Shown here piece by piece: positions 1-64,000 of a stretch of DNA of 64,000 bases. The translations under genes were made by a program, and so were the position numbers. The stretch comes from an uncultured Candidatus Saccharibacteria bacterium (GTDB taxonomy: Bacteria > Patescibacteriota > Minisyncoccia > Phycocordibacterales > Zambryskibacteraceae): positions 168,290-232,289 of the forward strand of contig CAZSOL010000001.1 in the NCBI GenBank assembly GCA_964608585.1, given 5' to 3'. The notes under the pieces were generated by a model. That model was not told where the DNA came from and searched no databases. It worked only from the letters and a program-made list of their open reading frames with translations. Position 1 is the first letter of the stretch, and the number at the start of each line of letters is the position of its first letter.

Positions 1-496
1 CCGAGATCATCCCGGCGTAGAACTGCTCCATAGAGGAGATAGTGGACTTAAGATCTCTGTCCTGACCACCCTCACTCTTAAGCGAGTCCGGCATCACCAC
101 CTCAAAGAGAGTCATGTTGAGGGCTCGGTACATAGGTCCGCTCTCCTTCACATCTCTTATCCTTAAACCTTGGCGCACGAGATCTACTAAGTGATCGTGG
201 AAGTCGTCCTCGTGCTTCCAATCTAGAAGCTTCTCTGCGACAGACAGAGCATGGAAGACTCCCTTCGTCCTTGTGACCTGTATCATCTTGTCTAGTTGGG
301 CATCTACAGGGGCACTAGCCACATTAGCCAGAGTATCCTTAACCTCCACTGTTTGCCTCATTGGTGCGGGCAGGGCTCGGTGGGTCTCTAGTATCGCTTG
401 CTTCACCGCTTCCGGCTTCTCGCTATAAGACTCAACTCTTGAGCGAAGATACGCTAGCTCCTCCTCCACACTATTAAAGCGTATTGCTTCTGACAT
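1..496 (-). CDS. hypothetical protein, N-terminal part (gene continues beyond the window's left edge)
   Basis: Minus-strand ATG at 496-494 opens a frame (MSEAIRFNSVEEELAYLRS...) that stays open to position 1 when read by eye. It lies 12 nt downstream of the preceding minus-strand gene. No domain recognised. Confidence 0.4.
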   Translation of the reverse strand, partial: MSEAIRFNSVEEELAYLRSRVESYSEKPEAVKQAILETHRALPAPMRQTVEVKDTLANVASAPVDAQLDKMIQVTRTKGVFHALSVAEKLLDWKHEDDFHDHLVDLVRQGLRIRDVKESGPMYRALNMTLFEVVMPDSLKSEGGQDRDLKSTISSMEQFYAGMIS

Positions 497-508
497 GAGA
501 AAATTATA

Positions 509-1414
509 TCACGCTGTATTTGCCTCTCTCTCCATCTCCTCTCTCCAGTGTTTTAGGAAATCCATTATTCCTTCATGCACAAAATCCTTACTAATTATTT
601 TAGATGTTTCTCGAGCTATATCTTTCTTCCCTTCTAGAATATCTCTAACTATAATCAACCTATCTCTATACAAGCGAGCTATCTCGTCTTGGCCGTTGAG
701 TTCGGCAAATCTTGCAAAGGTCTCCATCTGTTCCTCCATCTGATTAAGAATCATTATTTGGATTCTGTGTATCGCTAGCTCCTTATTTTTCTTAAATTGC
801 CAAAGTTCAGCCAACTCAAGTACTGTCTGCTTGCTGGCTCCGATAACCACTTCAGGAATTTTGTTTAACCTACCGTGGAAATATCCATCACTCGAATGAA
901 AATATTTCACTTGTGGCAATCTACCTTTGAGTATCCCTGTCTTGAGCCGGTCAAACTTCTTAGAAGTATCAGCACTAAACGAAACATCAGCAGCCAAGCC
1001 CAAGAAGGATGCAGAACCAGACATCCCGCTTTTAAACTCTATAACCGCATCAACACCATTCTCATAATCATCATACTTGGATGTTTTGTGAGTAATAGCG
1101 TTAGGACCAAACCAATCACTAAGCTCACCATGCTCAAGGATCAAAGCTTCAAAGATGTCTGCAACCTCCTTCTGCTCCCTAGAATACTCACTCATCTCCT
1201 GCTCAAAATTCCTCTCATACCTCCTCACTGTCTCCAAGTCTCTATCTATCGTCTCTTGACCATATGGGTTCACGAAGTCAGACTCCTTGATTCTGGCCTT
1301 ATCCATAACCCTTTCTGCCTTGCTATGAATAATGCCGATATCCTCCTTCTCAAGTCCTTCGGGCTCAAACTTCTCAAAATTCATTATGTAATCAATTATA
1401 CACACCTTACGCAC
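509..1414 (-). CDS. hypothetical protein (301 aa), no recognisable domain
   Basis: Long intact ORF, divergent from dnaB. A GGGGAG Shine-Dalgarno-like motif sits about 5 nt upstream of the GTG at 1414 (alternative ATG at Met11). Confidence 0.5.
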   Translation of the reverse strand: MRKVCIIDYIMNFEKFEPEGLEKEDIGIIHSKAERVMDKARIKESDFVNPYGQETIDRDLETVRRYERNFEQEMSEYSREQKEVADIFEALILEHGELSDWFGPNAITHKTSKYDDYENGVDAVIEFKSGMSGSASFLGLAADVSFSADTSKKFDRLKTGILKGRLPQVKYFHSSDGYFHGRLNKIPEVVIGASKQTVLELAELWQFKKNKELAIHRIQIMILNQMEEQMETFARFAELNGQDEIARLYRDRLIIVRDILEGKKDIARETSKIISKDFVHEGIMDFLKHWREEMEREANTA

Positions 1415-1469
1415 TTACTCTCCCCTTTTGTAAACTTGCTCCACTTTCCTCTAAGGGTAAAATGAGGCT

Positions 1470-2885
1470 ATGAAGGAAGCCCCTCTAGCCAGTCTCAAGA
1501 TACGTGTCCCCCCAAACAACCTAGAAGCAGAGATGGCTCTCTTGGGATCCATAATGCTTCGTCCAGATGCTATATATGAGGTGATGGACACTGTCACTCC
1601 TGAGTCCTTCTACTTTGAGAAGCACAGGAACATCTTTGAGGCGATGCTGGAGCTCTTCGCAAAGCGTGAGCCCATAGACATCCTCTCCCTCTCCTCACGT
1701 CTTAAGGAGAAGAACTTGCTAGAGCGTATCGGTGGGAGCTCGCTCCTTACAGAACTCACCACCACCGTCCCCTCTTCCGCCAATGTGAAGCATTATGCCG
1801 AGATAGTCAGGAAGAAATTTATGATGCGCGAGCTTATCAATGCCTCCGAGCATATCTCGCATCTGGGCTTCAACGAAGCCGGAGAGTTGGAGGAGATACT
1901 AGACCAAGCGGAGAAGAAGATCTTTGACATCACTCAACACTTCTCCGCCACAGAGAACTTCAAAGACCTCACTCCACTCCTCAAGGAAGCCTTTGAGCGC
2001 TTTGACAAGCTCTCCTCTGCCGAGCACGAGTTGAGAGGCGTTAAGACTGGCTTCAAGTCTCTAGACGACATCCTTGGAGGCTTCCAGAAGTCGGATCTCA
2101 TTATCTTAGCTGCCAGACCTTCTGTCGGTAAGACCGCCTTGGCTCTTGATATTGCCAGAAGGACTGCAAGTGAGAACCAGACCTCTGTTGGCATCTTCTC
2201 TCTTGAGATGTCCTCCGACCAACTTGTAGACCGTATCGTGGCAGCACAGTCCAAGGTAGATGCTTCCGTCATCAGGAAGGGAGTAAGAACACAACAAGGA
2301 GCTTGGCGAGACGACATCTTCAAGAACATCTCTACCGCGCTAGACGACCTCTCTAGAACTCCTATATACATAGACGACCAGGCTGGCAACACCATTATGC
2401 GTATGCGCTCCGCCGCAAGGAAGCTCAAGATTGAGAAGGGGCTACAACTTCTTATCGTAGACTACCTCCAACTCATGGCTCCAACCAACGCCCGTGCCGG
2501 AGACAACATGGTCCAACAAGTTACGGAGATCTCAAGAGGCCTTAAGCATATGGCCCGCGAACTCCAGATCCCCGTCCTTGCCCTCTCCCAGCTCTCTCGT
2601 GCTGTTGAGAGTCGTGGTGGCAAGCCCAAACTATCTGACCTCCGTGACTCCGGTTCCATAGAGCAAGACGCAGACTTGGTGATGTTTATCCACGCTGATG
2701 AAGACGGTATCAGGGATGAGTCCGGCAAGATGAAGGAGATTCAGAGGAAGAGCCTGATTATTGCAAAACATAGAAATGGTCCTTTGGGAGAAGTGGTCTT
2801 GGACTACCACACACGCCACAACACCTTCGTGGAGATAGATTACAGCAACTACGGCAAGGCTGAAGAAGAGTTCAAGAGCTTCTAA
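1470..2885 (+). CDS. dnaB: replicative DNA helicase DnaB
   Basis: N-terminal PPNNLEAEMALLGS motif, Walker A ARPSVGKT and RecA-like C-terminal domain (H-motif, QLSR region); 471 aa. Confidence 0.9.
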   Translation: MKEAPLASLKIRVPPNNLEAEMALLGSIMLRPDAIYEVMDTVTPESFYFEKHRNIFEAMLELFAKREPIDILSLSSRLKEKNLLERIGGSSLLTELTTTVPSSANVKHYAEIVRKKFMMRELINASEHISHLGFNEAGELEEILDQAEKKIFDITQHFSATENFKDLTPLLKEAFERFDKLSSAEHELRGVKTGFKSLDDILGGFQKSDLIILAARPSVGKTALALDIARRTASENQTSVGIFSLEMSSDQLVDRIVAAQSKVDASVIRKGVRTQQGAWRDDIFKNISTALDDLSRTPIYIDDQAGNTIMRMRSAARKLKIEKGLQLLIVDYLQLMAPTNARAGDNMVQQVTEISRGLKHMARELQIPVLALSQLSRAVESRGGKPKLSDLRDSGSIEQDADLVMFIHADEDGIRDESGKMKEIQRKSLIIAKHRNGPLGEVVLDYHTRHNTFVEIDYSNYGKAEEEFKSF

Positions 2886-2900
2886 TGATAAAATAGCTGG

Positions 2901-3506
2901 ATGAACAGTATTGACACTCTCGCGGAGATATTTGCCCACTTCCCCGGTATTGGCCCAAGACAAGCCAAGCGCTTTGTGTACCACTTACTTTCCAAGGATA
3001 AGAATGCTGTGGACGCTTTCGTAAGAGCTATAGAGCGACTTAAGGAAGAGACTCTTCAGTGCACAGAGTGTAAGCGCTTCTTTGCTAAGAACGGAAGCGT
3101 CAAAGCAGTTTGCCACACCTGCTCCGATGTCCATCGCGACAAGTCACTCCTTATGATAGTGCCCAGAGACGCCGACTATGATGCTATAGAGAAGAGTGGT
3201 GGGTACAAGGGCTACTACTTCGTCCTTGGTGGTTCCTTACCTATTTTAGAAAAAGAACCAGAGAAGAGGATAAGGATCAAAGAGCTAGAAAAGAAAATAG
3301 TTAATAACAAAAAAGATTTGAAGGAGGTCATCCTAGCGATGAACGCCAATGCCGAGGGGGAGAACACCGCTTACTTCATTAAGGAGACCTTCAAGGATAC
3401 TGGGCTCACCTTCTCCGAGCTTGGCCGAGGACTCTCTACCGGTAGCGAGCTTGAGTACGCCGACCCCGATACACTGAAGAATGCTCTCCTCCACAGAACA
3501 AACTAA
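2901..3506 (+). CDS. recR: recombination protein RecR
   Basis: HhH motif FPGIGPRQAKR, C4 zinc finger CTECKRF...CHTC and Toprim domain; 201 aa. Confidence 0.9.
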   Translation: MNSIDTLAEIFAHFPGIGPRQAKRFVYHLLSKDKNAVDAFVRAIERLKEETLQCTECKRFFAKNGSVKAVCHTCSDVHRDKSLLMIVPRDADYDAIEKSGGYKGYYFVLGGSLPILEKEPEKRIRIKELEKKIVNNKKDLKEVILAMNANAEGENTAYFIKETFKDTGLTFSELGRGLSTGSELEYADPDTLKNALLHRTN

Positions 3507-3529
3507 AATCCCGCTAAAGCGGGATTTTA
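3505..3529. terminator. bidirectional rho-independent terminator between convergent recR and rplU
   Basis: Hairpin AAATCCCGC-TAAA-GCGGGATTT flanked by A and T runs, sitting between the two convergent stop codons. Confidence 0.55.
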
Positions 3530-3531
3530 GT

Positions 3532-3978
3532 TTACTTTATTGAGTCTATGCGGACTTCAAAGTATGGCTGACGGTGTCCGTATTTCTTGAAGTACTTGGA
3601 CTTCTGCTTGTAGTGGATAACATCCACAGTCTTGTATCTTGAGATCTTGGTGATAGTTGAGGTTACGGTAGAACCAGATACAGAAGGAGTGCCAATAGTG
3701 GCGTTGTCTCCGTCTGCCTTGAGTAGAACCTCTCTAAAGACAAGTGTATCCCCCTCCTTGTGGTCACCCAAGACCTTCTCAATCTTGAGGTTCTGACCCT
3801 CGTGGACTCGGTACTGCTTGCCTCCAGTAGTGATAACAGCAAAGACGTCCTTATTTGAGGATTTTGAGGCTTTAGGAGCTTTTACAGCCTTAGGAGCGAC
3901 CTTCTTAGATTGTTCGGCAACCTCGGCTTTTGGGGCCTTCTTTGGGGCTGATTTCTTTGCTTTTGTAGCTTCTGCCAT
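3532..3978 (-). CDS. rplU: 50S ribosomal protein bL21 with ~45-aa Lys/Ala/Pro-rich N-terminal extension
   Basis: Core FAVITTGGKQYRVHEGQNLKIEKV matches bL21. The N-terminus MAEATKAKKSAPKKAPKAEVAEQSKKVAPKAVKAPKASK is histone-H1-like low complexity. Confidence 0.85.
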   Translation of the reverse strand: MAEATKAKKSAPKKAPKAEVAEQSKKVAPKAVKAPKASKSSNKDVFAVITTGGKQYRVHEGQNLKIEKVLGDHKEGDTLVFREVLLKADGDNATIGTPSVSGSTVTSTITKISRYKTVDVIHYKQKSKYFKKYGHRQPYFEVRIDSIK

Positions 3979-3985
3979 AGGGGGT

Positions 3986-4993
3986 CTATTCTACATTAGG
4001 ACGGTCCAAAGTCAATGTATCCACCCCCGCCCCAGAGCCGGTTATACGAAGGACGTCCTTGTCTATCTTGTTTAGTTCCTTATAGCCTGTGTTGTAGTGG
4101 TTTACCACCGTACCTAGAGAGTTACCTAGCTTTTTGTAGTACTCATCATAGGTCTTGATGTGCCGGCCTAGGTCCTCCACCTTTTTTATAATCTCCTGTG
4201 CCTTCTCCTCAATTTGCAAAGCCTTAAGACCTTGAAGAACTGTCTGTAAGTATGCGAGGAAGGATGTTGGAGAGACGATGATCACTTTGTACTTGGAGGC
4301 AGCGCGCTGGACCAGAGACTCAGTCTCCTCTTGGAGAGCTCCAATCTTGTTTACGATAAGGTCGTAGTAGATAGCCTCGTGTGGGATAAACATAAAGGCG
4401 AAGTCCATAGTCCCCTTCTCTGGCCTGATGTACTTGGAGGTCTCTTGGATGCGCATCTTAAGGTCACTCACAAATAACTTTTCTAGTTTTGCTTTTTCTA
4501 CTGGGTCCTTCTCCTCCACAAGACGGTTATAGTTCTCAAGAGAGAATTTGGAGTCCACTGGTATTATCTTCTCCTTCACGAAGACGACTGCATCTGGCAC
4601 CAGTCTCGCACCATCGTCGTCTACTCCAAGCTCAAATTGCATTTCATACGACCCCGGTGGCATCACATTCTTAAGCAAGGTCTCCAAGTAGTACTCTCCG
4701 AGTACCCCTCTTTGCTTCGGGTTCTTCAAGATGTCTTGGAGGCTCTCAAGTTGCTCTGCGAAGCCAACCATCTGCTTACCTGTCTCGTCTACTCTTGTGA
4801 CCTTCTCAATAATCTCCTTGATGTTGGTGTTGACCGAACGAGAGAGCTCTTGCATCTGGTTTTGTATAAGTAGCATACCCTGCCCATCATCCTGCTTCTC
4901 CTCCTTTTTACTAAGAAGCTTGAAGAAGAGTCCGATATTTATGGCCAAAATAGCTACCAAGAGGACAATTATCCAATTCATTGGTATCATCAT
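3986..4993 (-). CDS. rmuC: DNA recombination protein RmuC
   Basis: N-terminal TM helix plus coiled coil, then GEYYLETLL, FMFIPHEAIYY and VSPTSFLAYL motifs typical of the RmuC family. Confidence 0.8.
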   Translation of the reverse strand: MMIPMNWIIVLLVAILAINIGLFFKLLSKKEEKQDDGQGMLLIQNQMQELSRSVNTNIKEIIEKVTRVDETGKQMVGFAEQLESLQDILKNPKQRGVLGEYYLETLLKNVMPPGSYEMQFELGVDDDGARLVPDAVVFVKEKIIPVDSKFSLENYNRLVEEKDPVEKAKLEKLFVSDLKMRIQETSKYIRPEKGTMDFAFMFIPHEAIYYDLIVNKIGALQEETESLVQRAASKYKVIIVSPTSFLAYLQTVLQGLKALQIEEKAQEIIKKVEDLGRHIKTYDEYYKKLGNSLGTVVNHYNTGYKELNKIDKDVLRITGSGAGVDTLTLDRPNVE

Positions 4994-4996
4994 AAC

Positions 4997-5452
4997 ATGT
5001 CACTACAAACAGATATAAAAGCCCAAGTTATTGAGGCTATGAAGGCCAAGGACAGCATTAAAGTTTCTGTCCTTCGCGGACTTTCGGCTGCCTTTACCAA
5101 CGAGCTGGTTGCCAAGAAGATGAAGCCCGATGGCGAACTTACAGATGAGGATGCTCTCGCTGTCATAAGCAAGGAGGCCCGCAAGCGTAAGGATTCTATA
5201 GAGCAGTTTGAGAAGGGTGGACGCCCAGAGCTTGCGGAAGATGAGAGAGCCGAGCTCGCCATACTTGAGACCTTCCTCCCTGAGCAGATGAGCTACGAGG
5301 CAGTACTAGAGTTCGTGAAGGCCAAACAAGCTGAGATGGGCGCCACCGACAAGTCTAAGGCAGGCCAGTTTATGGGAGCTGTCATGAAGGACCTTAAGGG
5401 CAAGGCCGATGGCCAGGTGGTCAAACAAGCCATAGACTCCCTCTTCGCTTAA
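4997..5452 (+). CDS. GatB/YqeY domain protein
   Basis: 151-aa all-helical protein whose sequence pattern is typical of the YqeY/GatB C-terminal domain family. Confidence 0.75.
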   Translation: MSLQTDIKAQVIEAMKAKDSIKVSVLRGLSAAFTNELVAKKMKPDGELTDEDALAVISKEARKRKDSIEQFEKGGRPELAEDERAELAILETFLPEQMSYEAVLEFVKAKQAEMGATDKSKAGQFMGAVMKDLKGKADGQVVKQAIDSLFA

Positions 5453-5580
5453 GTTATCCACAGATTTTCTCCAAGGGGAGGGCTTGGTGGAAGGTTTTGA
5501 GCTTGACTTTTGGTATTGTTTATGATAGGATTAGAAACCAGAAAGTACCTAACTCCATTTACATCCTTCCGGGAGGATAT

Positions 5581-5781
5581 ATGAAAGTTTCTGATGCTGA
5601 AGCAGATGCGTTGTTTCGTGAGAGACTCCTGCGTCTCAACGGTGGCAAGGACATCATCGTGCACAAGAGAGGTAAGGTGTTAGTCGCGATCATGTCTAAT
5701 ACTGAGAAGCCGACAGAAGAAACTGCACAAGAACAGTTTGACCGGCATGAGCTACAGCTTCCCAGAGGTGATCGTGAGTAA
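5581..5781 (+). CDS. small hypothetical protein (66 aa), weak Phd/YefM-antitoxin-like pattern
   Basis: GGAGG lies 7 nt upstream of ATG 5581, so the longer track ORF start is discounted. DIIVHKRGKVLVAIMS resembles the Phd/YefM core, but no toxin partner is adjacent. Confidence 0.35.
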   Translation: MKVSDAEADALFRERLLRLNGGKDIIVHKRGKVLVAIMSNTEKPTEETAQEQFDRHELQLPRGDRE

Positions 5782-5785
5782 CAAA

Positions 5786-5831
5786 GGGCGGATTCCGAGA
5801 CATCGGAGTCCGCCCTGAATTTTTATTTCAA
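5786..5831. terminator. bidirectional rho-independent terminator
   Basis: GGGCGGATTCCGA-GACA-TCGGAGTCCGCCC hairpin followed by a TTTTTATTT run. It lies between the convergent stops at 5781 and 5823. Confidence 0.5.
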
Positions 5832-6074
5832 AAAACCTTCTTTGATTAACAAGTGTCTTTTTTGTCCTTGGAGTCCGTTGTAACCACCCACTCTTCCATC
5901 ACTTCGTATCACTCGGTGGCACGGCACCTTTTTGTCTACATTCTTGTTCAAAATGTTCCCCACCGCTCTGAAGGCTAGAGGTCTCCCCGCCTTCCTTGCT
6001 ACCTCCTTATAGGTCATAACCTTCCCTCTTGGTATCTTCCTCACTACTTCGTAGACCTTATCTTTAAAATTCAT
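5823..6074 (-). CDS. MGMT-family DNA-binding domain protein (methylated-DNA-protein-cysteine methyltransferase C-terminal domain, stand-alone)
   Basis: 83 aa carrying the PCHRV active-site motif and an HTH; the N-terminal Ada/Ogt domain is absent. Confidence 0.75.
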   Translation of the reverse strand: MNFKDKVYEVVRKIPRGKVMTYKEVARKAGRPLAFRAVGNILNKNVDKKVPCHRVIRSDGRVGGYNGLQGQKRHLLIKEGFLK

Positions 6075-6103
6075 TTTGTGATTATAACAAAAACCGCGAG
6101 CTA

Positions 6104-6442
6104 CTAGCTCGCGGTTGTAACACTTGGTCGACGCTTGGGCTTCATTCGCTCAAGATGAGCCTTGAGCTTGTGTACGTTGCCAAGCTTACTTCCGACCCTG
6201 TCCTTACCCATGTCACGAATGATCCGTCCATCACCCATCAACTTGTAGACGCAGATCTTCATAGCAGGGTTGTTACGAAGGAGACTCACGAACTCCTTGT
6301 CGCACTCCCAGACGGGTCTGTGCTTACCATCTGCACAACGGATCTCAGTCATGGACAGAGAGTGGTCGAGCATCTCGGAGATCCGCTGGTTGGTGATCGG
6401 GTTAAGGGGGTACACGAACCAGCTAACGACGCGTTTCGACAT
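6104..6442 (-). CDS. hypothetical protein (112 aa)
   Basis: Start placed at MSKRVV because GAGGAG lies 4 nt upstream; the track ORF extends 14 codons further, over the promoter-like TGTTATAAT. Confidence 0.45.
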   Translation of the reverse strand: MSKRVVSWFVYPLNPITNQRISEMLDHSLSMTEIRCADGKHRPVWECDKEFVSLLRNNPAMKICVYKLMGDGRIIRDMGKDRVGSKLGNVHKLKAHLERMKPKRRPSVTTAS

Positions 6443-6472
6443 CTGCTCCTCGGGGTTCAGGGTTCTCCCAGC

Positions 6473-6481
6473 ATTATAACA
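6473..6481 (-). promoter_or_regulatory. extended -10 box TGTTATAAT upstream of the 6104..6442 gene
   Basis: Exact TGnTATAAT on the minus strand about 30 nt upstream of the preferred ATG. Confidence 0.35.
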
Positions 6482-6534
6482 CATTAATTCATATTTGAGA
6501 AATTTTGATAATCCTGTTATTATTTCTCTCCTAA

Positions 6535-6606
6535 GGCCCTATCGTCTATCGGCTAGGACACATCCTTCTCAAGGATGGAAGCAGGGTTCGACTCCCTGTA
6601 GGGTCA
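6535..6606 (+). tRNA. tRNA-Glu (anticodon CTC)
   Basis: Cloverleaf read by hand: 7-bp acceptor GGCCCTA/TAGGGTC, D-arm GTCT..GGAC, anticodon stem CATCC/GGATG with loop TTCTCAA, T-arm CAGGG-TTCGACT-CCCTG, discriminator A; CCA not encoded. Confidence 0.85.
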
Positions 6607-6630
6607 CAAATTGGTTGGTATACTATTGTT

Positions 6631-7083
6631 ATGCACCACGGCAATTCGTATCGAAATTTATTCGCTATGGCTCTCTTATCCTTCGGAGCAATGTTTGTGC
6701 TTATGTATGTGATGGTAAACACGTTTAGCAATGTGCTTATTAATCTAAACCAATTATATATGGCAGGACTCATGACAATGCCAATGATACTTATAGAAAT
6801 GTGGTTGATGAGAGACATGTATCCGAACCACCAATTAAACTCATTGATTATACTTTTCAGTTTGATTATGGGATTGTTATTCTGGTCTGGTATCAGAAAC
6901 CAGATAGGAATAAACAACCAAGAGTTTCTGAAATCGATGATCCCCCATCATGCTGGAGCCATACTTATGTGTGAGAAAGCTTCTTTAACAGATCCAGAAA
7001 TATTAGATCTCTGTAAAAATATAATTTCTGGTCAGCAAGCGGAAATAGATTTTATGAGAAATAAGCTAAATTCAGTAAAATGA
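6631..7083 (+). CDS. DUF305-like membrane protein
   Basis: 3-4 TM helices followed by the MIPHHAGAILMCE motif characteristic of DUF305. The stop overlaps the next start in an ATGA. Confidence 0.5.
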   Translation: MHHGNSYRNLFAMALLSFGAMFVLMYVMVNTFSNVLINLNQLYMAGLMTMPMILIEMWLMRDMYPNHQLNSLIILFSLIMGLLFWSGIRNQIGINNQEFLKSMIPHHAGAILMCEKASLTDPEILDLCKNIISGQQAEIDFMRNKLNSVK

Positions 7084-7259
7084 CATATCAAGAATTTGTT
7101 AAAAAGTTAATAGAGAGATTCGGAGAAGAGCAAGGAGTGATAATGGCTCTAAGGGCAGAAGTTGGATTTCTCCGTAAATTCATAGAAAAACAAAACCTCC
7201 CCAACTTCAAAGAGGAGCAGGAGGAAATGATAGATGACTTCCTCAAAAGACACTTATGA
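7080..7259 (+). CDS. small hypothetical protein (59 aa), translationally coupled
   Basis: ATGA overlaps with both neighbours (7080-7083 and 7256-7259). Too short to appear in the ORF track; sequence MTYQEFVKKLIERFGEEQG... Confidence 0.4.
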   Translation: MTYQEFVKKLIERFGEEQGVIMALRAEVGFLRKFIEKQNLPNFKEEQEEMIDDFLKRHL

Positions 7260-7672
7260 AAACTTTTATACCTCTCATCCTAATTCTTTTCGCGATAGTC
7301 GGTGGTATCTCCCTAACAAAATATAACCAATCCACTGACCCAGAGATTATCTCAACCAAAGGCATACACTGGCATCCAGAACTCAAAATCTTCGTTGACG
7401 GAGTTGAAATGGTTATACCAGAAAATATTGGTCTCATTGATGAACATAGCCCAATACATACTCATGATGATCTACCGATTATTCATCTAGAATTTAATGG
7501 TATCGTGAGAAGAGAGGATACTAAGCTAAAGAACTTCTTTATGGTATGGCAAAAAGATATAAGAGACTTTGGAGATAATGTATCAATGACGGTAAATGGG
7601 GTACCCAATCAAGAACTTGGAGAGTACGAGATGAAGCATGAGGACAAAATTGTTTTGAACTACTCAAAGTAA
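7256..7672 (+). CDS. secreted or membrane-anchored His-rich protein (138 aa), possible metal-binding
   Basis: N-terminal signal/TM helix, then HWHP, HSPIHTHDD and IIH motifs. Third gene of the DUF305 operon. Confidence 0.5.
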   Translation: MKTFIPLILILFAIVGGISLTKYNQSTDPEIISTKGIHWHPELKIFVDGVEMVIPENIGLIDEHSPIHTHDDLPIIHLEFNGIVRREDTKLKNFFMVWQKDIRDFGDNVSMTVNGVPNQELGEYEMKHEDKIVLNYSK

Positions 7673-7696
7673 CATTTTGGGTATAGAATTGTATCC

Positions 7697-7828
7697 ATGA
7701 TGGGATATGGATATAACGGCAGTTGGATGTTTGGGGGAAGCGGTCTATGGTCTATTACCTGTATTGTAATAACTATTGACCTTATCCTTCTTGGCATCTG
7801 GCTTTGGAAGCAAATTAAGAAGAGTTAA
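7697..7828 (+). CDS. candidate small membrane peptide (43 aa)
   Basis: MMGYGYNGSWMFGGSGLWSITCIVITIDLILLGIWLWKQIKKS has a Gly-rich N-terminus and one TM helix. No obvious Shine-Dalgarno, so the call is speculative. Confidence 0.25.
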   Translation: MMGYGYNGSWMFGGSGLWSITCIVITIDLILLGIWLWKQIKKS

Positions 7829-7847
7829 ATCTTTTAATTTCTTCAAT

Positions 7848-8159
7848 ATGAAAAGATTTTTATTAGTATTTGTATTTCTTGTTGCCACACTAGCAGTTTA
7901 TATTGGGTGGTATAAAGTAGAACCTCCACACCAATTAGGCAAACTTATGCCTGTGGAGGTTTATGTGTCTCAAAACATTTCCGAACTCTCGCCAGAGAAG
8001 GAGGTCCTGGGTGGCAAGTTCTATATCACCAACATCCAAGTGGCAGACGGCAAAGGAGTGGTGTCATACGAGGACGGACATGTGGCCTTCACAGCTGACT
8101 TCACCTACACCTCTGACGACCGCACTGGTCACACCATCACATCTTTTGTAGTAAGATAA
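7848..8159 (+). CDS. hypothetical secreted protein
   Basis: Start moved to MKRFLLVFVFLVATLA (signal/TM); the track ORF begins at an upstream TTG. Beta-rich C-terminus, no domain recognised. Confidence 0.45.
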   Translation: MKRFLLVFVFLVATLAVYIGWYKVEPPHQLGKLMPVEVYVSQNISELSPEKEVLGGKFYITNIQVADGKGVVSYEDGHVAFTADFTYTSDDRTGHTITSFVVR

Positions 8160-8164
8160 TATCT

Positions 8165-8572
8165 ATGCAAAATTTAGAAAAATATTCACCAACCGTATTA
8201 AGAGTTGGTATTGCGTTAGTCATTATTTGGTTTGGGTTGGAACAAATGAAGGACTTTGAGGCTTGGTCTGGCATCATCCCAAGTTGGGCAACGAGCCTCA
8301 CAGGACTCTCGGCTGTAACTATTGTGAAGATCAATGCTTGGTCGGAAGTTGTCTTCGGCCTAGCACATCTCTTGGGTATCTATACAAGGATAACTGGTCT
8401 CATACTTACCCTACACATGGCAACCATCACCTTCATAGTTGGCTACAACCCAACAGGAGTTAGAGACTTCGGAGTTACTATAGGAGCACTGGCAAGCTTT
8501 ATGCACGGAGTGAGCCCACTAAGCTTAGACGCTTGGAGACTCCGAAGGAAGAGTACTCCGGTACAAAATTAA
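8165..8572 (+). CDS. DoxX family membrane protein
   Basis: 135 aa with 4 TM helices in the DoxX-like pattern. Confidence 0.6.
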   Translation: MQNLEKYSPTVLRVGIALVIIWFGLEQMKDFEAWSGIIPSWATSLTGLSAVTIVKINAWSEVVFGLAHLLGIYTRITGLILTLHMATITFIVGYNPTGVRDFGVTIGALASFMHGVSPLSLDAWRLRRKSTPVQN

Positions 8573-9882
8573 ACTCTACTCCTCCACTCCTCGTCCTGAC
8601 GGACGAGGAGTTTCTCTTTCTTCTCTGGGTTTGCCATAAGCTCCTCAACACATCTCTCCATACGCACACCTTGAGATCCTTTGACCAAAATGATATCCCC
8701 TTCCTTTATCAAGTCCTTCATAAACTTCCCTGCTTCTACAGAGTCGTCAAATTGGAAAATCTTACTCTCATGCATACCAGAGCTTAGAGCTTCTTCGGCG
8801 GTTAGTCTAGATCTTACCCCAACAGTAGCGAGGATGGAGGATGCCTTGCTAGCCAACTTGCCGGTCTCTCTATGAGCCTCAGCGGTGAATCTCCCAAGCT
8901 CAAGCATATCTCCTAATATCGCTATCCTCCTCGCGCTCCTAGATGGCAACTTTATAGACTTTAAGCTCTTTAAGGCCTCAGCCACAGCAACCGGAGATGA
9001 GTTGTACGTGTCGTCAATCAAGGTTGAACCTTTAATACCTGACAAGATACGCATACGACCAGAGGTTGGATCTTCGTTTTGGAAGACCTTGCTTGCAATC
9101 CTAATATCAAAGCCTAGATGCTTTACAAGAAGAAGAGAGGCCAAAATGTGGTAGCTGTGTTGCTCACCCAAAGTATCCTTAAGAACGATCGGTAAAGACT
9201 CAGTAGTCTCTGGAGAGACTACCTCAAACATAACTCCTCTTACCTTCTTCTCCTCATCATAAACAAGCCCATAATTGGTTGCGGACAAATCTGCTCCAGA
9301 GGAGTTCCCGAAGAGAAGCACCTTACCCCCACTTAGGTTTTTATATCGCAAGACATCCTTATCGTCTGCATTGAGCATCAATGTACCATCGGGCTTCAAG
9401 GCCTTGACCAAGTTGCCCTTTTCCTCAAAGAGTTCTTCCGGAGAGACGAAGGCCTCTACGTGGACAGGCACCTTAGAGAGTTTGGTAACGATAACAATGT
9501 CCGGTTTTAACCACTCTGTTATTTCCTTGATATCCCCCGGCCTATCGGTACCGACCTCAAGTACTAACCAGTTTGGATAATGGTGGGGTAAAAGGATAAG
9601 GATAACCCCTTCCAACAAAACCTTGAACCACCCCAATATGTTGTTGCTAGGATTCTTAGTCCCCAAAATTGTAAGAGGTATCCCAAGCTCGCTATTGAAG
9701 CTCTTGTAGCTCTTTCTAACACTCTCAAAACGAGAAAGAGTAGCGTAGACCGCATCCTTGGTTGAGGTCTTGCCCACCGTGCCTGTAATAGCAATAATCT
9801 TTGGTTGGTACTTATCAAGAACTCTCTTAGAGAGCTTGTGGAGTACTTTTATAAAAATGGGCTTCAAAACGTCCTTGATCAT
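8569..9882 (-). CDS. murF: UDP-N-acetylmuramoyl-tripeptide--D-alanyl-D-alanine ligase MurF
   Basis: ITGTVGKTSTKD P-loop and DDTYNSSP motif; the Mur ligase three-domain pattern is recognisable. Confidence 0.9.
   Translation of the reverse strand: MIKDVLKPIFIKVLHKLSKRVLDKYQPKIIAITGTVGKTSTKDAVYATLSRFESVRKSYKSFNSELGIPLTILGTKNPSNNILGWFKVLLEGVILILLPHHYPNWLVLEVGTDRPGDIKEITEWLKPDIVIVTKLSKVPVHVEAFVSPEELFEEKGNLVKALKPDGTLMLNADDKDVLRYKNLSGGKVLLFGNSSGADLSATNYGLVYDEEKKVRGVMFEVVSPETTESLPIVLKDTLGEQHSYHILASLLLVKHLGFDIRIASKVFQNEDPTSGRMRILSGIKGSTLIDDTYNSSPVAVAEALKSLKSIKLPSRSARRIAILGDMLELGRFTAEAHRETGKLASKASSILATVGVRSRLTAEEALSSGMHESKIFQFDDSVEAGKFMKDLIKEGDIILVKGSQGVRMERCVEELMANPEKKEKLLVRQDEEWRSRV
8587..8622 (+). 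terminator. rho-independent terminator of the doxX gene, embedded in the 3' coding end of convergent murF
   Basis: Perfect 10-bp stem CTCCTCGTCC-TGAC-GGACGAGGAG followed by TTTCTCTTTCTT. On the other strand the same bases encode murF residues ...LLVRQDEEWRS. Confidence 0.5.
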
Positions 9883-11630
9883 AGAGCGGCAGTGGCTGGA
9901 GGCGGTGCCTCTCTATCTGGAGCGATGTTGTAATAGTTAATAATAAATCTAGTTAAACTCATAAAGCTATCTGTTAGGGTCTCTGAAGCATATTGTACCT
10001 CAAGTGGGTGGAAGGTATAGAGGAAGATAAGGAAGCGCGCATCATAAGACGGGAAGTAGCCAAAGAACGAGTGTAGATACTGATCTGCATAGTATCCTCC
10101 TCCACTTGGATTAGCTACCTGAGCAGTGCCTGTCTTTGCTGCTACAGAATACTTAGGAAGTCTTACAGAACCATTCTTAAGAGCATAATCCACAACCTCG
10201 GTAAGCATTCTTGATATCTCTTCGCTTGTGCCATCCTTGAAGATCTTCTCACCAACCTTAAAGTCTGTGTCCTTCCCAACACCAATCTTGTACTCAATCC
10301 TCTTAGCTAAATGTGGAGTGACAAGATACCCCCCATTGGCCAAAGACGACAAAGCTCTTACCATCTGCATTGGGGTAAAGGCCACTCCTTGCCCGAACGA
10401 AGCCTGTGCATACTCAAGCTCTCTTGTGGAAGAGAGGTTGGCTACAAGCCCTAGCCCCTCACTAGGCAAATCTATACCAGTCCTCTCGTTTAGCCCATAG
10501 GCGTACATATAGTCTTTGAAGACATCGGTACCCATCTCCTTCACCACATGAGCCACACCTGTGTTTAAAGACTTGCTAAGTACCAACTGCATTGGCACTC
10601 TGGTGCCATGAGACTTTTTGTCAAAGTTGCAGAAGGTCTTCTTGTCTAAAGTCTCACATCCTAAGTCGTTATAGACACTCTTCCTTGTGACAGCTCCAGA
10701 GTCTAGCCCAGCTGCCATGGTTAAAGCCTTCACAATAGAACCCATCTCATATCTGTCCTCTATAAGCTTGTTAGAGAAGACATCAGCAGAGCTTGCCGAC
10801 TGTGGAGTATTTGGGTCAAAGGTTGGCTCAATCGCCATAGCCAGTATCTCCCCATTTCTAGGATCAATAACAACTCCTCCCGAGAACTCCGACCCATACT
10901 TACTCTGGATACTAGAGAGTTCATCTTCAAGAGCTGCTTGGATAGATGGCTCTATGGTAGTTACTACATCCCCCTCCAAACTCTCCTTAGGACTTAAGGT
11001 CTTCTTGATATCTGAGAAAACCTCTGCAAAGAAGTTCACAAAGGCCTTATCCCCCGTCCTCTTGAGTACACCTTCATAAAAGCGTTCTAAACCGTATCGC
11101 CCAGCTACTTCCTTACCATCCTCCCCACCAAAACCAAGTAACCCAATAGCATGGGCAGCCATACTCTCTCCAGGGTAAACCCGCCAATCCTTTTTGTAGA
11201 CAGACACTCCTCTTATACCTAAGGCTTGAATCTTCTCCGCTGTCTCCTTAGGGAGTCTATCGGCTAGCTCTTCATATGGATCATAATCTCTAGAAACCTT
11301 GGTGTCCCAAATACTTTTATCTATTGGGTAAATGTTGTTTAACCTTTCGTAGACAGAGTCTTTGTCTGTAGACTCTATCCGAAAGAGTTGCGGATCAATA
11401 GATAGAATGAAGCCACTCTTAACAGAAGCGGCTGGCACCAAATTCCCCTCCTTGGTAGTAAAGAAGATAGACCCTCTATCAAAAAAATTAGTCACACCTA
11501 TATACTGGTGATCAGCCTTAGCGCGATAGGCATCACCGTTTAAGATCTGAACATAATAAAGTCTAGAAATAAGCAGAAGGGCAAAAGCGAGAGAAGCAAA
11601 AGTTAAAAATCTTAGTCTCCCTTGATACAT
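9879..11630 (-). CDS. ftsI: peptidoglycan D,D-transpeptidase FtsI (class B PBP)
   Basis: N-terminal TM helix, SxxK (GSIVK), SxN and KTGTAQ motifs, and a position between ftsL and murF. Confidence 0.85.
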   Translation of the reverse strand: MYQGRLRFLTFASLAFALLLISRLYYVQILNGDAYRAKADHQYIGVTNFFDRGSIFFTTKEGNLVPAASVKSGFILSIDPQLFRIESTDKDSVYERLNNIYPIDKSIWDTKVSRDYDPYEELADRLPKETAEKIQALGIRGVSVYKKDWRVYPGESMAAHAIGLLGFGGEDGKEVAGRYGLERFYEGVLKRTGDKAFVNFFAEVFSDIKKTLSPKESLEGDVVTTIEPSIQAALEDELSSIQSKYGSEFSGGVVIDPRNGEILAMAIEPTFDPNTPQSASSADVFSNKLIEDRYEMGSIVKALTMAAGLDSGAVTRKSVYNDLGCETLDKKTFCNFDKKSHGTRVPMQLVLSKSLNTGVAHVVKEMGTDVFKDYMYAYGLNERTGIDLPSEGLGLVANLSSTRELEYAQASFGQGVAFTPMQMVRALSSLANGGYLVTPHLAKRIEYKIGVGKDTDFKVGEKIFKDGTSEEISRMLTEVVDYALKNGSVRLPKYSVAAKTGTAQVANPSGGGYYADQYLHSFFGYFPSYDARFLIFLYTFHPLEVQYASETLTDSFMSLTRFIINYYNIAPDREAPPPATAAL

Positions 11631-11666
11631 ATACTAATATTCTAACTTTGTTTTCTTACTTTTGTA

Positions 11667-11984
11667 CTAATTTTTGATATTTAAAGTAAGAGTAGACTCT
11701 GTACGAGATATATAAATAGGGTTCCTCACTTCGACAAAGCCATAACCCAGTGCCTTCTCAAGGTTTACACTATTTTTCAAAGCAATCTTTCTAAACTCAA
11801 GCTCACTGACTCTCTCTGTCAAAGACTCTCCCTGTAGAGCTAACCTCTCACGAAGTACGGTGTGATGCACAGTAGCCAATACGGAGTATACATACACCCC
11901 CAAAGAAAGCATCATCACAAAGGACAATGTCCAAAACATTCTGGCTCGGTTATCTATTGAAAGTATTTTGGTTACAAAGCTCAT
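11667..11984 (-). CDS. ftsL: cell division protein FtsL-like
   Basis: 105 aa with a single TM helix and a coiled coil, in the canonical slot between rsmH and ftsI. Confidence 0.55.
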   Translation of the reverse strand: MSFVTKILSIDNRARMFWTLSFVMMLSLGVYVYSVLATVHHTVLRERLALQGESLTERVSELEFRKIALKNSVNLEKALGYGFVEVRNPIYISRTESTLTLNIKN

Positions 11985-12841
11985 TTCTTTTCTAAAACTC
12001 TTAGCTTGGCACTTCGTGAGCGAGGGTTGCTCTTCACCTCCTCATCACTTGGTACTACGGGTTTCTTGGTGATGAGTATTGCCTTCTCCCCCTTCGCCTT
12101 CTCTCTCATAAAGTTCTTCACTATCCTGTCCTCAAGACTGTGGAAGGAAATGACAGCGAGTCGTCCATGAGGAGTGAGAGAGTTGAAGGCCTTCTCCAAG
12201 CCATCTTCTAGGGCTTGGAGCTCTTCGTTGACTGCTATCCTAATCGCTTGGAAGGTCTTTGTGGCGGGGTGGATCTTACCTATGCGCTTGCCAACCACTT
12301 CTACAAGATCCTGCGTGGTCTTGAAGGGCTTTGTCTCCCTCCTCTCCACTATGGCTCTGGCAATCTGTCTTGAGCGCTTCTCCTCACCAAATCCTCGGAG
12401 GACAAGCTCAATGGCATGCTCATCCCAGGAGTTAAGAATTTGGCTAGCGGTTAAGCCTTCCCTAGACATCCGCATATCAAGCGGTTCGTCCCGAAGGAAG
12501 GAGAAGCCTCTACCAGAGTCATCTATCTGCTCACTTGAGATCCCAAGGTCAAGAAGAATAGCGTTTACCCCACTTACTCCAAGCTCCTTCAAAACATTGT
12601 CCATGTTTCTAAAGCTCTCGAGTCTAAGGTAGGTGCTGTGAGTGAGCTCGCGGAGTCTCTCCTCACTACGCTTCAAGGCCTCTGGGTCTCTGTCTATCCC
12701 AATGATTTCTACACCGTCCCCAAACTTCTCTGCGACGAGTAAGCTGTGTCCGGCACTGCCTAAAGTGCCGTCGAGGAAGATGTCGCCATCCTTGAGATTC
12801 AGACCTTCTATTGCTTCGTGTAAAAGTACAGGTTTATGCAT
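11981..12841 (-). CDS. rsmH: 16S rRNA (cytosine1402-N4)-methyltransferase RsmH
   Basis: MHKPVLLHEAIEGL start (shorter than the track ORF) and GTLGSAGHS SAM motif. Confidence 0.9.
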   Translation of the reverse strand: MHKPVLLHEAIEGLNLKDGDIFLDGTLGSAGHSLLVAEKFGDGVEIIGIDRDPEALKRSEERLRELTHSTYLRLESFRNMDNVLKELGVSGVNAILLDLGISSEQIDDSGRGFSFLRDEPLDMRMSREGLTASQILNSWDEHAIELVLRGFGEEKRSRQIARAIVERRETKPFKTTQDLVEVVGKRIGKIHPATKTFQAIRIAVNEELQALEDGLEKAFNSLTPHGRLAVISFHSLEDRIVKNFMREKAKGEKAILITKKPVVPSDEEVKSNPRSRSAKLRVLEKK

Positions 12842-13229
12842 ATTCCGACTCGAGCTTCTTCCTATAAGCATCCCAACGTTTGTCGTTCCAGATCTCCACT
12901 TTGTCGTGGACTCCGGTGACAACCACTGAGTTCTTGAGCTCTGCGAACTCTCTCAAGAACTCGGGTATAAGGATCCTGCCTATAGAATCAATCTCAATCT
13001 CGGCTGCACCAGCGAAAGTGAATCGCTCATATTGGTGGTCGTTTTGTACGTGACCAAGCTTCTTCACCTCCTTGGAGATGTCTTGCCAAGTCTTGAATGG
13101 ATAGAGAGATAAACAACGGTCCTTACCGCGAGTGATGACCACCTTCTTGCCAAGCTCTTTCCTAAACTTGGCTGGAAGTGAGAAGCGTTTCTTCTCATCT
13201 ACTGTGTGTGTATACTCGCCGATGAACAT
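12834..13229 (-). CDS. mraZ: transcriptional regulator MraZ
   Basis: MFIGEYTHTVDEKKRFSLPAKFR... shows the duplicated DxxxR MraZ fold. Start chosen at the conserved MF(I/L)GEY rather than the track ORF start. Confidence 0.85.
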   Translation of the reverse strand: MFIGEYTHTVDEKKRFSLPAKFRKELGKKVVITRGKDRCLSLYPFKTWQDISKEVKKLGHVQNDHQYERFTFAGAAEIEIDSIGRILIPEFLREFAELKNSVVVTGVHDKVEIWNDKRWDAYRKKLESEYA

Positions 13230-13326
13230 TGTTTGTAACTTTACCACACTTTCCCACCTAGACACCATTCTATCCCACCACACTCCACTCACCTACCATT
13301 CTTATCCACACCTCCTTTTTGGTACG

Positions 13327-13357
13327 AAAAAGGCGTGAGTTCCTAAGAACTCACGCC
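13327..13357 (-). terminator. rho-independent terminator of the 13363..13974 gene
   Basis: 11-bp perfect stem GGCGTGAGTTC-CTAA-GAACTCACGCC lying 5 nt beyond the stop codon, followed on the minus strand by TTTTT. Confidence 0.55.
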
Positions 13358-13362
13358 TTGTA

Positions 13363-13974
13363 CTACTTACCTCGGAGGACCATCTGGATCCCCACAGCAC
13401 TGTTGCTGCTCTTAGCCTCGTTGTCCACCATGAAGGGCGACCACCACACCTCAAGAGGAACTTGCTTGAAAAGCCTCATGAGGAACCTTGGCCCAGTACC
13501 CATCCCAGTCTGCGAATAGATACCGAAACTAAAGCCCTGCACCGGCTTGCAAAGCAAGTCAGCAGAGTACCAGTCGCTCTCCTTGTCTTCTCCGGTCTCG
13601 TAATATCCTTCAAGAGTGCATGGAGCATCTCCGAAGAGTAGTAGAGATCCAGCAACACGAGGCAGAGTCTCCTCCGTACCAACTCTCTCAGCTCCAGCCG
13701 CAAGGCCAAGCTCAAACCAGTTGGTAAAGTCGAAGAAAACTCCAAGCACTCCAGAGACGTAGTCTCTCTCGTGATAGACAAAGCCCCAGAGTCCCCACCT
13801 CTCGCCAACAGATACCCAGCCGTTTAGCTGGTTATTGGTATAGAGGGTGTCCCTCCCAGACTCTGTCTGTGTGGAAAGTCGCTGATGTTGGAAGCTGAGC
13901 TCGTGGCTCTGAGCGACCAAGTCAGCAGGAGTCAACCAAAAGAGGATGACCAGAAGCCAGTACTTGGAACGCAT
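13363..13974 (-). CDS. secreted beta-rich protein of unknown function (signal peptide; possible beta-barrel)
   Basis: Signal peptide MRSKYWLLVILFWLTPADLVAQ, then ~180 aa rich in alternating aromatic/Gly stretches (GWVSVGERWGLWGFVY). The gene has its own promoter and terminator, and its GC content appears above the neighbouring genes. Confidence 0.5.
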   Translation of the reverse strand: MRSKYWLLVILFWLTPADLVAQSHELSFQHQRLSTQTESGRDTLYTNNQLNGWVSVGERWGLWGFVYHERDYVSGVLGVFFDFTNWFELGLAAGAERVGTEETLPRVAGSLLLFGDAPCTLEGYYETGEDKESDWYSADLLCKPVQGFSFGIYSQTGMGTGPRFLMRLFKQVPLEVWWSPFMVDNEAKSSNSAVGIQMVLRGK

Positions 13975-14020
13975 CGCTTGCTCCCTGATGTTTGGTGTTA
14001 GAGTGCTTAGTTCTACCCTA

Positions 14021-14049
14021 ATACTATCACAAATCTACCTAATAGTCAA
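14021..14049 (-). promoter_or_regulatory. sigma70-like promoter of the 13363..13974 gene
   Basis: Minus strand reads TTGACT, a 17-nt spacer, then TAGTAT. GGGAG lies 7 nt upstream of the ATG at 13974. Confidence 0.4.
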
Positions 14050-14056
14050 GCTGTAT

Positions 14057-15409
14057 TTAGTCCCTATTTTTAGGCTTAAGAGTTGGGAAGAGGATTACTT
14101 CCTTAATGTTGGTGACGTTGGTGAGGAGCATCACAAGGCGGTCTATACCGATACCGATACCACCATTAGGAGGCATGCCGTACTCCATTGCTTCAAGATA
14201 CTCCATATCTGATGGTGAGATGTCTTTGTCCCCTTTCTTCCCCTTCTTATCTTCTTCTAAGTATCTCTCACGCTGGTCTATTGGGTTGTTTAATTCGGAA
14301 AAGGCGTTAACCAACTCTGCACCACACATCACAAGTTGGAAGCGATCTATAAGCTCTGGATTGTCATCCTTACGCTTAGCAAAAGGATTCGCAGAGACTG
14401 GGTAGTCTATAAGGAAGGTCGGTTGTATAAGACTCGGACGCAAGGTCTTCTTGTACTCCTCATCTGTCATATCGGGGAACTTCATCACCTTGAAGTCAGG
14501 TTCAAGGTCAACCATCTCGCCTTGATACTCAAACTGAAGCTTGCCAAAGACCCCCTTAACCACATACCTAAACAAATCTTGGATAAAATCTCTCTGCATC
14601 TTGGCATCCTCGTAAGCAGAGTTGGACTCAAGCATAGTGAACTCGGGGTTGTGTGTAGAGTCTATCCCCTCGTTTCTAAACCTCTTACCAATCTCAAAGA
14701 CCTTTGGCATTCCACCTCCCAAGAGCTCCTTAAGATACAGCTCCTGAGCAATAGGAAGATAAAAGTCCATATCAAGCGCGTTGTGATGCGTGGTAAAGGG
14801 CGCTGCAGTGGCTCCGCCTGCTAGAGGTTGAAGGTTAGGAAGATCTACTTCTACATAACCGGCCTTCAGATAAAACTCTCTGATGAGAGAGACTATCTTT
14901 GATCGAGTTAGGAAGCGAGCCTTAACCTCAGGACTTGAGAGAAGGTCCAAGTATCGCTTACGAAACCTCTCCTCAATATCGGTAAGCCCTGCCCACTTCT
15001 CGGGTAAGGGTCTCAGTGACTTAGCCAACATCTTTAAGTCTTCAACGAGTAAGGTCTTCTCATTTTGCTTAGTAAGGAAGAGCTCACCCTTGATCTCAAT
15101 AAAGTCTCCAATGTCAAAAAACTCATTGAACAACTCAAAACTTTCTTCCTTAGTTGGGTCCCCTTTCTTAAGCAGGGCTTGGAACTTCCCTGTACCGTCG
15201 TCTATATCAAAAAAGATTACTTTGCCTTGTCCACGAATGGCCATTATTCTTCCAACCAACTGGAGTCTCTCTCCACTGACAAAAGTTGCTGACGCATCTG
15301 CCAGAGTTTTGTCAAAATGAGAAGTAGTTGGATAAGGGTTTATCCCACGAGCGATGAGAGCTTCAAGCTTCTTTATGCGAGTGTCGCGTATTTCGTCTAT
15401 AGATGCCAC
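14057..15409 (-). CDS. lysS: lysine--tRNA ligase (class II)
   Basis: N-terminal OB anticodon-binding domain followed by class II motifs 1-3; 450 aa. Confidence 0.9.
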
Positions 15410-15413
15410 AAGT

Positions 15414-15866
15414 CTATTCTATATCAACCACCTTATAGGTCATAGTGCCAGATGGGGTTGAGAAGGAGAAGGACTCTCCCTTTTTCTTACCCATAGCAGC
15501 CACACCAAGAGGAGACTTCATAGAGATCTTGCCACTAGCAGCGTCTGACTCTTCTGACCCAACAATAGTAAAGACTTTCTTGGTCCCATCATCCTTCTTT
15601 AAGGTTATGACGGTGCCTACAGAGACGGCGTTCGTGTCGTGGCCATTGACGATAGAGGCGGACTTGAGTAAGTGCTCAAGATGTATGATGCGGTCCTCAA
15701 GAACTGCTTGGGCATTGCGAGCTTCGTGATACTCAGCGTTCTCCGAGAGGTCACCCAGACTCTTGGCATACTCTAACTGCTTAGCTATCTCTGTGCGCTT
15801 GGTGGTCTTTAGCTCCTCCAACTCCTTCTTGAACTCGTCGTACTTCGCTTGGGTTAAGTATTCCAT
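15414..15866 (-). CDS. greA: transcription elongation factor GreA
   Basis: Start at [19 protein letters not shown]. Coiled-coil N-domain with GDLSENAEY and a C-terminal FKBP-like domain. Confidence 0.85.
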
Positions 15867-15907
15867 ATGGGTAAAATTATCCCGAAGATGATACCAGAAA
15901 ATAGGGC

Positions 15908-17617
15908 CTATTTCAAGTACTCTGGGGTGTTCTCCACCATCCACTCAAGAACCTGACGCATCACATATACTCCTCCAATAGTGTTTGTCGCTGGCCCCCT
16001 CTCCATAATGATCGCAAAAGCGTATCTCGGACTCTCATAAGGGAAGAACCCTACTATCCAAGAGTTGACGTTCTCCTTCCTTGAGCCAAGCTCTGCTGTA
16101 CCAGTCTTGGCTGCCACTCTCACCCCTTGAAGAGACAATCCTGAAGCGGTACCAGCTGTAACAGCTTGGCGCATGCCCTCGCGCACTATTTCGTAATACT
16201 CTTCGTTTATATCTATATCTCTGGCTACTCGTGAGGCCTCCGAGCGACTGTTGAGCAAAATAGTTGGGGTCAGAAGTTTACCACTACTTGCAATAGCAGA
16301 GATAGCTCTCGCCATAGAAAGAGGTGTCGTCTGTGTACCATATTGGCCTATAGAAGTGTGGTACGTGTTCCCCACACGCCAGTCAGGATCATCTGGGAAG
16401 TTCTCTGCCTTCCATGTCGGAGTAGCTATATAACTCTCTACCTCTCCTGGTAAGTCTATGCCAGTCATCTCAGCCATACCAAAGAGCGAAAAGTAGTCAT
16501 CAAGCTTGGTAATACCCAAACCTTTTTGGTTGCCAAATCCTCCTCCAACCTCATAAAAGTAGACATCGGATGAGACAGCTATAGCCTCTCTCATATCCAC
16601 AAACCCGTGCGCCTTCCAATCTCTAAAGACCGACGGGCTGTCTGGGTTATATGGATTTGGGAGAGTAAGAGCTCCAGTAGAGAAGATCTCCTTCTCCGGA
16701 GCTATCACACCCTCGTTTAAAGCCCCTATGGCCACGATGGGTTTAACAACAGACCCCGGAGTATAAAGTCCAGATATAGCTCTGTTAAGAAAAGGGGTGT
16801 ATCTGTTCTTTAGGAGTCTCTCTATCTCCACACTATCCTCACCTTCTGTTACAACACTTTGGTCATACTCTGGATAGCTTGTCATAGCCAAGACCTCTCC
16901 GGTCAAGACATCCATAATGACTCCCGCTCCTCCTGTAAAGCCTCTCTCAGAAGCTGTTCTACTAATAGCCTCATACAACTTCTCAGTAAGCAAGGCATCT
17001 AGAGACAAATACATATCCTTACCTTTTTTGGGCGACTCAACCAAGGACTCTGAAGTAATGTTCCCCAAAGCGTCCATCTCTATAAGCTTGCTACCATTTG
17101 TACCAGCAAGTATCTCATCATAAGATCTCTCAACTCCAGATTGGCCATGATACAACTCGTCATAATAACGATTAGATTTGTCCTTCTGAGGATATTTCAC
17201 ATAACCTACAACCGTTGATAAGCCTTGTATATCTGCATACTCTCGCTTGGCGAAATCTGCCTGCCCTTCCCGAGCTGAATTGAAAGCGAGAGGTACCCCA
17301 TTTCTATCGTAAATAACTCCCCTGTCAGAGAATATAATGAGTCGAGATAAACGGTTATCCTCGCTTATGTCCTTATAACTACTGCCGTTAACGATCTGCA
17401 AATCCAAGAGCTTCCAACCAAGAAAAATAAATATGAAAAGAATAAAAATCTTTGAGAAGAGGAAGGTCTTGTCGCCTATTGGCCTCTCTATTCTTCCTTC
17501 TAAGCGATCACGATCAAGCCCAGGAAGATTGGCTGAGTCTAAGAATATGTCTTCAGGGTTTATCTCCCTACTTGTATTACCAAACCTCTTCTTAAGTTTT
17601 CTTATAAATCTATACAT
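15908..17617 (-). CDS. mrdA: penicillin-binding protein 2 (elongasome transpeptidase)
   Basis: TM anchor, SVVKP (SxxK), SSD (SxN) and KTGTAE motifs; clustered with mreBCD. Confidence 0.85.
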   Translation of the reverse strand: MYRFIRKLKKRFGNTSREINPEDIFLDSANLPGLDRDRLEGRIERPIGDKTFLFSKIFILFIFIFLGWKLLDLQIVNGSSYKDISEDNRLSRLIIFSDRGVIYDRNGVPLAFNSAREGQADFAKREYADIQGLSTVVGYVKYPQKDKSNRYYDELYHGQSGVERSYDEILAGTNGSKLIEMDALGNITSESLVESPKKGKDMYLSLDALLTEKLYEAISRTASERGFTGGAGVIMDVLTGEVLAMTSYPEYDQSVVTEGEDSVEIERLLKNRYTPFLNRAISGLYTPGSVVKPIVAIGALNEGVIAPEKEIFSTGALTLPNPYNPDSPSVFRDWKAHGFVDMREAIAVSSDVYFYEVGGGFGNQKGLGITKLDDYFSLFGMAEMTGIDLPGEVESYIATPTWKAENFPDDPDWRVGNTYHTSIGQYGTQTTPLSMARAISAIASSGKLLTPTILLNSRSEASRVARDIDINEEYYEIVREGMRQAVTAGTASGLSLQGVRVAAKTGTAELGSRKENVNSWIVGFFPYESPRYAFAIIMERGPATNTIGGVYVMRQVLEWMVENTPEYLK

Positions 17618-17861
17618 TGAATCTCAAGTGTTCTCTAAACGGCACAACAAAATATACAAGCAAGGTAGCTATCATAGCGAAAACGAATCCGAACAAAAAT
17701 CCTTCGCCAGAGCCATAAAGAGTATCTATAAGAAAACCGAAGAAGATGGCCTCAACATACAAAGGGAAAAGCACTATACCGACTAATATTACTGGCAGAT
17801 AAATCCAGTATGGAGTCAGAGTAATAAGCAAAACAGCAAAAATAGAAAAAAGGGTTCTCAT
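17610..17861 (-). CDS. mreD: rod shape-determining protein MreD-like (short, 83 aa)
   Basis: Polytopic small membrane protein in the slot between mreC and the PBP2 gene. Confidence 0.45.
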   Translation of the reverse strand: MRTLFSIFAVLLITLTPYWIYLPVILVGIVLFPLYVEAIFFGFLIDTLYGSGEGFLFGFVFAMIATLLVYFVVPFREHLRFNV

Positions 17862-17863
17862 AA

Positions 17864-18646
17864 TTATTTTATAACCTCAACAAAACGTATACTACTTATA
17901 TTGCTCACTCCACTAGCTATGATTGTCTTCTGCGGATCGGTCGGCTCCACATGCACCTCTTCTACCACAGCCACAAGCTCCGAATATATACCAGGGAGAA
18001 ATATTCTGTCCCCCACCTCAACCACCGCATCACGAGGCAGATCAGACACGAAGATCCCTCCTCCGCTACCAACCAACTTCAACAGCAAATCATCTCTCTC
18101 AAGATAAGCTTCTGTTTCCAGTCCATTACTTGTATAAAGCAAAACCTTAGACTCCCTCTCACCAAGCTCGCTTATAAGACCCAAGGCTCCTCCGTGTGGG
18201 GATGAAACCTTATCTCCCACACTTACTCCGTCTCTCCTACCAAGATCTATTACCAAGATATCATATGGCACCCTAGGAGGATGAGCCAAAACACCTGCAG
18301 AAACAAACTCTCTCTCTTCGGTCCTACCAAAGAGCGAGAGCATATCCTCTTGAGTGTCCTCAAGAACACGAATACCTCTCTCAAGGATATCTACCTCAAC
18401 CAATTTACTCTTGAGTTCCGTATTCTCCCTTATCAAAGATTGCTTACTCCTAAAGGCGTCAAAAAAGTTTCCAATTCCTTGAGCAATAACATTTTCTCCC
18501 TGCCAGATTGGGGCAAAGACAGAGACTACCACTCCTCTAAAAGAGGAGAAAAATAAAACCCCAAGGAGAAAAGCACCAAAGACAATGGTTAGCCTTCTTC
18601 GCTTGATTGTGTTAGAGCTAAGCCTTCTGTGGAAGTTCGTCTTCAT
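17864..18646 (-). CDS. mreC: rod shape-determining protein MreC
   Basis: TM helix, coiled coil (ENTELKSKLVEVDILERG) and a beta-rich C-terminal domain, immediately downstream of mreB. Confidence 0.65.
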   Translation of the reverse strand: MKTNFHRRLSSNTIKRRRLTIVFGAFLLGVLFFSSFRGVVVSVFAPIWQGENVIAQGIGNFFDAFRSKQSLIRENTELKSKLVEVDILERGIRVLEDTQEDMLSLFGRTEEREFVSAGVLAHPPRVPYDILVIDLGRRDGVSVGDKVSSPHGGALGLISELGERESKVLLYTSNGLETEAYLERDDLLLKLVGSGGGIFVSDLPRDAVVEVGDRIFLPGIYSELVAVVEEVHVEPTDPQKTIIASGVSNISSIRFVEVIK

Positions 18647-19679
18647 TTTCTAATAAGATATCAGCATACTTATCAATATTCTCAAGTATAACCCCAGCTC
18701 CTCTAGCCACCGCCGAGAGAGGATCAGAGGCAACGTGGATCCTTATCCCAAGCTCCGACTCAAGTACTTCCGGAAGCCCACGAAGGAGGGCCCCACCACC
18801 AGAGAGGAAGATACCTCTCTCTATGATGTCTGCCAGAACTTCTGGCGGAGTTGTTTCTAGCACCTCCTTTATAGACAAGACAAGAGCTTCAATTGATCCG
18901 CCCAAAGCCTCTCTCAGGTCTGTGTCTGTAATAATAACTTCGCGAGGAAGGCCGGTAACAAGATCTCTACCCTTAACCTTGGCTTCAAGTGGAGCTTCCA
19001 ACTGGACCAAGGCTGTAGCAGAGAACTTCACTGCCTCGGCTGTCTTCTCTCCAATAAGAATCTTAAATTGGTTTCTAATATAAGAAATAATGTCTTGGTT
19101 GAAACGATCTCCAGCAATACGTAAGTTCTTAGACCTAACCATCCCGCCCAAAGAGATAACAGCGATGTCCGATGTGCCTCCACCAACATCTACAACCATA
19201 CTACCTACTGGATCATATATTGGTAAGCGCATCCCAATAGCGGCAGCCATTGGCTCCTCTACGACATAAACCGCACCAGCTCCAGCGTTCTTAGCAGCAT
19301 CCCTCACCGCCCTTATCTCAACCGACGTAATCCCAGAGGGGACCCCAACAATAACTCTCGGAGACATAATCTTCCTTGAGTTCTCTTGGGCCTTACTCAA
19401 GAGATAAGCAAGCATCTCTTCTGTAACCTCAAAGTCAGAGATCACTCCATCTACAAGAGGTCTGACTGCCTGTATGTGAGCCGGAGTACGACCAAGCATC
19501 GCCTTGGCCTCTGCTCCCACTGCTACCACCTGCCCCGTCTTCTCATTTACTGCTACGACAGATGGCTCGTTGATGACGATACCTCTACCACGAAGATACA
19601 CCAGAGTGTTTGCAGTACCAAGATCCACTCCAATGTCGTGGCTTAAGACGCGTCTTATCTTCTCCTTTACTCTCTTCAT
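18618..19679 (-). CDS. mreB: rod shape-determining protein MreB
   Basis: Actin fold with HDIGVDLGTANTLVY phosphate-1 and DVGGGTSD motifs. Confidence 0.9.
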   Translation of the reverse strand: MKRVKEKIRRVLSHDIGVDLGTANTLVYLRGRGIVINEPSVVAVNEKTGQVVAVGAEAKAMLGRTPAHIQAVRPLVDGVISDFEVTEEMLAYLLSKAQENSRKIMSPRVIVGVPSGITSVEIRAVRDAAKNAGAGAVYVVEEPMAAAIGMRLPIYDPVGSMVVDVGGGTSDIAVISLGGMVRSKNLRIAGDRFNQDIISYIRNQFKILIGEKTAEAVKFSATALVQLEAPLEAKVKGRDLVTGLPREVIITDTDLREALGGSIEALVLSIKEVLETTPPEVLADIIERGIFLSGGGALLRGLPEVLESELGIRIHVASDPLSAVARGAGVILENIDKYADILLENEDELPQKA

Positions 19680-19684
19680 AATGT

Positions 19685-20893
19685 TTAGTTCTTTAAGAGC
19701 CCTACCAAGGCCTTCTCATCCATCTCACTCCTCTCGCCAGTCTTTCTATCCTTAATCTCAAACTTACCTCCCTCCACACTCTTCTTGCCTACAATAATCT
19801 GAGTAGGAATACCCAAAAGATCTGCCTCAGCAAACTTCTCACCAGCACTTACCTCTCTATCATCAAGGAGCACCTCCACCCCATCTCTTACTAACTTATC
19901 ATAAAGTTCCTTAGCCTTCTCATCTTGTCCAATAGAGAGTATATGGGCACGGAATGGAGCAATGGATACAGGCCAGATTATGCCCTTATCGTCCGAAAGT
20001 ACTTCTGCTATCGTACCCATAACACGAGCTGGACCGATACCGTATGAACCCATAAAGACTGGCTTACTATCACCATTTTCATCCTTATAGGTTAGGTGTG
20101 GGTCAGAGAACTTGGTCCCAAGAGTAAAGATGTTGCCCACCTCTACTGCCTTGGCTTCCCTGCCTTCTCCACCAATTTCTTTGTTTACCGCTTCCTTCTT
20201 ATCCTCATCAGTTATATAGATAGTGTCTTCACCAGCTTCAGTAATAGTTTGAAACTCGTGCGAAAACTTGGAGAAGCTCCCCCCAGAAGCTGTGGTTAAG
20301 TACGTCCTATCGCCTAAGCCAACTCTTTCAAAGATTTTTATATATGACTTCTTGGCTCTCTCATAAAACTCTTGATGCTCTGCTTCATCTTTAGAAAACG
20401 AGTATAAGTCCTTCATCACGAACTCTCTCGTGCGCATGATACCGCTCTTGGCCCGAGCTTCGTTCCTAAACTTTGTTTGGAATTGGTAGACAGAAAAAGG
20501 TAGGTTCTTATACGAAGAGACAAATTGCTCAAGCATGTTTGAAATGGGTTCCTCGTGGGTAAAGGCGAGACCTACCTCTCCTCCATCCTTAAGATTTGTC
20601 TTAAACCAGTTGTCTACTACGTCGTCACTCCATCTACCGCTCCTCTCCCAGAGCTCCTTCCTTTGCAAAGAGGACATGAAGATCTCTTGTCCTCCTAAAG
20701 CATTCATCTCCTCACGGATGATCCCTATGATCTTATTTAACACCCGAAGGCCTAGAGGCAAGAAGTTGTAGACCCCTGCCATCTCCTTGTTGATATACCC
20801 TGCACGTATCAATAATTCAGCATTCTTGGAAACCTCATCCTTAGGGGCCTCCTTACGAGTCTTGGTAAAAAGATGGCTCTGTAACATGGCCAT
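19685..20893 (-). CDS. proS: proline--tRNA ligase, short form lacking INS editing insertion
   Basis: N-terminus MAMLQSHLFTKTRKEAPKDEVSKNAELLIRAGYI is a typical bacterial ProRS start. Class II core plus anticodon-binding domain in only 402 aa. Confidence 0.8.
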   Translation of the reverse strand: MAMLQSHLFTKTRKEAPKDEVSKNAELLIRAGYINKEMAGVYNFLPLGLRVLNKIIGIIREEMNALGGQEIFMSSLQRKELWERSGRWSDDVVDNWFKTNLKDGGEVGLAFTHEEPISNMLEQFVSSYKNLPFSVYQFQTKFRNEARAKSGIMRTREFVMKDLYSFSKDEAEHQEFYERAKKSYIKIFERVGLGDRTYLTTASGGSFSKFSHEFQTITEAGEDTIYITDEDKKEAVNKEIGGEGREAKAVEVGNIFTLGTKFSDPHLTYKDENGDSKPVFMGSYGIGPARVMGTIAEVLSDDKGIIWPVSIAPFRAHILSIGQDEKAKELYDKLVRDGVEVLLDDREVSAGEKFAEADLLGIPTQIIVGKKSVEGGKFEIKDRKTGERSEMDEKALVGLLKN

Positions 20894-20919
20894 ATCTTAC
20901 CTGAAAAGTAGGCTCAAAA

Positions 20920-21216
20920 CTAGGCCGCCTTTTTCTTCCTTTTTTCTAATTCTGACATGAAGAAATCTATACTCTTGTCCTTCTCATCATCCTCGTCTCT
21001 ATCCCACTTGTCTAAATATTCACTATCAAGTCTAAGAACTTCATCAAGTATCTCGTGAAAATCTAATGCATTCTCATTTATCCAATCTATAAAACAATTC
21101 TCTCCATCATCTGGAGAACAAACGAGACTCATGATCTGTGTCTGTATCTCATTAGAAACACGAAGCTTCTTAGCTTCCATAGATTCAGCACCACTTTCTG
21201 GACGTTCGAAATTCAT
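20920..21216 (-). CDS. small acidic hypothetical protein (98 aa)
   Basis: Intact ORF between rseP-like and proS. Very acidic C-terminal half (DRDEDDEKDKSIDFF); no known domain. Confidence 0.45.
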   Translation of the reverse strand: MNFERPESGAESMEAKKLRVSNEIQTQIMSLVCSPDDGENCFIDWINENALDFHEILDEVLRLDSEYLDKWDRDEDDEKDKSIDFFMSELEKRKKKAA

Positions 21217-21223
21217 GCAAATA

Positions 21224-22009
21224 TTATACCAACTGTCCTACATCACGGATAGTGATAAGTACCATAAGCAGTATCAGTAGGACGAAGCTCACGGTATTCA
21301 TCATATTGAAGGTCTTAGGCTCTATAGCCTTCCCTCTTACCCACTCTATAAGGATGATAAATATCCTACCTCCGTCTAAGGCTGGTATAGGCACCAAGTT
21401 TATTATGGCCAAGTTAACCGATATAAGAGCCGTGAAGTAGAGTAGATAGACGAAGCCCGCCTCACTCACAGTCCCCACTAACCCCACTAACCCCACCGGC
21501 CCCACTACCCCCGTAAGGTCTGCTGTACCAACGAAAGCCCCATAGATAAGTTGCCATATAGCCTCAATAGTTAGCCAAGTTATCATCCCTGTAGTAAGTA
21601 GTCCGTGCCAAATAGAGCCAAAGAAGCCCCGCTTCACAAAACCGTCCTGACTCTCTATGCCGATCATCTGGATGAGCGAGAAGAGGACCCATGCCAAAAT
21701 AAAGTTAGCCATAACCCCTGCTGCAAGTACAAAAATCTTCCTACCCCGACTCTTAGCTCCAAAGCTGTCACTCGTAACCTCCTCACCTTCTTCTGGGTTC
21801 TCCCCCTTGATACGGACATAGCCACCAAAGGGCAGTGAGTTGAGGAAGAAGTCGGTCCCCCGCCATGTAAAGAGTTTCTTGATCTTTGGTGGAAAACCGA
21901 GGCCAAACTCATCTACTCGTATACCTCCACCCTTCGCAGCAAAAAGGTGCCCTGCTTCATGCACAATAACCAAAACCGACAAGATTATAAGAAAGATTAT
22001 TATAGACAT
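21224..22009 (-). CDS. rseP: site-2 protease, M50 family (RseP-like, PDZ-less)
   Basis: HEAGH in TM1, GGYVRIKGE loop and NLVPIPALDGG motif in the third TM. Only 261 aa, with no PDZ between TM2 and TM3. Confidence 0.75.
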   Translation of the reverse strand: MSIIIFLIILSVLVIVHEAGHLFAAKGGGIRVDEFGLGFPPKIKKLFTWRGTDFFLNSLPFGGYVRIKGENPEEGEEVTSDSFGAKSRGRKIFVLAAGVMANFILAWVLFSLIQMIGIESQDGFVKRGFFGSIWHGLLTTGMITWLTIEAIWQLIYGAFVGTADLTGVVGPVGLVGLVGTVSEAGFVYLLYFTALISVNLAIINLVPIPALDGGRIFIILIEWVRGKAIEPKTFNMMNTVSFVLLILLMVLITIRDVGQLV

Positions 22010-22011
22010 TA

Positions 22012-22563
22012 TTATTCGGAGATCTCCTTCTCTTTTTTGTTAAACATATCCTCAAGACTCTTGTTGGCCTCATCTACAAGCTTCTGTAGATCTTGCTTAG
22101 TACGAAAGGCATCGTCCTTGCCCATCTTAGCGTCCTTCTCTTGTCTTTCCACATCGCTATGGATCTTCTCGCGCTCGTTCCTCACCCTTACTCTAGCCTC
22201 TTCAAGCTTTTGCTTGGCCACCTTGGTAAGCTCTGTCCTCCTCTCACCTGTAAGTTGTGGGAAGTTTACTCTTAACCCCTTGTCATCAACAGAAACAGAT
22301 AACCCAAGGCTTGATTGCTGTATTGCACTCTCAATAGACTTGGTAACGGTTGCATCCCAAGGGGTAATACGTACAGACTGAGAACCCTCAAGACTAATGT
22401 TGGCTACTTGGTTTATGGGCATCTTAGAGCCGTACGCATCAACCAAAACCCCATCAAGTATAGTTGGAGCAGCCTTACCAGTACGAAGTCCTGCGTACTC
22501 CTTACGCAACCACTCTAGTGCCCCCTCTGCTCCCTGCTTAAATTGTGAGAAATTGTATGCCAT
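22012..22563 (-). CDS. frr: ribosome recycling factor
   Basis: 183 aa; the conserved Frr sequence is recognisable throughout (..RTGKAAP..LDGV.VDAYG...). Confidence 0.9.
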   Translation of the reverse strand: MAYNFSQFKQGAEGALEWLRKEYAGLRTGKAAPTILDGVLVDAYGSKMPINQVANISLEGSQSVRITPWDATVTKSIESAIQQSSLGLSVSVDDKGLRVNFPQLTGERRTELTKVAKQKLEEARVRVRNEREKIHSDVERQEKDAKMGKDDAFRTKQDLQKLVDEANKSLEDMFNKKEKEISE

Positions 22564-22579
22564 GAGGCTATTGTACTTT

Positions 22580-23203
22580 CTATGGCAAGACTAAAGCAAG
22601 GTGTTCAAGGACAAGACGAGGCATCACTGCAGTATCTCTAGCATAAGAGCGCATCTTTAAAACCTTCTTAAGCACCCCAAGATCCATGCCCGAATCTCGA
22701 AGAGTAACAATTAGTGAGTCTAGAAACTCTGCTAGTGCTCCCGCCCCTCTCTTCTCCTTCTCATCTGCAAACTTCTTGGCGAAGTCTATCCTCTGCTTTA
22801 AGGTTTTCTTCAAGAACTTCTTGACCTCACTCTCTTCCTTTACACCACCCGAGACAACCTCTATATAAAGTCGCGAGACTACCGTCGGGAGGAAAACTCC
22901 AGTCTCTCTGGCAGACAAGACAAAATGAGTATTAGGCACAGGATCTTCCAAAGTCTTAAGAAGAGCGTTTTGCGCTTCACGAGTAAACTTCTCTGCTTTG
23001 ATAACAAAGAACTTCTTCTCCCCAAAAGCCTTCTCAACAGATCTCTCACTCAGGCTCCTAGCATCATCCACAGAGAAGACGTCTGTCTCTATAAGAAAGA
23101 CGTCTGGGTTCCCCACTATTTTTGTCCCTAATTCAGCAAACAAACTCTCAATACGAGAGTTTGTTTGCTCCTTCTCGCCGATGTATAGAACGGCGTGATG
23201 CAT
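22580..23203 (-). CDS. holB: DNA polymerase III delta-prime subunit-like (short, 207 aa)
   Basis: Clamp-loader AAA+ remnants: FTREAQNALLKTLEDP (sensor-1 / SRC region) and ...LPTVVSRL. Confidence 0.6.
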   Translation of the reverse strand: MHHAVLYIGEKEQTNSRIESLFAELGTKIVGNPDVFLIETDVFSVDDARSLSERSVEKAFGEKKFFVIKAEKFTREAQNALLKTLEDPVPNTHFVLSARETGVFLPTVVSRLYIEVVSGGVKEESEVKKFLKKTLKQRIDFAKKFADEKEKRGAGALAEFLDSLIVTLRDSGMDLGVLKKVLKMRSYARDTAVMPRLVLEHLALVLP

Positions 23204-23207
23204 AAGA

Positions 23208-23675
23208 CTAGTTTAGAGGCTTCTCTACTCCAAGAAGCTCAACCTCAAAGATAAGGACTGAGTTGGCTGGTATCGGACCAACGGCTCTGTCTCCATAACC
23301 AAAGTCTGGAGCAATAATAAGTCGTCTTGTGCCTCCAACTCTCATACCAGCTACACCCTCGTCCCAACCACGGATAACCTCTCTCCCCCCAAGGTTGAAG
23401 GTGAAGGGGGCTCCTCTGTCGCGTGAGCTGTCAAAAACTTTGCCATCAACCAAAGTACCTACATAATGAACCGTAACCACATCGCCAGAAGAAGCTACCT
23501 CTCCAGTACCAACTACTAACTCTTCCTTCTCTACTCCTGTAGTAATGTTTGTGTTCATGTTGTTTTCGTTTGATGTTGGGTTAAAGAGATTGGTAAAGGC
23601 ATGCCCATAAAAAAGGACTACCAAGACCAAAAGCGCTGCAGAAACCCCTATAACCTTGTTTAATGTTTTGTTCAT
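23208..23675 (-). CDS. FKBP-type peptidyl-prolyl cis-trans isomerase, membrane-anchored
   Basis: N-terminal TM helix plus an FKBP domain (GDVVTVHYVGTLVDGKVFDSS...GWDEGVAGMRVGG...LIFEVELL). Confidence 0.8.
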   Translation of the reverse strand: MNKTLNKVIGVSAALLVLVVLFYGHAFTNLFNPTSNENNMNTNITTGVEKEELVVGTGEVASSGDVVTVHYVGTLVDGKVFDSSRDRGAPFTFNLGGREVIRGWDEGVAGMRVGGTRRLIIAPDFGYGDRAVGPIPANSVLIFEVELLGVEKPLN

Positions 23676-23710
23676 AATATTACTTTTATGTATATGATAT
23701 TATAGCCCTT

Positions 23711-24409
23711 ATGCCAAAAGAACAAAACACCCCACACAACCACACCAAAGAAGACATAGAGAAGGTTGCCAAAATAAGGACAGAGAGGATAGCAAACGAG
23801 TTTGCAGAAGGCTTTAAGTTCTTAGAAGATTACCAAAAAACTGTAACCTTCTTTGGCTCTTCCTTAATGAGAGAGGACAACCTCTATTGTCGATCTGCTA
23901 GAGAACTCGCTGGAAGAATCGTGAAGGAGCTAAATTATGCAGTACTTACTGGAGGAGGACCGGGCATAATGGAGGCCGCCAATAGAGGTGCTTACGAAAA
24001 CGGAGGCGCCTCTCTAGCCCTAACTATCCGCCTCCCTCACCCACAGATAGTAAACGACTACATAACCAAACAAGTTGACCCCAACTACTTCTTCGTCAGA
24101 AAGATGATGCTCTCCTTCCAAGCAGCGGCCTTCATCTTCTACCCTGGTGGGTATGGCACCTTAGACGAATTCTTTGAAATCCTAACTCTTGTACAAACAC
24201 AGAAGCTCACCGGTACCCCTATTATATGCGTTGGAGCAGATTACTGGAACGCCCTTAAGAAGTTTATTGAGGAAGAGCTTCTTTCTCGAGAGACTATTAT
24301 CCCAAGCAATTTGGACCTGTTCACAATTACAGACAACCACGACGAGATAATGAACCTCATCAAGAAGGCTCCTGTAAGAGACAACCTAGATATAGTTCTG
24401 GAAAAATAA
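23711..24409 (+). CDS. LOG family protein (TIGR00730 Rossmann-fold; cytokinin riboside 5'-monophosphate phosphoribohydrolase-like)
   Basis: GGGPGIMEAANRGA and PGGYGTLDEFFE motifs. Confidence 0.8.
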   Translation: MPKEQNTPHNHTKEDIEKVAKIRTERIANEFAEGFKFLEDYQKTVTFFGSSLMREDNLYCRSARELAGRIVKELNYAVLTGGGPGIMEAANRGAYENGGASLALTIRLPHPQIVNDYITKQVDPNYFFVRKMMLSFQAAAFIFYPGGYGTLDEFFEILTLVQTQKLTGTPIICVGADYWNALKKFIEEELLSRETIIPSNLDLFTITDNHDEIMNLIKKAPVRDNLDIVLEK

Positions 24410-24796
24410 TTACTTAAGCAAAACCGGCACTACAAACGACTCATCTCTAATTGGGTCTCCAGATGGATTGTCCTTCATAAAGACGACCTCCGCCTCACCC
24501 TTGTAGTCAGTCTCGTAAGAAAGGCTACCAACAAAATCTACAAACTCCTCTGTCATCCACTCACCTTGGGCTGTGACGTAACTCTGGGCTAACAGATTGC
24601 CATCTTTATCAAGGAGTTTAACAGGGGCTGAAGCCTCAAAGTACCAAGGACCACGGGCCTTACCCCTAAGCTCTATGGGAGAGGATACTTCTGCGTTCTT
24701 CTTCGGAAGATCTACCGAAATTTTGGAATCGTCTAAAGACTTAAAGACAAATACAGAGATAGCGACTATTACAAATAGATAAAACAGTTTTTTCAT
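24410..24796 (-). CDS. Gmad2 immunoglobulin-like domain protein, secreted
   Basis: Start at MKKLFYLFVIVAIS (ATG); the track ORF starts at an upstream TTG. GKARGPWYFEASAPVKLLDKDGN...AQGEWMTEEF matches the Gmad2 pattern. Confidence 0.55.
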   Translation of the reverse strand: MKKLFYLFVIVAISVFVFKSLDDSKISVDLPKKNAEVSSPIELRGKARGPWYFEASAPVKLLDKDGNLLAQSYVTAQGEWMTEEFVDFVGSLSYETDYKGEAEVVFMKDNPSGDPIRDESFVVPVLLK

Positions 24797-24819
24797 ACTT
24801 TTGATATAATAGCTCAACT

Positions 24820-25467
24820 ATGAAGAAAGGCATAATTCTACTGGTGGTGCTAATTGGGCTGGGTGGACTTATCTACAACAAAAATCTAGAAACCAATAAC
24901 CTGAAGCTTAACGCTTGGGCAGTCTTTGAAACCTATCTAGATGTTGTTAAGAACCACGACCTAGATGGTCTTAAGATTTTGTCATACCAATTATCCGAAG
25001 ACTGCTTGGATGAAGGTAAGTTTGATAAATGTAAGGAGAGGATGAACAATGCCTACTTCTTTGGTCAGTCACTTAAGCTTGAAGACATAACCGAGGTGTC
25101 TTATGACAAGAAGCAGATCATTCTTGCCACCGACTACACCAAAACTATAGAAGCCACCTCAACTGGTATGATCCGTGGACTTGTCTACTTTGTGAGAGAT
25201 GAAGAGGAGATCAAGTTCCTCTCCTTGGAGCCTTTTGATGGAGTGGTAACGCTAAGAAGCACAGAGTCTACCTCAACCGTAGAAGCTAGACTAGAAGAGC
25301 TAACCAAAGACTCTGATGGTGACTATTTACCAGACAATGAGGAGACTTGTAGCGATTTGAATGTCTTAGCTTCTTGCACAAAGACAAACCCCAAGAAGAG
25401 AGACACCAACGGTGATGGCTTCTGGGATTCTACGGAAGCTCTATTCTATAAAGGCTCTACTCAATAA
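24820..25467 (+). CDS. secreted protein with thrombospondin-type-3-like calcium-binding repeats
   Basis: Signal/TM N-terminus; C-terminal DSDGDYLPDNEE and DTNGDGFWD Asp-rich Ca-binding loops. Confidence 0.45.
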   Translation: MKKGIILLVVLIGLGGLIYNKNLETNNLKLNAWAVFETYLDVVKNHDLDGLKILSYQLSEDCLDEGKFDKCKERMNNAYFFGQSLKLEDITEVSYDKKQIILATDYTKTIEATSTGMIRGLVYFVRDEEEIKFLSLEPFDGVVTLRSTESTSTVEARLEELTKDSDGDYLPDNEETCSDLNVLASCTKTNPKKRDTNGDGFWDSTEALFYKGSTQ

Positions 25468-26626
25468 AGGTCAGGGCCTTACCCTTCTTCTCTGCTCTAC
25501 CAGTACGCCCTATGCGATGGACATAGTCCTCATAAGTAGCTGGCAGGTCAAAGTTGATGACGTGTGATACATCAGCGATATCTAACCCTCTAGCAGCTAC
25601 ATCGGTAGCAATGAGAGCTTGAATCCTGTTATCCTTAAACTCCTTTAGAGCTCTCTGTCTTGCAGACTGTTGCTTATCACCATGTATAGCATCGGCCTTA
25701 ATACCTGAACTTATAAGAAACTTAGAGAGTCTGTCTGCCCCACCCTTAGTACGAGTAAAGACAATAACCTTACCGAAGCCTTCTTGTCTCAAGAGATCCA
25801 AAAGAACTTCTGGCTTCGTCTTGCCCTTGATGCGGATAACGTCTTGGTCAATATTTTGAGAGGTGTCGCGAGTCTTTACGGAGATACGTGCAGGAGTCTT
25901 GAGAAACTCGTGTATCAAACCTTCAATCTCTCTTGAGAGAGTCGCAGAGAAGAAGATAGTCTGTCTATCCTTAGGCATCTTGCCCAACATAAAGCGCATA
26001 TCGTTTATAAAGCCCATATCAAGCATCCTATCGGCCTCATCTAGCACAACTGTTTTAAAGCGAGAGAGATCTAAACGTCTAGCATCTATATGGTCCTTAA
26101 GCCTCCCTGGAGTACCAATGACAAAGTGATGCTCATGACGAAGCTCGGTTATCTGCTTGCCTATACCTGCCCCGCCAATACATATCACAGAGTAGAGCCC
26201 TGATCCTTTAGCAAAAACTCTAAGCTCCTCGTCTATCTGATGAGCCAACTCTCTTGTAGGCACGACGACTAGGACCTTCTCTCTAGGGTTCTTGAGAAGT
26301 TTGTCTATAAGAGGTATAAGGAAGGCTGCTGTCTTGCCTGTACCAGTGTTGGCAATCCCTACAACATCCTCACCACGAAGTATATGAGGTATAGCTCTAT
26401 CTTGGATAGGAGTCGGTAACAGGTAATTCTTAGAAGCAATGTTTGACTTCAAAAGTTCTCCAACAGGAAAGTCAGAGAACTTGTGCTCTGGTACAAACTC
26501 CACTACCTCCTCTGTGATAACAGCTTTGTTAACAAACTTAGAGACATCTGAGAAGAGTTTCTGTGGGCGCTTATTTGACCTAAATGTGTGTGGCAGACGA
26601 CGTGGTCCGCGGTTTCTTGAATACAT
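25457..26626 (-). CDS. DEAD-box ATP-dependent RNA helicase
   Basis: Q motif, GTGKTAAF (motif I), DEAD, SAT and HRIGRTGR. Confidence 0.9.
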   Translation of the reverse strand: MYSRNRGPRRLPHTFRSNKRPQKLFSDVSKFVNKAVITEEVVEFVPEHKFSDFPVGELLKSNIASKNYLLPTPIQDRAIPHILRGEDVVGIANTGTGKTAAFLIPLIDKLLKNPREKVLVVVPTRELAHQIDEELRVFAKGSGLYSVICIGGAGIGKQITELRHEHHFVIGTPGRLKDHIDARRLDLSRFKTVVLDEADRMLDMGFINDMRFMLGKMPKDRQTIFFSATLSREIEGLIHEFLKTPARISVKTRDTSQNIDQDVIRIKGKTKPEVLLDLLRQEGFGKVIVFTRTKGGADRLSKFLISSGIKADAIHGDKQQSARQRALKEFKDNRIQALIATDVAARGLDIADVSHVINFDLPATYEDYVHRIGRTGRAEKKGKALTFIE

Positions 26627-26735
26627 AACAATAAACCTTGGCTCTTAGGTTTATTGCTTTGTGGGAGCGGGCGTTAGAGAGTTCTCAAACGAAACCTGTG
26701 AGTGTTAGTTACCTATTAAGTATAGACCACTCGAA

Positions 26736-27350
26736 CTATCTTGTCAAGAGTCTGGCCAACCAGCCAAATAGGCTAAAGTTACCTTCGTTATCCTCTATGA
26801 ACTTCTGTAGTCTCTCTCTTTCAGTCTCAAGAGTCACTATCTCAGCTCTTATCGTCTCCTGCTCAAAGGGGATGAGCTTCTCAACCTCTCTACCGAGTGA
26901 GGCTATCCTTGCATCCATCTTTACAAGCTCACTTCTTATCATTCCAAGGTTTTTGTAATCAGTACCAATCAAGAAAGTCTTGAACTCATTCCTCTCCTCT
27001 ACCCTCTCCACAGCTCGAGCTATGTCTTCGGAAGAGCTGGCTTGCTCACGAGCTATCTTCCTTATCTCCTCACCGATACCACCGTTCCTGTCAGCGATGT
27101 ATAAAAGTCTCTCTACAGCTTCGGCAACCTCACTTCTATGCTCTGTGCCTCTGCCTCTGGTCTCAGTTTCTACCTCAACTTCAAGCTCAGGCTCGTCCGC
27201 TTCTTCTTCCTGCTCTGTCCTTACTTCTTGTCTTACTTCTTGGAAGACCTCACGTCCACGAAGCTCACCTCCTTGAGCAAAAACGTCAGAAGCAATAAAG
27301 AACAAGGCCAAAGATAGAGACAAGACCCAAATAGAATTATGCTTTTTCAT
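26736..27350 (-). CDS. secreted coiled-coil protein of unknown function
   Basis: Signal peptide, an E/R-rich low-complexity stretch, then helical repeats. Confidence 0.45.
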   Translation of the reverse strand: MKKHNSIWVLSLSLALFFIASDVFAQGGELRGREVFQEVRQEVRTEQEEEADEPELEVEVETETRGRGTEHRSEVAEAVERLLYIADRNGGIGEEIRKIAREQASSSEDIARAVERVEERNEFKTFLIGTDYKNLGMIRSELVKMDARIASLGREVEKLIPFEQETIRAEIVTLETERERLQKFIEDNEGNFSLFGWLARLLTR

Positions 27351-27391
27351 GATTAAGAAATTTGTTAACGCCTAACTCTTCAATTATACCA

Positions 27392-28207
27392 CTACCTTAA
27401 ACCTGTATCACAAAAGACTATGACCTCTGTGTACTCGTTTATCTCAACGGGGATAAGGCCATTCTGCCCACACTCTGTCTTGCCATTAACCTTTTGGGCC
27501 GAGTTGATCATATACTCTCCAGGAGACGCTGTTATGCTAAAGCTCCCATCTGACTTAGAAGAGAAGCGTTTTATCACCGCAAGACTTTTGAAGTCTATAA
27601 GTAGGAGCTCTGTCTGATACAACTTATCTGCACAGGCGGGATCGTCTCTCTCTGTCTTTCCTTCACAAGTTGGACCGAGCCTCACTACCCCCTTAATACC
27701 ACCAGTAGCAAATTTGAGTGTCTTAAGAATTTTGGCCAAGTCTTTCCTTATGACATCCTCTTTCGTTATATAAGTTACAGAAATATGGATAATGGAGTTG
27801 TTGTAAGAGTAAACATAGTTATCGGAAACATAAAGTCCATCAGCTGTGTAGAAAATTCCATCCATATCTCCGAGCTCCACACCCTTATACCCATCCATCC
27901 TTAGGTCATAGTTTGAGACTGGATTAGACTTAGCCCAAGTTTGAGGGGTGGCCGTCTGCCCTTTGTAAAAAACAAGGTTAATAGCTGTAGGACCTTCAGA
28001 ATTCTCTACAACAGCAGTGTCTTCTATTAGAGTTAGCACCTTCTGCCCACTCCCCTCGTCTCTCTCTGTAAGAGTGTATTTGTCAGGATAGCTAAAGCTT
28101 ATGCCTAGCTCGCTAGAGTCATACTTCTTCATTGGACCAGCAGAGCTAAGTACCCAAATGAGAGCAATGGTACCGACAACTCCTAATATTGTTATAAATT
28201 TGTTCAT
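27392..28207 (-). CDS. secreted hypothetical protein with C-terminal Cys-containing domain
   Basis: Signal/TM N-terminus, 271 aa, no recognisable domain. Confidence 0.45.
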   Translation of the reverse strand: MNKFITILGVVGTIALIWVLSSAGPMKKYDSSELGISFSYPDKYTLTERDEGSGQKVLTLIEDTAVVENSEGPTAINLVFYKGQTATPQTWAKSNPVSNYDLRMDGYKGVELGDMDGIFYTADGLYVSDNYVYSYNNSIIHISVTYITKEDVIRKDLAKILKTLKFATGGIKGVVRLGPTCEGKTERDDPACADKLYQTELLLIDFKSLAVIKRFSSKSDGSFSITASPGEYMINSAQKVNGKTECGQNGLIPVEINEYTEVIVFCDTGLR

Positions 28208-28818
28208 TCTATTAACTTTCTTAACTCTGGTCTTACTCTATCGGCTATAAGCTTATAGCCGGAGTCGTTGGGATGTATCGTATCATACATAAGATCTGGC
28301 TGACCAAAGACTCCATCTAAAACATCTGGTACGTACGCAGTGCCAAACTCTTCTGCCAAACGCTTGAACTCCCTGTCATGCCTGTTGCTCAGTACCCCAC
28401 TCCTCACACCAAGTAGTAGCACTACTGCTCCACGTCTCTGCACTTCTTGGATAATTTGCGAGAGATTGGAGAAGGTCTCTGTCTCCGGCACCTTCCTTAG
28501 GAAGTCGTTACCGCCGAGAAGGACTATAACCACCTTCGGATCATAAGCATCAAGCTCTTCTATACGGGCCAAGGCATCTCTTGTGGTGTTGCCACTCACT
28601 CCTAGGTTTATAACTCTCTCACCCAAGAGATCTACAAAACCACCACTGTTTGAGCCTACTCCAGCCACTAGACTATCACCAAAGGCGATAATATCTCTAC
28701 CTTGTGATGGGTAGTTAGTTATCTCCCTTTCGCCCCAAGCTAAAAGTAGCAACCCTAAGACAAGGGCTGTGACTACTATAACTAGAAGTGTTTTTTTATG
28801 AGAGGTGCTTACCAACAA
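28204..28818 (-). CDS. SGNH/GDSL hydrolase family protein, secreted
   Basis: Signal/TM, IIAFGDSLVAGVGS (block I with catalytic Ser), GGNDFL (block III) and a DxxH C-terminal block. Confidence 0.7.
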   Translation of the reverse strand: MLVSTSHKKTLLVIVVTALVLGLLLLAWGEREITNYPSQGRDIIAFGDSLVAGVGSNSGGFVDLLGERVINLGVSGNTTRDALARIEELDAYDPKVVIVLLGGNDFLRKVPETETFSNLSQIIQEVQRRGAVVLLLGVRSGVLSNRHDREFKRLAEEFGTAYVPDVLDGVFGQPDLMYDTIHPNDSGYKLIADRVRPELRKLIE

Positions 28819-29140
28819 GTTTAGTCATGTCAAACATAGAGACAGTCTTCTTGCCTCCGAAGACTACCTTTAGCTTATCATCTGCATTGATGTTCCTTCT
28901 GTTCTTTTGGTCTTGGAGCTTATTCTTCTTTATATAAGCCCAGAGCTTCTTTGTTACCTCTGTTCTTGGCATAGGACCCTTACCTATAACAAGTCCGAGA
29001 TCTGCACTTATCTTCATCGGCTTCATGAAGGCTGGATTCGCCTTTCTAACTTTCTTTTTTGTCTTAGTAACTTTTTTTGCAACTTTCTTCACGGCTTTCT
29101 TCATCACCTTCTTTGCTGTCTTTTTTGCTTTCTTTGCCAT
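28796..29140 (-). CDS. SWIB/MDM2 domain protein with Lys-rich histone H1-like N-terminal tail
   Basis: First 30 aa MAKKAKKTAKKVMKKAVKKVAKKVTKTKKKVRK. The C-terminal ~80 aa match the SWIB pattern (P..L..VIG.....R.EV.KKLW.YIK...LQD..N.R.I..D..L..VFG). Confidence 0.65.
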   Translation of the reverse strand: MAKKAKKTAKKVMKKAVKKVAKKVTKTKKKVRKANPAFMKPMKISADLGLVIGKGPMPRTEVTKKLWAYIKKNKLQDQKNRRNINADDKLKVVFGGKKTVSMFDMTKLVGKHLS

Positions 29141-29185
29141 CTTAATTATTTAACTTCTATGGCCTTTAGTATAACAGAAGAAAAG

Positions 29186-29875
29186 TTACTTCCAGTTGTT
29201 CTTCTTCAAAGCATCTCTTGCGGCCTCTTGCTCGGCGTCTTGCTTGCTCTTACCCTCACCTACTCCCATCTTCTCATCTCCAACGAAGACTCCAACGGTA
29301 AAGTATTTGTCGTGGTCTGGCCCAGATTCGCTAAGAGTTTTGTACATTGGAGTCTGGCTCAAAACTTCTTGAGCCTTAGACTGGAAGAGACTCTTCGCAT
29401 CTATCCAAGAACCACTCTCTACTATGTCATCTGCTAACGGAGTAATGTTCTTCAAGATAAACTTCTCTGCTTCGGCAAAGCCTTGGTCCAAATGTATGGC
29501 TCCGATGATAGCCTCAAGAGTATTGGCCAAGATGTACTGTCTAGCACGTCCCACGTCTTTGGACTCCCCTTTTGATAAAAGCAGGTAATCATTGACCCCA
29601 AGCTTTTGTGCCACGGAGCTACAGGTATCAGCATTGACCAAGGCTGATCGGACGGCAGTAAGCTCACCCTCGTCCATGTTGGGGAACTTTTTGAAAAGGA
29701 AGTTTGTAGTTACAAGCTGAAGCACAGCATCACCCAAGTACTCCAAGCGCTCGTTATGAGACATACCGGAGGACCTGTTCTCGTTTATATATGACCTATG
29801 GGTGAAGGCCTGCTTAAAGAGGTTCTTGTTCTTAAAGTTTAGGCCTAGAGCCTCTTCAAATTTATTGAAATCCAT
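29186..29875 (-). CDS. rnc: ribonuclease III
   Basis: ERLEYLGDAVL signature plus a C-terminal dsRBD. Confidence 0.9.
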   Translation of the reverse strand: MDFNKFEEALGLNFKNKNLFKQAFTHRSYINENRSSGMSHNERLEYLGDAVLQLVTTNFLFKKFPNMDEGELTAVRSALVNADTCSSVAQKLGVNDYLLLSKGESKDVGRARQYILANTLEAIIGAIHLDQGFAEAEKFILKNITPLADDIVESGSWIDAKSLFQSKAQEVLSQTPMYKTLSESGPDHDKYFTVGVFVGDEKMGVGEGKSKQDAEQEAARDALKKNNWK

Positions 29876-29884
29876 ATCTTAGAG

Positions 29885-30811
29885 TTAACCAGTTTGAGCC
29901 AACTTTTGCAAAGCCTTAGTAACGATGGGTAAGATGTCGTCGTAGAAGTTGAGGTCAAGGATGTCAGCTAGTCTAAACCACCTCACATCGTCCAAGCCCC
30001 CCTTCTCCTCCTTCTTCTCAAGAGTTAACTCTTGGTAAGGCGCCTCAGCGAGAAAGTAAGTAACCTGCTTCTTGATCTTGCCCTTCTCTGGATGGAAGGT
30101 GGTGTAGGCGTTCTCTCCCAACTTCTCCTTTATTTGTATAGGCACACCAAGCTCCTCCTCTGCTTCGCGAACAAGGCACTCCTCCTCCGTCTCCTTACCC
30201 TCAAGTTTGCCCTTAGTTAGGGTCCAGTGGCCGAAGATGTCATGGACCAGAGCAAGATACGTCTCTCCATTATCGTGTGCATAAACCACCGCGCCAGCCA
30301 ACCTCTCTAAAGGAAGCTCGGAGTCAGGGACGTTGCCGTACTTCTTCTTCGGCTTTGGTTGGTCGTCCTTACCCGGCTCACCCATTTCTCGGTACACAGC
30401 TCCAAGAACCCCGTTTACAAATCTCCCGCTAGTCTCACCACCGAAGGACTTTGCTAGCTCTATAGCTTCGTTAATAGCAACCTTAGGAGGCACCTCCTTC
30501 CTGTCAGCAAAGAGGAGCTCGGCTAGCCCCATACGCAAAATGTTTCTGTCTACTATAGATATCTTCTCTATCGGCCAGTCTGGGGCCGCCTTCTCTATGA
30601 TATTGTCTAGGTCTGTCTTCTTGTCTACTACGTTTTTGAGCAAATGCTCCATGAAGGGCTTATCTTTCGTCTCTGGAGCAAACTCCTTAGCAGTTCTATG
30701 AAAAATTTCTAAAACATCTATATCGCTCTTCGCCTTGCCAGAAGACAAGTCGAAGTCCCATTCGAAAAGCGTCTGCAATACAACGGAGCGCGAAAGATGT
30801 CTGTGTGACAT
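29885..30811 (-). CDS. nusB: NusB antitermination factor fused to a C-terminal NUDIX hydrolase domain
   Basis: Residues 1-140 are NusB-like (RSVVLQTLFEWDF...RFVNGVLGAV). Residues ~175-300 carry a Nudix box GKLEGKETEEECLVREAEEELGV. Confidence 0.7.
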   Translation of the reverse strand: MSHRHLSRSVVLQTLFEWDFDLSSGKAKSDIDVLEIFHRTAKEFAPETKDKPFMEHLLKNVVDKKTDLDNIIEKAAPDWPIEKISIVDRNILRMGLAELLFADRKEVPPKVAINEAIELAKSFGGETSGRFVNGVLGAVYREMGEPGKDDQPKPKKKYGNVPDSELPLERLAGAVVYAHDNGETYLALVHDIFGHWTLTKGKLEGKETEEECLVREAEEELGVPIQIKEKLGENAYTTFHPEKGKIKKQVTYFLAEAPYQELTLEKKEEKGGLDDVRWFRLADILDLNFYDDILPIVTKALQKLAQTG

Positions 30812-30830
30812 AGGTTAAAGAACTGTTGAT

Positions 30831-30989
30831 CTAGACCTTACGGCCTCGATACTCACCCGTCTTAGGGTGTGCGCGGTGACGCAAACGTGTCGCACCGCTT
30901 TTGTCCACGGTCAAAGCTGGCTTCTCTAGTGCATGATGAGAGCGCCTGTTTGCTGTATGCGCCCTTGTGTGTCTCATTCGTACAACCAT
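30831..30989 (-). CDS. rpmF: 50S ribosomal protein bL32
   Basis: 52-aa ORF, too short to appear in the track. MVVRMRHTRAHTANRRSHHALEKPALTVDKSGATRLRHRAHPKTGEYRGRKV matches bL32 (RRSH.AL..P.L..D...G...L.H......G.YRGRKV). Confidence 0.75.
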   Translation of the reverse strand: MVVRMRHTRAHTANRRSHHALEKPALTVDKSGATRLRHRAHPKTGEYRGRKV

Positions 30990-30999
30990 GTAGCCATAT

Positions 31000-31069
31000 T
31001 ACCAGCTTTTTAAGAAAAAGAAAGCCCCGCTACCCTAAGGGGAGCAGAGCTCTCTTAAGGTAGCGGGGC
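31000..31069 (-). terminator. putative terminator of the NUDIX gene (long-loop hairpin plus T-rich tract)
   Basis: 11-bp stem GCCCCGCTACC...GGTAGCGGGGC (31024..31069) with a 24-nt loop, 3 nt after the stop codon. On the minus strand it is followed by TTCTTTTTCTT. Confidence 0.45.
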
Positions 31070-31072
31070 ACG

Positions 31073-31540
31073 TTATTCCGGCACGTTCTCATGCAGAAGC
31101 TTGCCAGCCTCAAGCAGAGGAGCTTGATGTGTTGGATAGAGACGATGGCAAGCAGTCTCGAAGTCAACCCAATACGGAGGTGACATCCAGTCCCCATCAA
31201 TCGTCTTCTCAACCAGACGAAGTTCCCCCAGAAGCACGAAGGATGGGATGAGGAAGAAGTTCTTGGTGTGCCCAGGGATTTCCTTGATCCAGATCACTTC
31301 CGGAACGTACTCCTCAGGCAACCTGAGGTCTGTCTCCTCAGTGAGTTCACGACGTAGAGTGCCAAGCATGTCTCGATCCTCCTCCGCGTGACCTTCTTCC
31401 GTACCACCGATGAACTTCGTCTGCATCGGCTTGTGTGTGTACTTCGGATGCAGAGACTTCGTGTCGATGACAAGAAGTTCAACCATCCCATCGAACTCGT
31501 TCTCGCGATATATGATCGCGCCTGCATAACGCTCAGCCAC
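31073..31540 (-). CDS. NUDIX hydrolase
   Basis: Nudix box GGTEEGHAEEDRDMLGTLRRELTEETDL. GC content appears higher than the surrounding genes. Confidence 0.7.
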   Translation of the reverse strand: MAERYAGAIIYRENEFDGMVELLVIDTKSLHPKYTHKPMQTKFIGGTEEGHAEEDRDMLGTLRRELTEETDLRLPEEYVPEVIWIKEIPGHTKNFFLIPSFVLLGELRLVEKTIDGDWMSPPYWVDFETACHRLYPTHQAPLLEAGKLLHENVPE

Positions 31541-31600
31541 AAGGCCTCCTCGATTAAAAATGTGCGAGCAGGCAAAATGCCTTCTCTACCCTTAATTATA

Positions 31601-32200
31601 CTATACTTTACTCCCCTTTGTCAAGTTCTTAAGAAAGCTTCTTCGGTGTGAGCCTACTAAGCCGTATTTCTTGATAGCCTCTCTATGCACCAAGGTCCCG
31701 TACCCCTTATGTACCTCAAACTTGTACTCTGGGTGCTTCTCCCCAAGCTTCTTCATATACTTGTCTCGCATAACCTTCGCACATATGGAGGCGAGTGAGA
31801 TTATAGGTATCTTCTCATCTCCCTTAACCACAGTGAGTTGGTGCTTGAACTCCTCTCCCGCCTTGATCCCACCGTCTAGAAATATCTGCGAGTCAGTCGT
31901 TGAGACCTCAAGTCTCTCAAGCACACGCTTAATGCCGAGTCTTATAGCATAAGCAATCCCGTGCCTGTCTATCACCCTCTCCGACACAAGAGCCACGTGA
32001 TAGTTGAGCTCGCCTCTCTTCTTCCCCTCCTTAGCTAAGGCAAACCACAAGTCTCTCTCTGACTCACTTAACTTCTTGGAGTCTTGTATCCCCCTCCAAA
32101 ACTTCTTCTCAAAGCCTTCCTCCACTCTTACCCCACCGATAGCCACAGGCCCTGCTAGTGGTCCTCTCCCCGCCTCGTCTATGCCTACAATATGAGTCAT
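31601..32200 (-). CDS. rnhB: ribonuclease HII
   Basis: VGIDEAGRGPLAGPV N-terminal motif and the RNase HII fold pattern. Confidence 0.9.
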   Translation of the reverse strand: MTHIVGIDEAGRGPLAGPVAIGGVRVEEGFEKKFWRGIQDSKKLSESERDLWFALAKEGKKRGELNYHVALVSERVIDRHGIAYAIRLGIKRVLERLEVSTTDSQIFLDGGIKAGEEFKHQLTVVKGDEKIPIISLASICAKVMRDKYMKKLGEKHPEYKFEVHKGYGTLVHREAIKKYGLVGSHRRSFLKNLTKGSKV

Positions 32201-32236
32201 TAGTTAGTCGTGTACCACTATATTATACTTATAGAA

Positions 32237-35200
32237 ATGAGTAAGTTTACCCACCTACATACCCACTCCCATTACTCTCTCCTTGAGGCCCTACCCAAGA
32301 TCCCCGACTTAGTAGCCAGAGCCAAGAAGCACGGTATGGAAGCCCTTGCACTCACCGACTCAGGCAACTTATACGGTGCTATAGAGTTCTACAAAGAGTG
32401 TAAGGACGCTGATATCAAGCCCATCATCGGCGTGGATGCATACATTGCTCCAAGGACACGCCACGACAAGGAGGCGCGAGTAGATGCCTCTCGTACTCGC
32501 TTGGTCCTCTTAGTAGAGAACATGCAGGGTTATAAAAATCTTTTGAAGTTGGTGTCCCTCTCCTACCTTGAGGGCTTCTACTACAAGCCAAGGATGGATA
32601 AAGAAATACTAGGAAAGTACAAGGAAGGTCTCATCGCTATTCTCCCTTCCTTCAACAACACCGACCTTGAGGAGCAAGCTCTCTGGTACAAGCAAACCTT
32701 CAAGGACAAGTTCTTCCTTGAGATCACTCACCACGAGGAGATAGCCAACCATGAGGACAAGCAGAGAGAGCGTATAGCCCTAGCCAAGAAGATCGGAGTG
32801 CCAATAGTTGCAGGACACGACGTCTACTACCTCTCACCCGACGACAGACCGGCTCGTGAGACAGTACTCTCTATACAATCGCACCTAGGCATCGGTCGAG
32901 GGAGAGGCTTTAACGACGAGGAGGACGACTTCTCCTTCATCTCGCCTCAAGATGCAGAGAAGAAGTTCAAGAATACTCCCGAAGCAATAGAAAATGTGGA
33001 GAAGATTGTGGAGATGTGTAACCTAGAGCTCAAACTTGGTGAGTGGGTCTTCCCCAACCTTGAGATCCCTAGTGGCAAAACTGCTGAAGAGGCTCTGCGT
33101 GAGATTGTGGAAGCAGGCCTTCTAAGAAGAAAATTGGAGAAGACAAAGGAGGTGGAAGACAGGATAGAGTATGAGCTCAAAGTCATAAACGATAAGGGTT
33201 ACCCCAAGTACTTCCTTGTAGTGTCGGACCTCCTACGCTTCGCCCACGAGAACGGAATACTAACAAACATCAGAGGTTCTGTGGCGGGCTCACTCGTCAC
33301 CTACCTTGCTGGGATTACTAACGTGAACCCTCTAGAGTACAAGCTCCCCTTTGAGCGCTTCCTTAACCCAGACCGCCCCTCCGCACCAGATATAGATATG
33401 GACTTCGCCGACAACAGGAGAGACGAGGTTATTGAGTATGCTAGACAGAAGTATGGCCGAGACCACGTCGCACAAATAGGTACCTTCGGTACCATGATGG
33501 CTCGTGGCGCAGTGAGAGACGTCACTCGCGCGATGGGCTTACCCGTCTCACTCGGCGATAAGATAGCGAAGCTCATACCAATGGGAGCGCAAGGCTTCCC
33601 GATGACTATCAAGCGCGCTAAGAAGGAGAGTCCCGACTTCAAAAAACTTTATGATTCCGATCCCGAAGTCAAAAGAGTTGTAGACATGGCCGAGAAGATA
33701 GAGGGCAACGCCCGCCACATCTCGGTCCACGCTGCAGGGGTCGTCATCTCCCCCACTCCTCTCACCGACTACACAGCACTCCAGTACGACACCAAGGGAG
33801 AGCAGAAGGTCATCACTCAGTATGATATGTACTCTATAGAGGAAGCAGGTCTACTCAAATTTGACTTCCTCGGGATAAGGAACCTCTCTATCATCGCCGA
33901 TGCTATAGCTCGTATAAAAAAGATTGAGGGAGTAGATATAGATGTGGAAGAGATACCAATAGATGATAAGTTGACCTTTGAGATGCTTGCTCGTGGAGAG
34001 ACGGAGGGCACCTTCCAGATGAACGGTCAGGGTATGACGAAGGCCTTAATGGAGTTGAAGCCCACTGTCATCCACGACATCAACGTCATGGTGGCTCTCT
34101 ACCGCCCAGGGCCGATGGATAACATCCAAGAGTACATCCTAAGGAAACATGGCAAGCGACCTGTCACCTTCCTTCATCCAAAGATGAAGGACTTCTTAGA
34201 CACCACTTACGGTGTGCTCGTCTACCAAGACGACCTCCTCATGACCGCTATAGAAGTAGCTGGTTACTCGTGGGGCGAGGTGGACAAGTTCCGTAAAGCC
34301 GTGGGCAAGAAGATCCCCGAGGAAATGAAGAAGCAACACGTAATGTTTGTGGAAGGATGTCAGAAGCATGGAGGTATGAGCAAGGATAAGGCTGAGGCAC
34401 TCTGGGAGCTCTTCGTCCCCTTCCAAGGATACGGATTCAACAAGGCGCATGCCGCAAGCTACGGACATGTGGCCTACATCACCGCATACCTCAAGGCCAA
34501 CTATCCTGCTATATATATGTCAGCAGTACTTACAGCAGAAAGTGGAGATGTAGAGACTATCGGAGTAATGGTTAGGGAGTGCAAGAGGATGGGTATAGAT
34601 GTACTTCCTCCATCGGTTAACGAAAGCTTCTCACAATTTACTGTACCCCCAAGAGGAAACAAGAGTGAGAAGTATAAGATCCGCTTCGGACTTGTAACTA
34701 TCAAGAACTTCGGCCAAGGTGTCGCTACATCCATCATTGAGGAGAGGAAGAAGAATGGACCCTTCAAGTCTTTGCTAGATTTCCTAGAGAGAGTAAAGGA
34801 TAAAAATTTGAACAAAAAGTCTCTAGAGTCTCTCATCAAGGCCGGTGCCTTAGACGAGTTTGAAGACCGAGGCAAGATGCTTGCTAACCTAGACAAACTC
34901 CTCGCTTATCACAAGGAGGCAAGCTCTAAGGCGGAGCACCAAGACTCACTCTTCGGCATCTTTGAGGACAAGAGTGCCTTACCAACACTAAAGCTCGATG
35001 AGTCAGAACCTATAAAGGAGAAGGAGAAGCTCTTCTGGGAGAAGGAGCTCCTCGGCCTCTACATCTCAGGTCACCCACTTATGGAGCACCAAGAGAAGCT
35101 CTCAAAGGCCAAGGTAACGAGTGCCAACTTCAAAGACACGCCGGAGGGAGCAGAGATCATCCTTGCAGGCATCGTTGGCGAGGTTAGAAACAACATGACC

Positions 35201-35392
35201 AAGAGTGGAGAGATGATGGCCTTCGTGAAGCTTGAGGACTTAAACGGGAGCGTGGATATGGTCGTCTTCCCCCGAGTCTATGAGGAGTACAAAGAGTTCC
35301 TCCAAGGAGACCAGTGTATAGCGGTGAAGGGCAGAGTGAACAAGAGGAACGGCGAGCTCAGCTTCGTTGTGGAGAAGATAAAGTCATTATAG
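32237..35392 (+). CDS. dnaE: DNA polymerase III alpha subunit DnaE
   Basis: PHP domain FTHLHTHSHYSLLEA, then polymerase core, HhH and OB domains. The start may instead be the upstream ATG at 32210. Confidence 0.9.
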   Translation: MSKFTHLHTHSHYSLLEALPKIPDLVARAKKHGMEALALTDSGNLYGAIEFYKECKDADIKPIIGVDAYIAPRTRHDKEARVDASRTRLVLLVENMQGYKNLLKLVSLSYLEGFYYKPRMDKEILGKYKEGLIAILPSFNNTDLEEQALWYKQTFKDKFFLEITHHEEIANHEDKQRERIALAKKIGVPIVAGHDVYYLSPDDRPARETVLSIQSHLGIGRGRGFNDEEDDFSFISPQDAEKKFKNTPEAIENVEKIVEMCNLELKLGEWVFPNLEIPSGKTAEEALREIVEAGLLRRKLEKTKEVEDRIEYELKVINDKGYPKYFLVVSDLLRFAHENGILTNIRGSVAGSLVTYLAGITNVNPLEYKLPFERFLNPDRPSAPDIDMDFADNRRDEVIEYARQKYGRDHVAQIGTFGTMMARGAVRDVTRAMGLPVSLGDKIAKLIPMGAQGFPMTIKRAKKESPDFKKLYDSDPEVKRVVDMAEKIEGNARHISVHAAGVVISPTPLTDYTALQYDTKGEQKVITQYDMYSIEEAGLLKFDFLGIRNLSIIADAIARIKKIEGVDIDVEEIPIDDKLTFEMLARGETEGTFQMNGQGMTKALMELKPTVIHDINVMVALYRPGPMDNIQEYILRKHGKRPVTFLHPKMKDFLDTTYGVLVYQDDLLMTAIEVAGYSWGEVDKFRKAVGKKIPEEMKKQHVMFVEGCQKHGGMSKDKAEALWELFVPFQGYGFNKAHAASYGHVAYITAYLKANYPAIYMSAVLTAESGDVETIGVMVRECKRMGIDVLPPSVNESFSQFTVPPRGNKSEKYKIRFGLVTIKNFGQGVATSIIEERKKNGPFKSLLDFLERVKDKNLNKKSLESLIKAGALDEFEDRGKMLANLDKLLAYHKEASSKAEHQDSLFGIFEDKSALPTLKLDESEPIKEKEKLFWEKELLGLYISGHPLMEHQEKLSKAKVTSANFKDTPEGAEIILAGIVGEVRNNMTKSGEMMAFVKLEDLNGSVDMVVFPRVYEEYKEFLQGDQCIAVKGRVNKRNGELSFVVEKIKSL

Positions 35393-35401
35393 GATATACA
35401 A

Positions 35402-36640
35402 ATGTCAGACCAAAACACACAAGACCGAGATCACAAGAAGTTGGGTAAGGAGCTAGAGCTCTTCACCTTCTCCGACGCTATAGGCAAAGGTCTTCCCCTT
35501 TGGCTTCCTAAAGGGGCCACTGTTCGTCGTGAGCTTGAGCGCTTCATAGTAGATGAGGAGATAAAGCGAGGGTACCTACACGTTCGAACCCCAGATATCG
35601 CCAAACTTGACCTGTACAAGAAGTCTGGGCACTACCCAATGTATAAAGACAAAATGTATGCGCCAATTGTCATAGATGATGAAGAGTTTATGCTCCGACC
35701 AATGACCTGCCCTCACCACTTCGAGCTTTATCTCTCAAAGCCAAGAAGCTACCGAGACCTACCTATGCGTATAGCTGAGCTTGCTCAGCTCTACCGCTAT
35801 GAGCAATCAGGAGAGCTTATGGGGCTATTAAGAGTGAGAGCTTTCTGTCTCTCTGACGCTCATATTATTTGTAAGGATGAGGAGCAAGCGGTGGAAGAAA
35901 TCAGTAAAGCTTTGGACCTAATTGAATACGTAAACAGCGTTTTTAGTCTGGAAATGGGTAAAGATTACTGGTACGTACTTTCAATGGGCGACCGAGGTAA
36001 TACTGAGAAGTATTACAAAGATGATGCAGGTTGGGAGAAGGCGGAAGATCTATTACGCAATGCAATGAAGAAGCGTGGAGTGAAGTTTGAAGAAGTTAAG
36101 GATGATGCCGCCTTTTACGGACCTAAGATTGATGTGAATATGAAGAACGCAAACGGAAAGGAGGATACAGCATTTACTGTTCAGTATGATCTCTCTTCCC
36201 CTCACAGGTTTGATCTCAAATATACTGGAGAAGATGGTAAGGACCACTCAGCCTTTGTGGTACATCGCTCATCTATTGGTGCTGTAGAGCGTATCATGGC
36301 ATTCCTTATTGAGAAGTATGCTGGGGCCTTCCCTCTCTGGCTCTCACCTGTGCAAGTTAAGGTCTTGCCTATCGGTGAAGCGCATTTTGAGTACGCTAAG
36401 AAAGTCTTTGCAGAACTTAAGGAAGCTGGTATCCGCGCAGAACTCGATGAGTCCAATGAGAGCTTGGGCAAGAAGATAAGGAACGCCAAGACGGAAAAGG
36501 TCTTCTACACCCTAGTCATAGGCGACAAGGAGGTCGCAGACAACCAAGTGACTGTGGAAGGTCGCGAGGAAAAACTCGGCACAATGTCAGTCGACGAATT
36601 TATATCAAAAGTTAAGGAGGAAGTTAAACGTCGAGTGTAG
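35402..36640 (+). CDS. thrS: threonine--tRNA ligase, catalytic core plus anticodon-binding domain only (no TGS or editing domains)
   Basis: Begins RDHKKLGKELELFTF, equivalent to the catalytic-domain start of canonical ThrRS. Class II motifs and the C-terminal anticodon-binding domain are present. 412 aa versus ~640 canonical. Confidence 0.85.
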   Translation: MSDQNTQDRDHKKLGKELELFTFSDAIGKGLPLWLPKGATVRRELERFIVDEEIKRGYLHVRTPDIAKLDLYKKSGHYPMYKDKMYAPIVIDDEEFMLRPMTCPHHFELYLSKPRSYRDLPMRIAELAQLYRYEQSGELMGLLRVRAFCLSDAHIICKDEEQAVEEISKALDLIEYVNSVFSLEMGKDYWYVLSMGDRGNTEKYYKDDAGWEKAEDLLRNAMKKRGVKFEEVKDDAAFYGPKIDVNMKNANGKEDTAFTVQYDLSSPHRFDLKYTGEDGKDHSAFVVHRSSIGAVERIMAFLIEKYAGAFPLWLSPVQVKVLPIGEAHFEYAKKVFAELKEAGIRAELDESNESLGKKIRNAKTEKVFYTLVIGDKEVADNQVTVEGREEKLGTMSVDEFISKVKEEVKRRV

Positions 36641-38705
36641 CTTTCTTGGCGTTGGATTGGATGAAGGACTTCCTAGATGGAACGTCGGTGCCCATGAGGA
36701 TATCAAAGACCTTGTCGGCCTCTCGAGCATCCTCTACATTGACCTGCTTTAATATCCTCGCTTTAGGATCCATAGTAGTCTCCCAGAGCTCTTCGGCGTT
36801 CATCTCTCCGAGACCTTTGTAGCGTTGTAGAGATATCTTTGCTGTCTTCTTGCTCTTCACATCTTGCTCATCATCACCTGACTCTTCTTCCTTTATCTCC
36901 GCGTTCTCCTCTATCACGTCTTCTACATTGATGTCCTTGCCGACAATCTTGTTCTTCTCCTCGTCTGTATATGCATAGTGGACCTCCTTACCCTTCTTTA
37001 TCTTATAGAGTGGTGGTTGAGCAATGTAGACGAAGCCTCCATCTATCACAGGTCTGAAGTGTCTGTAGAGCAAAGTAAGAAGGAGTGTGCGGATGTGTGC
37101 ACCATCAACGTCGGCATCTGTGGCAAGGATTATTTTGTGGTAGCGAAGCTTCTCTATATCAAAGGTATCTCCTATTGCAGTACCCAAGGCAACCACAAGG
37201 TTCTTGATCTGCTCACTCGCGAGCATCCTGTCTAAGCGAGCTCTCTCAATGTTCAGGATCTTACCTCTTAGTGGGAGTATTGCTTGAGTCCTCCTGTCGC
37301 GACCCATCTTGGCCGTACCACCGGCAGAGTCTCCCTCTACGATAAATATCTCACTCTCCTCAGCAGACTTACTCTGGCAGTCAGCAAGCTTACCTGGGAG
37401 AGTCATACCCTCTAGAGCTCCCTTACGAAGTACCGAGTCCTTGGCGGCCTTGGCAGCCTTACGGGCCTTAAGAGCAAGGACAACCTTATTTATAATGGCC
37501 TTGGCGTCATCGGGGTTCTCCTCCAAGAAGGCGGAGAAGGCCTCACCAAAGACAGTAGTTACAGAAGCCTGTGCCTCCACGGACCCAAGCTTACCCTTAG
37601 TCTGACCCTCAAACTGTATCTCGCGAAGCTTGACCGAGATAACTGCAGTGAGCCCCTCAAGCACATCCTCTCCAGTGAAGTTGTCTTCACTCTCTTTGAC
37701 CAAGTTGTTCTTCTTCGCATAAGTGTTGAGTGTCCTTGTGAGAGCGGTCTTAAATCCTGTGACATGCGTACCTCCCTCGGCGTTATAGATATTGTTGGCA
37801 AACGGGAGGATACGCGAGGAGATGTCGTCTACGTACTGGAGAGCTATCTCCACCGTCTCATAGTCGTTGCCGTTGGGTGCTTTGTCTACGTAGAAGATAT
37901 TCTTGTGTACTGGCTTCTGGATCTCGTTCTCAAACTTCACTAGTGACATAAGTCCTCCCTCAAAGTAGAAGGCCATAGATGGCACGTCGAGCCCAAGATC
38001 ACGGATGTAGAAGGCGTCCTCTGACTCCACCATTGCCTCCTCTCGAGCGTCTATAACAGTAATACGCAAGCCCTTCACAAGGTAGGCCTGCTGGCGAAGG
38101 TGGTTCACCACTCTTTTGAAGTCAAAGTTGGTATCTGGGAAGATGGTTGGGTCAGGACGGAAGGTGATGATCGTTCCATTATTTTTGGTAGAGCCTACCT
38201 TCTTCACCGCGGCCTTACGCTTACCAGCGTTGTACTCCTGCATGTAGACACTACCGTCCTTGTGTACCTGTGCAATGGTGTGAGTTGAGAGAGCGTTCAC
38301 CACCGAGGCACCCACACCGTGGAGTCCTCCGGAGACCTTGTAACCGTCACCGCCGAACTTTCCTCCTGCGTGGAGAGTGGTCATGATGGTCTCAAGTGCT
38401 GAGACCTTCGTCTGCTTGTGTACATCAATAGGGATACCTCGACCGTTGTCTACCACTCTTATGTAATTACCAGGAAGAAGTGAGACCTCAATATCGTTGG
38501 CAAAGCCTCCCATCGCCTCGTCACGAGAGTTATCAAAGATCTCCCAAATGAGGTGGTGTAAACCGTCAGGGCCGGTTGTACCGATGTACATACCTGGTCT
38601 CTTTCTGACCGGATCGAGCCCCTCAAGAACGGTAATAGATTCGGCAGTGTAGTGATGCCCACTACCTTTTGTTTTAGGGTTATTTTTAGCCTTTTTTTCT
38701 GCCAT
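36624..38705 (-). CDS. gyrB: DNA gyrase subunit B
   Basis: GHKL ATPase N-terminal region, Toprim with the EGDSAGG motif and PLRGKILN. 693 aa, lacking the E. coli insert. The 3' end overlaps thrS by 17 nt, convergently. Confidence 0.88.
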   Translation of the reverse strand: MAEKKAKNNPKTKGSGHHYTAESITVLEGLDPVRKRPGMYIGTTGPDGLHHLIWEIFDNSRDEAMGGFANDIEVSLLPGNYIRVVDNGRGIPIDVHKQTKVSALETIMTTLHAGGKFGGDGYKVSGGLHGVGASVVNALSTHTIAQVHKDGSVYMQEYNAGKRKAAVKKVGSTKNNGTIITFRPDPTIFPDTNFDFKRVVNHLRQQAYLVKGLRITVIDAREEAMVESEDAFYIRDLGLDVPSMAFYFEGGLMSLVKFENEIQKPVHKNIFYVDKAPNGNDYETVEIALQYVDDISSRILPFANNIYNAEGGTHVTGFKTALTRTLNTYAKKNNLVKESEDNFTGEDVLEGLTAVISVKLREIQFEGQTKGKLGSVEAQASVTTVFGEAFSAFLEENPDDAKAIINKVVLALKARKAAKAAKDSVLRKGALEGMTLPGKLADCQSKSAEESEIFIVEGDSAGGTAKMGRDRRTQAILPLRGKILNIERARLDRMLASEQIKNLVVALGTAIGDTFDIEKLRYHKIILATDADVDGAHIRTLLLTLLYRHFRPVIDGGFVYIAQPPLYKIKKGKEVHYAYTDEEKNKIVGKDINVEDVIEENAEIKEEESGDDEQDVKSKKTAKISLQRYKGLGEMNAEELWETTMDPKARILKQVNVEDAREADKVFDILMGTDVPSRKSFIQSNAKKATLDV

Positions 38706-38729
38706 TGGTATACCTAATTATAGCAGATT

Positions 38730-39302
38730 TTATCCTATAAAGATAGCGTATTTACGCCAGTATTTGAGGAATTCCTCTCCTGATATCTCTACCCCTTCTT
38801 TTGGACTAATGTTGCTTGGATCGTGTATAAGGAAACCATTATCACTATGCCCCACAACCACAACCATATGTGAGTCAGAGACAGAACCAAATCCAGGTAA
38901 GAAAGATACAATTACTGGGACATTATTATCTAGAGACTTTTTTATTCTCTTTAAGCCCTCATCTCTTAAAGCATCACTCCAAATACTTGGAGTAGTCTCC
39001 CCTGTTTCAATATTTATAGTATCACTCCTAAATTCTTCCTTATATGCTGGCACACCATGGTTATGAGCGAGCCACACAAGAGCATCGTGCTTCCAACCAT
39101 TTTGAGGATTATACAAGCCACCACTCATCGCTAAGGCCTCTGTAAGCAGATCTGAGGCACTAGGCATGTCTACAGAATTATTTTTTCCATAAAAATCTAA
39201 GCACATCTTCAAACAAACAATCGCACAAGATCTCTCTCGCCAATCTTCTGGAACCGATGAATCACTTTGGGGAACAAATTTTACTAAAAGCTTTTTATTC
39301 AT
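38730..39302 (-). CDS. peptidase C39-like cysteine peptidase domain protein
   Basis: ERSCAIVCLKMCLDFYG resembles the C39 catalytic-Cys block, HMVVVVGH the His block and IHDP the Asp block. Confidence 0.5.
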   Translation of the reverse strand: MNKKLLVKFVPQSDSSVPEDWRERSCAIVCLKMCLDFYGKNNSVDMPSASDLLTEALAMSGGLYNPQNGWKHDALVWLAHNHGVPAYKEEFRSDTINIETGETTPSIWSDALRDEGLKRIKKSLDNNVPVIVSFLPGFGSVSDSHMVVVVGHSDNGFLIHDPSNISPKEGVEISGEEFLKYWRKYAIFIG

Positions 39303-39876
39303 GTTTAATCCAATTTATTAGACTTTCAGCACTGCGTAAATCCGGCCGGTCTTCTGGCACCTCAATAACATATCTCTCGTCTTCATTGAGGATAAAACGC
39401 TTATAACCCATAAACCCGGTTGGATAATATTTAGAATCAACAATCTTCTCTCTAACAACCTTACCGTAGCCCATACTTACACCACCGGCATGTATCATCT
39501 CTCCGTTGCCAATATACAAACCATTATGACCCATCTTATCTTCCGAGATATCTGTACGGTTACTCTTGAAGAAGACTATATCGCCCGGCTTAGCATCTAC
39601 TTCAGAGACAATCTCACCAGAACGATACTGGTCATCACAAATTCTTGGTATAGCTATACCAGCCTCCACGTGTAAATAAGCCGTAAGAGAAGAGCAGTCA
39701 AAAGAATTAGGACTATCACGCAAAACACTTGAACCAAACTTATACGGCACACCAATCAAGCTTTCAGCCAAGGAAACAACTCTTTCTCTGGGCTTCACTT
39801 TTCTCCAACTCAAACCACGACTATTCAGTTCTTCCTCGCTTACATCATTAACTGATAGGCCGACTCTGTAGATCAT
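39295..39876 (-). CDS. NlpC/P60 family cell-wall peptidase
   Basis: Catalytic Cys in FDCSSL and His in GHNGLYIGNGEMIHA. Overlaps the C39-like gene by 8 nt. Confidence 0.75.
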   Translation of the reverse strand: MIYRVGLSVNDVSEEELNSRGLSWRKVKPRERVVSLAESLIGVPYKFGSSVLRDSPNSFDCSSLTAYLHVEAGIAIPRICDDQYRSGEIVSEVDAKPGDIVFFKSNRTDISEDKMGHNGLYIGNGEMIHAGGVSMGYGKVVREKIVDSKYYPTGFMGYKRFILNEDERYVIEVPEDRPDLRSAESLINWIKHE

Positions 39877-41024
39877 GAGACTCTTATGGTTCCTTGGTAA
39901 TCCTTAACTGTCATCTCCTCAACCTTTTTGTGGAGCTCGTTCACCTCCTCGTTTGTCAAAGTCTTGTTTAAGTCTCTGTAGGTAATCCTCCAAGTGTAGC
40001 TCATCTTACCCTCACCGAACTTTTGCGCATTCTCGTACTTATCTATTAACGCCACCTCCTCCACGTTCTCCCCACCGATGTCGCGGATAGCATCAAAGTA
40101 GTCGTTCAACACGAAGCTCTCTTTATCCACGACGAAGGAGATGTCGCGTACCACAGGTGGAAACTTACTAACCTCCTTATACTTGTTGCCAAGGACAAGT
40201 TGCTTCTTCACCCTCTCATCCTCTGACCAAAGGAGTCTAATGTCTGGGAGCTCCATAGAGACGATAGCCAACCTCTCAAGCCCAAAGCCAAAGGCCCAAC
40301 CCGTCCACTTGGTACTATCAATTCCAAACTTCTCCAAAACACTTCCCTTCACCACCCCACTGCCTAATATCTCAACCCACTTACCATCCTTGTCTACTTC
40401 CATCTCAAGAGATGGATGAGTGTATGGGAAGGTATCTGGATTAAAGCGGGTAACGACATTCTCACCGAAGACCGCCTTAGCAATAGCAGACAGAACATTC
40501 TTTAGCTCTTCCTCCCCAATAGTCTCCTTTTCTTTTGGAGCTAAGTACCAACCATCAAGTTGATGGAAGACGTTCATATGGTTCCTGTCTATCTCGTCCT
40601 TCCTATATACCTTGCCATGAGAGAAGCACCCAACCGCTTCGCCTCTTGCCATCCTCTCCTTCACATCCTTCTCTTGCAGATAGTAATACCACATCACCGT
40701 GGTATGCGTACGCAAAATATTTTTGTCATCTACATAGTAAGTATCAGACTTACTCCTTGCTGGATGGTCAGCCGGGAAGTCGAAGAGATCAAAGCTGACA
40801 TCGGCTGGCACTATCTCAGGTGTCTCTATGACATCAAAATTTTTGAAATCATCTTGAGCAAGTATTCTCTTGACCATCTCACTCAATGGACTTCCATCAG
40901 TTCTTGATAGATCCTTCATAGCGAGATACCTCTTAATCCTGAACGCCTCAGAGTCTGTTCTGGACTCAAGGTATTTTAGTAACTTTTCCTGCTCATCTAG
41001 AGCTACTTTATAGGTTTTTTGCAT
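39873..41024 (-). CDS. pheS: phenylalanine--tRNA ligase alpha-type catalytic domain fused to a C-terminal FDX-ACB anticodon-binding domain (single-chain, mitochondrial-type architecture)
   Basis: FDFPADHPARSKSDTYY (motif 2 region) and GFGLERLAIV (motif 3). The C-terminal ~95 aa (ISFVVDKE...GEGKMSYTWRITYRDLNKTLTNEEVNEL) match the FDX-ACB domain normally found at the PheT C-terminus. No long N-terminal coiled coil. Confidence 0.75.
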   Translation of the reverse strand: MQKTYKVALDEQEKLLKYLESRTDSEAFRIKRYLAMKDLSRTDGSPLSEMVKRILAQDDFKNFDVIETPEIVPADVSFDLFDFPADHPARSKSDTYYVDDKNILRTHTTVMWYYYLQEKDVKERMARGEAVGCFSHGKVYRKDEIDRNHMNVFHQLDGWYLAPKEKETIGEEELKNVLSAIAKAVFGENVVTRFNPDTFPYTHPSLEMEVDKDGKWVEILGSGVVKGSVLEKFGIDSTKWTGWAFGFGLERLAIVSMELPDIRLLWSEDERVKKQLVLGNKYKEVSKFPPVVRDISFVVDKESFVLNDYFDAIRDIGGENVEEVALIDKYENAQKFGEGKMSYTWRITYRDLNKTLTNEEVNELHKKVEEMTVKDYQGTIRVS

Positions 41025-41089
41025 AAGTCTTTTGTGGCTTTTTGGCCTTTGGCATAAGCCGTATTATACGATATAATGCGAATGTTTCC

Positions 41090-42340
41090 ATGACTATCTA
41101 CGACATCATTATGTATGTCTGGCTCTTCGTCTCGCTCTTCTTCGAGGTCTTTTTGCTTATAACCTACTTTGAGATAAGAGAGGAGCTAAAGAGAGAGAGG
41201 GCTCTCTTAGACTCCGGTCCAAAGAGTTTCCCCTCGGTAACAGTTATCGTCCCTTGCTACAACGAAGAGAGCACTGTGATAAAAACAGTAGAGTCCCTCC
41301 TGTCTCTTGATTACCCCAAAGACAAGTTGCAGATACTTATTGTTAACGATGGGTCTACAGACAACACCTTAGACATCGTCTTAAGTCGGTTTAAGAACCA
41401 CGAGCAAATAAAGATCCACCATAAGGAAAACGGTGGCAAGCACTCTGCTCTCAACTTCGCCATAAGTCATGCAGAGACCGAGCTTATAAGCTGTCTAGAT
41501 GCAGATTCCTTTGTGGAGAAGGAGACTCTAAAGAGGATGATCCCCTTCTTTGAAAACAGAGAGACGATGGCCGTCATCCCTTCGGTAAAGATATGGGAGC
41601 CTAAGAGCATACTCCAACATATACAGAAGGTTGAGTATAGCTGGGGGATCTTCCTAAGACGCCTACTCTCCTCTCTCAATGCCCTTTATGTGACCCCAGG
41701 GCCCTTCTCAATCTTTAGGACCAAGGTCTTCAAAGAGCTTGGTGGTTACAAACACGCCCACCATACCGAAGATATGGAGATGGCAATGAGGATGCAGAAA
41801 AATGGATACAAGATTGTTAATTCTCACAGCGCCTTCGTCTACACTGTTGGTCCAGAAAAGCTCAAAGGCTTGTATAAACAAAGAGTCAGATGGACGTACG
41901 GTTTCCTCAATAACGTCATAGACTACAAAGATATGTTCTTCAACAAGAAGTTTGGCAACATTGGCCTACTGATCTTACCTGTAGCTACAGTCTCTGTCTT
42001 TGCCATTATCTATATGTCTATCATGGGAGTGTTAGAAGTGTTCAACAGGATTGGAGAAGAATATCTAAGGTACGAGGCTGTCGGCTTCACATACTCACTT
42101 CCAAGTTTTGGCTCTATAAACTGGTTTACCATAAACCTTGGAGCACTCTTCTTCATCTCTCTGACGATCCTCTCTCTAACCATGTTCATAATCTATCTAT
42201 CACTCAGGCTCTCTGATGGTAAGTTCAAGTTTACTCGCGGGATCCTCTACTACTTCCTCGTTTATATCTTTATTGTCCCTCTCTGGCTTACCAAGGCCAC
42301 TTATAGTACTATCTCGAGGCAAAGCATTACTTGGAGATGA
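41090..42340 (+). CDS. family 2 glycosyltransferase, processive (cellulose/chitin/PNAG-synthase-like)
   Basis: DGSTDNT, DAD and QRVRWTYG (QxxRW) motifs, with TM helices at both ends. Start chosen at ATG 41090; the track ORF starts at a TTG. Confidence 0.75.
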   Translation: MTIYDIIMYVWLFVSLFFEVFLLITYFEIREELKRERALLDSGPKSFPSVTVIVPCYNEESTVIKTVESLLSLDYPKDKLQILIVNDGSTDNTLDIVLSRFKNHEQIKIHHKENGGKHSALNFAISHAETELISCLDADSFVEKETLKRMIPFFENRETMAVIPSVKIWEPKSILQHIQKVEYSWGIFLRRLLSSLNALYVTPGPFSIFRTKVFKELGGYKHAHHTEDMEMAMRMQKNGYKIVNSHSAFVYTVGPEKLKGLYKQRVRWTYGFLNNVIDYKDMFFNKKFGNIGLLILPVATVSVFAIIYMSIMGVLEVFNRIGEEYLRYEAVGFTYSLPSFGSINWFTINLGALFFISLTILSLTMFIIYLSLRLSDGKFKFTRGILYYFLVYIFIVPLWLTKATYSTISRQSITWR

Positions 42341-43032
42341 TAGACAACAAGAAATACCTATTTGCCTTCCTAATAACTGCCTTTATCTTTGGGACAGCGG
42401 TCTTTATATCTAACTCTATATCAAACAAGAGGCTCCAAGCCATCAAAGACATCCAAGACCAGCTATCCTTAGACATCTTGGCCTCAGAGACTCAGTCGGC
42501 ATTACTTGAAGAGACTTCTTGCAAACAGCTAAATGGTAACGTACCAGTATCCAAAGCTCTTGCTGAGATAGCCGAGAGACTTGAGGCTGCAGAAGAGCAA
42601 AGAGGAGGAGGTGACGAAGACTTACAAGCTCTAAAGAAGCAGTACTTCTTACTTGAGATACAAGACTACTTGTTTATGAAAAGGGTGGCGGAGAAGTGTG
42701 GTATATACAGCACCTTCATACTCTACTTCTACTCAAGCGAGGAGGAGTGTAGAGACTGTACAAAAATGGGTTACGTCCTAACCTCACTTAGAGAGATCTA
42801 TCCAGATCTTCGTATATACTCCTTTGACTACAACATGGACTTAGAAGCTTTACATACTCTAAGATCCATATATAACCTAGAGGAGACCCTGCCAGCCCTT
42901 GTGATAAATGGTGACCCATACTACGGCTTCAGGTCTATGGAGGAGCTTGTAGAGTCCGTCCCTGCCCTCTCCCGCCTAACAAAGAAGGAGGACACCCCCT
43001 CTTCCACTTCAACCAATTCTCAAGTAAGATAG
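42337..43032 (+). CDS. membrane-anchored protein with CxxC motif (possible thioredoxin-like fold)
   Basis: ATGA overlap with the GT2 stop, an N-terminal TM helix, and EECRDCTKMGY. Function unknown. Confidence 0.45.
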   Translation: MIDNKKYLFAFLITAFIFGTAVFISNSISNKRLQAIKDIQDQLSLDILASETQSALLEETSCKQLNGNVPVSKALAEIAERLEAAEEQRGGGDEDLQALKKQYFLLEIQDYLFMKRVAEKCGIYSTFILYFYSSEEECRDCTKMGYVLTSLREIYPDLRIYSFDYNMDLEALHTLRSIYNLEETLPALVINGDPYYGFRSMEELVESVPALSRLTKKEDTPSSTSTNSQVR

Positions 43033-43039
43033 GTTTCGC

Positions 43040-43115
43040 GCCACCTTAGCTCAGTTGGTAGAGCAACGCTTTTGTAAAGCGAAGGTCCTCGGTTCAAGTC
43101 CGAGAGGTGGCTCCA
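43040..43115 (+). tRNA. tRNA-Thr (anticodon TGT), CCA encoded
   Basis: Acceptor GCCACCT/AGGTGGC, D-arm GCTC-AGTTGGTA-GAGC, anticodon loop TTTGTAA, T-arm CTCGG-TTCAAGT-CCGAG, discriminator T followed by CCA. Confidence 0.85.
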
Positions 43116-43116
43116 A

Positions 43117-43524
43117 TTATTTAGAATCCTGATTCTCCTCTAGGACTTCGTCTATCCTTCCTTCCCCCTGTTTTTCCGAAATGTTTTTAAAGTATTCGGA
43201 GAGACCGTCTTTCTTCTTCAGGAACTTTGACCCTCTGATGTCCCCCACATGTCTTTGGAGTCGCTCCTTAAGCAAGGCAGTAACTTTGTTTAAAAGATTC
43301 TTACTCCTCAGTGGAAGCTGGTTTGTTAAGTAGATATGCCCTCTTTCCTTCCACTCAGAGTACTTGTGGGCAAAGTCTAGAGTAGCGTTCCTCACTCTTT
43401 CATCACCCAAAGACACTAGCTTTAGAAATAGGGGCTTCCTCTTCTTACTATCCTCAATCATCTTGGCACCAACAAGAGCTACGATGATCAACCCAGATAT
43501 TACAAAAGTAATAGGTAGAAACAT
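43117..43524 (-). CDS. hypothetical membrane protein (135 aa)
   Basis: One N-terminal TM helix and a basic cytoplasmic domain; no recognisable domain. Confidence 0.4.
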   Translation of the reverse strand: MFLPITFVISGLIIVALVGAKMIEDSKKRKPLFLKLVSLGDERVRNATLDFAHKYSEWKERGHIYLTNQLPLRSKNLLNKVTALLKERLQRHVGDIRGSKFLKKKDGLSEYFKNISEKQGEGRIDEVLEENQDSK

Positions 43525-43547
43525 TTTATTTATATCGTTTCAACAAG

Positions 43548-44009
43548 TTATTCCGAAACAGAGAAGCGAGTGAAGCGTCTAACCTCTGTACGCTCACCAA
43601 ACTTCTGTATCGCACCATTAATCATATCCTTAATAGTCTTATCTGGCGACTTGATAAATGGTTGCTCTAAGAGCTCCACAACGTCAGCTGGGTTCATGGC
43701 AGCGACATGCATAGCGATATCGTAAGCTAAAGCCTTAAACTCCTCGTTCTTAGCCACGAAGTCTGTCTCACAAGATAGCTCAAGTAATACCCCAGAAATT
43801 CCTCCATTATGGATATAAGACGTCACAATACCGGCACCGAGAGCTCTGTCGCCCTTCTTGGCCGCTATCTCAACACTTCTATTCTTAAGAAATTCCAAAG
43901 CCTTAACCCTGTCTCCTCCCGACTCAGAGAGAGCGTTCCTCACCTCAGCAATAGATAGACCTGTCTCGTCACGAAGCGCTTTAATATCAGCAGTTGTTAT
44001 CTCTGTCAT
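43548..44009 (-). CDS. tsf: elongation factor Ts (short form)
   Basis: N-terminal UBA-like LRDETGLSIAEVRNAL and C-terminal ...GERTEVRRFTRFSV; 153 aa. Confidence 0.75.
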   Translation of the reverse strand: MTEITTADIKALRDETGLSIAEVRNALSESGGDRVKALEFLKNRSVEIAAKKGDRALGAGIVTSYIHNGGISGVLLELSCETDFVAKNEEFKALAYDIAMHVAAMNPADVVELLEQPFIKSPDKTIKDMINGAIQKFGERTEVRRFTRFSVSE

Positions 44010-44037
44010 TGTTATAGAACTAAATTATTTATTTAAA

Positions 44038-44748
44038 TTACTCCTTCTTCGCACCAACCCCTGCCTTGTATGCCTCAACAATCTTAGAAATTATAAGAGC
44101 AATAGAAGCTCTGGAAGAATCGTTGGCAGGTATCGCATAGTCCACGTCATACAAGTTTGTGTCAGAACCAGCTATGGCCACTACTGGGATCCTCATCCTC
44201 TTGGCCTCAGCCACGGCAATATGCTCCTTCTTAGGATCTACTACTACCAAAAGCTTTGGTAGTCCCTTCATGTTAGCAAGACCACCAAAGTAGACGGTGA
44301 GCTTGTCTATCTCTCTATCAATGAGAAGGCGCTCCTTCTTTGTGTAGTGACCAAGCTCACCCTTCTCCTTCTGGAGAGTGAGGTTGGCTAACTTGTCTAT
44401 CCTTCTCTTGATCTCTGTCCAGTTGGTAAGAGTACCACCAATCCAACGTCCAAATACGTATGGCTGTGAGAGTTCAGTGCCTGCCTTAACAATTGCCTCT
44501 CTCGCCTCTGACTTGCCTCCAACGAAGAGTACGGATGCCCCCTCCTTACCCTTATCCTCTACAAACTTAAGAGCTTTAAGTAGTTCTTCAGAAGTCTTCT
44601 CAAGATCAAATATCTCAAGCTTGTTCTTGGAACCGAAGATGAAAGGCTTAGCAGATGGGTGTCTCCTTGCCTTTACAAAGCCGAAATGAGCCCCTGCTTC
44701 GAAGAGCTCATCTATCAAATTTCCTCCGTTTTGTGTCTTAGTTGTCAT
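44038..44748 (-). CDS. rpsB: 30S ribosomal protein uS2
   Basis: LFEAGAHFGF, VLFVGGK and GGTLTNW motifs. Confidence 0.9.
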   Translation of the reverse strand: MTTKTQNGGNLIDELFEAGAHFGFVKARRHPSAKPFIFGSKNKLEIFDLEKTSEELLKALKFVEDKGKEGASVLFVGGKSEAREAIVKAGTELSQPYVFGRWIGGTLTNWTEIKRRIDKLANLTLQKEKGELGHYTKKERLLIDREIDKLTVYFGGLANMKGLPKLLVVVDPKKEHIAVAEAKRMRIPVVAIAGSDTNLYDVDYAIPANDSSRASIALIISKIVEAYKAGVGAKKE

Positions 44749-44790
44749 TTATTAGTGCGTTCAATACTCTATCAGAGTCTTATAGCATTT

Positions 44791-45759
44791 TCAAGCCCCA
44801 CTATTGTTGTTCTCACTTGCCTCCAAAGCCTCAAAAATTGGCTCCATATAGCCTTGGAATATCTTCTGGATGTTATGCCAGCTTACATTTATACGGTGGT
44901 CGGTTATGCGGTCTTGGAGGATATTGTAGGTACGTATCTTCTCTGACCTGTCGGCGGTACCTATCTGGCTCTTCCTCTCCCCTGCATATTTCGCATCTTC
45001 CTCTTCTTTGGCCTTGGCCTCAAGCTTGGCTATAAGGATAGACATGGCCATCTCCTTGTTCTTGAGCTGGTTACGTTGGCTGGTGGATCGGACGTCTATA
45101 CCAGTGGGCTTGTGTATTATGCGCACAGCGGTCTCAACCTTGTTCACGTTCTGCCCACCCGCCCCACCAGAGCGTGAGGTCTCAATCTCTAGGTCTGTAG
45201 GTTTTATCTCTATCTTAGTCTTCTTCCTCACAGGAAGTACGGCTACCGAAGCAGTAGAAGTGTGTACTCTGCCAGTCTTCTCGGTATCTGGAACACGCTG
45301 GATACGGTGTACCCCTGTCTCATATCTAAGCTTTTTATAAACCCCAACTCCCCTAACTTCAAAAGACGCTTCCTTGTACCCATCAAGGCTTGAAAGCGAC
45401 TCATCTATTGATGCTACTCCCCATCCAACAAGTTTGGCATAAGCTATGTACATATCGGCAAGCTCCTTAGCAAAGAGTGCTGCCTCCTCCCCACCGGCCC
45501 CGGCCCTAACTTCTAATATGATTTCGTTGGGGAACTCCTCTTCCTTTTCTTCAGCCTTCACTATCTCTTCCATCTGTTTTAGAAGCTCTGACTTCTGCAA
45601 CTCAATATTTTTTAATTCCTCTTCCGCAAGCTTCTGCATTTCTGCATCTGTGCCAGCCATTGCTCTTGTCTCCTCCTCTTCTTTAAGCAAACGCTCAAAA
45701 GACAAAGCTAAATACTCTGTCTTGGGATTATCTTTATATTTTTGTATATTTGTTTCCAT
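44791..45759 (-). CDS. prfA: peptide chain release factor 1
   Basis: GGQ motif ([11 protein letters not shown]) and a PxT-type tripeptide (PDT) in [14 protein letters not shown], as in RF1 rather than the SPF of RF2. Confidence 0.85.
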
Positions 45760-45801
45760 AGCAAAAGCCTCGAAGTATATTGTACCCCGAGGCTTTAAAA
45801 C

Positions 45802-46056
45802 TTACTTCTTCGCCTTTGCCTGCTTTTGTTTGAAGCGCTCTACGCGACCTGCGGAGTCTAGGACCTTCTCCTGACCGGTGTAGAAGGGATGAGAAGCAGA
45901 AGATATTTCCACACGAAAGAGTGGATAGGTCTTACCATCCTTAGCCTTAGCCTCCTCAGTAGTCTCAACAGTTGAGGAGATGATATATTCCGCCCCATTA
46001 CCATTGTCCTTAAAGAGGACTGGGCGATAAACCTTTGCGTGTATATCCTTCTTCAT
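45802..46056 (-). CDS. rpmE: 50S ribosomal protein bL31 (type B, no zinc ribbon Cys)
   Basis: [17 protein letters not shown]...[20 protein letters not shown]. Confidence 0.85.
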
Positions 46057-46079
46057 AAGGGTATCAATCTAACAATATT

Positions 46080-47447
46080 TTAGACATCTTGCAATAGGTC
46101 AATATTGCTCTGGATTGCGCTGGTTTTGGACATTACGCTATTGCCGTAAGAAAGCCCGGTATTAGCTCTACCTGTTGTGGAGTAGCAAGTCCTGCCAGAG
46201 TAATACCTGCAGGCTGCTGTGCGTTCGTCTATATATCTATCCCCTGTCGTACCCATAATATCGCTTAAGTATATGGCCATGGCTGTTATAGCATCATAAG
46301 GGTTCCATGGATCTGGAGTGGTCTTGTTTAAGGCATTAGAGATCTTACTCTTCATAAGGTTCCACGTAGATGGGATGAACTGGGCTGGCCCCATAGCTCC
46401 TCCATATCCTATAGAAAGTGGACAAGAGACCTTTGTCGTCAGCGGATCTCTACCAAGACTCCCCAGCAAGCTCTGAAGCGCTGGGAGGTCACGAGTTGGG
46501 TGTATGCCGTTAGCAAATATTCTACCGCTATTCACATTCCTAGTCTGTCCAGAGGAGAGGTCGGTTATGAGACATGTGCCCACATTCTTACCCAAGTTTG
46601 ACTCCTGTTGGAGTATGCCAAGTATAAAGGCTGCTCTAACCCCAGTCTTCTTGCTAGCTTCCTCGGCATACTGGAGAGCTGTACCGAAGGGTATAGCCTC
46701 TGCATCACGAAGACCGAAGAGGGCTGTACGTATAGCTGAGGCCTTAGCCTGCTTCTCAGCCACAAGAGTAGAGTAGGCCTTCTCTTGGTTTTGGCTCTGA
46801 GCAAGGAGAGTCTTTTGAGTCTTTTGGTCTGCTTCAACACTCCTCTTATTGGCTTCTATTATAGCCCTAGCCCTATCTTCTGCATCTCTTTGTTTGGCAA
46901 GTTCTGACTTATGACCCTCTGTCTCACTCTTTATTCCGCGCAAATTGTCTAGCAGGCCCTTCAAAGCTGTACGGGTTGCAGCATAAGCATCCACATCTAC
47001 GAAGAAGGATGAGAAGTCCTTCTCCGAGAGGACGGCTTCCGTAATAGAGTAAGAGTCGATCTCATTCGTCTTTCTGACGAGGTCAGCTATGTAATCAATG
47101 TTCAAATCTATTTGGTTCTCAAGCTTGTTTATCTCGTTCTCCTTCTTAACGATATTGGAATTTAGGTTGGCAATAGCTATAGTCTTTGACTTTATAGTAG
47201 CTTGAGCTGCGTTGATCTTGGCATTAAGCTTCGCCACCTCTGTTGCATAAGATGCAGTGTTCTTCTTGGTATTATTCAAAACTTCAGTCCACTTCTCTAT
47301 CTCGGCATTACAAGCCTCAAGGTCTCGCTCAAGCTCAGCATTGCTCTTGCCGGTGATATTTGTATTACAAGGGTCTGTCTGCGCATATATTGGAAGCGCA
47401 GAAGATAAGAAAACTATAGTTACAAACAATGTTCGAAAAAAGTGCAT
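46080..47447 (-). CDS. secreted coiled-coil protein with C-terminal lytic-transglycosylase-like (lysozyme-fold) domain
   Basis: Signal peptide, ~230 aa of coiled coil, then LGILQQESNLG (catalytic Glu block) and YGGAMGPAQFIPSTW (resembling the GLMQ block) of family-1 LTs. Confidence 0.6.
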   Translation of the reverse strand: MHFFRTLFVTIVFLSSALPIYAQTDPCNTNITGKSNAELERDLEACNAEIEKWTEVLNNTKKNTASYATEVAKLNAKINAAQATIKSKTIAIANLNSNIVKKENEINKLENQIDLNIDYIADLVRKTNEIDSYSITEAVLSEKDFSSFFVDVDAYAATRTALKGLLDNLRGIKSETEGHKSELAKQRDAEDRARAIIEANKRSVEADQKTQKTLLAQSQNQEKAYSTLVAEKQAKASAIRTALFGLRDAEAIPFGTALQYAEEASKKTGVRAAFILGILQQESNLGKNVGTCLITDLSSGQTRNVNSGRIFANGIHPTRDLPALQSLLGSLGRDPLTTKVSCPLSIGYGGAMGPAQFIPSTWNLMKSKISNALNKTTPDPWNPYDAITAMAIYLSDIMGTTGDRYIDERTAACRYYSGRTCYSTTGRANTGLSYGNSVMSKTSAIQSNIDLLQDV

Positions 47448-47472
47448 AATCTGATCCCGACAAGTCGGAATA

Positions 47473-48129
47473 TTACTCTGCTTTGTCGCCCTCAGTAGCC
47501 TCTGCTTCTGTTTCCTCCTTACCCTTCTTTTCTACCTCTATAGCAGAGAGATCTATTGGGGCACTCTCCTCCTCCTTCTCCTCACGAGGAGCGGAGACGA
47601 GAGCCACGACCTCCTCATCATTCTCTACAAGAGTCACTCCAGCAGGCATAACCAAATCTTTGGCCAAGATCTGACTATCAAAGCTGCTCAAGCTTGAGAT
47701 ATCAACCTCAATGCTGTGTGGTAAGTCCTTAGGCATTGCTTCAATATTCACAGCGTGTAGCACCTTGACCAAAACACCGCCGAGATCCTTCACCGCTGGA
47801 GCAACTCCCACGAACTCAAGAGGAACATCAACTTCAACCTTATGTCCTGCTTCAAAGACGTAGAAGTCTGCATGACGAGGTGCTCCCGTAACGGGGTCAA
47901 AATCTACATCGTGTATAAGACTATCTTTAGCTCCTTCTGAAGTCTCAAGAGTTATGACAGAAGACTCACCGGCTGACTGCCAAGCCTTTAAAAAGTCCAC
48001 TTTAGCGATAGTGATAGGAGTACTTGCCTCCTTCTTGCCATAAAAGACAGCTGGGATCTTACCTGCCTTTCTTAGAGCATCGAGCTTCTCGCTCTTATCT
48101 CGCATTTCTACCTTCAGTTTCATCATCAT
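47473..48129 (-). CDS. rplY: 50S ribosomal protein bL25 (Ctc-type, acidic C-terminal extension)
   Basis: N-terminal beta-barrel LKVEMRDKSEKLDALRKAGKIPAVFYGK plus the Ctc C-domain and an E/K-rich tail. Confidence 0.8.
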   Translation of the reverse strand: MMMKLKVEMRDKSEKLDALRKAGKIPAVFYGKKEASTPITIAKVDFLKAWQSAGESSVITLETSEGAKDSLIHDVDFDPVTGAPRHADFYVFEAGHKVEVDVPLEFVGVAPAVKDLGGVLVKVLHAVNIEAMPKDLPHSIEVDISSLSSFDSQILAKDLVMPAGVTLVENDEEVVALVSAPREEKEEESAPIDLSAIEVEKKGKEETEAEATEGDKAE

Positions 48130-48166
48130 CCCCTATTTTACCCAAATTATAGACAAAATCAACCCC

Positions 48167-49789
48167 CTATTCTGTCGCTATATGCCTCGCCAAATACTCT
48201 ATAGTTCCACCAACCTTCTTCCTTGGATTGAAGATATTTGATGGGTCAAAGATGTCCTTAGTCTGTTTAAAGAGTTTCAGAATTTCTGGTGAGTACATCT
48301 TGTGCAGATATGGCGTGCGGACAATACCGTCATTGTGCTCAGCTGTTATAGAACCTTTGTATTTGGCAACAAGACTAAAGAACTTATCAGCTACTACAGG
48401 GATCTTCTTCCTCTCCACTTCTTTAGTCAGATCCATAAGTGGAATAATATGGAAGTTACCGTTGCCTGCATGTCCAGCAATGTTGGCCTCTATCCCCGAC
48501 TCTTTAAGTATCTTAAGTGCTTGAGGCAAGAACTCTGGGACCTTCTCCGTTGGTATACAAAAGTCATCAACGAAAGGAGCTGTCCTCTTACCCTTCACAT
48601 GTTGACGAAGAAGGTTGAAGGACTCTCTTCGCATTACCCAAAACTTCTCCTCCTCGCTATCCTTCTCAACAACCCTAGACCAAACTTTAAAGGGCCTTAT
48701 CGCTTCTACAACTTGCTTGACCTTTGCTTTGACCAGATCCTCGCTCTCCTCAGAAACCTCAACTAAGATAATAAGCTTTGGAAGTCCAAGCATCCTCATG
48801 CCGATAAACACCTCTGGCAAGAACTTTAGTGCAAATTTGACCAAGCTTGTGTGTACCTTCTTAGCAATCTCCGGCATAAACTTGAGTCCAAGCTTCAGAG
48901 TATCTTCATCAAAGGTCTCAAGTGACTCTGGCTCGTGAGGGAGTATGGCATTCACCACTTTGGGCATATCATCCCAAGACTTGAAGAAGATTGCGACCAT
49001 ATCGTGATACTTCTTTTCTTTTGTAAGTTTAAGCTTCATCTCCGTCACGATACCTAAGGTGCCTTGAGAGCCAACCAAGAGCTTATTTAGGTCAAAAGTC
49101 TCTCCATCCCAAACATTCCAAAGGAAGTAGCCAGCCGAGTTCTTGGATACGTTCGGCTTTGCTTCTTTTATTATTTCCTTATTACTTTCTATCGAATCAA
49201 AGATGTTTTTGTATAAGTCACCCTCAAAGTCTCCTTGCTTCATCTTCGCTTCAAGTTCTAACTTATTTAGTGGTTTTACCAGATACTCATTACCATCAGA
49301 AAAGATAACCTTAGACTCCAAGATGAAGTTCTCCATTTGCCCATAGCGCAGGGTTCTCTCGCCAGCGGAATTGTTGCCAAACATCCCACCCAATGCGTTT
49401 AGACCCTTAGAAGCTGTATAACAAGGTAGAATTAGACCCTTCTCCAAAGTAAACTTTTCAAAATCTCTATAAAACATCCCCGGCTCCACTCTTACCTCGT
49501 TATTCTCTATTCCATATTCCTTATTCATATACCTCATCACATCAACGATAATAGACTCGCCAAGTGGTCCTCCTGTCATGTCAGATCCAGCTGCACGCAC
49601 TGTAATATTGTGCTCTGAGTGCTCTCCAACCCACTTCACTAGATTTTTTATATCTTCTGAGTCCTTTGGGAAAACTACCAGCTTCGGCTTAACCACAAAG
49701 AGACTTGCATCCTTGGAGTACTTCTTAAGAGTCTCCTCACTATCATCAACATCTCCCTTAAAAAACTTTTGTATCTCTTCCTTAGACAT
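48167..49789 (-). CDS. FAD-binding oxidoreductase (PCMH/GlcD-D-lactate dehydrogenase family)
   Basis: N-terminal FAD-binding PCMH pattern (VVFPKDSEDIKNLVKWVGEH...ITVRAAGSDMTGG) with the substrate-binding half C-terminal; 540 aa. Confidence 0.65.
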   Translation of the reverse strand: MSKEEIQKFFKGDVDDSEETLKKYSKDASLFVVKPKLVVFPKDSEDIKNLVKWVGEHSEHNITVRAAGSDMTGGPLGESIIVDVMRYMNKEYGIENNEVRVEPGMFYRDFEKFTLEKGLILPCYTASKGLNALGGMFGNNSAGERTLRYGQMENFILESKVIFSDGNEYLVKPLNKLELEAKMKQGDFEGDLYKNIFDSIESNKEIIKEAKPNVSKNSAGYFLWNVWDGETFDLNKLLVGSQGTLGIVTEMKLKLTKEKKYHDMVAIFFKSWDDMPKVVNAILPHEPESLETFDEDTLKLGLKFMPEIAKKVHTSLVKFALKFLPEVFIGMRMLGLPKLIILVEVSEESEDLVKAKVKQVVEAIRPFKVWSRVVEKDSEEEKFWVMRRESFNLLRQHVKGKRTAPFVDDFCIPTEKVPEFLPQALKILKESGIEANIAGHAGNGNFHIIPLMDLTKEVERKKIPVVADKFFSLVAKYKGSITAEHNDGIVRTPYLHKMYSPEILKLFKQTKDIFDPSNIFNPRKKVGGTIEYLARHIATE

Positions 49790-50642
49790 CCATCTTGTTG
49801 AAAACTTTTAATTTCTCTATCACAAGCTTCTTCATCTCTTCTACTCCTTCGGCTAGGAACTTATATGGTGCAAGCTCGTCTGTGCTCATCCCCTTCTCTA
49901 TACCCTTCTTGTAAGCTTGACGAAGCTCGGTGTTGATGTGGACTATACGGATGCCTGCGTCTATTGCATTCAGAACCTCCTCATCAGTGTTCCCCGATGC
50001 TCCATGGAGCACTAGAGGGATCTTCACAGCCTTGGCAATCTCCTTTATCCTCTTGATGTTTAGCTCGGGCTCACCACTCTTGATAAGTCCATGGATATTA
50101 CCGACCGATGGAGCAAAGAGATCTACTTGTGTCTCTTCTACAAACTTCTTTGCATCCTCAACCGTTGTTTGAGTTTCAACCGACACCCCTTCAGGTATCT
50201 CGTCCCTTAGCATGGAGCCAGAACCGATGAAGCCGAGCTCTCCCTCAACGAGCATCCCTTCGTGATGCTCTCTCGCATACTGTACTACCTCTTTGGTCAT
50301 CATCACGTTCTCAAAGAAGGGCTTCTCTGCTCCGTCTATGATGACTGCATCAAACTTATTATCTACCGCCTCCTTTGAGGCTTCCACCGAGTAAGTATGA
50401 TCAGCATTAAGATACACAGGTAATCCCTTGTCCTTCTCTACTTGCACAAGTGCTCTTATCTCAGCAACTCCGAGGAAACTCCTCTCCTTCTCAGATACTC
50501 CTATAATCACAGGGACATCAAGCTCCTTAGCAGCTCCAACAACTGCATTAAACCCTACCGAATCCGAAACGTTGAAGTGCCCTATGGCCACACCCTTCTC
50601 CTCTGCCCACACGATCCACTCTTTTAGTGTTTTGTTTGTCAT
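49782..50642 (-). CDS. fba: class II fructose-/ketose-bisphosphate aldolase
   Basis: Start at MTNKTLKEWIVWAEEKGVAIGHFNV, because the track ORF's extra N-terminus collides with the divergent kinase. VLHGASG and metal-binding His blocks present. Confidence 0.8.
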   Translation of the reverse strand: MTNKTLKEWIVWAEEKGVAIGHFNVSDSVGFNAVVGAAKELDVPVIIGVSEKERSFLGVAEIRALVQVEKDKGLPVYLNADHTYSVEASKEAVDNKFDAVIIDGAEKPFFENVMMTKEVVQYAREHHEGMLVEGELGFIGSGSMLRDEIPEGVSVETQTTVEDAKKFVEETQVDLFAPSVGNIHGLIKSGEPELNIKRIKEIAKAVKIPLVLHGASGNTDEEVLNAIDAGIRIVHINTELRQAYKKGIEKGMSTDELAPYKFLAEGVEEMKKLVIEKLKVFNKMDV

Positions 50643-50663
50643 ATTGATTGCTATAATTGTAGC

Positions 50664-51644
50664 ATGCATGATTTTATCGCTGTGGGAGACATTGTGAAGG
50701 ACACCTTTATCCGTCTTAAGGAGGCCGAAGTCAAGGAGACAGACAGCGAGCATAGCACTCTCTGTATGGCCTTCGGGGAGAAGATCCCCTTTGAGTCCGC
50801 TACTGTGGTCCACGCTGTAGGCAACAGCCCAAACGCCTCTGTATCAGCAGCTCGCCTTGGTCTCTCCTCTGCTCTTATCACCAACTTAGGTAGCGACGCA
50901 GATGGCGAAGAGAGTATAGCTGCTCTAGAAGCTCAAGGAGTGGACACAAGTCTAGTAACAGCACACAAAGGCAAGACGACGAATAGTCACTATGTCCTTT
51001 GGTACAAAGATGATCGCACCATACTTGTGAAGCATGAGGAGTATGACTACAAGTTCCCCGAGCCCAAGCCACCGAAGTGGCTCTACCTCTCCTCACTTGG
51101 CGAGAGTACCCTTGATTACCATAAGGAGCTGAACGCTTACTTGGTAATGAACCCTTCGGTATCCCTCGCCTTCCAACCAGGAACCTTCCAAATGAAGCTT
51201 GGTACTACAGAGCTTAAGGATATATACAAGAAGACGACTATCTTCTTCTGTAACATCGCCGAAGCCGAGAGGATCTTGGGAGTAGATACTCTAGGGGTTA
51301 AGGAGCTTATAAAGAGAATGCATGATCTAGGGCCCAAAATAGTAGTTCTCACAGATGGACACAACGGTACCTATGCCTATGCTGGAGAGGAGGTCATCTT
51401 CCAACCCATATATCCAGACGATAAGCCTCCCTACGAGCGTACTGGAGCAGGAGATGCCTTTGCCTCTACAACAGTAAGTGCGCTTGCACTAGGCAAGGAC
51501 CTTGAGACGGCTCTTAAGTGGGGCTCTATCAACTCTCAGTCAGTGGTGCAACAAATAGGTGCACAAAGAGGCTTACTTACAAGAAAAGAGATAGAAGAGA
51601 AGCTCAAGTCTGCTCCTATCGAGTTTGCATCAAAGACTTTATAG
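50664..51644 (+). CDS. pfkB: PfkB-family carbohydrate kinase (ribokinase/phosphofructokinase-B type)
   Basis: N-terminal GG-type motif and the C-terminal TGAGDAF anion hole. Divergent from fba with only 21 bp between start codons. Confidence 0.8.
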   Translation: MHDFIAVGDIVKDTFIRLKEAEVKETDSEHSTLCMAFGEKIPFESATVVHAVGNSPNASVSAARLGLSSALITNLGSDADGEESIAALEAQGVDTSLVTAHKGKTTNSHYVLWYKDDRTILVKHEEYDYKFPEPKPPKWLYLSSLGESTLDYHKELNAYLVMNPSVSLAFQPGTFQMKLGTTELKDIYKKTTIFFCNIAEAERILGVDTLGVKELIKRMHDLGPKIVVLTDGHNGTYAYAGEEVIFQPIYPDDKPPYERTGAGDAFASTTVSALALGKDLETALKWGSINSQSVVQQIGAQRGLLTRKEIEEKLKSAPIEFASKTL

Positions 51645-52602
51645 CTTCTACAATCGCCGACTTCCCCATTCCATAGTGCTCAATTAGCTCATCAGGGGTA
51701 CCAGATTGGCCGAAGTCATCCTGTACTCCAATAAACTTCATAGGTACAGGGAAGTTGGCTGCCAAACACTCGGCTACAGCACTACCCATACCACCGTGCA
51801 CTTGGTGCTCTTCTACCGTAACTATCTTCCCTGCTTTCTTGGCTAAAGCTATCACTGCCTTCTCATCTAGTGGCTTTATGGTAGAGAGGTTCATCACTTC
51901 TACTTCTACCTTACCCTCAAGTTCTTTAGCCGCTTCAAGTGCCTTATATAAGAGGGCTCCTGTAGCAATGATACCTACTGCGGGTTTTTTAGACTCCCAA
52001 ACTATCTGGGCCTTGCCTATTTGGAAGGAGGTGCTCTCGGTCGTCATTACTGGAGTCTTCTCCCTTGCAAGCCTTATGTATACAGGAGTCTTAGTCTTCG
52101 CTGCTTCTATAGTTGCCTTCTTGGCTTCTATAGCATCACAAGGAGATATAACTACCATGCGAGGGATGACACGAGTAATAGCAATATCTTCTATAGCTTG
52201 ATGCGTTCCTCCGTCAGGACCAACAGATATCCCCGCGTGAGAACCAGCTATCACAACTTTTTGGTTGTTGTAAGCGATAGTAGTGCGTATCTGCTCCCAA
52301 TTTCTCCCCGGACTAAACATTGCATACGAGGTGATAAAGGGGACCTTGCCCATCGCCGCCATACCCGAGGCGACAGAGGCTAAGTTCTGCTCTGCTACAC
52401 CAATCTCCACAAACCTGTTTGGAAACTTCTCTTTAAACAAATGTGTTTGAGAGGACTCTGTCAGATCTGCACAGAGAGCCACTACTTGTGGATCTGCCTC
52501 CCCTGCCTTCACAAGTCCCTCGCCAAAGCCCTTCCTTATCGGCACCTGCTCAATATCTTTATTAAATATCTTCGTATTTAGTTTTAAATCTTTGTTCAAC
52601 AT
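51616..52602 (-). CDS. tkt: transketolase, C-terminal (pyrimidine-binding and C-domain) subunit
   Basis: Start at MLNKDLKLNTK, 1 nt after the stop of the N-terminal subunit gene. Split-tkt arrangement. Confidence 0.85.
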   Translation of the reverse strand: MLNKDLKLNTKIFNKDIEQVPIRKGFGEGLVKAGEADPQVVALCADLTESSQTHLFKEKFPNRFVEIGVAEQNLASVASGMAAMGKVPFITSYAMFSPGRNWEQIRTTIAYNNQKVVIAGSHAGISVGPDGGTHQAIEDIAITRVIPRMVVISPCDAIEAKKATIEAAKTKTPVYIRLAREKTPVMTTESTSFQIGKAQIVWESKKPAVGIIATGALLYKALEAAKELEGKVEVEVMNLSTIKPLDEKAVIALAKKAGKIVTVEEHQVHGGMGSAVAECLAANFPVPMKFIGVQDDFGQSGTPDELIEHYGMGKSAIVEAIKSLMQTR

Positions 52603-52603
52603 A

Positions 52604-53467
52604 CTATTGGTGTTCACTAGAAATTTTCCCACCCAAGGTACGAAGTTCTTGTAGTGCCATCTTAGCTTCATCCTTGTTTGGTGGTTTGCCGTGCCAGCGA
52701 TAATCTCTCTCAAACTCCTTCACCCCCTTACCAGGGATAGTGTGAGCTATGATAACTGTAGGCTTTTCATATATAGCCTTCGCCTTCTCAAAGGCATCTG
52801 CAATCTCTTCTATATTGTGGCCATCAATCTCAATTACAAACCAGTTGAAGGCTCGCCATTTATCCGACAAGCTCTCTAAAGGCATGACCTCTTCTGTGTA
52901 TCCGTCTATTTGGATATTGTTCCTGTCTACCACAGCTACAAGGTTGTTTAGCCTGTTCTTACCGGCAAGCATTATAGCCTCCCAGTTTTGCCCTTCGTCT
53001 AACTCCCCGTCTCCAAGGAAGCAATATATCCTCCTCTCACCTTCCTTATGGTCCATCTTGTCGGCTATGGCCATACCCACTGCTTGCGAAAGTCCAGAGC
53101 CAAGAGGCCCTGAAGATGTCTCAAGAGCGGGCAAGAAGTCTCTATGTGGGTGACCCTGAAGTCTTGTGCCAAATTTACGCAAAGTCTTAAGCTCCTCCAC
53201 CTTAAAGTACCCAACATGTGCCATGGTGGCGTAGAGTACTGGACAAATGTGACCATTACTCAAAACTACTCTATCCCTCTCTGGCCACTTGGGGTCCTTG
53301 GGTTTATGTTTAAGTGAGTGGAAGTAGAGCGTGGTGAAGACATCTGTCATACCAAGAGGTCCTGCGGTATGCCCACTCCCCGCAGCAAGTAACATATCAA
53401 TAATAGAGATGCGGATGTTGTTCGCAGTCTCTCGTAGCTCTATTATTCTTTCGTCAGTGAGTTCCAT
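52604..53467 (-). CDS. tkt: transketolase, N-terminal (TPP-binding) subunit
   Basis: GSGHTAGPLGMTD, the GDGELDEGQNWE TPP motif and HTIPGKG. Confidence 0.85.
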   Translation of the reverse strand: MELTDERIIELRETANNIRISIIDMLLAAGSGHTAGPLGMTDVFTTLYFHSLKHKPKDPKWPERDRVVLSNGHICPVLYATMAHVGYFKVEELKTLRKFGTRLQGHPHRDFLPALETSSGPLGSGLSQAVGMAIADKMDHKEGERRIYCFLGDGELDEGQNWEAIMLAGKNRLNNLVAVVDRNNIQIDGYTEEVMPLESLSDKWRAFNWFVIEIDGHNIEEIADAFEKAKAIYEKPTVIIAHTIPGKGVKEFERDYRWHGKPPNKDEAKMALQELRTLGGKISSEHQ

Positions 53468-54030
53468 AATTCTTTAAAGTGCGACCCTACTATAAGTCTC
53501 GACACCCCCATCTCTCGTAAGATTTGATAATTCTCCAGACTCACTCCACCATCAACAGTGATCAACTTATCTGGAAACTTGTTTCTAACCTCTCTTATTC
53601 TATCAAATACTTTCTCATCAAAGGGGTGGCCCTGCTCTCCTATCTCTGCAATAGACATCATTTGTACAAAATCTGCCTGATATATATCTTGGAATACCTC
53701 CTCAAGTGGTACATGCATCTCAACAGCCAAACCAAGCTCTGCCTTGCTTCTTGCCTCAAGAATTTTGTTTCCAAGCTTATGAACTACTATCCTTCTTGCT
53801 CCACGATCTATCCACCTATCTACAAACTCTTCTGGGAAGTCCACCATAAGATGCACTTCAAAGTCCTTGCTCACTGGAGCCCACACATCGCTCTCAAGCA
53901 CATCAAGATGAAAGATAGGCACCTCTTGAGGTAGTTCCAAAACCTTGTCCACTAAATCTTGTGCATCTTTGGGTAAGACTGCTGGGATAATGGTGTCACT
54001 GGTCATGGGTAACTCTGTCGAACTTAGCAA
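53443..54030 (-). CDS. rpe: ribulose-phosphate 3-epimerase-like protein
   Basis: HLDVLESD, VHLMV and ITVDGGV blocks align with the Rpe TIM-barrel motifs. Divergent in sequence and short (195 aa). Confidence 0.55.
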   Translation of the reverse strand: MLSSTELPMTSDTIIPAVLPKDAQDLVDKVLELPQEVPIFHLDVLESDVWAPVSKDFEVHLMVDFPEEFVDRWIDRGARRIVVHKLGNKILEARSKAELGLAVEMHVPLEEVFQDIYQADFVQMMSIAEIGEQGHPFDEKVFDRIREVRNKFPDKLITVDGGVSLENYQILREMGVSRLIVGSHFKELWNSLTKE

Positions 54031-54475
54031 TACGTCTCACATGTCTCTCGTCATTTGAGAAGGGGGTCTCAAGCCACTCATGAGCAGCCTTCATCGCATC
54101 ATCTTCAGTAACAAATCTAGCCCCAATAGAAAGGACGTTGCCGTTGTTATGATCTCGAGAAAGTTTGATGATTGAGTCATTCTCCTCTACCAAAGATTTA
54201 CCACCACCATAGTAGACAGTGGCCCGAACATTCTTGAACCTATTAGCTAGCATTGCTTCTCCTTGACCAGACCCACCCATAATGATCCCTCTAGCATTAT
54301 TTGGGTTCATTGAGATCTCACGTGCCACCTGTGAGATGAAGTCTGGGAAGTCGTCTTGCTCATCATACTCAAAGGCCCCCTTATCCACTACCTCATGCCC
54401 CAAACTCTGCAGAAACGGTATAAGCTTCTGCTTAAGTCCAAATCCGGCGTGATCTGATCCTACAAATATTTTCAT
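53996..54475 (-). CDS. rpiB: ribose-5-phosphate isomerase B
   Basis: MKIFVGSDHAGFGLKQKL and GIIMGGSGQGEAMLANR. Confidence 0.85.
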   Translation of the reverse strand: MKIFVGSDHAGFGLKQKLIPFLQSLGHEVVDKGAFEYDEQDDFPDFISQVAREISMNPNNARGIIMGGSGQGEAMLANRFKNVRATVYYGGGKSLVEENDSIIKLSRDHNNGNVLSIGARFVTEDDAMKAAHEWLETPFSNDERHVRRIAKFDRVTHDQ

Positions 54476-54476
54476 A

Positions 54477-55508
54477 CTATTTTATAGCGCCCCCAGTCTT
54501 TACTACATGATCTACTAGTGTGTGGGTGTACCCCATCTCGTTGTCGTACCACGCCATTACCTTGACCAAGTTCCCTCCTATGACCCTAGTCAGTGGTAAG
54601 TCCACTATTGATGCATGAGCTGAGTCGCGGATATCAGAGGATACAATTGGTTCATCTGTAACCTCAAAGATATCCTTCCATCTATCGGTCTTACTAGCTT
54701 CTGTAAGAATCTTGTTCACCTCCTCCACACTCGTGTCACGCTTCGCAATAAAGGTGATGTCGGCTATAGAACCAACCACCGTGGGGACTCTTATAGAGAG
54801 TCCATCAAACTTGTTCTCAAGTTGTGGCAAGGCCTTAGCAACTGCGATTGCGGCTCCAGTTGAGGATGGAACCATGTTCTGTGCTGCTGCACGACCATCT
54901 CGCCAGTCACGCTTGTTTGGTCCATCTACCAAGTTTTGACTTGCGGTGTATGAGTGCACAGTGTTTAAGACCGCCTTATCTATGCCTATGGCCTCATCCA
55001 AGATGGCTATAACGGGACTAGCGGCGTTTGTCGTGCAAGATGCATTGGAGGAAATCTGGCAAGTAGCAAGCTTGTCCTCGTTTACTCCCATAAGTACTGT
55101 AGCCCCCTCAACCCCAGGGACTGGGTCATCCTTCATAGGAGCTGTTACCACTACCCTCTTGGCTCCTGCATCAAGATGGACCTTGGCCTTCTCGTAACTC
55201 GTGTATAGACCTGTAGACTCAACCACTACATCAATGTCCAAATCTTTCCAAGGAAGCTCGTGTGCTTCTTTAATAGAAAGGAATCTAACTTCGTTACCAT
55301 CTATAATAAGGGCTGAGTTGTCTTCCTTGACCTCAACTTTAAACTTACTCTGTCCGTAGACCGTGTCGTACTTAAGAAGATAAGCAATGTTGTGGACATC
55401 GCCCAAGTCATTCATCGCGACAACCTCTATCTTCTTATTCTCTCTGGCTAACTTATAAAATGCTCTGCCGATACGGCCGGCTCCGTTGATTGCTACTCTT
55501 ATTTTCAT
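54477..55508 (-). CDS. gap: glyceraldehyde-3-phosphate dehydrogenase
   Basis: INGAGRIGR NAD motif and the SNASCTTNA active site. Confidence 0.9.
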   Translation of the reverse strand: MKIRVAINGAGRIGRAFYKLARENKKIEVVAMNDLGDVHNIAYLLKYDTVYGQSKFKVEVKEDNSALIIDGNEVRFLSIKEAHELPWKDLDIDVVVESTGLYTSYEKAKVHLDAGAKRVVVTAPMKDDPVPGVEGATVLMGVNEDKLATCQISSNASCTTNAASPVIAILDEAIGIDKAVLNTVHSYTASQNLVDGPNKRDWRDGRAAAQNMVPSSTGAAIAVAKALPQLENKFDGLSIRVPTVVGSIADITFIAKRDTSVEEVNKILTEASKTDRWKDIFEVTDEPIVSSDIRDSAHASIVDLPLTRVIGGNLVKVMAWYDNEMGYTHTLVDHVVKTGGAIK

Positions 55509-55528
55509 ACCTAATATTGTACCACCGG

Positions 55529-56569
55529 TTACCCACTTGCTTCGACTCCTTTTTCCTCTATATTTTGGGCAGATACAGCAGGTTTTTTAACATTAGCTGA
55601 GTGGCCATCCACCTCATATGAAGTATTTTGAGCTTCAAAGAAGTTGACTAGTTCATACACATCGGTTGCTGTAGACATCCACTTTGCTGGATTCGTAACA
55701 TTGTAGTGCTTTGGAAGACCTAACTCCTCCATCCTTCTGTCGGCTACGTACTGTACATACTGGTTCACATACTCAGCATTTAGACCCAAAATTCCTTGAG
55801 GGAAGAGGTCTTTGTTGTAAGTTGTCTCCAAGTTAACTCCTTCAATAATAATGTCTCTAATTTCATTAGCGAAGTCTTCTGTAAGAAGTTCTGGGTTCTC
55901 CTCTAATATGTTGTGTACCAAATTCATACCAAACTTTAGATGCAAAGACTCGTCTCTTAGAACCCAATTGATCATGGATCCAAAGTTTCGGAGCTGGTTC
56001 CTCTGTCTAAAGGAGAGAGCCACCATAAAGCCAGAGTAGAACCACACTCCCTCCATCACTATGTTTGTCGCCACCAAGTTCCTTAAGAAATCCTTTTTAC
56101 CTTCAACAGTCTCTATATTAAGAGTATCCTCAGTCATCCTCTTCATGTATCTGTTGATGTAAGCTTCCTTAGCTGTCATTGAAGGCACAGACAGATGAAG
56201 GTTGAAGATATTCTCTCTATCAAAGGGGAAGGTCTCGAGTACGTACTCAAAGGCCACACAATGGTTCGCCTCCTCCCACATTTGCTTAGCAAGATACAAG
56301 TGACACTCTGGACTCTTAAGATAAGGGTATATACCAAGAGCGATGGAGCGGTTCACTATGAGCTCAGCAGGGTTGAAGAAGGCCATCAGGAACTTCACCG
56401 CATGTCTCTCATCCTCAGTCATCTTAGCCCAATCCTCCAGGTCCTCCTTAAGAGCAATCTCGTGTGGGAACCAAGTGTTTCTAACTGCTTGGTTATAAAG
56501 ATCATACGCCCAAGGGTAGCGTATTGGGTGTAAATTCATGTCGTCTGGAGACGCTTTTCCTACTAGCAT
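55529..56569 (-). CDS. nrdB: ribonucleoside-diphosphate reductase beta subunit (class I R2)
   Basis: Ferritin-like di-iron ligand pattern (E...EANH, E..H); 346 aa. Confidence 0.85.
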   Translation of the reverse strand: MLVGKASPDDMNLHPIRYPWAYDLYNQAVRNTWFPHEIALKEDLEDWAKMTEDERHAVKFLMAFFNPAELIVNRSIALGIYPYLKSPECHLYLAKQMWEEANHCVAFEYVLETFPFDRENIFNLHLSVPSMTAKEAYINRYMKRMTEDTLNIETVEGKKDFLRNLVATNIVMEGVWFYSGFMVALSFRQRNQLRNFGSMINWVLRDESLHLKFGMNLVHNILEENPELLTEDFANEIRDIIIEGVNLETTYNKDLFPQGILGLNAEYVNQYVQYVADRRMEELGLPKHYNVTNPAKWMSTATDVYELVNFFEAQNTSYEVDGHSANVKKPAVSAQNIEEKGVEASG

Positions 56570-56595
56570 ATTGGTTTAGTTTACTCTTTTAATAC

Positions 56596-59217
56596 CTACT
56601 GACAATCATCACAAATATTTGCATTGGCTGGATCTTCCGGACCATGGATAGTTAATTTTGGCTTAAGCATAACTCTCTCTGGCTCTGGGGTACTTACAGT
56701 TACCATCTGCCCTGACTCAACAGGAGTTGTGATCTCCTTCTTGCCCTCATCCGACACAATAAGCTTTGGCTGAACGGCTGGCTTATCCCAAGTTGGCATC
56801 TTAGGAAGACTTGCTTCTGGGGCTTTGTTTTCCATAGACACGGCCCCGAAGCCCTTCTTACCAAGAGCTGCCCCCTTGTTTACCGATACGGTTGACTGCT
56901 CAGCGGTGTGTCTTGGCTTCATATGGAGATAATAAGTAGTCTTAACTCCTTTCTCCCAAGCCATCTCATAAATCTTCATTGTCTCTTCTATATCTCTTGT
57001 CTCGAGATACATGTTACGAGAGAGAGCTTGGTCTACCCACTTCTGTGCACGAGCAGCTACTTCTATATAAGCATATGGCGAAGTAGTGAAAGAAGTTTTA
57101 TAGATAGCCTTGATGTGATCTGGTATCTCAGGTATGCGAGAGATGTCCCCCTGATACTCAATAATCCTACCCTTCACCTTCTCCCAAAGATCCATGTTCT
57201 TAAGGTCTCTCACAAGATTATGATTTATATCCAAGTACTTGCCGGAAATCTTGTTTCTAGAAAAAACTTGTGAGAAGCGAGCATCAATACCCGGCACAGT
57301 ACCCACAACAAGACCAATGTTTGCGTTTGGTGCGACTGCCATAAGAGTTGCATTCCTCATCCCATTCTTAACCTTCTCTCTCAAAATATCCCAGTTCAAC
57401 CCTCTGTGATGACTGGTCTTGTCTACAGTAAGAGGCTTACCTCTCCTCTCTTCCAAAACCTCAAGAGTATCTATTGGCACCATACCTTTAGACCAGCGAG
57501 AGCCATCAAAATTCTTATAGCTACCTCTCTCTCGCGCAAGATTTGCCGACTCATCTATGGCCATATAGGAGACAAACTCAAATATCCTGTCAGTGAAGTT
57601 GTATGCATGCTCTGAGTCATAAGCAAGACCCAACCTCTCAAAGACATCAGCCAGACCCATAACCCCGAGACCAATAGCTCTGTTCTCATGATCCGACTTA
57701 ACAGCCTCTGGCACAGGGAGCTTGTTTATATCTATAAGGTTATCAAGTTGTCTAACCGCCAAGCGCACAGACTCCTCAAGCTTCTGCCAGTTGACCTCTT
57801 TCTCCCTCACGTGAGCAGCCAAGTTAAGAGATGCAAGGTTACATACAGCGATGTTGTCCTTGTCTTGTGGAAGGCATATCTCAGTACAAAGGTTGGACAT
57901 ATGTATCGTGCCGGTATTGTTGTTCAAAGCCCTCAGGTTTATAGGGTCCTTCCAAGTTATCCAAGGATGAGCTGTGGTCTGGAGAGACACCAGTATCTTC
58001 CTCCAAAGCTCTGTAGCCGGCATCTTCTTAAAGCGCTTAAGCTCCCCTCTCTCAGCCATCTCTATATACTCGGCATACCTCTTAGAGAAGACCTTGCCAT
58101 ATATCTCATTTAAGTCCGGTGTATCAGCTGGATCAAACAAGTACCACTCTTGCCCACCTTGGACCCTCTTCATAAACTCGTCAGATATAAAGGCAGCAGT
58201 GTTTGCCGTCCTCATCCTTAGATAATCGTCACCAGCGTTGTGCTTCCAGTCCAAAAAGTCAGGGAAGTCTAAGTGCCAAGTCTCCATATAGAAGGCTAGT
58301 GCCCCTTTTTTCTTGCCTCCTCTTTGGATAGCTCTAATAGCTGTATCAATAATCTTGGCAAAAGTAGTAGGTCCAGTAGACACTCCACCGAAGTTGCTCT
58401 TGAGTGGTGAGCCAGCTGCGCGAAGTTTTGTTACCGAAGCTCCTATACCACCAGACCCCTTGGAGAGAAGCATCACGTCGGAGACAGACTTGGCGATGTG
58501 CTCCATGTTGTCATGAATCTCAAGTAAGAAACAGTTGGACAAAGCTGACCTCACCGTCCCAGCACCGAGGTTTGTTGAGCCTCCAGCTATATACTCGTGT
58601 CTGCTCATCTTGTCATAGAAACGAATAGCCCAAGCTGTTGGATCATCTTCGTTATATGAGAGACCCATTGCTACACGCATAAAGATGTATTGAGGAGTCT
58701 CGAGAGGTTTTTGGTCAATATCTTTCATCCCATAACGATTCAACAATCCATCCAAGCCTGCATATAAAAAGAGTTCGTCTCTCTCAAGCTTCAAAGCTTT
58801 GGACAAACGCTCAAGATCAAACTTCTGAACCATATCAGGATGAAGTCGTCCATTAGCTACACCCTCTTCTATAAATTTTATAAACATCCGCGCATGCTGT
58901 GTCCTCAACCCCTCCTTATCGTCAGACTGATACCAACCAATAACCTTCTTGTACACAGTCTTGAGCAGAAGTCTTGTCGCTATCTTGTCGAAATCAGAGT
59001 CTTCCTTAATATTTTGTATCGCTGCATTGATGGTAGCTTGGTCCATCTCGTCTGTAGTAATGCCATCATATACAGTAAGCCTGGTGTCGTTGGCTATTTG
59101 GATAACTTTGGCTATTGGATCAGAGAGTCCTTTAGTCTCTCTTTCTATTGAGCGGTTGATGTAATCCGCATTCCACGGCTCTCTCGTACCATCTCGTTTT
59201 GTGACGTGAATAACCAT
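56596..59217 (-). CDS. nrdA: ribonucleoside-diphosphate reductase alpha subunit (class I R1) with ATP-cone and long low-complexity C-terminal arm ending CDDC
   Basis: N-terminal ATP-cone (VTKRDGTREPWNADYI), RNR barrel (NLCTEI) and a ~110-aa Pro/Lys/Thr-rich tail ending NICDDCQ. Confidence 0.9.
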   Translation of the reverse strand: MVIHVTKRDGTREPWNADYINRSIERETKGLSDPIAKVIQIANDTRLTVYDGITTDEMDQATINAAIQNIKEDSDFDKIATRLLLKTVYKKVIGWYQSDDKEGLRTQHARMFIKFIEEGVANGRLHPDMVQKFDLERLSKALKLERDELFLYAGLDGLLNRYGMKDIDQKPLETPQYIFMRVAMGLSYNEDDPTAWAIRFYDKMSRHEYIAGGSTNLGAGTVRSALSNCFLLEIHDNMEHIAKSVSDVMLLSKGSGGIGASVTKLRAAGSPLKSNFGGVSTGPTTFAKIIDTAIRAIQRGGKKKGALAFYMETWHLDFPDFLDWKHNAGDDYLRMRTANTAAFISDEFMKRVQGGQEWYLFDPADTPDLNEIYGKVFSKRYAEYIEMAERGELKRFKKMPATELWRKILVSLQTTAHPWITWKDPINLRALNNNTGTIHMSNLCTEICLPQDKDNIAVCNLASLNLAAHVREKEVNWQKLEESVRLAVRQLDNLIDINKLPVPEAVKSDHENRAIGLGVMGLADVFERLGLAYDSEHAYNFTDRIFEFVSYMAIDESANLARERGSYKNFDGSRWSKGMVPIDTLEVLEERRGKPLTVDKTSHHRGLNWDILREKVKNGMRNATLMAVAPNANIGLVVGTVPGIDARFSQVFSRNKISGKYLDINHNLVRDLKNMDLWEKVKGRIIEYQGDISRIPEIPDHIKAIYKTSFTTSPYAYIEVAARAQKWVDQALSRNMYLETRDIEETMKIYEMAWEKGVKTTYYLHMKPRHTAEQSTVSVNKGAALGKKGFGAVSMENKAPEASLPKMPTWDKPAVQPKLIVSDEGKKEITTPVESGQMVTVSTPEPERVMLKPKLTIHGPEDPANANICDDCQ

Positions 59218-59380
59218 AGATAATTGTTCAGGATTTCACATAATTCTAGGCAAATAAGAGGAATAAATCCTGTGGATAACCCAGTCTTTTCATACTACAA
59301 AGAATTACCCAGAGACTTTCAAGACCATGGCCAAAAGATGACTATAAATAGAAGCCAAATAGGCTCTTTGGTAAGACTTT

Positions 59381-59815
59381 TTACTCTCCTACTAACATGC
59401 TTTGACCCACTTTAATATTTGTGGTGTCGGAAAATGTTGCCGGTACCTCAAGGGCGTATAGTATCTCGCTTGGTGGGTAGAAGACTGTGGGAAAGGAGCT
59501 GGGAGACACGCCTCTCTCTACCCCCAAAACCTTTTTGTCCTCTCCAATCCATATTATGTCTATTGCAAAGTTCATATCCTTCATCCAAAAACCATAAATC
59601 CCAGGATTTTCAAAGACAAAGAGCATCCCCTCTCCATCTTCCAAAACATTTTTGCCAGATAAACCCCGATTTCTTTCCTCTGGAGTATCCACTACATCAA
59701 CTCTGACACTTGTCTCTCCTATTTTTATATTTATTTTTTCATTATCTAAAGACTTCAACCAAACAAAAGTTGTAAGAGCTAGAAAAAAACATAGTAATAC
59801 AAAAATGTGTCTCAT
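59381..59815 (-). CDS. DUF192 domain protein, secreted
   Basis: Signal peptide plus the GMLFVFENPGIYGFWMKDMNFAIDIIW block typical of DUF192. Confidence 0.65.
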   Translation of the reverse strand: MRHIFVLLCFFLALTTFVWLKSLDNEKINIKIGETSVRVDVVDTPEERNRGLSGKNVLEDGEGMLFVFENPGIYGFWMKDMNFAIDIIWIGEDKKVLGVERGVSPSSFPTVFYPPSEILYALEVPATFSDTTNIKVGQSMLVGE

Positions 59816-59834
59816 GTATTTGTCTCAGTATAAC

Positions 59835-59860
59835 AAAAAAGCCCCTTGCGGGGCTTTTTT
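59835..59860. terminator. rho-independent terminator downstream of the RRM gene (hairpin flanked by A and T runs)
   Basis: AAAAAA-GCCCC-TTGC-GGGGC-TTTTTT, located 20 nt after the RRM gene stop on the minus strand. Confidence 0.6.
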
Positions 59861-59880
59861 GTATAATTCCCTTGCGGGTC

Positions 59881-60165
59881 TTACATCGGACGGCGGTTCA
59901 TGCCTGGAGCGCGAGGCTCTAGTGGACGAGCTACATTAACTGTAAGCTTGCGACCTTCGAAGTCCTGACCATTCCACATGTTGATAGCGGCGTTGGCCAT
60001 CTCCTCATTTTCCATCTCGACGAAACCGAATCCCTTTGAGCGACCAGTCATACGATCAATGATGATCGAAGCTGAGATAACTGCTCCTGCCTTTGAGAAG
60101 GCATCCTTAAGATCCTGTTCAGTCGAAGTGTAAGGAATACCTCCGACGTAAAGCTTTGTTGACAT
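59881..60165 (-). CDS. RRM-type RNA-binding protein (glycine-rich/cold-shock-type Rbp)
   Basis: RNP-2 LYVGGI and RNP-1 KGFGFVEM; 94 aa. Confidence 0.85.
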   Translation of the reverse strand: MSTKLYVGGIPYTSTEQDLKDAFSKAGAVISASIIIDRMTGRSKGFGFVEMENEEMANAAINMWNGQDFEGRKLTVNVARPLEPRAPGMNRRPM

Positions 60166-60267
60166 CTACTTTGTTGCTGACCTAAATATTAATCATGTAA
60201 GCGTCAGCGATTCTCTACTCGTTCACAGGCGAACCTAGAAACCTTTGGAGAAACTTACACTAATACC

Positions 60268-60296
60268 ATTATAGCACAATCCTATTCTTTTTGCAA
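60268..60296 (-). promoter_or_regulatory. strong sigma70-like promoter of the RRM gene (TTGCAA, 17-nt spacer, TGcTATAAT)
   Basis: Minus strand reads TTGCAA, a 17-nt spacer, then TATAAT preceded by TG (extended -10). Implies a ~95-nt 5' UTR before the ATG at 60165; the -35 overlaps the last codons of msrB. Confidence 0.45.
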
Positions 60297-60650
60297 GTCT
60301 AGGCAAATTGAGTTTATGCAGTAGCGCTTACCTGTATTTGTCGGACCATCATCAAAGACGTGCCCTAAGTGAGCCCCACACTTAGCACACTTAACCTCAG
60401 TCCTGTGCATGTTGTGAGAGTTGTCTTCTTCCAAGATGACGTTCTCTGTATTTGCTGAATTATCAAAGGAAGGCCATCCTGTACCAGAGTCAAACTTCGC
60501 TTCTGAGGAAAAGAGTTCAGACCCGCAATTCTTGCATACATACCTCCCCCTTTCTTTAGTATTCACAAACTCTCCAGAGAAGGGGGCTTCCGTCCCCTTC
60601 TCAAACATTACCTGCTTCTCTTCTTCTGTAAGTTTAGGGTTTTTTTGCAT
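60282..60650 (-). CDS. msrB: peptide-methionine (R)-S-oxide reductase MsrB
   Basis: Two CxxC zinc pairs and the catalytic CGAHLGHVFDDGP block. Confidence 0.9.
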   Translation of the reverse strand: MQKNPKLTEEEKQVMFEKGTEAPFSGEFVNTKERGRYVCKNCGSELFSSEAKFDSGTGWPSFDNSANTENVILEEDNSHNMHRTEVKCAKCGAHLGHVFDDGPTNTGKRYCINSICLDLQKE

Positions 60651-60654
60651 ATTT

Positions 60655-61581
60655 CTACTCCATATCTTCCTCCATCTTCTTGACCTTGCTATGAACTATA
60701 GCCTCTGCATCACGAAGATTTTGCTTCAACTTCTTCATTACTTCACTTTCTTCATCGGTTAAACTCCTTCTTTTTTTAGTCCGTTCAAGAACACGTATAC
60801 TATCCTCAACATCTTCTTGAAGCAGGTCAAAGGCTCTGTCTATAACTCGCTCAATATCTCTCAACTCATTTATAAACTTCTTATTCGTCAGTCTAACTTT
60901 GTGGAAGCCGTGCATAACCCCCAAAATAATCACAAGCGTCAGGACAAACAATGGAACCGCGATCGCCACGAAGGTTAGTATAGAAGAGCTAACCGGTCTA
61001 ACTATGGTTGTATCTATTATTGGAGTTTCTGGTTGAGTCTCAACTATAGGAGCAACAGTTGTGGGTGCGGTTGGTGCCCCCTCTTCAACCACAGGTGCTT
61101 CTACGAGAGAGTAGCTTGCCGGTGGAGTGGTGGTCAAAAGATCTGTACCGTTACCATCATTAGCAAGAACCGCTCCACTAGCAAAGGTTATCTCAGCATT
61201 ACCCGACTTCAAAACCCTAAAGGTGACAGATACAACAAGTCCTCCCTCACCTTGATAGCCAGGGTTGGGCACCACTCCTTCAAAACTAATTCGTCCAGCG
61301 TTGTTATTGATGAGTGGGTCCTGAACCCAAAGGGTTAAGATGGAGCCAGCTTTTGACACAGAAGTGGCTTGAAGCTTGTCACTCGGGAAACTTATTGCTC
61401 CAGAGACAGCATTTATCGCTTGTGGGCTTGATACTCTAACTCTTATAGAGAAGGTCTTACCAACACTATAAGAACCAACTTCTGGAGAAACAAAAAGGGA
61501 GGCCGCATTAGTTACAAACGGCGCAACAAAAAGTGAGAGTACAAGTGTTAACGAAAATATTTTCTTGAAAGAAGTGTACAT
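60655..61581 (-). CDS. membrane-anchored surface protein with N-terminal cohesin-like domain and cytoplasmic coiled-coil tail
   Basis: Signal peptide, a ~125-aa beta-sandwich with cohesin-like pattern (GSYSVGKTFSIRVRV...AGRISFEGVV...VTFRVLKSGNAEITF), a Pro/Thr linker, a TM helix and a charged coiled coil. Confidence 0.5.
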   Translation of the reverse strand: MYTSFKKIFSLTLVLSLFVAPFVTNAASLFVSPEVGSYSVGKTFSIRVRVSSPQAINAVSGAISFPSDKLQATSVSKAGSILTLWVQDPLINNNAGRISFEGVVPNPGYQGEGGLVVSVTFRVLKSGNAEITFASGAVLANDGNGTDLLTTTPPASYSLVEAPVVEEGAPTAPTTVAPIVETQPETPIIDTTIVRPVSSSILTFVAIAVPLFVLTLVIILGVMHGFHKVRLTNKKFINELRDIERVIDRAFDLLQEDVEDSIRVLERTKKRRSLTDEESEVMKKLKQNLRDAEAIVHSKVKKMEEDME

Positions 61582-62294
61582 ACTGCTAATACAATTATAG
61601 CAAGAATTGATAAAACATAGACCCTGTTGGGGAGAGCCTTACTTGAGACCACGTAATTACCTTCCATATCAACGGCTTTGACATAAACCTTTTTTATAAG
61701 GAGTTTATCTCCTATTTCATAAGGGCTTTGTGCTTCTTGCCATTCATTGTTGCTTGGTCTAAAGACAAGTGTCTCGGCGACCTCATATCTTGCTACTCCA
61801 CTCCCCTTATCTTGAGTAGCAAATGAGACAAACTTCTTACCAGCAAAGATGTCTGGGGAGCTACTAATGTATAGGTCAAACGACTCCGGAGCTATGAAAT
61901 CTTCCGAAACCTCCACACTCATCGCCTTAAGAGACGTCGGTACCTCTGTACCCTCACCGTCATTCCTAAGTGCAATTATTTTGCCGAAAGATATCTCGGA
62001 AGGAAGCACTCCTCCTTCTATGACAAAGAGCTCTCTCTTGCCGCTAAACCCGCCAGGGGTAATACCTGAGAAGCGAATAACTCCCGTTTCGGAGTCAAAG
62101 GTTGGGCTCTCTACCCAAATCAATACAGAAGAACCGCCTATAAGAATATCCCCTACATCACCACTCTCTACAAAGACTGACCCCTCAATGGCGTTTATAC
62201 TCTCTCCAAGGGTATCAACTTCGACAAGAACGTGCGTCGCCGAAACAAACATAGGGAGAGCAAACAAAATAGTTATAAGTAATTTCTTCATCAT
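61548..62294 (-). CDS. membrane-anchored surface protein with cohesin-like N-terminal domain
   Basis: Signal peptide, VEVDTLGESINAIEGSVFVESGDVGD...IRFSGITPGGFSG (cohesin-like), a second beta domain and a C-terminal TM anchor. ATGA overlap with the upstream gene. Confidence 0.45.
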   Translation of the reverse strand: MMKKLLITILFALPMFVSATHVLVEVDTLGESINAIEGSVFVESGDVGDILIGGSSVLIWVESPTFDSETGVIRFSGITPGGFSGKRELFVIEGGVLPSEISFGKIIALRNDGEGTEVPTSLKAMSVEVSEDFIAPESFDLYISSSPDIFAGKKFVSFATQDKGSGVARYEVAETLVFRPSNNEWQEAQSPYEIGDKLLIKKVYVKAVDMEGNYVVSSKALPNRVYVLSILAIIVLAVCTLLSRKYFR

Positions 62295-63598
62295 CCGGTC
62301 CAGTTAAAGGCTAGTATTGAGAAGTCCACAAGATCAACCTTACCATCTCCATTCAAGTCTACATTTAACGGAAGGTTGGACCTTTTATACCAATACGCTA
62401 CGACAGAGAAGTCTACTAGGTTAACCTTACAATCCTTGTTCACATCTCCTTTCCTGCTACAAGCTCCAAGCGTAGCTAAAACATTTTGCGTTCCCACCTT
62501 GAAGGCCACCGCTTGGCTAAACGAGCTTATCTCACCATCCTTAGCACTCTTAGACTTAGCAGTATGATCACCATACTCTACAAGTGAGGAGTCAAAGTTG
62601 TATAGGTAAGCTCCAGCTCCATCGGTGTTTATCTTAGCGAAGACAGGCTCATCGGAGTTAACTTGTATCGTCACCTCACTTTGGATAGCAGATTGACCAA
62701 AGATAGCTATGTTGTCCCCTCTTCTTACTTCCAACTTGTCCACAGCGATAGTTGGAGCCAAATAGACTCCACTCACATTTGTTACAGTCCCATTGGTTAC
62801 CCCTATGGGGAAGGTGAGTAAGCTTGATCTATTGCCTCTGCTATCCTCACTATATATAGAGAAGAAGTAGTTCCCCCCAGAGAGCCCACCGACATTAGCA
62901 CTGAAGTTGGCTGTTGCATCTGCTACAGTACTACCTACAACCTGAGCGTCCTTAAGTATTGTGACGACACTTCTGGGGTATGCTCTGCCAGAGAAGTTCA
63001 CCATAGCCGAGCCAAAAGAGTTACCCCCACTACTGCTTCCTCCCCCACCTCCACCTCCGCCTCCACCGCCACTTGGGGCTGATGTGGGTGTAGCACTAAC
63101 CTCAGTTGAAGTAGCCACGACATTCCCTTCTGCATCAAGGACTCTCACTACAAAGTAGTAAGGGGTCCCGGAAGTCAAGCCGGTCCTAGTAGAACTTGGA
63201 GTACTACCAACGTTCGTGTAAGAGTAACTACTCCCAGAAGTTGTGGACTGTCCGACCTCATAAGCTCCGACTGACCAACCCAAGACTCCATCAGCGGCTG
63301 TCCATGAGAGAGATACCTGACCACTCCCCGCTGTAGCTGATACAGCTGGCGTAGTAATGTATGGGAAGAAAAGAAATCCAGCAAAAACTTGGCTCAGGTT
63401 CCCCGCCGTGGTTGAGGTGCCAATACCTAACTCTGTTAAAGCACTACTAAGAGAATAGCTTGTGGAAGTAGAGTATCCTCCGGGCCCTATGGTCTGATCC
63501 AATATTTGAAAGTTAGTAGACGAAGAGTACTGAGCCAACGCCGGCCAAGCGAGGAAAACCAAACAAACCAAAATAATTTGTCTCAAAGGAAGCGCCAT
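62291..63598 (-). CDS. secreted FN3-domain protein with poly-Gly linker and C-terminal type I dockerin
   Basis: FN3 (VSLSWTAADG...GTPYYFVVRVLDAEGN), an 11-Gly linker, then two canonical dockerin Ca-binding segments DVNKDCKVNLVDFSVV and DLNGDGKVDLVDFSILA. Start set at MALPLRQIILVCLVFLAWPALA (signal); the track ORF begins 8 codons upstream. Confidence 0.65.
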   Translation of the reverse strand: MALPLRQIILVCLVFLAWPALAQYSSSTNFQILDQTIGPGGYSTSTSYSLSSALTELGIGTSTTAGNLSQVFAGFLFFPYITTPAVSATAGSGQVSLSWTAADGVLGWSVGAYEVGQSTTSGSSYSYTNVGSTPSSTRTGLTSGTPYYFVVRVLDAEGNVVATSTEVSATPTSAPSGGGGGGGGGGGSSSGGNSFGSAMVNFSGRAYPRSVVTILKDAQVVGSTVADATANFSANVGGLSGGNYFFSIYSEDSRGNRSSLLTFPIGVTNGTVTNVSGVYLAPTIAVDKLEVRRGDNIAIFGQSAIQSEVTIQVNSDEPVFAKINTDGAGAYLYNFDSSLVEYGDHTAKSKSAKDGEISSFSQAVAFKVGTQNVLATLGACSRKGDVNKDCKVNLVDFSVVAYWYKRSNLPLNVDLNGDGKVDLVDFSILAFNWTG

Positions 63599-64000
63599 GT
63601 TTGCATAATAGGCGCGAACCACTCACCAAAGCCCTTAAAGGTTGTTATCTCATAAAGATGCCCATTGTGGATAAACCAAACCTCTCTGGTCTCACCTAGA
63701 AAGTCGTCTTGACTGTTGAAGGTCACAGCAGGTATGCGCTTCTCCCCCAAAGTCGTTGGTCTTATGTTGTAACGAATGCCAGAAGGTATGTCTCGATAAA
63801 ACCTATCCTCAGTAATAACATCTTTGTCGTATGGCACAATAAATATCTGAAGACCTCTTAAGCTTTGCTCGTTCTCCTGCACGACCGTCACAGCTCCTCC
63901 TCCTTCATCATACTCGGTAATCTTGGCTTGGGGTGAGTGATAATAGGAGAAGCCGTAGCGCTCGTTCTCATACTTAATATAATCAGATGGAGGCTCTGTT
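63583..64000 (-). CDS. hypothetical protein, C-terminal part (gene starts beyond the right edge of the window)
   Basis: The frame is open from the window edge to the stop at 63583. The track ORF starts at an internal GTG, but upstream codons (..TEPPSDYIKYENERYGFSYYHSPQ..) continue without a stop. Confidence 0.4.
   Translation of the reverse strand, partial: TEPPSDYIKYENERYGFSYYHSPQAKITEYDEGGGAVTVVQENEQSLRGLQIFIVPYDKDVITEDRFYRDIPSGIRYNIRPTTLGEKRIPAVTFNSQDDFLGETREVWFIHNGHLYEITTFKGFGEWFAPIMQTWRFL

Follow-up and report, generated by a model that had tools for sequence, protein, structure and literature searches.

A PheT-derived NlpC/P60 protein and a C39_2-type peptidase encoded beside a putative mitochondrial-type phenylalanyl-tRNA synthetase in Patescibacteria

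Gene order at the synthetase locus

The window analysed here, a stretch of 64,000 nucleotides (64 kb), carries two small overlapping minus-strand genes between a phenylalanyl-tRNA synthetase (PheRS) gene and gyrB. The initial annotation had placed the two reading frames, with their 8-nt overlap, between gyrB and pheS, and their coordinates proved exact; the flanking gene is indeed of the PheRS type, but it encodes a single-chain enzyme of the mitochondrial kind. The features are as follows.

41063–41090, minus strand: promoter-like sequence ahead of the PheRS-M gene (TGGAAA-16-TATAAT, 10 of 12), a consensus match only, of a sort no commoner in the region than in shuffled sequence
39873–41024, minus strand: gene for a probable single-chain PheRS of mitochondrial type (PheRS-M-like), heading the co-directional cluster
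39873–39876, minus strand: 4-nt overlap (ATGA) of the PheRS-M and B5::NlpC genes
39295–39876, minus strand: B5::NlpC/P60 gene, 193 aa (ORF1)
39793–39876, minus strand: N-terminal half of B5 (about aa 1–28)
39382–39792, minus strand: NlpC/P60 catalytic domain (about aa 29–165)
39298–39381, minus strand: C-terminal half of B5 (about aa 166–193), with the B5 motif RYVIEVPEDRPDLRSAESLI
39694–39696, 39526–39528 and 39490–39492, minus strand: ORF1 catalytic codons C61, H117 and H129
39295–39302, minus strand: 8-nt overlap of the B5::NlpC stop and the C39_2 start
38730–39302, minus strand: gene for a C39_2-type papain-fold cysteine peptidase, 190 aa (ORF2)
39267–39269, 39225–39227, 38868–38870 and 38820–38822, minus strand: ORF2 catalytic codons Q12, C26, H145 and D161
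36624–38705, minus strand: gyrB, co-directional, 24 nt after the C39_2 gene and its conserved right-hand neighbour

The product of the upstream gene is built from a class II catalytic module (tRNA-synt_2d, aa 48–275, 6.6e-55) and a C-terminal anticodon-binding module (FDX-ACB, aa 286–381, 4.7e-22). Among solved structures it matches human mitochondrial PheRS best (4e-60, 207 bits), the top bacterial alpha chain reaching 9e-36, and it shares 38–45% identity with the human mitochondrial enzyme versus 30% with PheS of related Paceibacteria. By architecture and closest similarity, as judged from sequence, this protein is classed with the mitochondrial-type PheRS, a monomeric form that a 2010 review described as mitochondrial only (PMC3275996).

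The neighbourhood is a housekeeping cluster that includes PheRS, gyrB, ThrRS and dnaE, and no murein-recycling genes other than the peptidase pair were seen adjoining the locus. The ThrRS was considered as a second mitochondrial-type enzyme and this was rejected; it is a truncated bacterial type that has lost its editing domain. The –3 overlap between the PheRS-M and B5::NlpC genes is found again in other genomes with a free B5::NlpC gene (type A), and a B5::NlpC start codon overlapping the PheRS stop was seen in many genomes. These overlapping junctions are consistent with co-transcription and translational coupling of the PheRS-M, B5::NlpC and C39_2 genes.

The split B5 domain, its relatives and the C39_2 gene

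Both domain calls of the initial annotation, NlpC/P60 for ORF1 and C39-like for ORF2, are borne out by Pfam matches well above the cutoffs, and the catalytic residues it named are correct and invariant or nearly so in family alignments. ORF1 matches NLPC_P60 at 1.6e-17 (63.8 bits, cutoff 23), its NlpC/P60 profile finds 7cfl in the PDB at 1.7e-28, and the domain has the papain-like alpha+beta fold, with catalytic residues C61 (FDCSS), H117 (GHNG) and H129 (IHA). The domain is 38% identical to the catalytic domain of a clostridial autolysin and also resembles phage tail lysins, while a PHROGs search gave generic lysin similarity only.

The sequence flanking this domain belongs, by homology and fold, to the B5 domain of the PheRS beta subunit, PheT. 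Although the Pfam B5 model did not detect it when run on ORF1 alone, ORF1 aligns end to end by BLASTP with the PheT of locus L002, as a B5 domain with an NlpC/P60 insert, and the C-terminal half of B5 in ORF1 aligns with a 29-residue stretch of that PheT at positions 35–67 of the Pfam B5 profile. The alignment to S. haemolyticus PheT is interrupted at residues 443/448, around a 153-aa insert. The AF2 model of ORF1 is compact, with a pLDDT of 94.

In most relatives, the NlpC/P60 domain lies inside a cytoplasmic PheT of about 790 aa. The fusion had looked rare in a word-indexed search, which returned hardly any fused PheTs and missed even the query's own protein, and this impression was overturned by an exhaustive HMMER profile search: among its best 150 matches were 117 single full-length ones, 91 of them in proteins of more than 700 aa, where the matched segment lies at about aa 290–520. 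Each of ten sampled fused proteins had B3_4, NLPC_P60, B5, tRNA_synthFbeta and FDX-ACB above the Pfam cutoffs. Scanning species-representative genomes with a hand-made degenerate DNA pattern (DxPxxFDCSS-13aa-PRxxxDQ) gave 120 loci, nearly all from Patescibacteria; the scan also caught about ten unrelated NlpC/P60 genes from Bacillaceae and others, which were kept solely as an outgroup. More than 100 clusters (50% identity) from related Patescibacteria have a B5 domain with inserted NlpC/P60, and the catalytic Cys is present in every one. It is largely established that in a large clade of Patescibacteria (Paceibacteria/Parcubacteria) PheT carries a complete, triad-intact NlpC/P60 domain, placed within a turn of B5, itself a non-catalytic domain. 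We found no description of an NlpC/P60-in-PheRS architecture in the searchable literature, and searches on NlpC with PheRS or other aminoacyl-tRNA synthetases, on CPR PheRS and on bacterial monomeric PheRS returned nothing relevant.

ORF1 is not a whole PheT with B3/4, B6-7 and B8 in one chain. The only remnants of PheT in the 64-kb window are the B5::NlpC piece and a B8 piece, the latter on the PheRS-M gene; B3/4 and B6-7 were not found there. Among twelve sampled free B5::NlpC genes, the gene upstream is a PheS+B8 fusion in every readable case (9/12), no upstream call having been obtained for L006, L015 and L067. The single-chain PheRS upstream thus explains the stand-alone PheT fragment: it is largely established that in the window lineage the alpha2beta2 PheRS has been replaced by a single-chain enzyme of mitochondrial type, and ORF1 is the surviving relic of PheT, with B3/4 and B6-7 gone at least from the window.

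Across fused and free homologues the triad is kept in 118/118 proteins for Cys, 117/118 for the first His and 108/118 for the third residue, also His, and it is complete in all twelve sampled free forms, which fall into eight clusters at 50% identity and span 36–74% identity. In a neighbour-joining tree of B5::NlpC segments, the free forms made up two pure clades of six, the outgroup not being monophyletic. For B5::NlpC, dN is about 0.27–0.29, far below dS; since dS is saturated (above 2.5 or undefined), only the qualitative statement that dN is much smaller than dS can be used. Since at least eight clusters at 50% identity conserve the free relic together with its catalytic residues, selection seems to act on a function that the peptidase performs independently of the rest of PheT.

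ORF2 matches Peptidase_C39_2 at 2.5e-11 (44.8 bits, cutoff 24) and Peptidase_C39 at 5.5e-9. The initial annotation had itself stated that failure of a Cys/His/Asp triad to align would refute its C39-like assignment; in the alignment of the C39_2 family, C26 (RSCAIV), H145 (SHMVV), D161 (IHDP) and the oxyanion-hole residue Q12 all align and are invariant, as are H72, N81, Y87, E90, F91, W182 and R183 in this small family. It had also proposed examining the neighbourhood in relatives, and of 55 informative metagenome loci there, about 53 have the C39_2 gene after pheT or after the pheT relic. The C39_2 gene is the usual neighbour of pheT in this bacterial group. Conversely, it lies downstream of 45/74 fused and 6/10 free forms (about 60% of PheT::NlpC genes), is missing there in about 40% of PheT::NlpC genomes, and follows a PheT without an insert at two loci (L146 and L159), so the NlpC/P60 and C39_2 proteins are not an obligate pair. 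At the 33 loci in relatives that lack C39_2 (29 fused, 4 free), gyrB directly after pheT is the largest single class (9/33). The possibility that a third conserved gene separates pheT from C39_2 was considered and rejected; the intercalated ORFs are unrelated MazF/PemK, NUDIX and Peptidase_S51 cargo.

Cellular location and candidate substrates

As the initial annotation had noted, neither protein has an obvious signal peptide. No signal peptide or transmembrane segment was found in either ORF, the highest 19-aa Kyte-Doolittle windows reaching 1.0 (ORF1) and 1.3 (ORF2); Pfam detected no SH3b, LysM or PG_binding domain in ORF1, and ORF1 thus lacks both the export signal and the wall-targeting domain of secreted autolysins and effectors. 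ORF2 differs likewise from the classical bacteriocin-processing C39 peptidases, being a stand-alone 190-aa protein with PheRS and gyrB as neighbours in all contexts examined, and it is adjoined neither by an ABC transporter gene nor by one for a bacteriocin-like substrate. No secretion-system genes are adjacent to the locus, the PADLOC anti-phage defence models gave no match, and neither protein matches the known aminoacyl-tRNA trans-editing families (YbaK/ProX, AlaX, DTD, free B3/4-like CtdA) in Pfam or NCBIfam. The earlier proposal of a peptidoglycan-remodelling or effector/toxin-processing module is not supported, as ORF1 is the B5 domain of PheT split by NlpC/P60 and not an independent autolysin gene. 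Given the relic origin of ORF1 and the position of C39_2 as the usual neighbour, both peptidases have the appearance of cytoplasmic enzymes associated with the synthetase locus, and not of weapons directed at a host wall.

Our best guess at their substrate is small murein-type (gamma-D-glutamyl) peptides, which would be hydrolysed in the cytoplasm. With 38% identity, the NlpC/P60 domain stands close to gamma-D-Glu-diamino-acid endopeptidases, and none of the residues conserved across that family is missing from it. In both papain-fold enzymes, a Cys nucleophile assisted by a His base would give an acyl-enzyme that is then hydrolysed; NlpC/P60 chemistry would cut gamma-D-glutamyl-type amide bonds in small soluble peptides, for which murein stem peptides, taken up or recycled as with the cytoplasmic YkfC of Bacillus, are the obvious candidates, and the C39_2 enzyme may cut a second bond of the same or a related peptide. 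The link to PheRS would be historical and a matter of expression, the peptidase having been inserted in a tolerant surface domain of a constitutive, essential gene; the relic itself still lies between the PheRS and C39_2 genes, with overlapping stop and start codons. To the whole of this explanation, the history of a peptidase inserted in PheT together with cytoplasmic cleavage of gamma-D-glutamyl peptides, we assign a probability of roughly one half. We note that fusion to PheRS in more than 100 lineages, together with coupled retention beside a replacement PheRS, is a classic signature of a functional link, and that salvage leaves both features unexplained.

The main rival to murein-type peptides is that the module acts on aminoacyl-tRNA or aminoacyl-adenylate, with PheRS-tethered hydrolases attacking the activated phenylalanyl, near-cognate or D-aminoacyl ester or anhydride. 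Such enzymes might provide an extra proofreading step, act as a thioester-mediated aminoacyl transferase (compare papain-fold LRAT/PLAAT, BtrH and phytochelatin synthase), or hydrolyse a PheRS inhibitor that mimics aminoacyl-adenylate. The presence of NlpC/P60 inside PheT in over 100 clusters would fit, as would the near-constant place of C39_2 after pheT, even after two PheTs that have no insert; both window genes appear translationally coupled to a replacement PheRS without an editing domain, and the ThrRS editing domain has been lost in the same lineage. However, the B3/4 editing residues are kept in fused PheTs (His 90/91, Glu 73/91), and the insert is therefore not complementary to cis-editing or a replacement for a dead editing site, as had been considered. 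Every canonical murein-endopeptidase residue is also retained with no sign of a remodelled pocket, neither protein resembles a known trans-editing family, and synteny through vertical descent could alone account for C39_2 after pheT. We regard action on aminoacyl substrates at this locus as doubtful, and the broader idea that PheRS-embedded NlpC/P60 and the C39_2 proteins after pheT constitute a so far overlooked class of cysteine hydrolases or transferases that associate with synthetases and act on activated aminoacyl species as slightly more doubtful again.

It is improbable that the peptidases act on proteins, cutting a cytoplasmic protein or peptide tag (PheRS itself, for instance, or a Gly-Gly-type modifier taken off as C39, UfSP or Atg4 peptidases would), as the conserved neighbourhood has no gene for a Gly-Gly leader peptide, a ubiquitin-like protein or an ABC transporter, the ORFs that sometimes precede C39_2 are the unrelated cargo described above, and enzymes of the closest NlpC/P60 subfamily are peptide or murein amidases and not proteases. 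Patescibacteria are thought to depend on hosts, and together with the likeness to the clostridial autolysin and phage tail lysins this lends some appeal to a secreted wall hydrolase or effector-processing pair directed at host peptidoglycan, as the initial annotation had suggested; with no export signal, wall-binding domain or adjacent transport genes, a housekeeping neighbourhood, and a catalytic domain that in most relatives is internal to a cytoplasmic synthetase subunit, we consider it very unlikely. Equally hard to credit is a view of the 193-aa ORF as a functionless pheT remnant in the course of being lost. A larger ancestral gene did demonstrably give rise to this fragment, but the frame is intact, the triad is kept in every free form sampled, dN is low against saturated dS, the model is compact, and in many genomes the start still overlaps the PheRS stop.

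A catalytically intact, peptidoglycan-type cysteine peptidase inside PheRS beta across an uncultivated clade is, as far as could be searched, absent from the catalogue of aminoacyl-tRNA synthetases. That the relic has outlasted a synthetase swap appears to indicate a function of the peptidase itself, and it offers a well-folded 193-aa protein for testing. The form of monomeric PheRS described as confined to mitochondria appears to be present in bacteria as well, which bears on the origin of that enzyme and on the extent to which translational proofreading can be reduced, PheRS and ThrRS both lacking editing domains here. Were the two peptidases to act on activated aminoacyl species, their activity, be it proofreading, detoxification or aminoacyl transfer, would be new, and in the window lineage it would have come to work in trans for a PheRS that is bacterial, mitochondrial-type and free of editing; the locus would also preserve, in an extant bacterium, the same loss of domains and gain of a fused B8 from which the mitochondrial enzyme arose; alternatively, it may record a eukaryote-to-bacterium transfer of a mitochondrial-type PheRS. 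For annotation, neither ORF should be labelled a cell-wall hydrolase or a host-interaction factor.

Comparison with known systems

Compared with the B5 domain of bacterial PheT (PF03484; T. thermophilus 1B70/2IY5, S. haemolyticus 2RHS), the window protein lacks B1-B4 and B6-B8, and its B5 is interrupted by an NlpC/P60 domain of 137–153 aa. That domain shares its fold, the Cys-His-His triad and the motifs PY.xG, FDCS, PR..DQ, GD.xF, HxG and IHA with the gamma-D-Glu-diamino-acid endopeptidases of the NlpC/P60 family (PF00877, MEROPS C40), such as C. difficile Acd24020 (7CFL), B. subtilis LytE and CwlO, and M. tuberculosis RipA/B; identity to the autolysin catalytic domains compared is mostly 25–38%. 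Unlike the autolysins, the window protein carries neither a signal peptide nor wall-targeting domains of the SH3b, LysM or coiled-coil kind, and its peptidase resides in a cytoplasmic aminoacyl-tRNA synthetase subunit or descends from one. A cytoplasmic NlpC/P60 enzyme is known in YkfC of Bacillus (3H41), which splits L-Ala-gamma-D-Glu from mDAP or Lys in murein peptide recycling. YkfC has N-terminal SH3b domains and a place in the ykfABCD/dpp peptide-catabolism operon, whereas the window protein has a split B5 and lies in a PheRS-gyrB operon, its putative activity being suggested by homology.

The C39_2 protein resembles the YvpB-like peptidases (PF13529; B. anthracis 3ERV) and the classical C39 double-glycine peptidase domains (PF03412) of the PCAT and ComA transporters, but it has no ABC transporter as fusion partner or neighbour and no leader-peptide substrate gene nearby, and it belongs to a distinct small family encoded almost only after pheT. 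The PheRS of the window, known here from its sequence, resembles human FARS2 (PheRS-M; 3CMQ/3TUP) in combining a catalytic alpha-type module with a B8-type anticodon-binding domain, in the absence of an editing domain, and in the 38–45% identity that runs throughout. Unlike FARS2, it is encoded in a Patescibacteria chromosome, at the old pheST position, and a beta-subunit relic comes after it.

A compact synthetase-peptidase cluster

The four features at the centre of the analysis are:

36624-38705: gyrB, whose start lies 24 nt beyond the C39_2 ORF
38730-39302, minus strand: C39_2, a 190-aa ORF matching Pfam Peptidase_C39_2 and Peptidase_C39
39295-39876, minus strand: B5::NlpC, a 193-aa ORF matching Pfam NLPC_P60
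39873-41024, minus strand: single-chain PheRS gene, with a catalytic module and an FDX-ACB domain

The cluster genes are closely packed with overlapping junctions. Both peptidase ORFs are present where the initial annotation had placed them, with the 8-nt overlap it described, and the PheRS gene overlaps B5::NlpC by 4 nt. Its gyrB flank also stands, while the “pheS” on the other side is a single-chain mitochondrial-type PheRS. A promoter-like site, identified by consensus match only, lies 5′ of the PheRS gene. Adjoining that gene, at 41042-43032 on the plus strand, are a chitin/cellulose-synthase-like, multi-pass glycosyltransferase of family 2 (432 aa) and a 233-aa protein for which a Pfam search gave no match; this pair is also upstream of pheS at the related loci L001, L002, L004 and L009, a conserved synteny.

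Both domain calls exceeded their Pfam cutoffs, as the initial annotation had anticipated: B5::NlpC scored 63.8 bits against NLPC_P60 (cutoff 23), and C39_2 scored 44.8 bits against Peptidase_C39_2 (cutoff 24) and 36.4 bits against Peptidase_C39 (cutoff 22). The active-site residues it picked out coincide with the catalytic positions, C61, H117 and H129 in B5::NlpC and C26, H145 and D161 in C39_2, the latter triad aligning in full and accompanied by an oxyanion glutamine, Q12; all are invariant or near-invariant in family alignments. Of 118 fused and free NlpC/P60 forms, all retain the nucleophile Cys, 117 the His and 108 the third His. Both proteins lack hydrophobic N-termini and membrane segments, in line with the earlier remark that signal peptides were not obvious, and the predicted models are confident (pLDDT 94.2 for B5::NlpC, from AlphaFold, and 91.2 for C39_2). 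Both enzymes are cytoplasmic, well folded and, by their residues, catalytically intact, and both domains are ordinary C40 and C39_2 members by sequence, catalytic residues and fold.

An NlpC/P60 domain within PheT and its stand-alone relic

Homologue contexts sort into two architectures. In type B (L002, L004/5, L007/8), a normal PheS of 244-266 aa is followed by a PheT of 787-806 aa, in which Pfam recognizes B3_4, NLPC_P60, B5, tRNA_synthFbeta and FDX-ACB, and then by the C39_2 gene. In type A (the window, L001, L009 and others), a PheS of 378-383 aa carrying FDX-ACB precedes a ~193-aa NlpC/P60 gene and then C39_2. Residues 3-190 of B5::NlpC match L002 PheT residues 301-511 (BLASTP 5e-27), and its C-terminal RYVIEVPEDRPDLRSAESLI is the B5 motif with a 29-residue counterpart in that PheT. 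Set against the solved beta subunit of S. haemolyticus, the L002 chain contains a 153-aa insert flanked by solved-chain residues 443 and 448, which places the NlpC/P60 domain in a turn of B5. When full PheT was compared with the 64-kb window (tblastn), only the B5::NlpC piece and a B8 piece inside the PheRS gene matched. The 193-aa protein is a fragment of PheT.

A search of 1.84 billion representatives with a free-family profile yielded 181 matches at E ≤ 1e-30, with a single full-length match in 117 of the best 150. Among these 117, 91 proteins exceeded 700 aa, with the match at residues ~290-520, and seven were free proteins of 199-233 aa; the ten long proteins sampled, named PheRS beta subunit by JGI, all had the complete set of PheT domains together with NLPC_P60 at scores over the Pfam cutoffs. 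Scanning species-representative genomes with a degenerate DNA pattern built on the NlpC/P60 motifs found at least 120 loci, nearly all from Patescibacteria by the taxon labels in the records; those listed include Paceibacterota/Parcubacteria and Campbell-, Zambryski-, Lloyd-, Yonath- and Wolfebacteria. ORF and HMM annotation of the listed loci gave at least ~100 fused and at least 11 free forms (12 with the window's own), and a PheS+B8 gene lies directly upstream of every listed free form with a readable upstream gene (9/12). In most relatives the NlpC/P60 domain is physically built into PheRS. The fused PheTs (L002 2633-4996 and others) begin at the equivalent of canonical residue ~150-160 and so lack the B2 OB-fold domain, in agreement with an earlier remark on many CPR beta subunits (PMC5370408). 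Their B3/4 editing residues are kept (His 90/91, Glu 73/91), which rules out the insert as a stand-in for a dead editing site.

Of solved structures, those of human mitochondrial PheRS match the window PheRS best (4e-60, 207 bits, over both the catalytic module and the anticodon-binding domain), compared with 9e-36 and 127 bits for the best bacterial alpha chain. The three aligned blocks each show 38-45% identity to human FARS2, against 30% to type-B PheS; the anticodon-binding domain is 32% identical to type-B B8. The gene is a single-chain mitochondrial-type PheRS, a type common to at least 12 species-level Patescibacteria genomes. A 2010 review described monomeric PheRS as mitochondrial and prokaryotic PheRS as invariably heterotetrameric (PMC3275996), and the searchable literature yielded no later description of a monomeric enzyme from bacteria. 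Candidate origins are a transfer from a eukaryote or descent of the mitochondrial enzyme from bacteria. In the simplest history, an ancestor would have carried pheS, pheT::NlpC and C39_2; single-chain PheRS would then have taken over in situ, and PheT would have been lost by deletion with the B5::NlpC segment alone kept.

This relic is an intact gene with its triad kept in at least eight clusters at 50% identity, with dN of ~0.27-0.29 against saturated dS; therefore, the peptidase appears to be under selection for something independent of the remaining PheT. The window ThrRS (35402-36640, plus strand) has only 412 aa and aligns with S. aureus ThrRS residues 238-640, and is thus a bacterial type without the N-terminal TGS and editing (tRNA_SAD) domains; in relatives with alpha-beta PheRS, ThrRS has 580 aa and tRNA_SAD is present. 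Cis-editing seems to have been shed from two synthetases in the window lineage.

Association of C39_2 with pheT

C39_2 is a small, distinct family, with 15 matches in a word-indexed search. Where PheT::NlpC genes had downstream room, C39_2 was adjacent in 39/74 and within 3 kb in six more, and it lay downstream of 6/10 free relics; at loci without it, gyrB directly after pheT or the relic was the commonest single arrangement (9/33). Conversely, among 59 metagenome loci encoding C39_2 relatives, the gene directly followed PheT::NlpC or a relic in 34 and a PheT C-terminus in 10 (8 on truncated contigs), and in nine PheT::NlpC lay 0.6-1 kb upstream with unrelated genes between; L187 was the sole informative locus without pheT upstream. 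The place of C39_2 is thus almost always behind pheT, but the insert is not a required partner. At L146 (138-2653) and L159 (1403-4543) it lies directly 3′ of a complete 626-630-aa PheT without the insert, so its association with pheT is independent of NlpC/P60.

Small unrelated genes separate pheT::NlpC from C39_2 at L167, L172, L175-L178 and L180-L182. The intervening genes encode MazF/PemK toxins (with a putative antitoxin), NUDIX hydrolases and one Peptidase_S51, and the junction appears tolerant of cargo. Divergence inside the three-gene cluster (38730-41024) is discordant when compared with L121, L056 and L001: identities for PheRS, B5::NlpC and C39_2 are 87%, 64% and 36% with L121, and 63%, 36% and 57% with L001. 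This suggests either that the genes evolve at very different rates or that lineages have exchanged the peptidase genes at this locus.

Possible functions and relation to known systems

All residues conserved across murein gamma-D-Glu-diamino-acid endopeptidases are retained in the NlpC/P60 domain, which shares 38% identity with one of these enzymes, making hydrolysis of gamma-D-glutamyl-type amide bonds its most likely chemistry on sequence grounds. Since the enzyme is cytoplasmic, its substrates would be small soluble peptides, by analogy with Bacillus YkfC, and C39_2 would cut at another bond. An autonomous enzyme fits the survival of the relic without PheT, but peptide hydrolysis leaves the continued attachment of the insert and C39_2 to PheRS unexplained. 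That attachment, through fusion with PheT and operon linkage, favours the main rival, as do papain-fold acyltransferases among the structural neighbours. In this rival the target would be an activated aminoacyl species, and the role proofreading, transfer of the aminoacyl group or removal of an inhibitor that mimics the adenylate. However, the cis-editing sites are intact and the NlpC/P60 pocket is canonical and unremarkable, and we regard this rival as a minority prospect, at perhaps one chance in four. Protein-directed cleavage is unlikely. The secreted effector acting on the host wall, raised by the initial annotation, is very improbable, B5::NlpC having no export or wall-binding features, and a decaying relic is just as improbable.

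The novelty appears to lie in the arrangement: NlpC/P60 set into the B5 domain of PheRS beta throughout a large clade, the survival of B5::NlpC as a stand-alone relic, a C39_2 family whose genes follow pheT and a bacterial single-chain mitochondrial-type PheRS. We found no description of them in the searchable literature, though domain-architecture databases may list the fusion uncommented. The same missing export and wall-binding features separate B5::NlpC from the secreted autolysin class. C39_2, with neither a transporter nor a leader substrate, does not bear out the proposed toxin- or effector-processing module and differs likewise from classical bacteriocin-processing C39 peptidases.

What the first reader, a model, noticed from the sequence alone, without database searches (positions are those of the whole stretch)
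39873..41024. Single-chain, mitochondrial-type PheRS (alpha catalytic core fused to FDX-ACB)
The only PheRS-like gene in the window encodes 383 aa. It has a class II PheS catalytic domain (FPADHPAR...DTYY, GFGLERLAIV) with no long N-terminal coiled coil. It is directly fused to a ~95-aa C-terminal ferredoxin-fold anticodon-binding (FDX-ACB) domain, which in bacteria normally sits at the C-terminus of the beta subunit PheT. This architecture is that of monomeric mitochondrial FARS2. If no pheT exists elsewhere, this organism aminoacylates tRNA-Phe with a minimal single-chain enzyme that lacks the beta-subunit editing site.
Basis: partly seen in the sequence, partly recalled or inferred. Interest (0 to 1): 0.65.

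Follow-up and report, generated by a model that had tools for sequence, protein, structure and literature searches.

The report
Single-chain mitochondria-like PheRS in a Parcubacterium
This ultra-small (CPR/Parcubacteria) bacterium encodes a one-chain phenylalanyl-tRNA synthetase built like the mitochondrial enzyme, with no proofreading module; hundreds of related species share it, and it is probably their only PheRS, though the rest of this genome could not be checked.

Summary
Window 39873-41024 (-) encodes a 383-aa protein with a PheS-type class II core (aa 48-275) fused to a complete FDX-ACB anticodon-binding domain (aa 286-381). It has no long N-terminal coiled coil and no beta-subunit or editing domains. 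A confident AlphaFold model superposes over its full length on human mitochondrial PheRS (3CMQ, TM 0.72).

The organism is a Parcubacterium (Paceibacteria, CPR). At least 556 species-level genomes carry the gene. It is as conserved as GyrB and lies next to gyrB even in subgroups only ~50% identical, so it looks like an old, vertically inherited housekeeping gene.

It is not NCBI's "mystery ligase" SrmL, whose catalytic motifs are degenerate. It forms its own bacterial clade (92% bootstrap), just misses the pheS_mito cutoff, and has clade-specific features: a 10-13-residue insertion and invariant Trp112 where other PheRSs have a pocket Gln.

No pheS or pheT is in the window or in 86 related loci, but whole-genome absence could not be tested. 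Some Parcubacteria do keep canonical pheST, and the one fully tabulated bin of that kind lacks the fused gene. ThrRS and ProRS in the same window also lack editing domains.

This is a new bacterial variant of a known enzyme type, of moderate-to-high interest.

The parts
39873..41024 (-). Complete CDS of the fused single-chain PheRS (383 aa plus stop)
   Evidence: ORF listing; Pfam two-domain architecture; exact protein found in NCBI and Logan assemblies
40884..41024 (-). Short N-terminal helical region (aa 1-47), in place of the ~100-aa PheS coiled-coil domain
   Evidence: AF2 model has helices at aa 10-21 and 25-35; alignment with E. coli PheS and P0268 shows their long N-terminal domain is absent
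40200..40883 (-). Class II PheS-type catalytic core (aa 48-275), carrying FPADHPAR, motif 2 GKVYRKDEIDRNHMNVFHQLDG, FPYTHPS and motif 3 GWAFGFGLERL
   Evidence: PF01409 E 6.6e-55; R141, R251, F199, T202 and A244 are invariant in 87 of 87 family members
40632..40676 (-). Clade-specific insertion (about aa 117-131, QEKDVKERMARGEAV) between the HTT..W segment and motif 2
   Evidence: Present in the Parcubacterial group and in P0123, P0124, P0126 and P0129; absent from mitochondrial, giant-virus and canonical PheS sequences; modelled as a helix at aa 119-126
40689..40691 (-). Codon of Trp112, at the position of pocket Gln124 of human mtPheRS (Gln183 of T. thermophilus PheS)
   Evidence: Ungapped HMMER alignment to 3CMQ; alignments A2 and A4; W in 87 of 87 family members; role of Gln124 taken from PMC3275996
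39882..40169 (-). C-terminal FDX-ACB (ferredoxin-fold anticodon-binding, B8-type) domain, aa 286-381
   Evidence: PF03147 full-length match, E 4.7e-22; TIGR00472 positions 698-798; 68.5 bits to human mtPheRS against <=35.8 bits to PheT B8 domains
41063..41090 (-). Promoter-like site TGGAAA-16-TATAAT about 38 nt upstream of the ATG (a hint only)
   Evidence: Consensus scan, 10 of 12 matches; such sites are not enriched over shuffled sequence; sequence read directly
39295..39876 (-). Downstream NlpC/P60 gene whose ATG overlaps the PheRS stop (ATGA); likely co-transcribed
   Evidence: Sequence read; ORFs; Pfam annotation in L001
36624..38705 (-). gyrB, the conserved downstream neighbour of the fused PheRS throughout Paceibacteria
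   Evidence: PheRS-gyrB adjacency seen in L003, L005, L006, L104 and L105

Best explanation
The gene encodes a functional single-chain phenylalanyl-tRNA synthetase of the mitochondrial architectural type.

Proposed mechanism. The class II core activates Phe with ATP and transfers it to tRNA-Phe. The fused C-terminal FDX-ACB domain reads the GAA anticodon. By analogy with human mtPheRS, that domain swings from a closed position, docked on the catalytic domain, to an open tRNA-bound position.

Consequence. The protein has no B3/4 domain, so it cannot hydrolyse Tyr-tRNA-Phe or m-Tyr-tRNA-Phe in cis. Accuracy would then rest on the synthetic site alone. In this clade that site carries fixed changes: Trp112 for the pocket Gln, Asp157 for Glu, and usually Tyr201 for Phe.

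Role. It is most likely the organism's only PheRS, inherited vertically within Paceibacteria as part of a PheRS-gyrB housekeeping locus. It fits a wider stripping of editing domains from this genome's synthetases.

Shown: the architecture, the fold, motif conservation, the distribution, the synteny, and the strength of purifying selection. Inferred: monomeric state, Phe specificity, domain swing, sole-enzyme status, and any fidelity role of Trp112.
For: Architecture and fold; pLDDT 86, pTM 0.79, and 3CMQ at TM 0.72 over the full chain.

Catalytic competence. The motif 2 and motif 3 arginines and the Phe-size determinants (T202 and A244, equivalent to E. coli T251 and A294) are invariant in 87 of 87 sequences. 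HPAR, FHQxDG and GWAFGFGLER are intact, unlike in SrmL.

Housekeeping status.
- At least 556 GTDB species genomes carry the gene.
- Identity between genomes is 81/73/70%, against GyrB 84/74/54%, DnaE 66%, RpsB 72/55% and Tsf 53/46%.
- PheRS-gyrB adjacency is kept even in the ~50%-identical Staskawicz/Nealsonbacteria subgroup.
- The Parcubacterial clade is monophyletic in 185 of 200 bootstraps.

No competitor seen. There is no second PheS core, FDX-ACB, B3/4 or B5 in the window or in 86 related loci totalling 1.35 Mb.

Complementarity. The Paceibacterales bin PMX_810_sub has canonical pheT+pheS and exactly one PF01409 and one PF03147 in its full gene table, so it has no fused gene.

Genome-wide trend. 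ThrRS (412 aa, model positions 166-564 of 565 only) and ProRS (402 aa, INS skipped) in the same window also lack editing domains.
Against: The rest of the genome could not be searched, so a canonical pheST elsewhere is not excluded. The window is 64 kb of a contig of at least 238 kb.

Both enzyme types occur among genomes labelled Parcubacteria or Nealsonbacteria, so co-occurrence in some genomes is possible.

The protein misses the curated cutoffs of TIGR00469 (239.1 < 258.35) and TIGR00468 (164.3 < 237.45).

Three pocket positions differ from all characterised PheRSs (Q to W, E to D, F to Y), so unchanged Phe specificity is an inference. Model coordinates could not be inspected.

A related copy sits in a non-CPR context in an 'Oligoflexia' MAG, where it could be an accessory paralogue.

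There are no biochemical data for any bacterial member.
Confidence: 0.75

Rival explanations
1. Accessory paralogue. The genome keeps a normal heterotetrameric pheS/pheT elsewhere. On this reading the fused protein is a second PheS-related ligase with a specialised or unknown role, in the way NCBI's SrmL 'mystery ligase' is presumed to be, or a redundant PheRS.
For: The best NCBIfam hit by score is SrmL (256.6 bits). Canonical pheST does exist in some Parcubacteria. A related copy occurs in a non-CPR genomic context. Whole-genome absence of pheT was not shown.
Against: The SrmL cutoff (300) is not met. A true SrmL (P0267, 402 bits) has degenerate catalytic signatures (NISR, IHHMDM, HPY, GWALG) that the window protein does not share.

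Conservation equals GyrB and exceeds ribosomal and replication proteins. The gene is present in at least 556 species of organisms with very small genomes, and the housekeeping synteny is ancient.

The one fully tabulated canonical-pheST bin lacks the fused gene, which suggests the two forms replace each other rather than coexist.
Confidence: 0.13
2. Same architecture but altered amino-acid selectivity. The fixed Trp112, Asp157 and Tyr201 remodel the ring-binding pocket. The enzyme would then either be hyper-specific for Phe, compensating for the lack of editing, or accept a different aromatic substrate.
For: Trp replaces the Gln that hydrogen-bonds the meta-OH of m-Tyr in human mtPheRS (PMC3275996; mapping). 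W112 and D157 are invariant in 87 of 87 sequences. Tyr at the second aromatic position is the eukaryotic-cytosolic state.
Against: The residues that set para-position size (T202, A244) and the first aromatic residue (F199) are the standard PheRS ones. The FDX-ACB domain, and so the tRNA-Phe anticodon reader, is intact. An organism needs a PheRS and no other candidate was seen. The 'hyper-specific' half of this idea is compatible with the main explanation and does not compete with it.
Confidence: 0.07
3. Two-piece enzyme. The fused chain needs a separately encoded PheT-derived tRNA-binding module (a B2/tRNA_bind protein) acting in trans, so it would not be a truly single-chain PheRS.
For: In 8 distinct genomes of the 80 sampled, a conserved ~135-150-aa gene lies 22-176 nt upstream on the same strand (664 nt in L023). 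Its best match is the PheT model at positions 38-152 (84-115 bits).
Against: The window has no such gene, and none of the 26 members of the window's own sub-cluster has one adjacent. The B2 domain is dispensable for aminoacylation in E. coli PheRS and is already missing from many CPR PheT proteins (PMC5370408 and its reference 40). Human mtPheRS works without it.
Confidence: 0.05

Closest known systems
Mitochondrial monomeric PheRS (human FARS2, yeast MSF1; TIGR00469 pheS_mito; 'PheRS-M' in AARS Online)
   Same: Both have the same two-domain chain: a PheS core followed by FDX-ACB. Neither has a coiled coil, a beta subunit or an editing domain. The predicted fold matches closed-state 3CMQ over the full length (TM 0.72). 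The FDX-ACB domain is 45% identical to the human one, and FPxTHPS and GWAFGxGLERLA are shared.
   Different: This protein is bacterial (CPR) rather than organellar. It scores just below the curated cutoff (239.1 < 258.35). It forms a separate clade (92% bootstrap) with its own insertion (aa ~117-131) and fixed pocket changes: hmGln124 to Trp112, Glu159 to Asp157, Phe234 to Tyr201. It is shorter (383 aa) and has no presequence. Its catalytic core alone is no closer to FARS2 (130 bits) than to bacterial PheS (128 bits).
Canonical bacterial (alpha-beta)2 PheRS: PheS (TIGR00468) plus PheT (TIGR00472)
   Same: The catalytic core is homologous (about 32% identity to E. coli PheS) and keeps the same class II motifs and the same T251/A294-equivalent specificity residues. 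The C-terminal domain is homologous to PheT domain B8.
   Different: This protein has one chain instead of two. It lacks the PheS N-terminal coiled coil and PheT domains B1-B7, including the B3/4 editing site and the B5 and CLM domains. There is no adjacent pheT, no infC-rpmI-rplT linkage and no T-box or leader. The TIGR00468 cutoff is not met (164.3 < 237.45).
NCBIfam NF051887 'PheS-related mystery ligase SrmL'
   Same: Both have a PheS-like core plus FDX-ACB in a single chain of ~350-380 aa. SrmL is the top NCBIfam hit by score (256.6 bits).
   Different: The cutoff of 300 is not met. A true member (P0267, 402 bits) is only 30-33% identical and has degenerate active-site signatures (HPAR to NISR, FHQxDG to IHHMDM, FPY to HPY, GWAFG to GWALG). 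The window protein keeps the canonical ones. No publication on SrmL was found.
Giant-virus (Nucleocytoviricota) fused PheRS found in IMG/VR
   Same: These have the same fused architecture, are 341-407 aa long, and score 175-235 bits against the window protein.
   Different: They group with the eukaryote/mitochondrial-type sequences, retain the 'HTSAHQ' Gln, lack the Parcubacterial insertion, and come from AT-rich viral contigs.
Editing-deficient aaRSs of host-restricted bacteria and organelles (Mycoplasma PheRS editing-site decay; mitochondrial ThrRS and ProRS forms without editing domains)
   Same: All show loss of cis-proofreading in a small-genome, host-dependent organism. PheRS, ThrRS and ProRS in this window all lack editing domains. 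ProRS-M mostly lacks the editing domain (PMC10810186).
   Different: Here the PheRS editing function is lost through replacement or removal of the entire beta subunit, not through point mutations in B3/4. The Mycoplasma comparison rests on my own knowledge of the literature and was not retrieved here.

Membership tests
Mitochondrial-type monomeric PheRS (TIGR00469 / PheRS-M) | PheS-type class II catalytic core (PF01409) | tested here: met
   PF01409 at aa 48-275, E 6.6e-55
Mitochondrial-type monomeric PheRS (TIGR00469 / PheRS-M) | FDX-ACB anticodon-binding domain fused to the C-terminus of the same chain | tested here: met
   PF03147 at aa 286-381, profile positions 1-94 of 94, E 4.7e-22
Mitochondrial-type monomeric PheRS (TIGR00469 / PheRS-M) | No PheS N-terminal coiled coil and no beta-subunit domains (B1-B7, including B3/4 editing) | tested here: met
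   Only two Pfam domains are found; the N-terminus is 47 aa
Mitochondrial-type monomeric PheRS (TIGR00469 / PheRS-M) | Score at or above the curated TIGR00469 cutoff (258.35 bits) | tested here: not met
   239.1 bits. A 63%-identical family representative, P0121, does pass with 264.3 bits.
Mitochondrial-type monomeric PheRS (TIGR00469 / PheRS-M) | Whole-chain fold like solved mtPheRS | tested here: met
   AF2 model with pLDDT 86.2 and pTM 0.79; Foldseek finds 3CMQ at E 3.9e-33 and TM 0.72, and the open state 3TUP at TM 0.54. This compares a prediction with a solved structure, not two solved structures.
Mitochondrial-type monomeric PheRS (TIGR00469 / PheRS-M) | Phe-binding pocket residues as in characterised PheRSs | tested here: inconclusive
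   F199, T202, A244, R141 and R251 are conserved, but Gln124 is Trp112, Glu159 is Asp157 and Phe234 is Tyr201. Model coordinates could not be inspected.
Mitochondrial-type monomeric PheRS (TIGR00469 / PheRS-M) | Active as a monomer and charges tRNA-Phe with Phe | not testable with these tools
   Needs biochemistry
Mitochondrial-type monomeric PheRS (TIGR00469 / PheRS-M) | Acts as the sole PheRS of its translation system (no alpha/beta enzyme in the same compartment or genome) | not testable with these tools
   Only 64 kb of the genome is available. None was found in the window or in 86 related loci.
Canonical bacterial PheS (TIGR00468) | Score at or above the curated cutoff (237.45 bits), with the N-terminal Phe_tRNA-synt_N domain | tested here: not met
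   164.3 bits; no PF02912
Canonical bacterial PheS (TIGR00468) | Partner pheT gene (B3/4, B5, CLM, FDX-ACB), usually adjacent | tested here: not met
   There is no PheT-like ORF in the window. The flanking genes are a GT2 glycosyltransferase and NlpC/P60.
SrmL, PheS-related mystery ligase (NF051887) | Score at or above the curated cutoff (300 bits) | tested here: not met
   256.6 bits
SrmL, PheS-related mystery ligase (NF051887) | SrmL-type diverged active-site signatures (as seen in the true member P0267) | tested here: not met
   The window keeps HPAR, FHQLDG, FPYTHPS and GWAFGFGLER, where P0267 has NISR, IHHMDM, HPYTNEG and GWALGMGLDR

The most novel reading that the evidence does not exclude
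The fused enzyme is the only PheRS of a large part of the class Paceibacteria, and this bacterial clade is the closest prokaryotic relative of mitochondrial PheRS. On that reading the one-chain, editing-free PheRS was invented in bacteria and later reached eukaryotes and giant viruses by gene transfer, or else passed once from an early eukaryote into the CPR. It would not be a post-endosymbiotic eukaryotic novelty. In these bacteria fidelity would be maintained by a remodelled pocket (Trp112), and in one sub-branch tRNA binding would be assisted by a free-standing PheT-B2 module.
Probability: 0.25. Interest if true: 0.75.

Novelty: new variant of a known kind. Interest (0 to 1): 0.58.

Why it matters
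Textbook accounts, and the reviews read here (PMC3275996), describe three PheRS forms: the bacterial (alpha-beta)2 enzyme, the archaeal/eukaryotic (alpha-beta)2 enzyme, and a monomer confined to organelles. A monomer-type PheRS that serves as the housekeeping enzyme of hundreds of free-standing bacterial species would break that scheme.

If confirmed, it would provide three things:
- A natural bacterial system that makes all its proteins without PheRS proofreading against Tyr and m-Tyr. In this genome ThrRS and ProRS apparently lack proofreading as well.
- A prokaryotic sister group for tracing the origin of mitochondrial FARS2.
- A minimal 383-aa PheRS scaffold with a distinctive pocket (Trp112), of interest for engineering.

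There are also practical consequences. NCBI's current pipeline labels most of these proteins 'hypothetical protein' because they fall between curated cutoffs. Marker sets that expect pheT (TIGR00472) would also under-estimate the completeness of these genomes.

Tried and rejected
1. Whole-genome test for pheT. No tool gives access beyond +/-10 kb of a known protein. The exact protein is indexed only on a 36-kb Logan contig.

2. Supplementary gene tables.
- The Minisyncoccus archaeiphilus table is truncated and contains no PheRS row in the stored part.
- The PMC11188291 and PMC9530719 supplements contain no K01889 or K01890.
- Only PMX_810_sub was informative, and it carries canonical pheST.

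The best canonical representative, P0268, comes from an unclassified MAG whose protein composition does not look CPR-like. An IMG/VR scan with canonical PheS returned E. coli-like, high-GC and giant-virus loci, none of them CPR. I therefore left the third large protein search unused, because no available query would rank Parcubacterial PheT in its top 120.

4. Literature. Nine searches or reads found no report of a monomeric PheRS in CPR or other bacteria. The only related note is that many CPR PheT proteins lack the B2 domain. Subscription-only papers are not covered.

5. 'It is an SrmL.' Rejected on both score and active-site signatures.

6. 'The ~350-aa proteins that pass pheS_mito show wide bacterial spread.' Rejected: they are AT-rich and match fused genes on giant-virus contigs.

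7. 'The Oligoflexia relative shows a non-CPR origin.' Its nearest relatives are again Parcubacteria, so it looks like a transfer out of the CPR, or possibly a binning error, although its context is non-CPR.

8. FDX-ACB-only phylogeny. The domain carries too little signal (0 of 200 bootstraps for Parcubacterial monophyly). A first bootstrap run timed out.

9. Rfam. There is no T-box or leader near the gene. Promoter-like sites are not enriched over shuffled sequence.
Full report
**1. The observation**

The ORF listing shows an ATG-initiated ORF of 383 aa at 39873..41024 on the minus strand, exactly as reported. Pfam finds two domains and nothing else:
- tRNA-synt_2d (the PheS class II core) at aa 48-275, E 6.6e-55.
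- A complete FDX-ACB domain at aa 286-381, covering profile positions 1-94 of 94, E 4.7e-22.

Only ~47 residues precede the core, against ~105 in E. coli PheS. The start is supported by 24 homologues that begin at the same place.

A phmmer --max search of every six-frame ORF of the window, using the two halves of the protein as probes, finds no second PheS core or FDX-ACB. Domain scans of about 40 further window ORFs find no PheT domains.

**2. What the protein looks like**

Among solved structures the best matches are human mitochondrial PheRS entries (3CMQ, 5MGU and others, E ~5e-60). Bacterial PheS chains follow at E 1e-33 to 1e-36, and PheT chains match only the last ~100 residues.

An AlphaFold2 model built from a 25-sequence family alignment is confident (mean pLDDT 86.2, pTM 0.79). 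Foldseek places it on closed-state human mtPheRS over the whole chain (3CMQ, E 3.9e-33, TM 0.72). The tRNA-bound open state (3TUP) gives TM 0.54, and canonical PheS covers only about half the model.

Taken separately, the two domains behave differently:
- The catalytic core is equidistant from FARS2 (130 bits) and bacterial PheS (128 bits).
- The FDX-ACB domain is clearly closer to the mitochondrial domain (68.5 bits, 45% identity) than to any PheT B8 domain (<=35.8 bits; 28% identity to E. coli).

This favours shared ancestry of the fused forms over independent fusions.

**3. Whose gene it is, and how common**

Source names of close homologues identify the organism as Parcubacteria / Paceibacteria / Minisyncoccia, within the CPR. 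The window itself is a typical CPR housekeeping region.

- The top 120 database relatives are all ~380 aa, all have both domains, and are 68-87% identical.
Labels include Zambryski-, Yanofsky-, Nomura- and Harrisonbacteria.
- A second, ~50%-identical subgroup covers Wolfe-, Staskawicz-, Nealson- and Portnoybacteria.
- In the library clustered at 50% identity the whole family collapses to about one representative, and only 250 clusters anywhere reach E <= 1e-30.

**4. Is it a housekeeping enzyme or an accessory paralogue?**

Direct proof, meaning no pheS/pheT elsewhere in this genome, was out of reach. No tool reads more than +/-10 kb around a known protein. The indirect evidence is consistent:

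(a) Conservation. Between the window and three relatives the fused PheRS is 81/73/70% identical. GyrB is 84/74/54%, the class IIa synthetase 78%, PrfA 77/69%, RpsB 72/55%, DnaE 66% and Tsf 53/46%.

(b) Synteny. The gene lies immediately upstream of gyrB, or separated from it by one to two small genes, in all relatives examined. That includes the divergent Staskawicz- and Nealsonbacteria subgroup, where only 4-10 nt separate the two genes. This points to vertical inheritance from an early Paceibacterial ancestor.

(c) Catalytic residues. The motif 2 and motif 3 arginines, F199, and the size-determining T202 and A244 (E. coli T251 and A294) are invariant in 87 of 87 sequences.

(d) Complementarity. 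Published gene tables show that the Paceibacterales bin PMX_810_sub has an adjacent canonical pheT (B3/4, CLM, B5, FDX-ACB) and pheS. The untruncated table contains exactly one PF01409 and one PF03147, so that bin has no fused gene.

(e) No competitor nearby. None of 86 related loci (1.35 Mb) contains a second PheS core, FDX-ACB, B3/4 or B5.

Against this, both enzyme types occur in genomes labelled Nealsonbacteria or Parcubacteria, so coexistence in some genomes cannot be excluded. I put the sole-PheRS reading at roughly 0.8, conditional on the protein being an active PheRS.

**5. Relation to curated families**

The protein falls between curated models:
- SrmL ('PheS-related mystery ligase', NF051887): 256.6 bits, cutoff 300.
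- pheS_mito (TIGR00469): 239.1 bits, cutoff 258.35.
- pheS (TIGR00468): 164.3 bits, cutoff 237.45.

This explains why newer NCBI annotations call these proteins 'hypothetical'.

I located a true SrmL (P0267, 402 bits). It is only about 30% identical, and its active-site signatures are degenerate: HPAR to NISR, FHQxDG to IHHMDM, FPY to HPY, GWAFG to GWALG. The window protein keeps all the canonical ones. It is therefore not SrmL.

The AT-rich ~350-aa proteins that pass the pheS_mito cutoff match fused genes on giant-virus contigs in IMG/VR. They are probably viral or eukaryotic rather than bacterial.

A neighbour-joining tree of 200 core columns, rooted on three canonical PheS sequences, gives these supports:
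- Parcubacterial fused clade: 185 of 200 bootstraps.
- Separation of the fused forms from canonical PheS: 200 of 200.
- Branching among the eukaryote, giant-virus and SrmL lineages: unresolved (105 of 200).

The Parcubacterial clade is not nested inside the eukaryotic sequences. This is a rough distance tree with few outgroups, so the direction of any transfer remains open.

**6. Clade-specific features**

Using the residue numbering of PMC3275996 and the ungapped HMMER alignment, the substitutions relative to human mtPheRS are:

| hmPheRS residue | Role or equivalent | Window residue | Conservation in the family |
|---|---|---|---|
| Gln124 | Tth Gln183; hydrogen-bonds the meta-OH of m-Tyr | Trp112 | 87/87 |
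| Glu159 | Tth Glu220 | Asp157 | 87/87 |
| Phe234 | second pocket aromatic | Tyr201 | 81/87 (Phe in 6) |

Tyr at the Phe234 position is the eukaryotic-cytosolic state.

A 10-13-residue insertion (aa ~117-131) precedes motif 2. It is shared only with the nearest relatives P0123, P0124, P0126 and P0129.

One possibility is that these changes tighten discrimination against Tyr and m-Tyr to compensate for the missing editing site. That is a hypothesis only, because the model coordinates could not be inspected.

**7. Mechanism proposed**

Shown: a one-chain PheS core plus FDX-ACB, an mtPheRS-like closed fold, intact class II motifs, and no editing domain.

Inferred from the human enzyme (PMC3275996; 3CMQ against 3TUP):
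- The protein acts as a monomer.
- The FDX-ACB domain swings away from the catalytic domain to admit tRNA-Phe and read the GAA anticodon.
- Phe is activated and transferred without post-transfer proofreading.

**8. Local gene organisation**

- A promoter-like TGGAAA-16-TATAAT lies about 38 nt upstream of the ATG. Such sites are not enriched over shuffled sequence, so this is only a hint.
- The PheRS stop overlaps the ATG of the downstream NlpC/P60 gene (ATGA). A C39-like peptidase gene and gyrB follow on the same strand.
- No T-box or leader RNA is detected.

**9. Things noticed along the way**

- The window's ThrRS (412 aa) matches only model positions 166-564 of 565. Its ProRS (402 aa) is matched in two pieces that skip the INS insertion. 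Both show only core plus anticodon-binding domains in Pfam. All three synthetases in this window that normally carry a cis-editing domain therefore lack one.
- In 8 distinct genomes of the 80 sampled, a conserved ~135-150-aa gene lies just upstream of the fused PheRS on the same strand. Its best match is PheT model positions 38-152, the B2/tRNA_bind OB-fold. The window and its sub-cluster have none.

**10. Novelty and verdict**

Nine literature queries or reads in the held library found no description of a monomeric, mitochondrial-type PheRS in CPR or other bacteria. The nearest remark is that many CPR PheT proteins lack domain B2. The architecture is visible in databases, for example as IMG's 'PheRS alpha chain' labels and NCBI's SrmL model for a different clade, so it is not wholly unseen. 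As a characterised enzyme class in bacteria, though, it appears undescribed.

I class it as a new (bacterial, clade-specific) variant of a known kind. The conditional claim that it is the sole, editing-less PheRS is likely but unproven.

Noticed in passing
window 35402-36640 (+): ThrRS of only 412 aa. It matches TIGR00418 positions 166-564 of 565 (506 bits) and has only tRNA-synt_2b plus HGTP_anticodon in Pfam, so the N-terminal TGS and N2 editing domains are absent. It starts 9 nt after dnaE, so no separate N-terminal ORF is present. The same 413-aa form occurs in relative L003.
   Followed up: partly
window 19685-20893 (-): Bacterial-type ProRS of only 402 aa (TIGR00409, 390 bits). It is matched in two stretches that skip the INS editing insertion, and Pfam shows no tRNA_edit/YbaK domain. 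A 403-aa equivalent is present in Nealsonbacteria locus L105. Together with PheRS and ThrRS, all three synthetases here that would normally carry a cis-editing domain lack one.
   Followed up: partly
L006:9382-9897, L023:688-1104, L030:8335-8778, L048:9411-9899, L053:9390-9821, L056:9511-9939, L057:3522-3956, L079:9508-9975 (all + strand): In 8 distinct genomes of 80 sampled, a conserved ~135-150-aa gene (MNFFKKLF... followed by an OB-fold with KHPNADRLR...CGAFNF...AKIRG.ES.GMICAA.ELG) lies 22-176 nt upstream of the fused PheRS (664 nt in L023). Its best match is the PheT model at positions 38-152, the B2/tRNA_bind domain (84-115 bits), ahead of YtpR and TapR. It may be a trans-acting tRNA-binding partner or a surviving piece of PheT. 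It is absent from the window and from the window's sub-cluster.
   Followed up: partly
L090-L103 (IMG/VR contigs, e.g. L092 on a 1.47-Mb contig; L095 and L098 named GVMAG): Fourteen AT-rich (25-42% GC) giant-virus-type contigs encode fused PheS-core plus FDX-ACB proteins of 341-407 aa, scoring 175-235 bits against the window protein. This probably explains the ~350-aa metagenome proteins that pass the pheS_mito cutoff.
   Followed up: partly
L003, L005, L006, L104:10001-13091, L105:10001-13067; window 36624-41024: The fused PheRS gene is followed by gyrB throughout Paceibacteria, directly (4-10 nt apart) in the divergent Staskawicz/Nealsonbacteria subgroup. In the window, NlpC/P60 and C39-like peptidase genes have been inserted between the two.
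   Followed up: yes
L106:10001-11245 (NCBI GCA_019694465.1, JAIBBV010000034.1): A 414-aa member labelled 'Oligoflexia bacterium' sits in a non-CPR-looking context (M20 peptidase, GCS2, enolase-superfamily genes, beta-lactamase, FrhB) with no gyrB. Its nearest relatives are nevertheless Parcubacterial. This is either a transfer out of the CPR or a binning artefact.
   Followed up: partly
P0267 (JGI metagenome, 15-kb contig): A true member of NCBI's 'PheS-related mystery ligase SrmL' has the same fused architecture but degenerate PheRS signatures (NISR, IHHMDM, HPY, GWALG). Its organism and gene context were not determined, and no paper mentioning SrmL was found.
   Followed up: partly
L013, L015, L017, L023, L027 and about 25 further loci: Many GTDB representative MAGs titled 'uncultured Candidatus Saccharibacteria bacterium' (co-assembly bins) carry the Parcubacteria-type fused PheRS at 63-80% identity with the same synteny. 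The record titles look like taxonomic mislabels.
   Followed up: no
window 29885-30811 (-): A 308-aa protein combining NusB and NUDIX domains, according to the precomputed Pfam hits for the same gene in L001 and L003. This is an unusual fusion, conserved in the relative.
   Followed up: no
window 62291-63622 (-): A 443-aa protein with a C-terminal dockerin type I domain (E 4e-7) and no other recognised domain. This is unexpected in an ultra-small bacterium and may be a surface or attachment protein.
   Followed up: no
window 9879-11630 (-) and 15908-17617 (-): Two PBP2-type transpeptidases lie in the window together with MraW, a Mur ligase, MreB and MreC. The organism therefore has a full peptidoglycan and rod-shape toolkit despite its reduced genome.
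   Followed up: no

Follow-up and report, generated by a model that had tools for sequence, protein, structure and literature searches.

Cellulosomes have cohesin and dockerin modules as their hallmark. The described systems closest to the locus studied here are the cellulosomal type I anchoring pairs (C. thermocellum OlpA/OlpC-dockerin, PDB 3ul4 and 4dh2; the CipA Coh2-Xyn10B dockerin pair, 1ohz), which combine a C-terminal dockerin of duplicated Ca-loop/helix units with single-cohesin anchoring proteins held by SLH domains or sortase links. Non-cellulosomal modules, such as the Archaeoglobus fulgidus cohesin (PDB 2xdh) and the Clostridium perfringens toxin/glycosidase cohesins (2vo8, 2jh2 and 2w1n), are isolated, on enzymes or single proteins. 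Two further relevant systems are the CPR Pam pilus (PamA/B/C/D/E/T/R), described in Saccharimonadia and Microgenomatia without a single mention of cohesin or dockerin (bioRxiv 10.64898/2026.03.03.709456), and SEML1_0315 of the Saccharibacterium Southlakia epibionticum, a dockerin-domain envelope protein that is essential by Tn-seq (PMC10633639).

At the right end of the window (the whole 64-kb stretch of DNA analysed) lie five co-directional minus-strand ORFs, overlapping or nearly so, at the very coordinates that a first-pass annotation had given. The organism belongs to the Patescibacteria/Parcubacteria type, which fits the impression that annotation had of a streamlined, possibly episymbiotic genome. 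We coined the names DocA, CohB and CohA in this analysis for the three central genes; the features are as follows:

63583..>64000, minus strand: upstream partial ORF (3' part of a gene), overlapping the DocA start; from translation
62291..63598, or to 63622 from an upstream GTG, minus strand: DocA, secreted, 435 aa; from ORF and Pfam
63530..63598, minus strand: DocA signal peptide, MALPLRQIILVCLVFLAWPALA followed by Q, with a hydrophobic segment at aa 3-21
63359..63529, minus strand: DocA N-terminal module, aa 24-80, conserved in the family alignment
63095..63358, minus strand: DocA FN3-like domain, aa 81-168; Pfam fn3 and Ig_Rha78A_N, both sub-threshold
63014..63094, minus strand: DocA flexible linker (Pro/Ser, 11-Gly, Ser/Gly), aa 169-195
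62474..63013, minus strand: DocA pair of Ig-like domains in tandem, aa 196-375; Big_6 matches the first
62294..62452, minus strand: DocA dockerin, aa 383-435; Pfam PF00404 above the gathering cutoff
61548..62294, minus strand: CohB, 248-aa type I membrane protein
60655..61581, minus strand: CohA, 308-aa bitopic membrane protein
60282..60650, minus strand: msrB, methionine-R-sulfoxide reductase; SelR match

The stop codon of DocA overlaps the start of CohB (ATGA), and CohB overlaps CohA by 34 nt. All three proteins have signal-peptide-like N-termini and none has a catalytic or CBM domain by Pfam or NCBIfam; the window as a whole encodes one dockerin (that of DocA) and exactly two cohesin-like ORFs.

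DocA is built, in order, of a signal peptide, an N-terminal module, an FN3-like domain, a Pro/Gly linker, two Ig-like domains of the Big_6 type and a C-terminal dockerin. Across the family alignment the signal peptide is kept in position and variable in sequence. The N-terminal module contains repeated S-x-N/S-Y/F-x-L strand-like motifs and ends in GFLYFP; it was sought in the neighbouring genes and not found there. The FN3 domain read by the first-pass annotation is borne out in relatives, which have precomputed PF00041/PF17936 matches (one is named 'Fibronectin type-III protein'), whereas the window protein itself falls below the Pfam fn3 threshold (16.1 vs 25 bits). The Gly run that it had counted is exactly 11 residues long (aa 177-187), and a Gly run is kept across the family. 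Big_6 matches with 23.9 bits at residues 210-270 (numbering of the 443-aa form), and PF17936 is present in many relatives; some 7 residues separate the end of an Ig-like domain from the dockerin, a spacing that would also suit an XDoc-like unit.

A dockerin was taken to consist of two tandem segments of ~22 residues, each with a 12-residue EF-hand-like loop (D/N at positions 1, 3, 5, 9 and 12) and a following helix. In DocA these are DVNKDCKVNLVD (aa 385-396) with the helix FSVVAYWYKR, and, after a 7-residue connector, DLNGDGKVDLVD (aa 414-425) with the helix FSILAFNWTG; the C-terminus comes 10 residues past loop 2. Both loops are exactly those quoted by the first-pass annotation, their Ca-ligand positions read D/N/D/(N or D)/D, and the two-loop pattern is kept across 120 DocA relatives. 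With Dockerin_1 (PF00404), whose gathering cutoff is 22.9 bits, DocA reaches 30.5 bits (aa 391-437, numbered on the 443-aa form) and the orthologue from the closest relative (L001) 32.6 bits; the label 'type I' is taken solely from the name of the Pfam model.

CohA consists of a signal peptide, a cohesin domain (aa 27-160), a Pro/Thr-rich linker (161-197), a TM helix (198-222) and a cytoplasmic region (223-308), the ~85 aa past the TM being predicted helix. CohB has a signal peptide, a cohesin-fold domain (aa 20-128), an FN3/OmpL47-like domain (135-221) and a C-terminal TM helix (224-244). Both are thus tethered to the membrane by TM helices rather than borne on a scaffoldin, a topology that had been correctly foreseen. 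The proposal that their N-terminal domains are cohesin-like holds at the level of family membership and predicted structure, which confirm a cohesin fold for both in the models, but not by direct HMM match, as a Pfam search of the window CohA and CohB returned no Cohesin match at E<=1. Among relatives, Pfam Cohesin (PF00963) is found at E<=0.01 in 11/26 CohA proteins (best 5e-7) and 6/42 CohB proteins (best 1e-7), and the NCBI name 'cohesin domain-containing protein' recurs. When the AF2 model of the CohA N-terminal domain (pLDDT >90) was compared with the PDB by Foldseek, the top 50 matches were all cohesins (best E 3.8e-10, target-normalised TM-score 0.7-0.78), many of them solved in complex with dockerins. 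The best structural matches of both CohA and CohB models are type I cohesins, those of the anchoring pairs above, and the predicted beta-sandwich superposes on solved cohesins, whose fold is a nine-stranded jelly-roll. The two domains are homologous to each other (hhalign 99.9%), and both families have invariant residues (INAxxG, W..EP, F.G..P.G and L.NDG.GT) on predicted strands 3, 5, 6 and 8. In solved type I complexes, e.g. 1OHZ, the 8-3-6-5 sheet is the dockerin-binding face of the cohesin. A sequence-based search of the PDB with the CohA family profile found no cohesin, which counts against a cohesin-dockerin explanation. Within CohA the cohesin domain is the most conserved part; that of CohB has no strand 1 in this lineage and shows low conservation (31%), and hence may not be a functional socket.

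Of the 77 related loci whose downstream sequence is long enough, 74 have DocA, CohB and CohA in this order on one strand, and start and stop codons often overlap; the flanks vary from locus to locus. The conserved unit is therefore of three genes and not, as first annotated, a syntenic block of five; for these three, both the cohesin fold and the synteny on which that annotation had staked its reading were found. At least 528 species-representative genomes, mostly of the Parcubacteria/Paceibacteria type, encode a DocA relative; there are at least 1773 homologues, the best 120 of which are ~420-465 aa long with 48-62% identity. Of all modules in the triad the dockerin is the best conserved, with a mean pairwise identity of 66% across 77 genomes, an unusual constraint for a CPR surface protein. 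A mirror-tree/partial Mantel test detected no dockerin-cohesin co-variation beyond that of unrelated modules.

We consider it reasonably probable that the locus is a non-cellulosomal cohesin-dockerin module, widely conserved in Patescibacteria, in which docking of the dockerin on the cohesin(s) holds an Ig stalk to the membrane. All three proteins would be exported by Sec via their signal peptides, with CohA and CohB remaining in the cytoplasmic membrane by single TM helices and exposing their cohesin domains outside. The cohesin of CohA would sit on a ~37-residue Pro/Thr linker, coupled to the cytoplasmic helical tail, and that of CohB on an FN3-like pedestal beside the membrane. DocA would be released in soluble form and captured non-covalently and Ca2+-dependently; we infer that its C-terminal dockerin would engage one cohesin or both on the 8-3-6-5 sheet, with that of CohA, the better conserved of the two, as the putatively preferred partner. 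This would plant on the membrane, in an anchoring role, a stalk of about three Ig/FN3 domains and a flexible Gly linker, whose N-terminal module would point outward into or through the envelope and bind something else, e.g., a surface fibre, a pilus-like element, the surface layer or a host ligand. The presence of one dockerin against two cohesins at the locus counts, by stoichiometry, against a cohesin-dockerin explanation.

A literature search found no paper describing such a set in organisms of this kind, in agreement with the first-pass annotation. The logic is likely that of the cellulosomal pairs, in which a cohesin bound to the cell holds a secreted protein by its dockerin, but there are no enzymes, CBM or multi-cohesin scaffoldin here, anchoring is by TM helices within the cytoplasmic membrane, the conserved cytoplasmic helical tail of CohA is an addition, and the locus of this Patescibacterial host gives no sign of fibre degradation. 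Unlike the isolated non-cellulosomal modules, this is a dedicated, order-conserved three-gene operon, found in a large bacterial radiation, whose two cohesins are membrane-anchored paralogues and whose client is a non-enzymatic Ig stalk. SEML1_0315 resembles DocA by description, both being Patescibacterial, non-enzymatic, multi-Ig envelope proteins with a dockerin; however, it is 927 aa long and apparently monocistronic, with no cohesin genes adjoining.

The alternative that survives best, though we hold it to be unlikely, is that these are co-located envelope proteins that are not cognate: the cohesin folds would be generic beta-sandwiches binding glycan, wall material or each other, and the dockerin a Ca2+-binding stabiliser or the ligand of a different partner. 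The missing direct Pfam Cohesin match of the window CohA and CohB, the lack of specific co-variation and the truncated, diverged CohB domain all fit this alternative, and the 2009 survey by Peer et al. reportedly lists many non-cellulosomal cohesin- and dockerin-like modules without a demonstrated partner. It is nevertheless opposed by the near-invariant order of overlapping genes across divergent genomes with differing flanks, by closest structural matches that are bona fide dockerin-binding cohesins, by the invariant residues in the canonical binding sheet, and by the rank of the dockerin as the most conserved module.

A second alternative, improbable in our estimate, makes the cassette a chaperone-usher-like system or the Paceibacteria form of the CPR Pam pilus, with CohB as a PamC/PamD-like membrane-anchored chaperone and DocA as a PamT-like subunit joined by donor-strand exchange. 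Like Pam, the locus is a CPR-specific envelope system with Ig/FN3-like signal-peptide proteins and TM-anchored accessories, and there are tail-fibre-like genes in the vicinity, as pam loci have. CohB, with its two beta domains and C-terminal TM, superficially fits the description of PamC/PamD (bioRxiv 10.64898/2026.03.03.709456), and a donor strand could in principle fill its absent beta strand. The NCBIfam model of the pilus-tip protein PamT (NF058579) matches the N-terminal region of DocA weakly (23.2 bits in the window protein, far below the 240-bit equivalog cutoff; 4/18 relatives, best E 3.4e-9). No PamA/B-type pilins, PapD-like chaperones or matches to other Pam models were detected in the examined proteins, and the predicted fold of CohB is not PapD-like.

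The suggestion of the first-pass annotation that msrB belongs functionally to the cassette, repairing oxidised methionines of the surface proteins, fares worse still and strikes us as very unlikely. MsrB is a normal SelR protein (PF01641, 166.5 bits), with CKNC, CAKC and RYCIN in its translation supplying the two CxxC Zn motifs and the C-terminal catalytic Cys. A gap of only 4 nt, in which no terminator was found in the window, separates it from CohA, with which it is probably co-transcribed there, and one relative (L002/L003) shares the arrangement. However, msrB does not follow CohA in the closest relative (L001), in L004-L007 or in any of the 80 loci of the species-representative scan, so that the repair idea lacks comparative support; moreover, MsrB has no signal peptide and is thus cytoplasmic, whereas its proposed substrates are extracytoplasmic. 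The upstream partial ORF, whose family (197 aa in relatives, an N-terminal TM plus a globular domain) has no Pfam or NCBIfam match, is weakly associated, occurring in 8/86 loci; both genes are lineage-specific neighbours outside the system.

A miniature cellulosome-like complex degrading polysaccharide, for which the hallmark status of the modules would speak, we give scarcely any credence, as there is no GH, CE, PL or CBM domain in DocA or the examined neighbours, each anchor has a single cohesin and only one dockerin protein occurs in 64 kb. A cellulosome proper was likewise rejected: the locus has no multi-cohesin scaffoldin, dockerin enzymes or CBM, and the upstream genes of relatives no GH/CBM. 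CAZyme pipelines treat cohesin/dockerin modules as cellulosomal (PMC7038595), which was counted in favour of the miniature complex; inferring cellulolysis from counts of these domains will give such genomes a wrong label.

Returning to the tethering module, a bolder and quite tentative extension, which we think unlikely, is that DocA-CohB-CohA is a core envelope-anchoring device of Parcubacteria/Paceibacteria-type CPR. The cohesin-dockerin joint would replace sortase, SLH or lipid anchors in fixing a surface fibre or pilus-like element by its base to the cytoplasmic membrane, and the CohA tail would link the appendage to the inside of the cell, whether mechanically or by signalling. The PamT-like character of the DocA N-terminal module is a hint toward such an appendage.

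Patescibacteria (CPR), ultra-small bacteria that account for a large part of bacterial diversity, presumably live in attachment to other cells, and very little of their surface machinery has been identified. This order-kept cassette, present in at least 528 species-representative genomes and with a dockerin so well conserved across lineages, is thus a specific candidate, open to test, for a core structure of the envelope or of attachment. If the tethering module is real, the cohesin-dockerin principle would reach from enzyme assembly to the membrane tethering of structural proteins; if the anchoring-device extension is also true, the cassette would be an attachment apparatus not described before, with relevance to episymbiosis.

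Five co-directional minus-strand ORFs occupy the right end of the window (60282-64000), as the first-pass annotation had claimed. ORF translation gives the following layout, in which DocA, CohB and CohA are our names for a secreted dockerin protein and two membrane-anchored cohesin-domain proteins:

63583..>64000, minus strand: partial ORF, the 3' fragment of a gene running past the window edge
62291..63598, minus strand: DocA, 435 aa (443 aa if an upstream GTG at 63622 is the start)
61548..62294, minus strand: CohB, 248 aa
60655..61581, minus strand: CohA, 308 aa
60282..60650, minus strand: msrB, 122 aa, whose product is an ordinary SelR protein (Pfam, 166 bits)

The gene junctions suggest a single transcript for the block because they are overlapping (ATGA between DocA and CohB; 34 nt between CohB and CohA) or separated by only 4 nt (CohA and msrB). 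A promoter and terminator consensus scan of the block returned counts not above shuffled expectation. A good sigma-70-like promoter match on the minus strand at 60268-60296 (TTGCAA, 17 nt, TATAAT, extended-10 TG) overlaps the msrB stop and lies upstream of a gene for an RRM-domain RNA-binding protein (59881-60165); therefore, the operon probably ends at msrB.

The DocA family returned at least 1773 homologue matches, the best 120 of which are all about 420-465 aa long with 48-62% identity; among the source names is 'dockerin type I repeat-containing protein [Candidatus Paceibacterota / Patescibacteria]'. Screening a single genome for each GTDB species identified at least 528 DocA loci; among those listed, the named records belong to Parcubacteria, Kaiser-, Magasanik-, Vogel-, Nomura-, Buchanan-, Taylor- and Uhrbacteria and Paceibacterota. 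Some TPA_asm bins with the cassette are titled Gammaproteobacteria, Saccharibacteria or Planctomycetia, labels that we treated as unreliable; the 'uncultured Gammaproteobacteria' and 'Planctomycetia' titles (L019, L032, L041, L042, L044, L058, L061, L065, L066, L069, L071, L072, L075, L081 and L083) probably assign the bins to the wrong taxa.

Searches with HMMs of the three families revealed that DocA is followed immediately by a CohB-family gene and then by a CohA-family gene on one strand in 74 of the 77 loci that retain 2.5 kb or more of sequence downstream of DocA. This conserved gene order is our strongest result. The flanks of the cassette vary by locus and include genes for ribonucleotide reductase, glycosyltransferases, Mur ligases and CTP synthase. 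Only the window and the related loci L002 and L003 have msrB next after CohA; the gene is absent from that position in the closest relative, L001 (CohA 83% identical), and from beside the cassette in all 80 species-representative loci. The family of the partial ORF is found at 8 of 86 loci. These two genes are incidental neighbours: the synteny proposed for a five-gene block holds for DocA-CohB-CohA and fails for the outer pair. The unit proper is a cohesin-dockerin cassette of three genes that extends across Patescibacteria. Many relatives have a longer CohA (480-650 aa) into which additional Ig (Big_13) domains are inserted, and at least 11 loci (L010, L022-L024, L026, L048, L060, L062, L064, L068 and L079) have a third cohesin-family gene of about 420-470 aa after CohA, about 1.9-2.8 kb downstream of DocA. 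The window has the minimal version, which lacks both elaborations, with a single dockerin and just two cohesin-like ORFs; no further dockerin or cohesin was found in the window beyond the cassette. The sole dockerin match outside a DocA ORF among the loci is in L044, whose DocA gene is divided between two ORFs.

All three proteins have signal peptides. DocA ends in a dockerin that scores above the Pfam Dockerin_1 cutoff (30.5 versus 22.9 bits), in line with the first-pass call, and the Ca loops and 11-Gly run quoted there are exact: loop 1 is DVNKDCKVNLVD (aa 385-396), loop 2 is DLNGDGKVDLVD (aa 414-425), and the glycines span aa 177-187. Both loops have D/N at positions 1, 3, 5, 9 and 12, and an amphipathic segment of 10 residues comes after each, the second such segment terminating the protein. 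The FN3 domain claimed for DocA is less secure, with fn3 (16.1 bits), like Big_6 (23.9 bits), falling under the Pfam cutoff in the window protein; both recur among its relatives as precomputed matches and source names. The dockerin is near-symmetric, with L-V at positions 10-11 of both loops, which would allow dual-mode binding; that one DocA dockerin might hold two cohesins is speculation. Position 6 of such a Ca loop is normally Gly. In loop 1 of DocA it is a Cys (aa 390), and this residue and a Cys just ahead of the dockerin (aa 380; window 62429-62461) recur jointly in about half of the relatives (C-x3-5-GD-x-N-x-D-C), a pairing that may form a disulfide clasp at the base of the dockerin.

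The hydrophobic N-termini and TM segments of CohA and CohB lie where they had been placed from the sequence: CohB has a C-terminal TM (aa 224-244), and CohA has one at aa ~198-222 followed by predicted helices up to the C-terminus. The proposal of cohesin-like N-terminal domains finds no support in the window proteins themselves, which have no Pfam match, uninformative NCBIfam scans and nothing informative in phmmer searches against the PDB; a CohA family profile against PDB sequences likewise gave only coiled-coil noise. It is supported by their families, in which Pfam Cohesin is matched at E<=0.01 by 11 of 26 CohA and 6 of 42 CohB relatives, some of them labelled 'cohesin domain-containing protein' at NCBI. 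Further, the two N-terminal domains are mutually homologous (hhalign 99.9%, E 6.7e-35, 157 columns), and the AlphaFold2 model of the CohA domain (pLDDT >90) retrieved only cohesins among its best 50 Foldseek matches in the PDB (best E 3.8e-10; target-normalised TM-score 0.7-0.78), many of them from solved cohesin-dockerin complexes. The cohesin assignment thus rests on family matches, paralogy and predicted structure. Most members of the CohB family alignment have some 20 initial residues, which make up cohesin strand 1, that are missing from the window protein (window 62180-62237) and from its nearest relatives. In this lineage the domain begins at strand 2 straight after the signal peptide, and the sandwich may either be reduced in size or take up a strand supplied by a different protein. 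The tail of CohA (aa 223-308; window 60658-60915) is predicted to form two long cytoplasmic helices in which F251, E277 and E293 are near-invariant though overall identity is only 26-27%, a hint that the tail makes a conserved contact in the cytoplasm or oligomerises.

Mean identity over 77 genomes is highest for the dockerin (66%), followed by the DocA Ig domains (55%), the CohA cohesin (46%) and the CohB cohesin (31%); among the parts of CohA, conservation of the cohesin far exceeds that of the linker, TM and tail. Invariant motifs common to both cohesin families (INAxxG, W..EP, F.G..P.G and L.NDG.GT) map to predicted strands 3, 5, 6 and 8, the strands that make up the dockerin-binding sheet in type I complexes of known structure, 1OHZ for example. 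These three patterns fit a protein-protein interface. Mirror-tree partial Mantel tests on module distance matrices from the same 77 genomes gave small correlations, those of dockerin-cohesin pairs being not above unrelated module pairs. From module conservation, motif placement and the domain content of the three proteins, we infer dockerin-cohesin binding within the cassette: DocA would be secreted and then captured in a Ca2+-dependent manner by the membrane-anchored cohesin(s). Its capture would set on the cytoplasmic membrane a stalk comprising some three Ig/FN3 domains and a flexible Gly linker, the distal end being the conserved N-terminal module of DocA. CohA would be the likelier main socket, with CohB perhaps providing a second site or acting as an accessory.

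That distal module (aa 24-80; window 63359-63529) has three strand-like S-x-N/S-Y/F-x-L repeats and ends in GFLYFP. The recently described Pam pilus of CPR has a putative tip subunit, PamT (bioRxiv 10.64898/2026.03.03.709456), and a Pam-like pilus is a minor rival reading that serves as a lead for distal function and not as a classification. The NCBIfam PamT model scores 23 bits against the window DocA (cutoff 240 bits) and matches 4 of 18 relatives (best E 3.4e-9) but not the closest one; NCBIfam models detected no other Pam component, and a search of neighbouring genes found no further copy of the module. This weak but recurrent PamT similarity is the only lead on what the distal end may do. 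CohB as a chaperone like PamC/D was rejected, its fold not being PapD-like.

Returning to the membrane-tethered cassette, the closest mechanism is that of the cellulosomal single-cohesin anchors OlpA and OlpC, together with the non-cellulosomal cohesins of A. fulgidus (2xdh) and C. perfringens (2vo8/2jh2). Unlike those, the cassette has TM-helix anchors in the cytoplasmic membrane, one with a cytoplasmic helical tail, and combines two paralogous anchors, a non-enzymatic Ig-stalk client and an order-conserved dedicated operon in a CPR host. No catalytic or carbohydrate-binding domain was found in DocA, CohB or CohA, and a cellulosome reading was rejected, its defining features having been tested and not found. 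The essential dockerin-domain envelope protein SEML1_0315 of the Saccharibacterium Southlakia (PMC10633639) is a loose parallel; at 927 aa and with no adjoining cohesins, it was rejected as an orthologous system.

A ~130-aa single-TM protein with no Pfam match lies upstream of DocA on the same strand at 50 of 79 loci (directly adjacent in 41) and may belong to the system as a fourth component; in the window, where the 197-aa family of the partial ORF sits in that position, it was not detectable. Giant secreted proteins without a Pfam match (up to >3700 aa) are often encoded upstream in relatives, a giant protein being present on the same strand at 33 loci. Both partners are more frequent there than the partial ORF's family, and a Peptidase_S74 tail-fibre-like protein is found upstream in two loci examined (L001 and L005). 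L001 also encodes two paralogous secreted proteins of 379 and 481 aa with a common C-terminal tail (RRMVRLFEG... and RRVIRLFQG..., both ending QQ). Such upstream partner genes, if present here, would fall past the right edge of the window (>64000). Their positions in relatives are:

L004 5565-5957; L005 6580-6969; L066 5518-5925; and 47 other loci: ~130-aa TM protein
L001 116-4781; L005 1-5411; L006 1-6107; L004 1-3268: upstream regions with giant, tail-fibre-like or paralogous secreted genes

Full-text literature searches on cohesin and dockerin in CPR, Parcubacteria and Patescibacteria, covering a minority of subscription journals, yielded no description of the cassette; domain-level annotation is already in databases, and the system as such appears undescribed. 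The first-pass observation is confirmed and its interpretation partly supported. Rather than a new principle, the cassette is a candidate for CPR envelope or attachment architecture that is widespread, under strong constraint and amenable to experiment.
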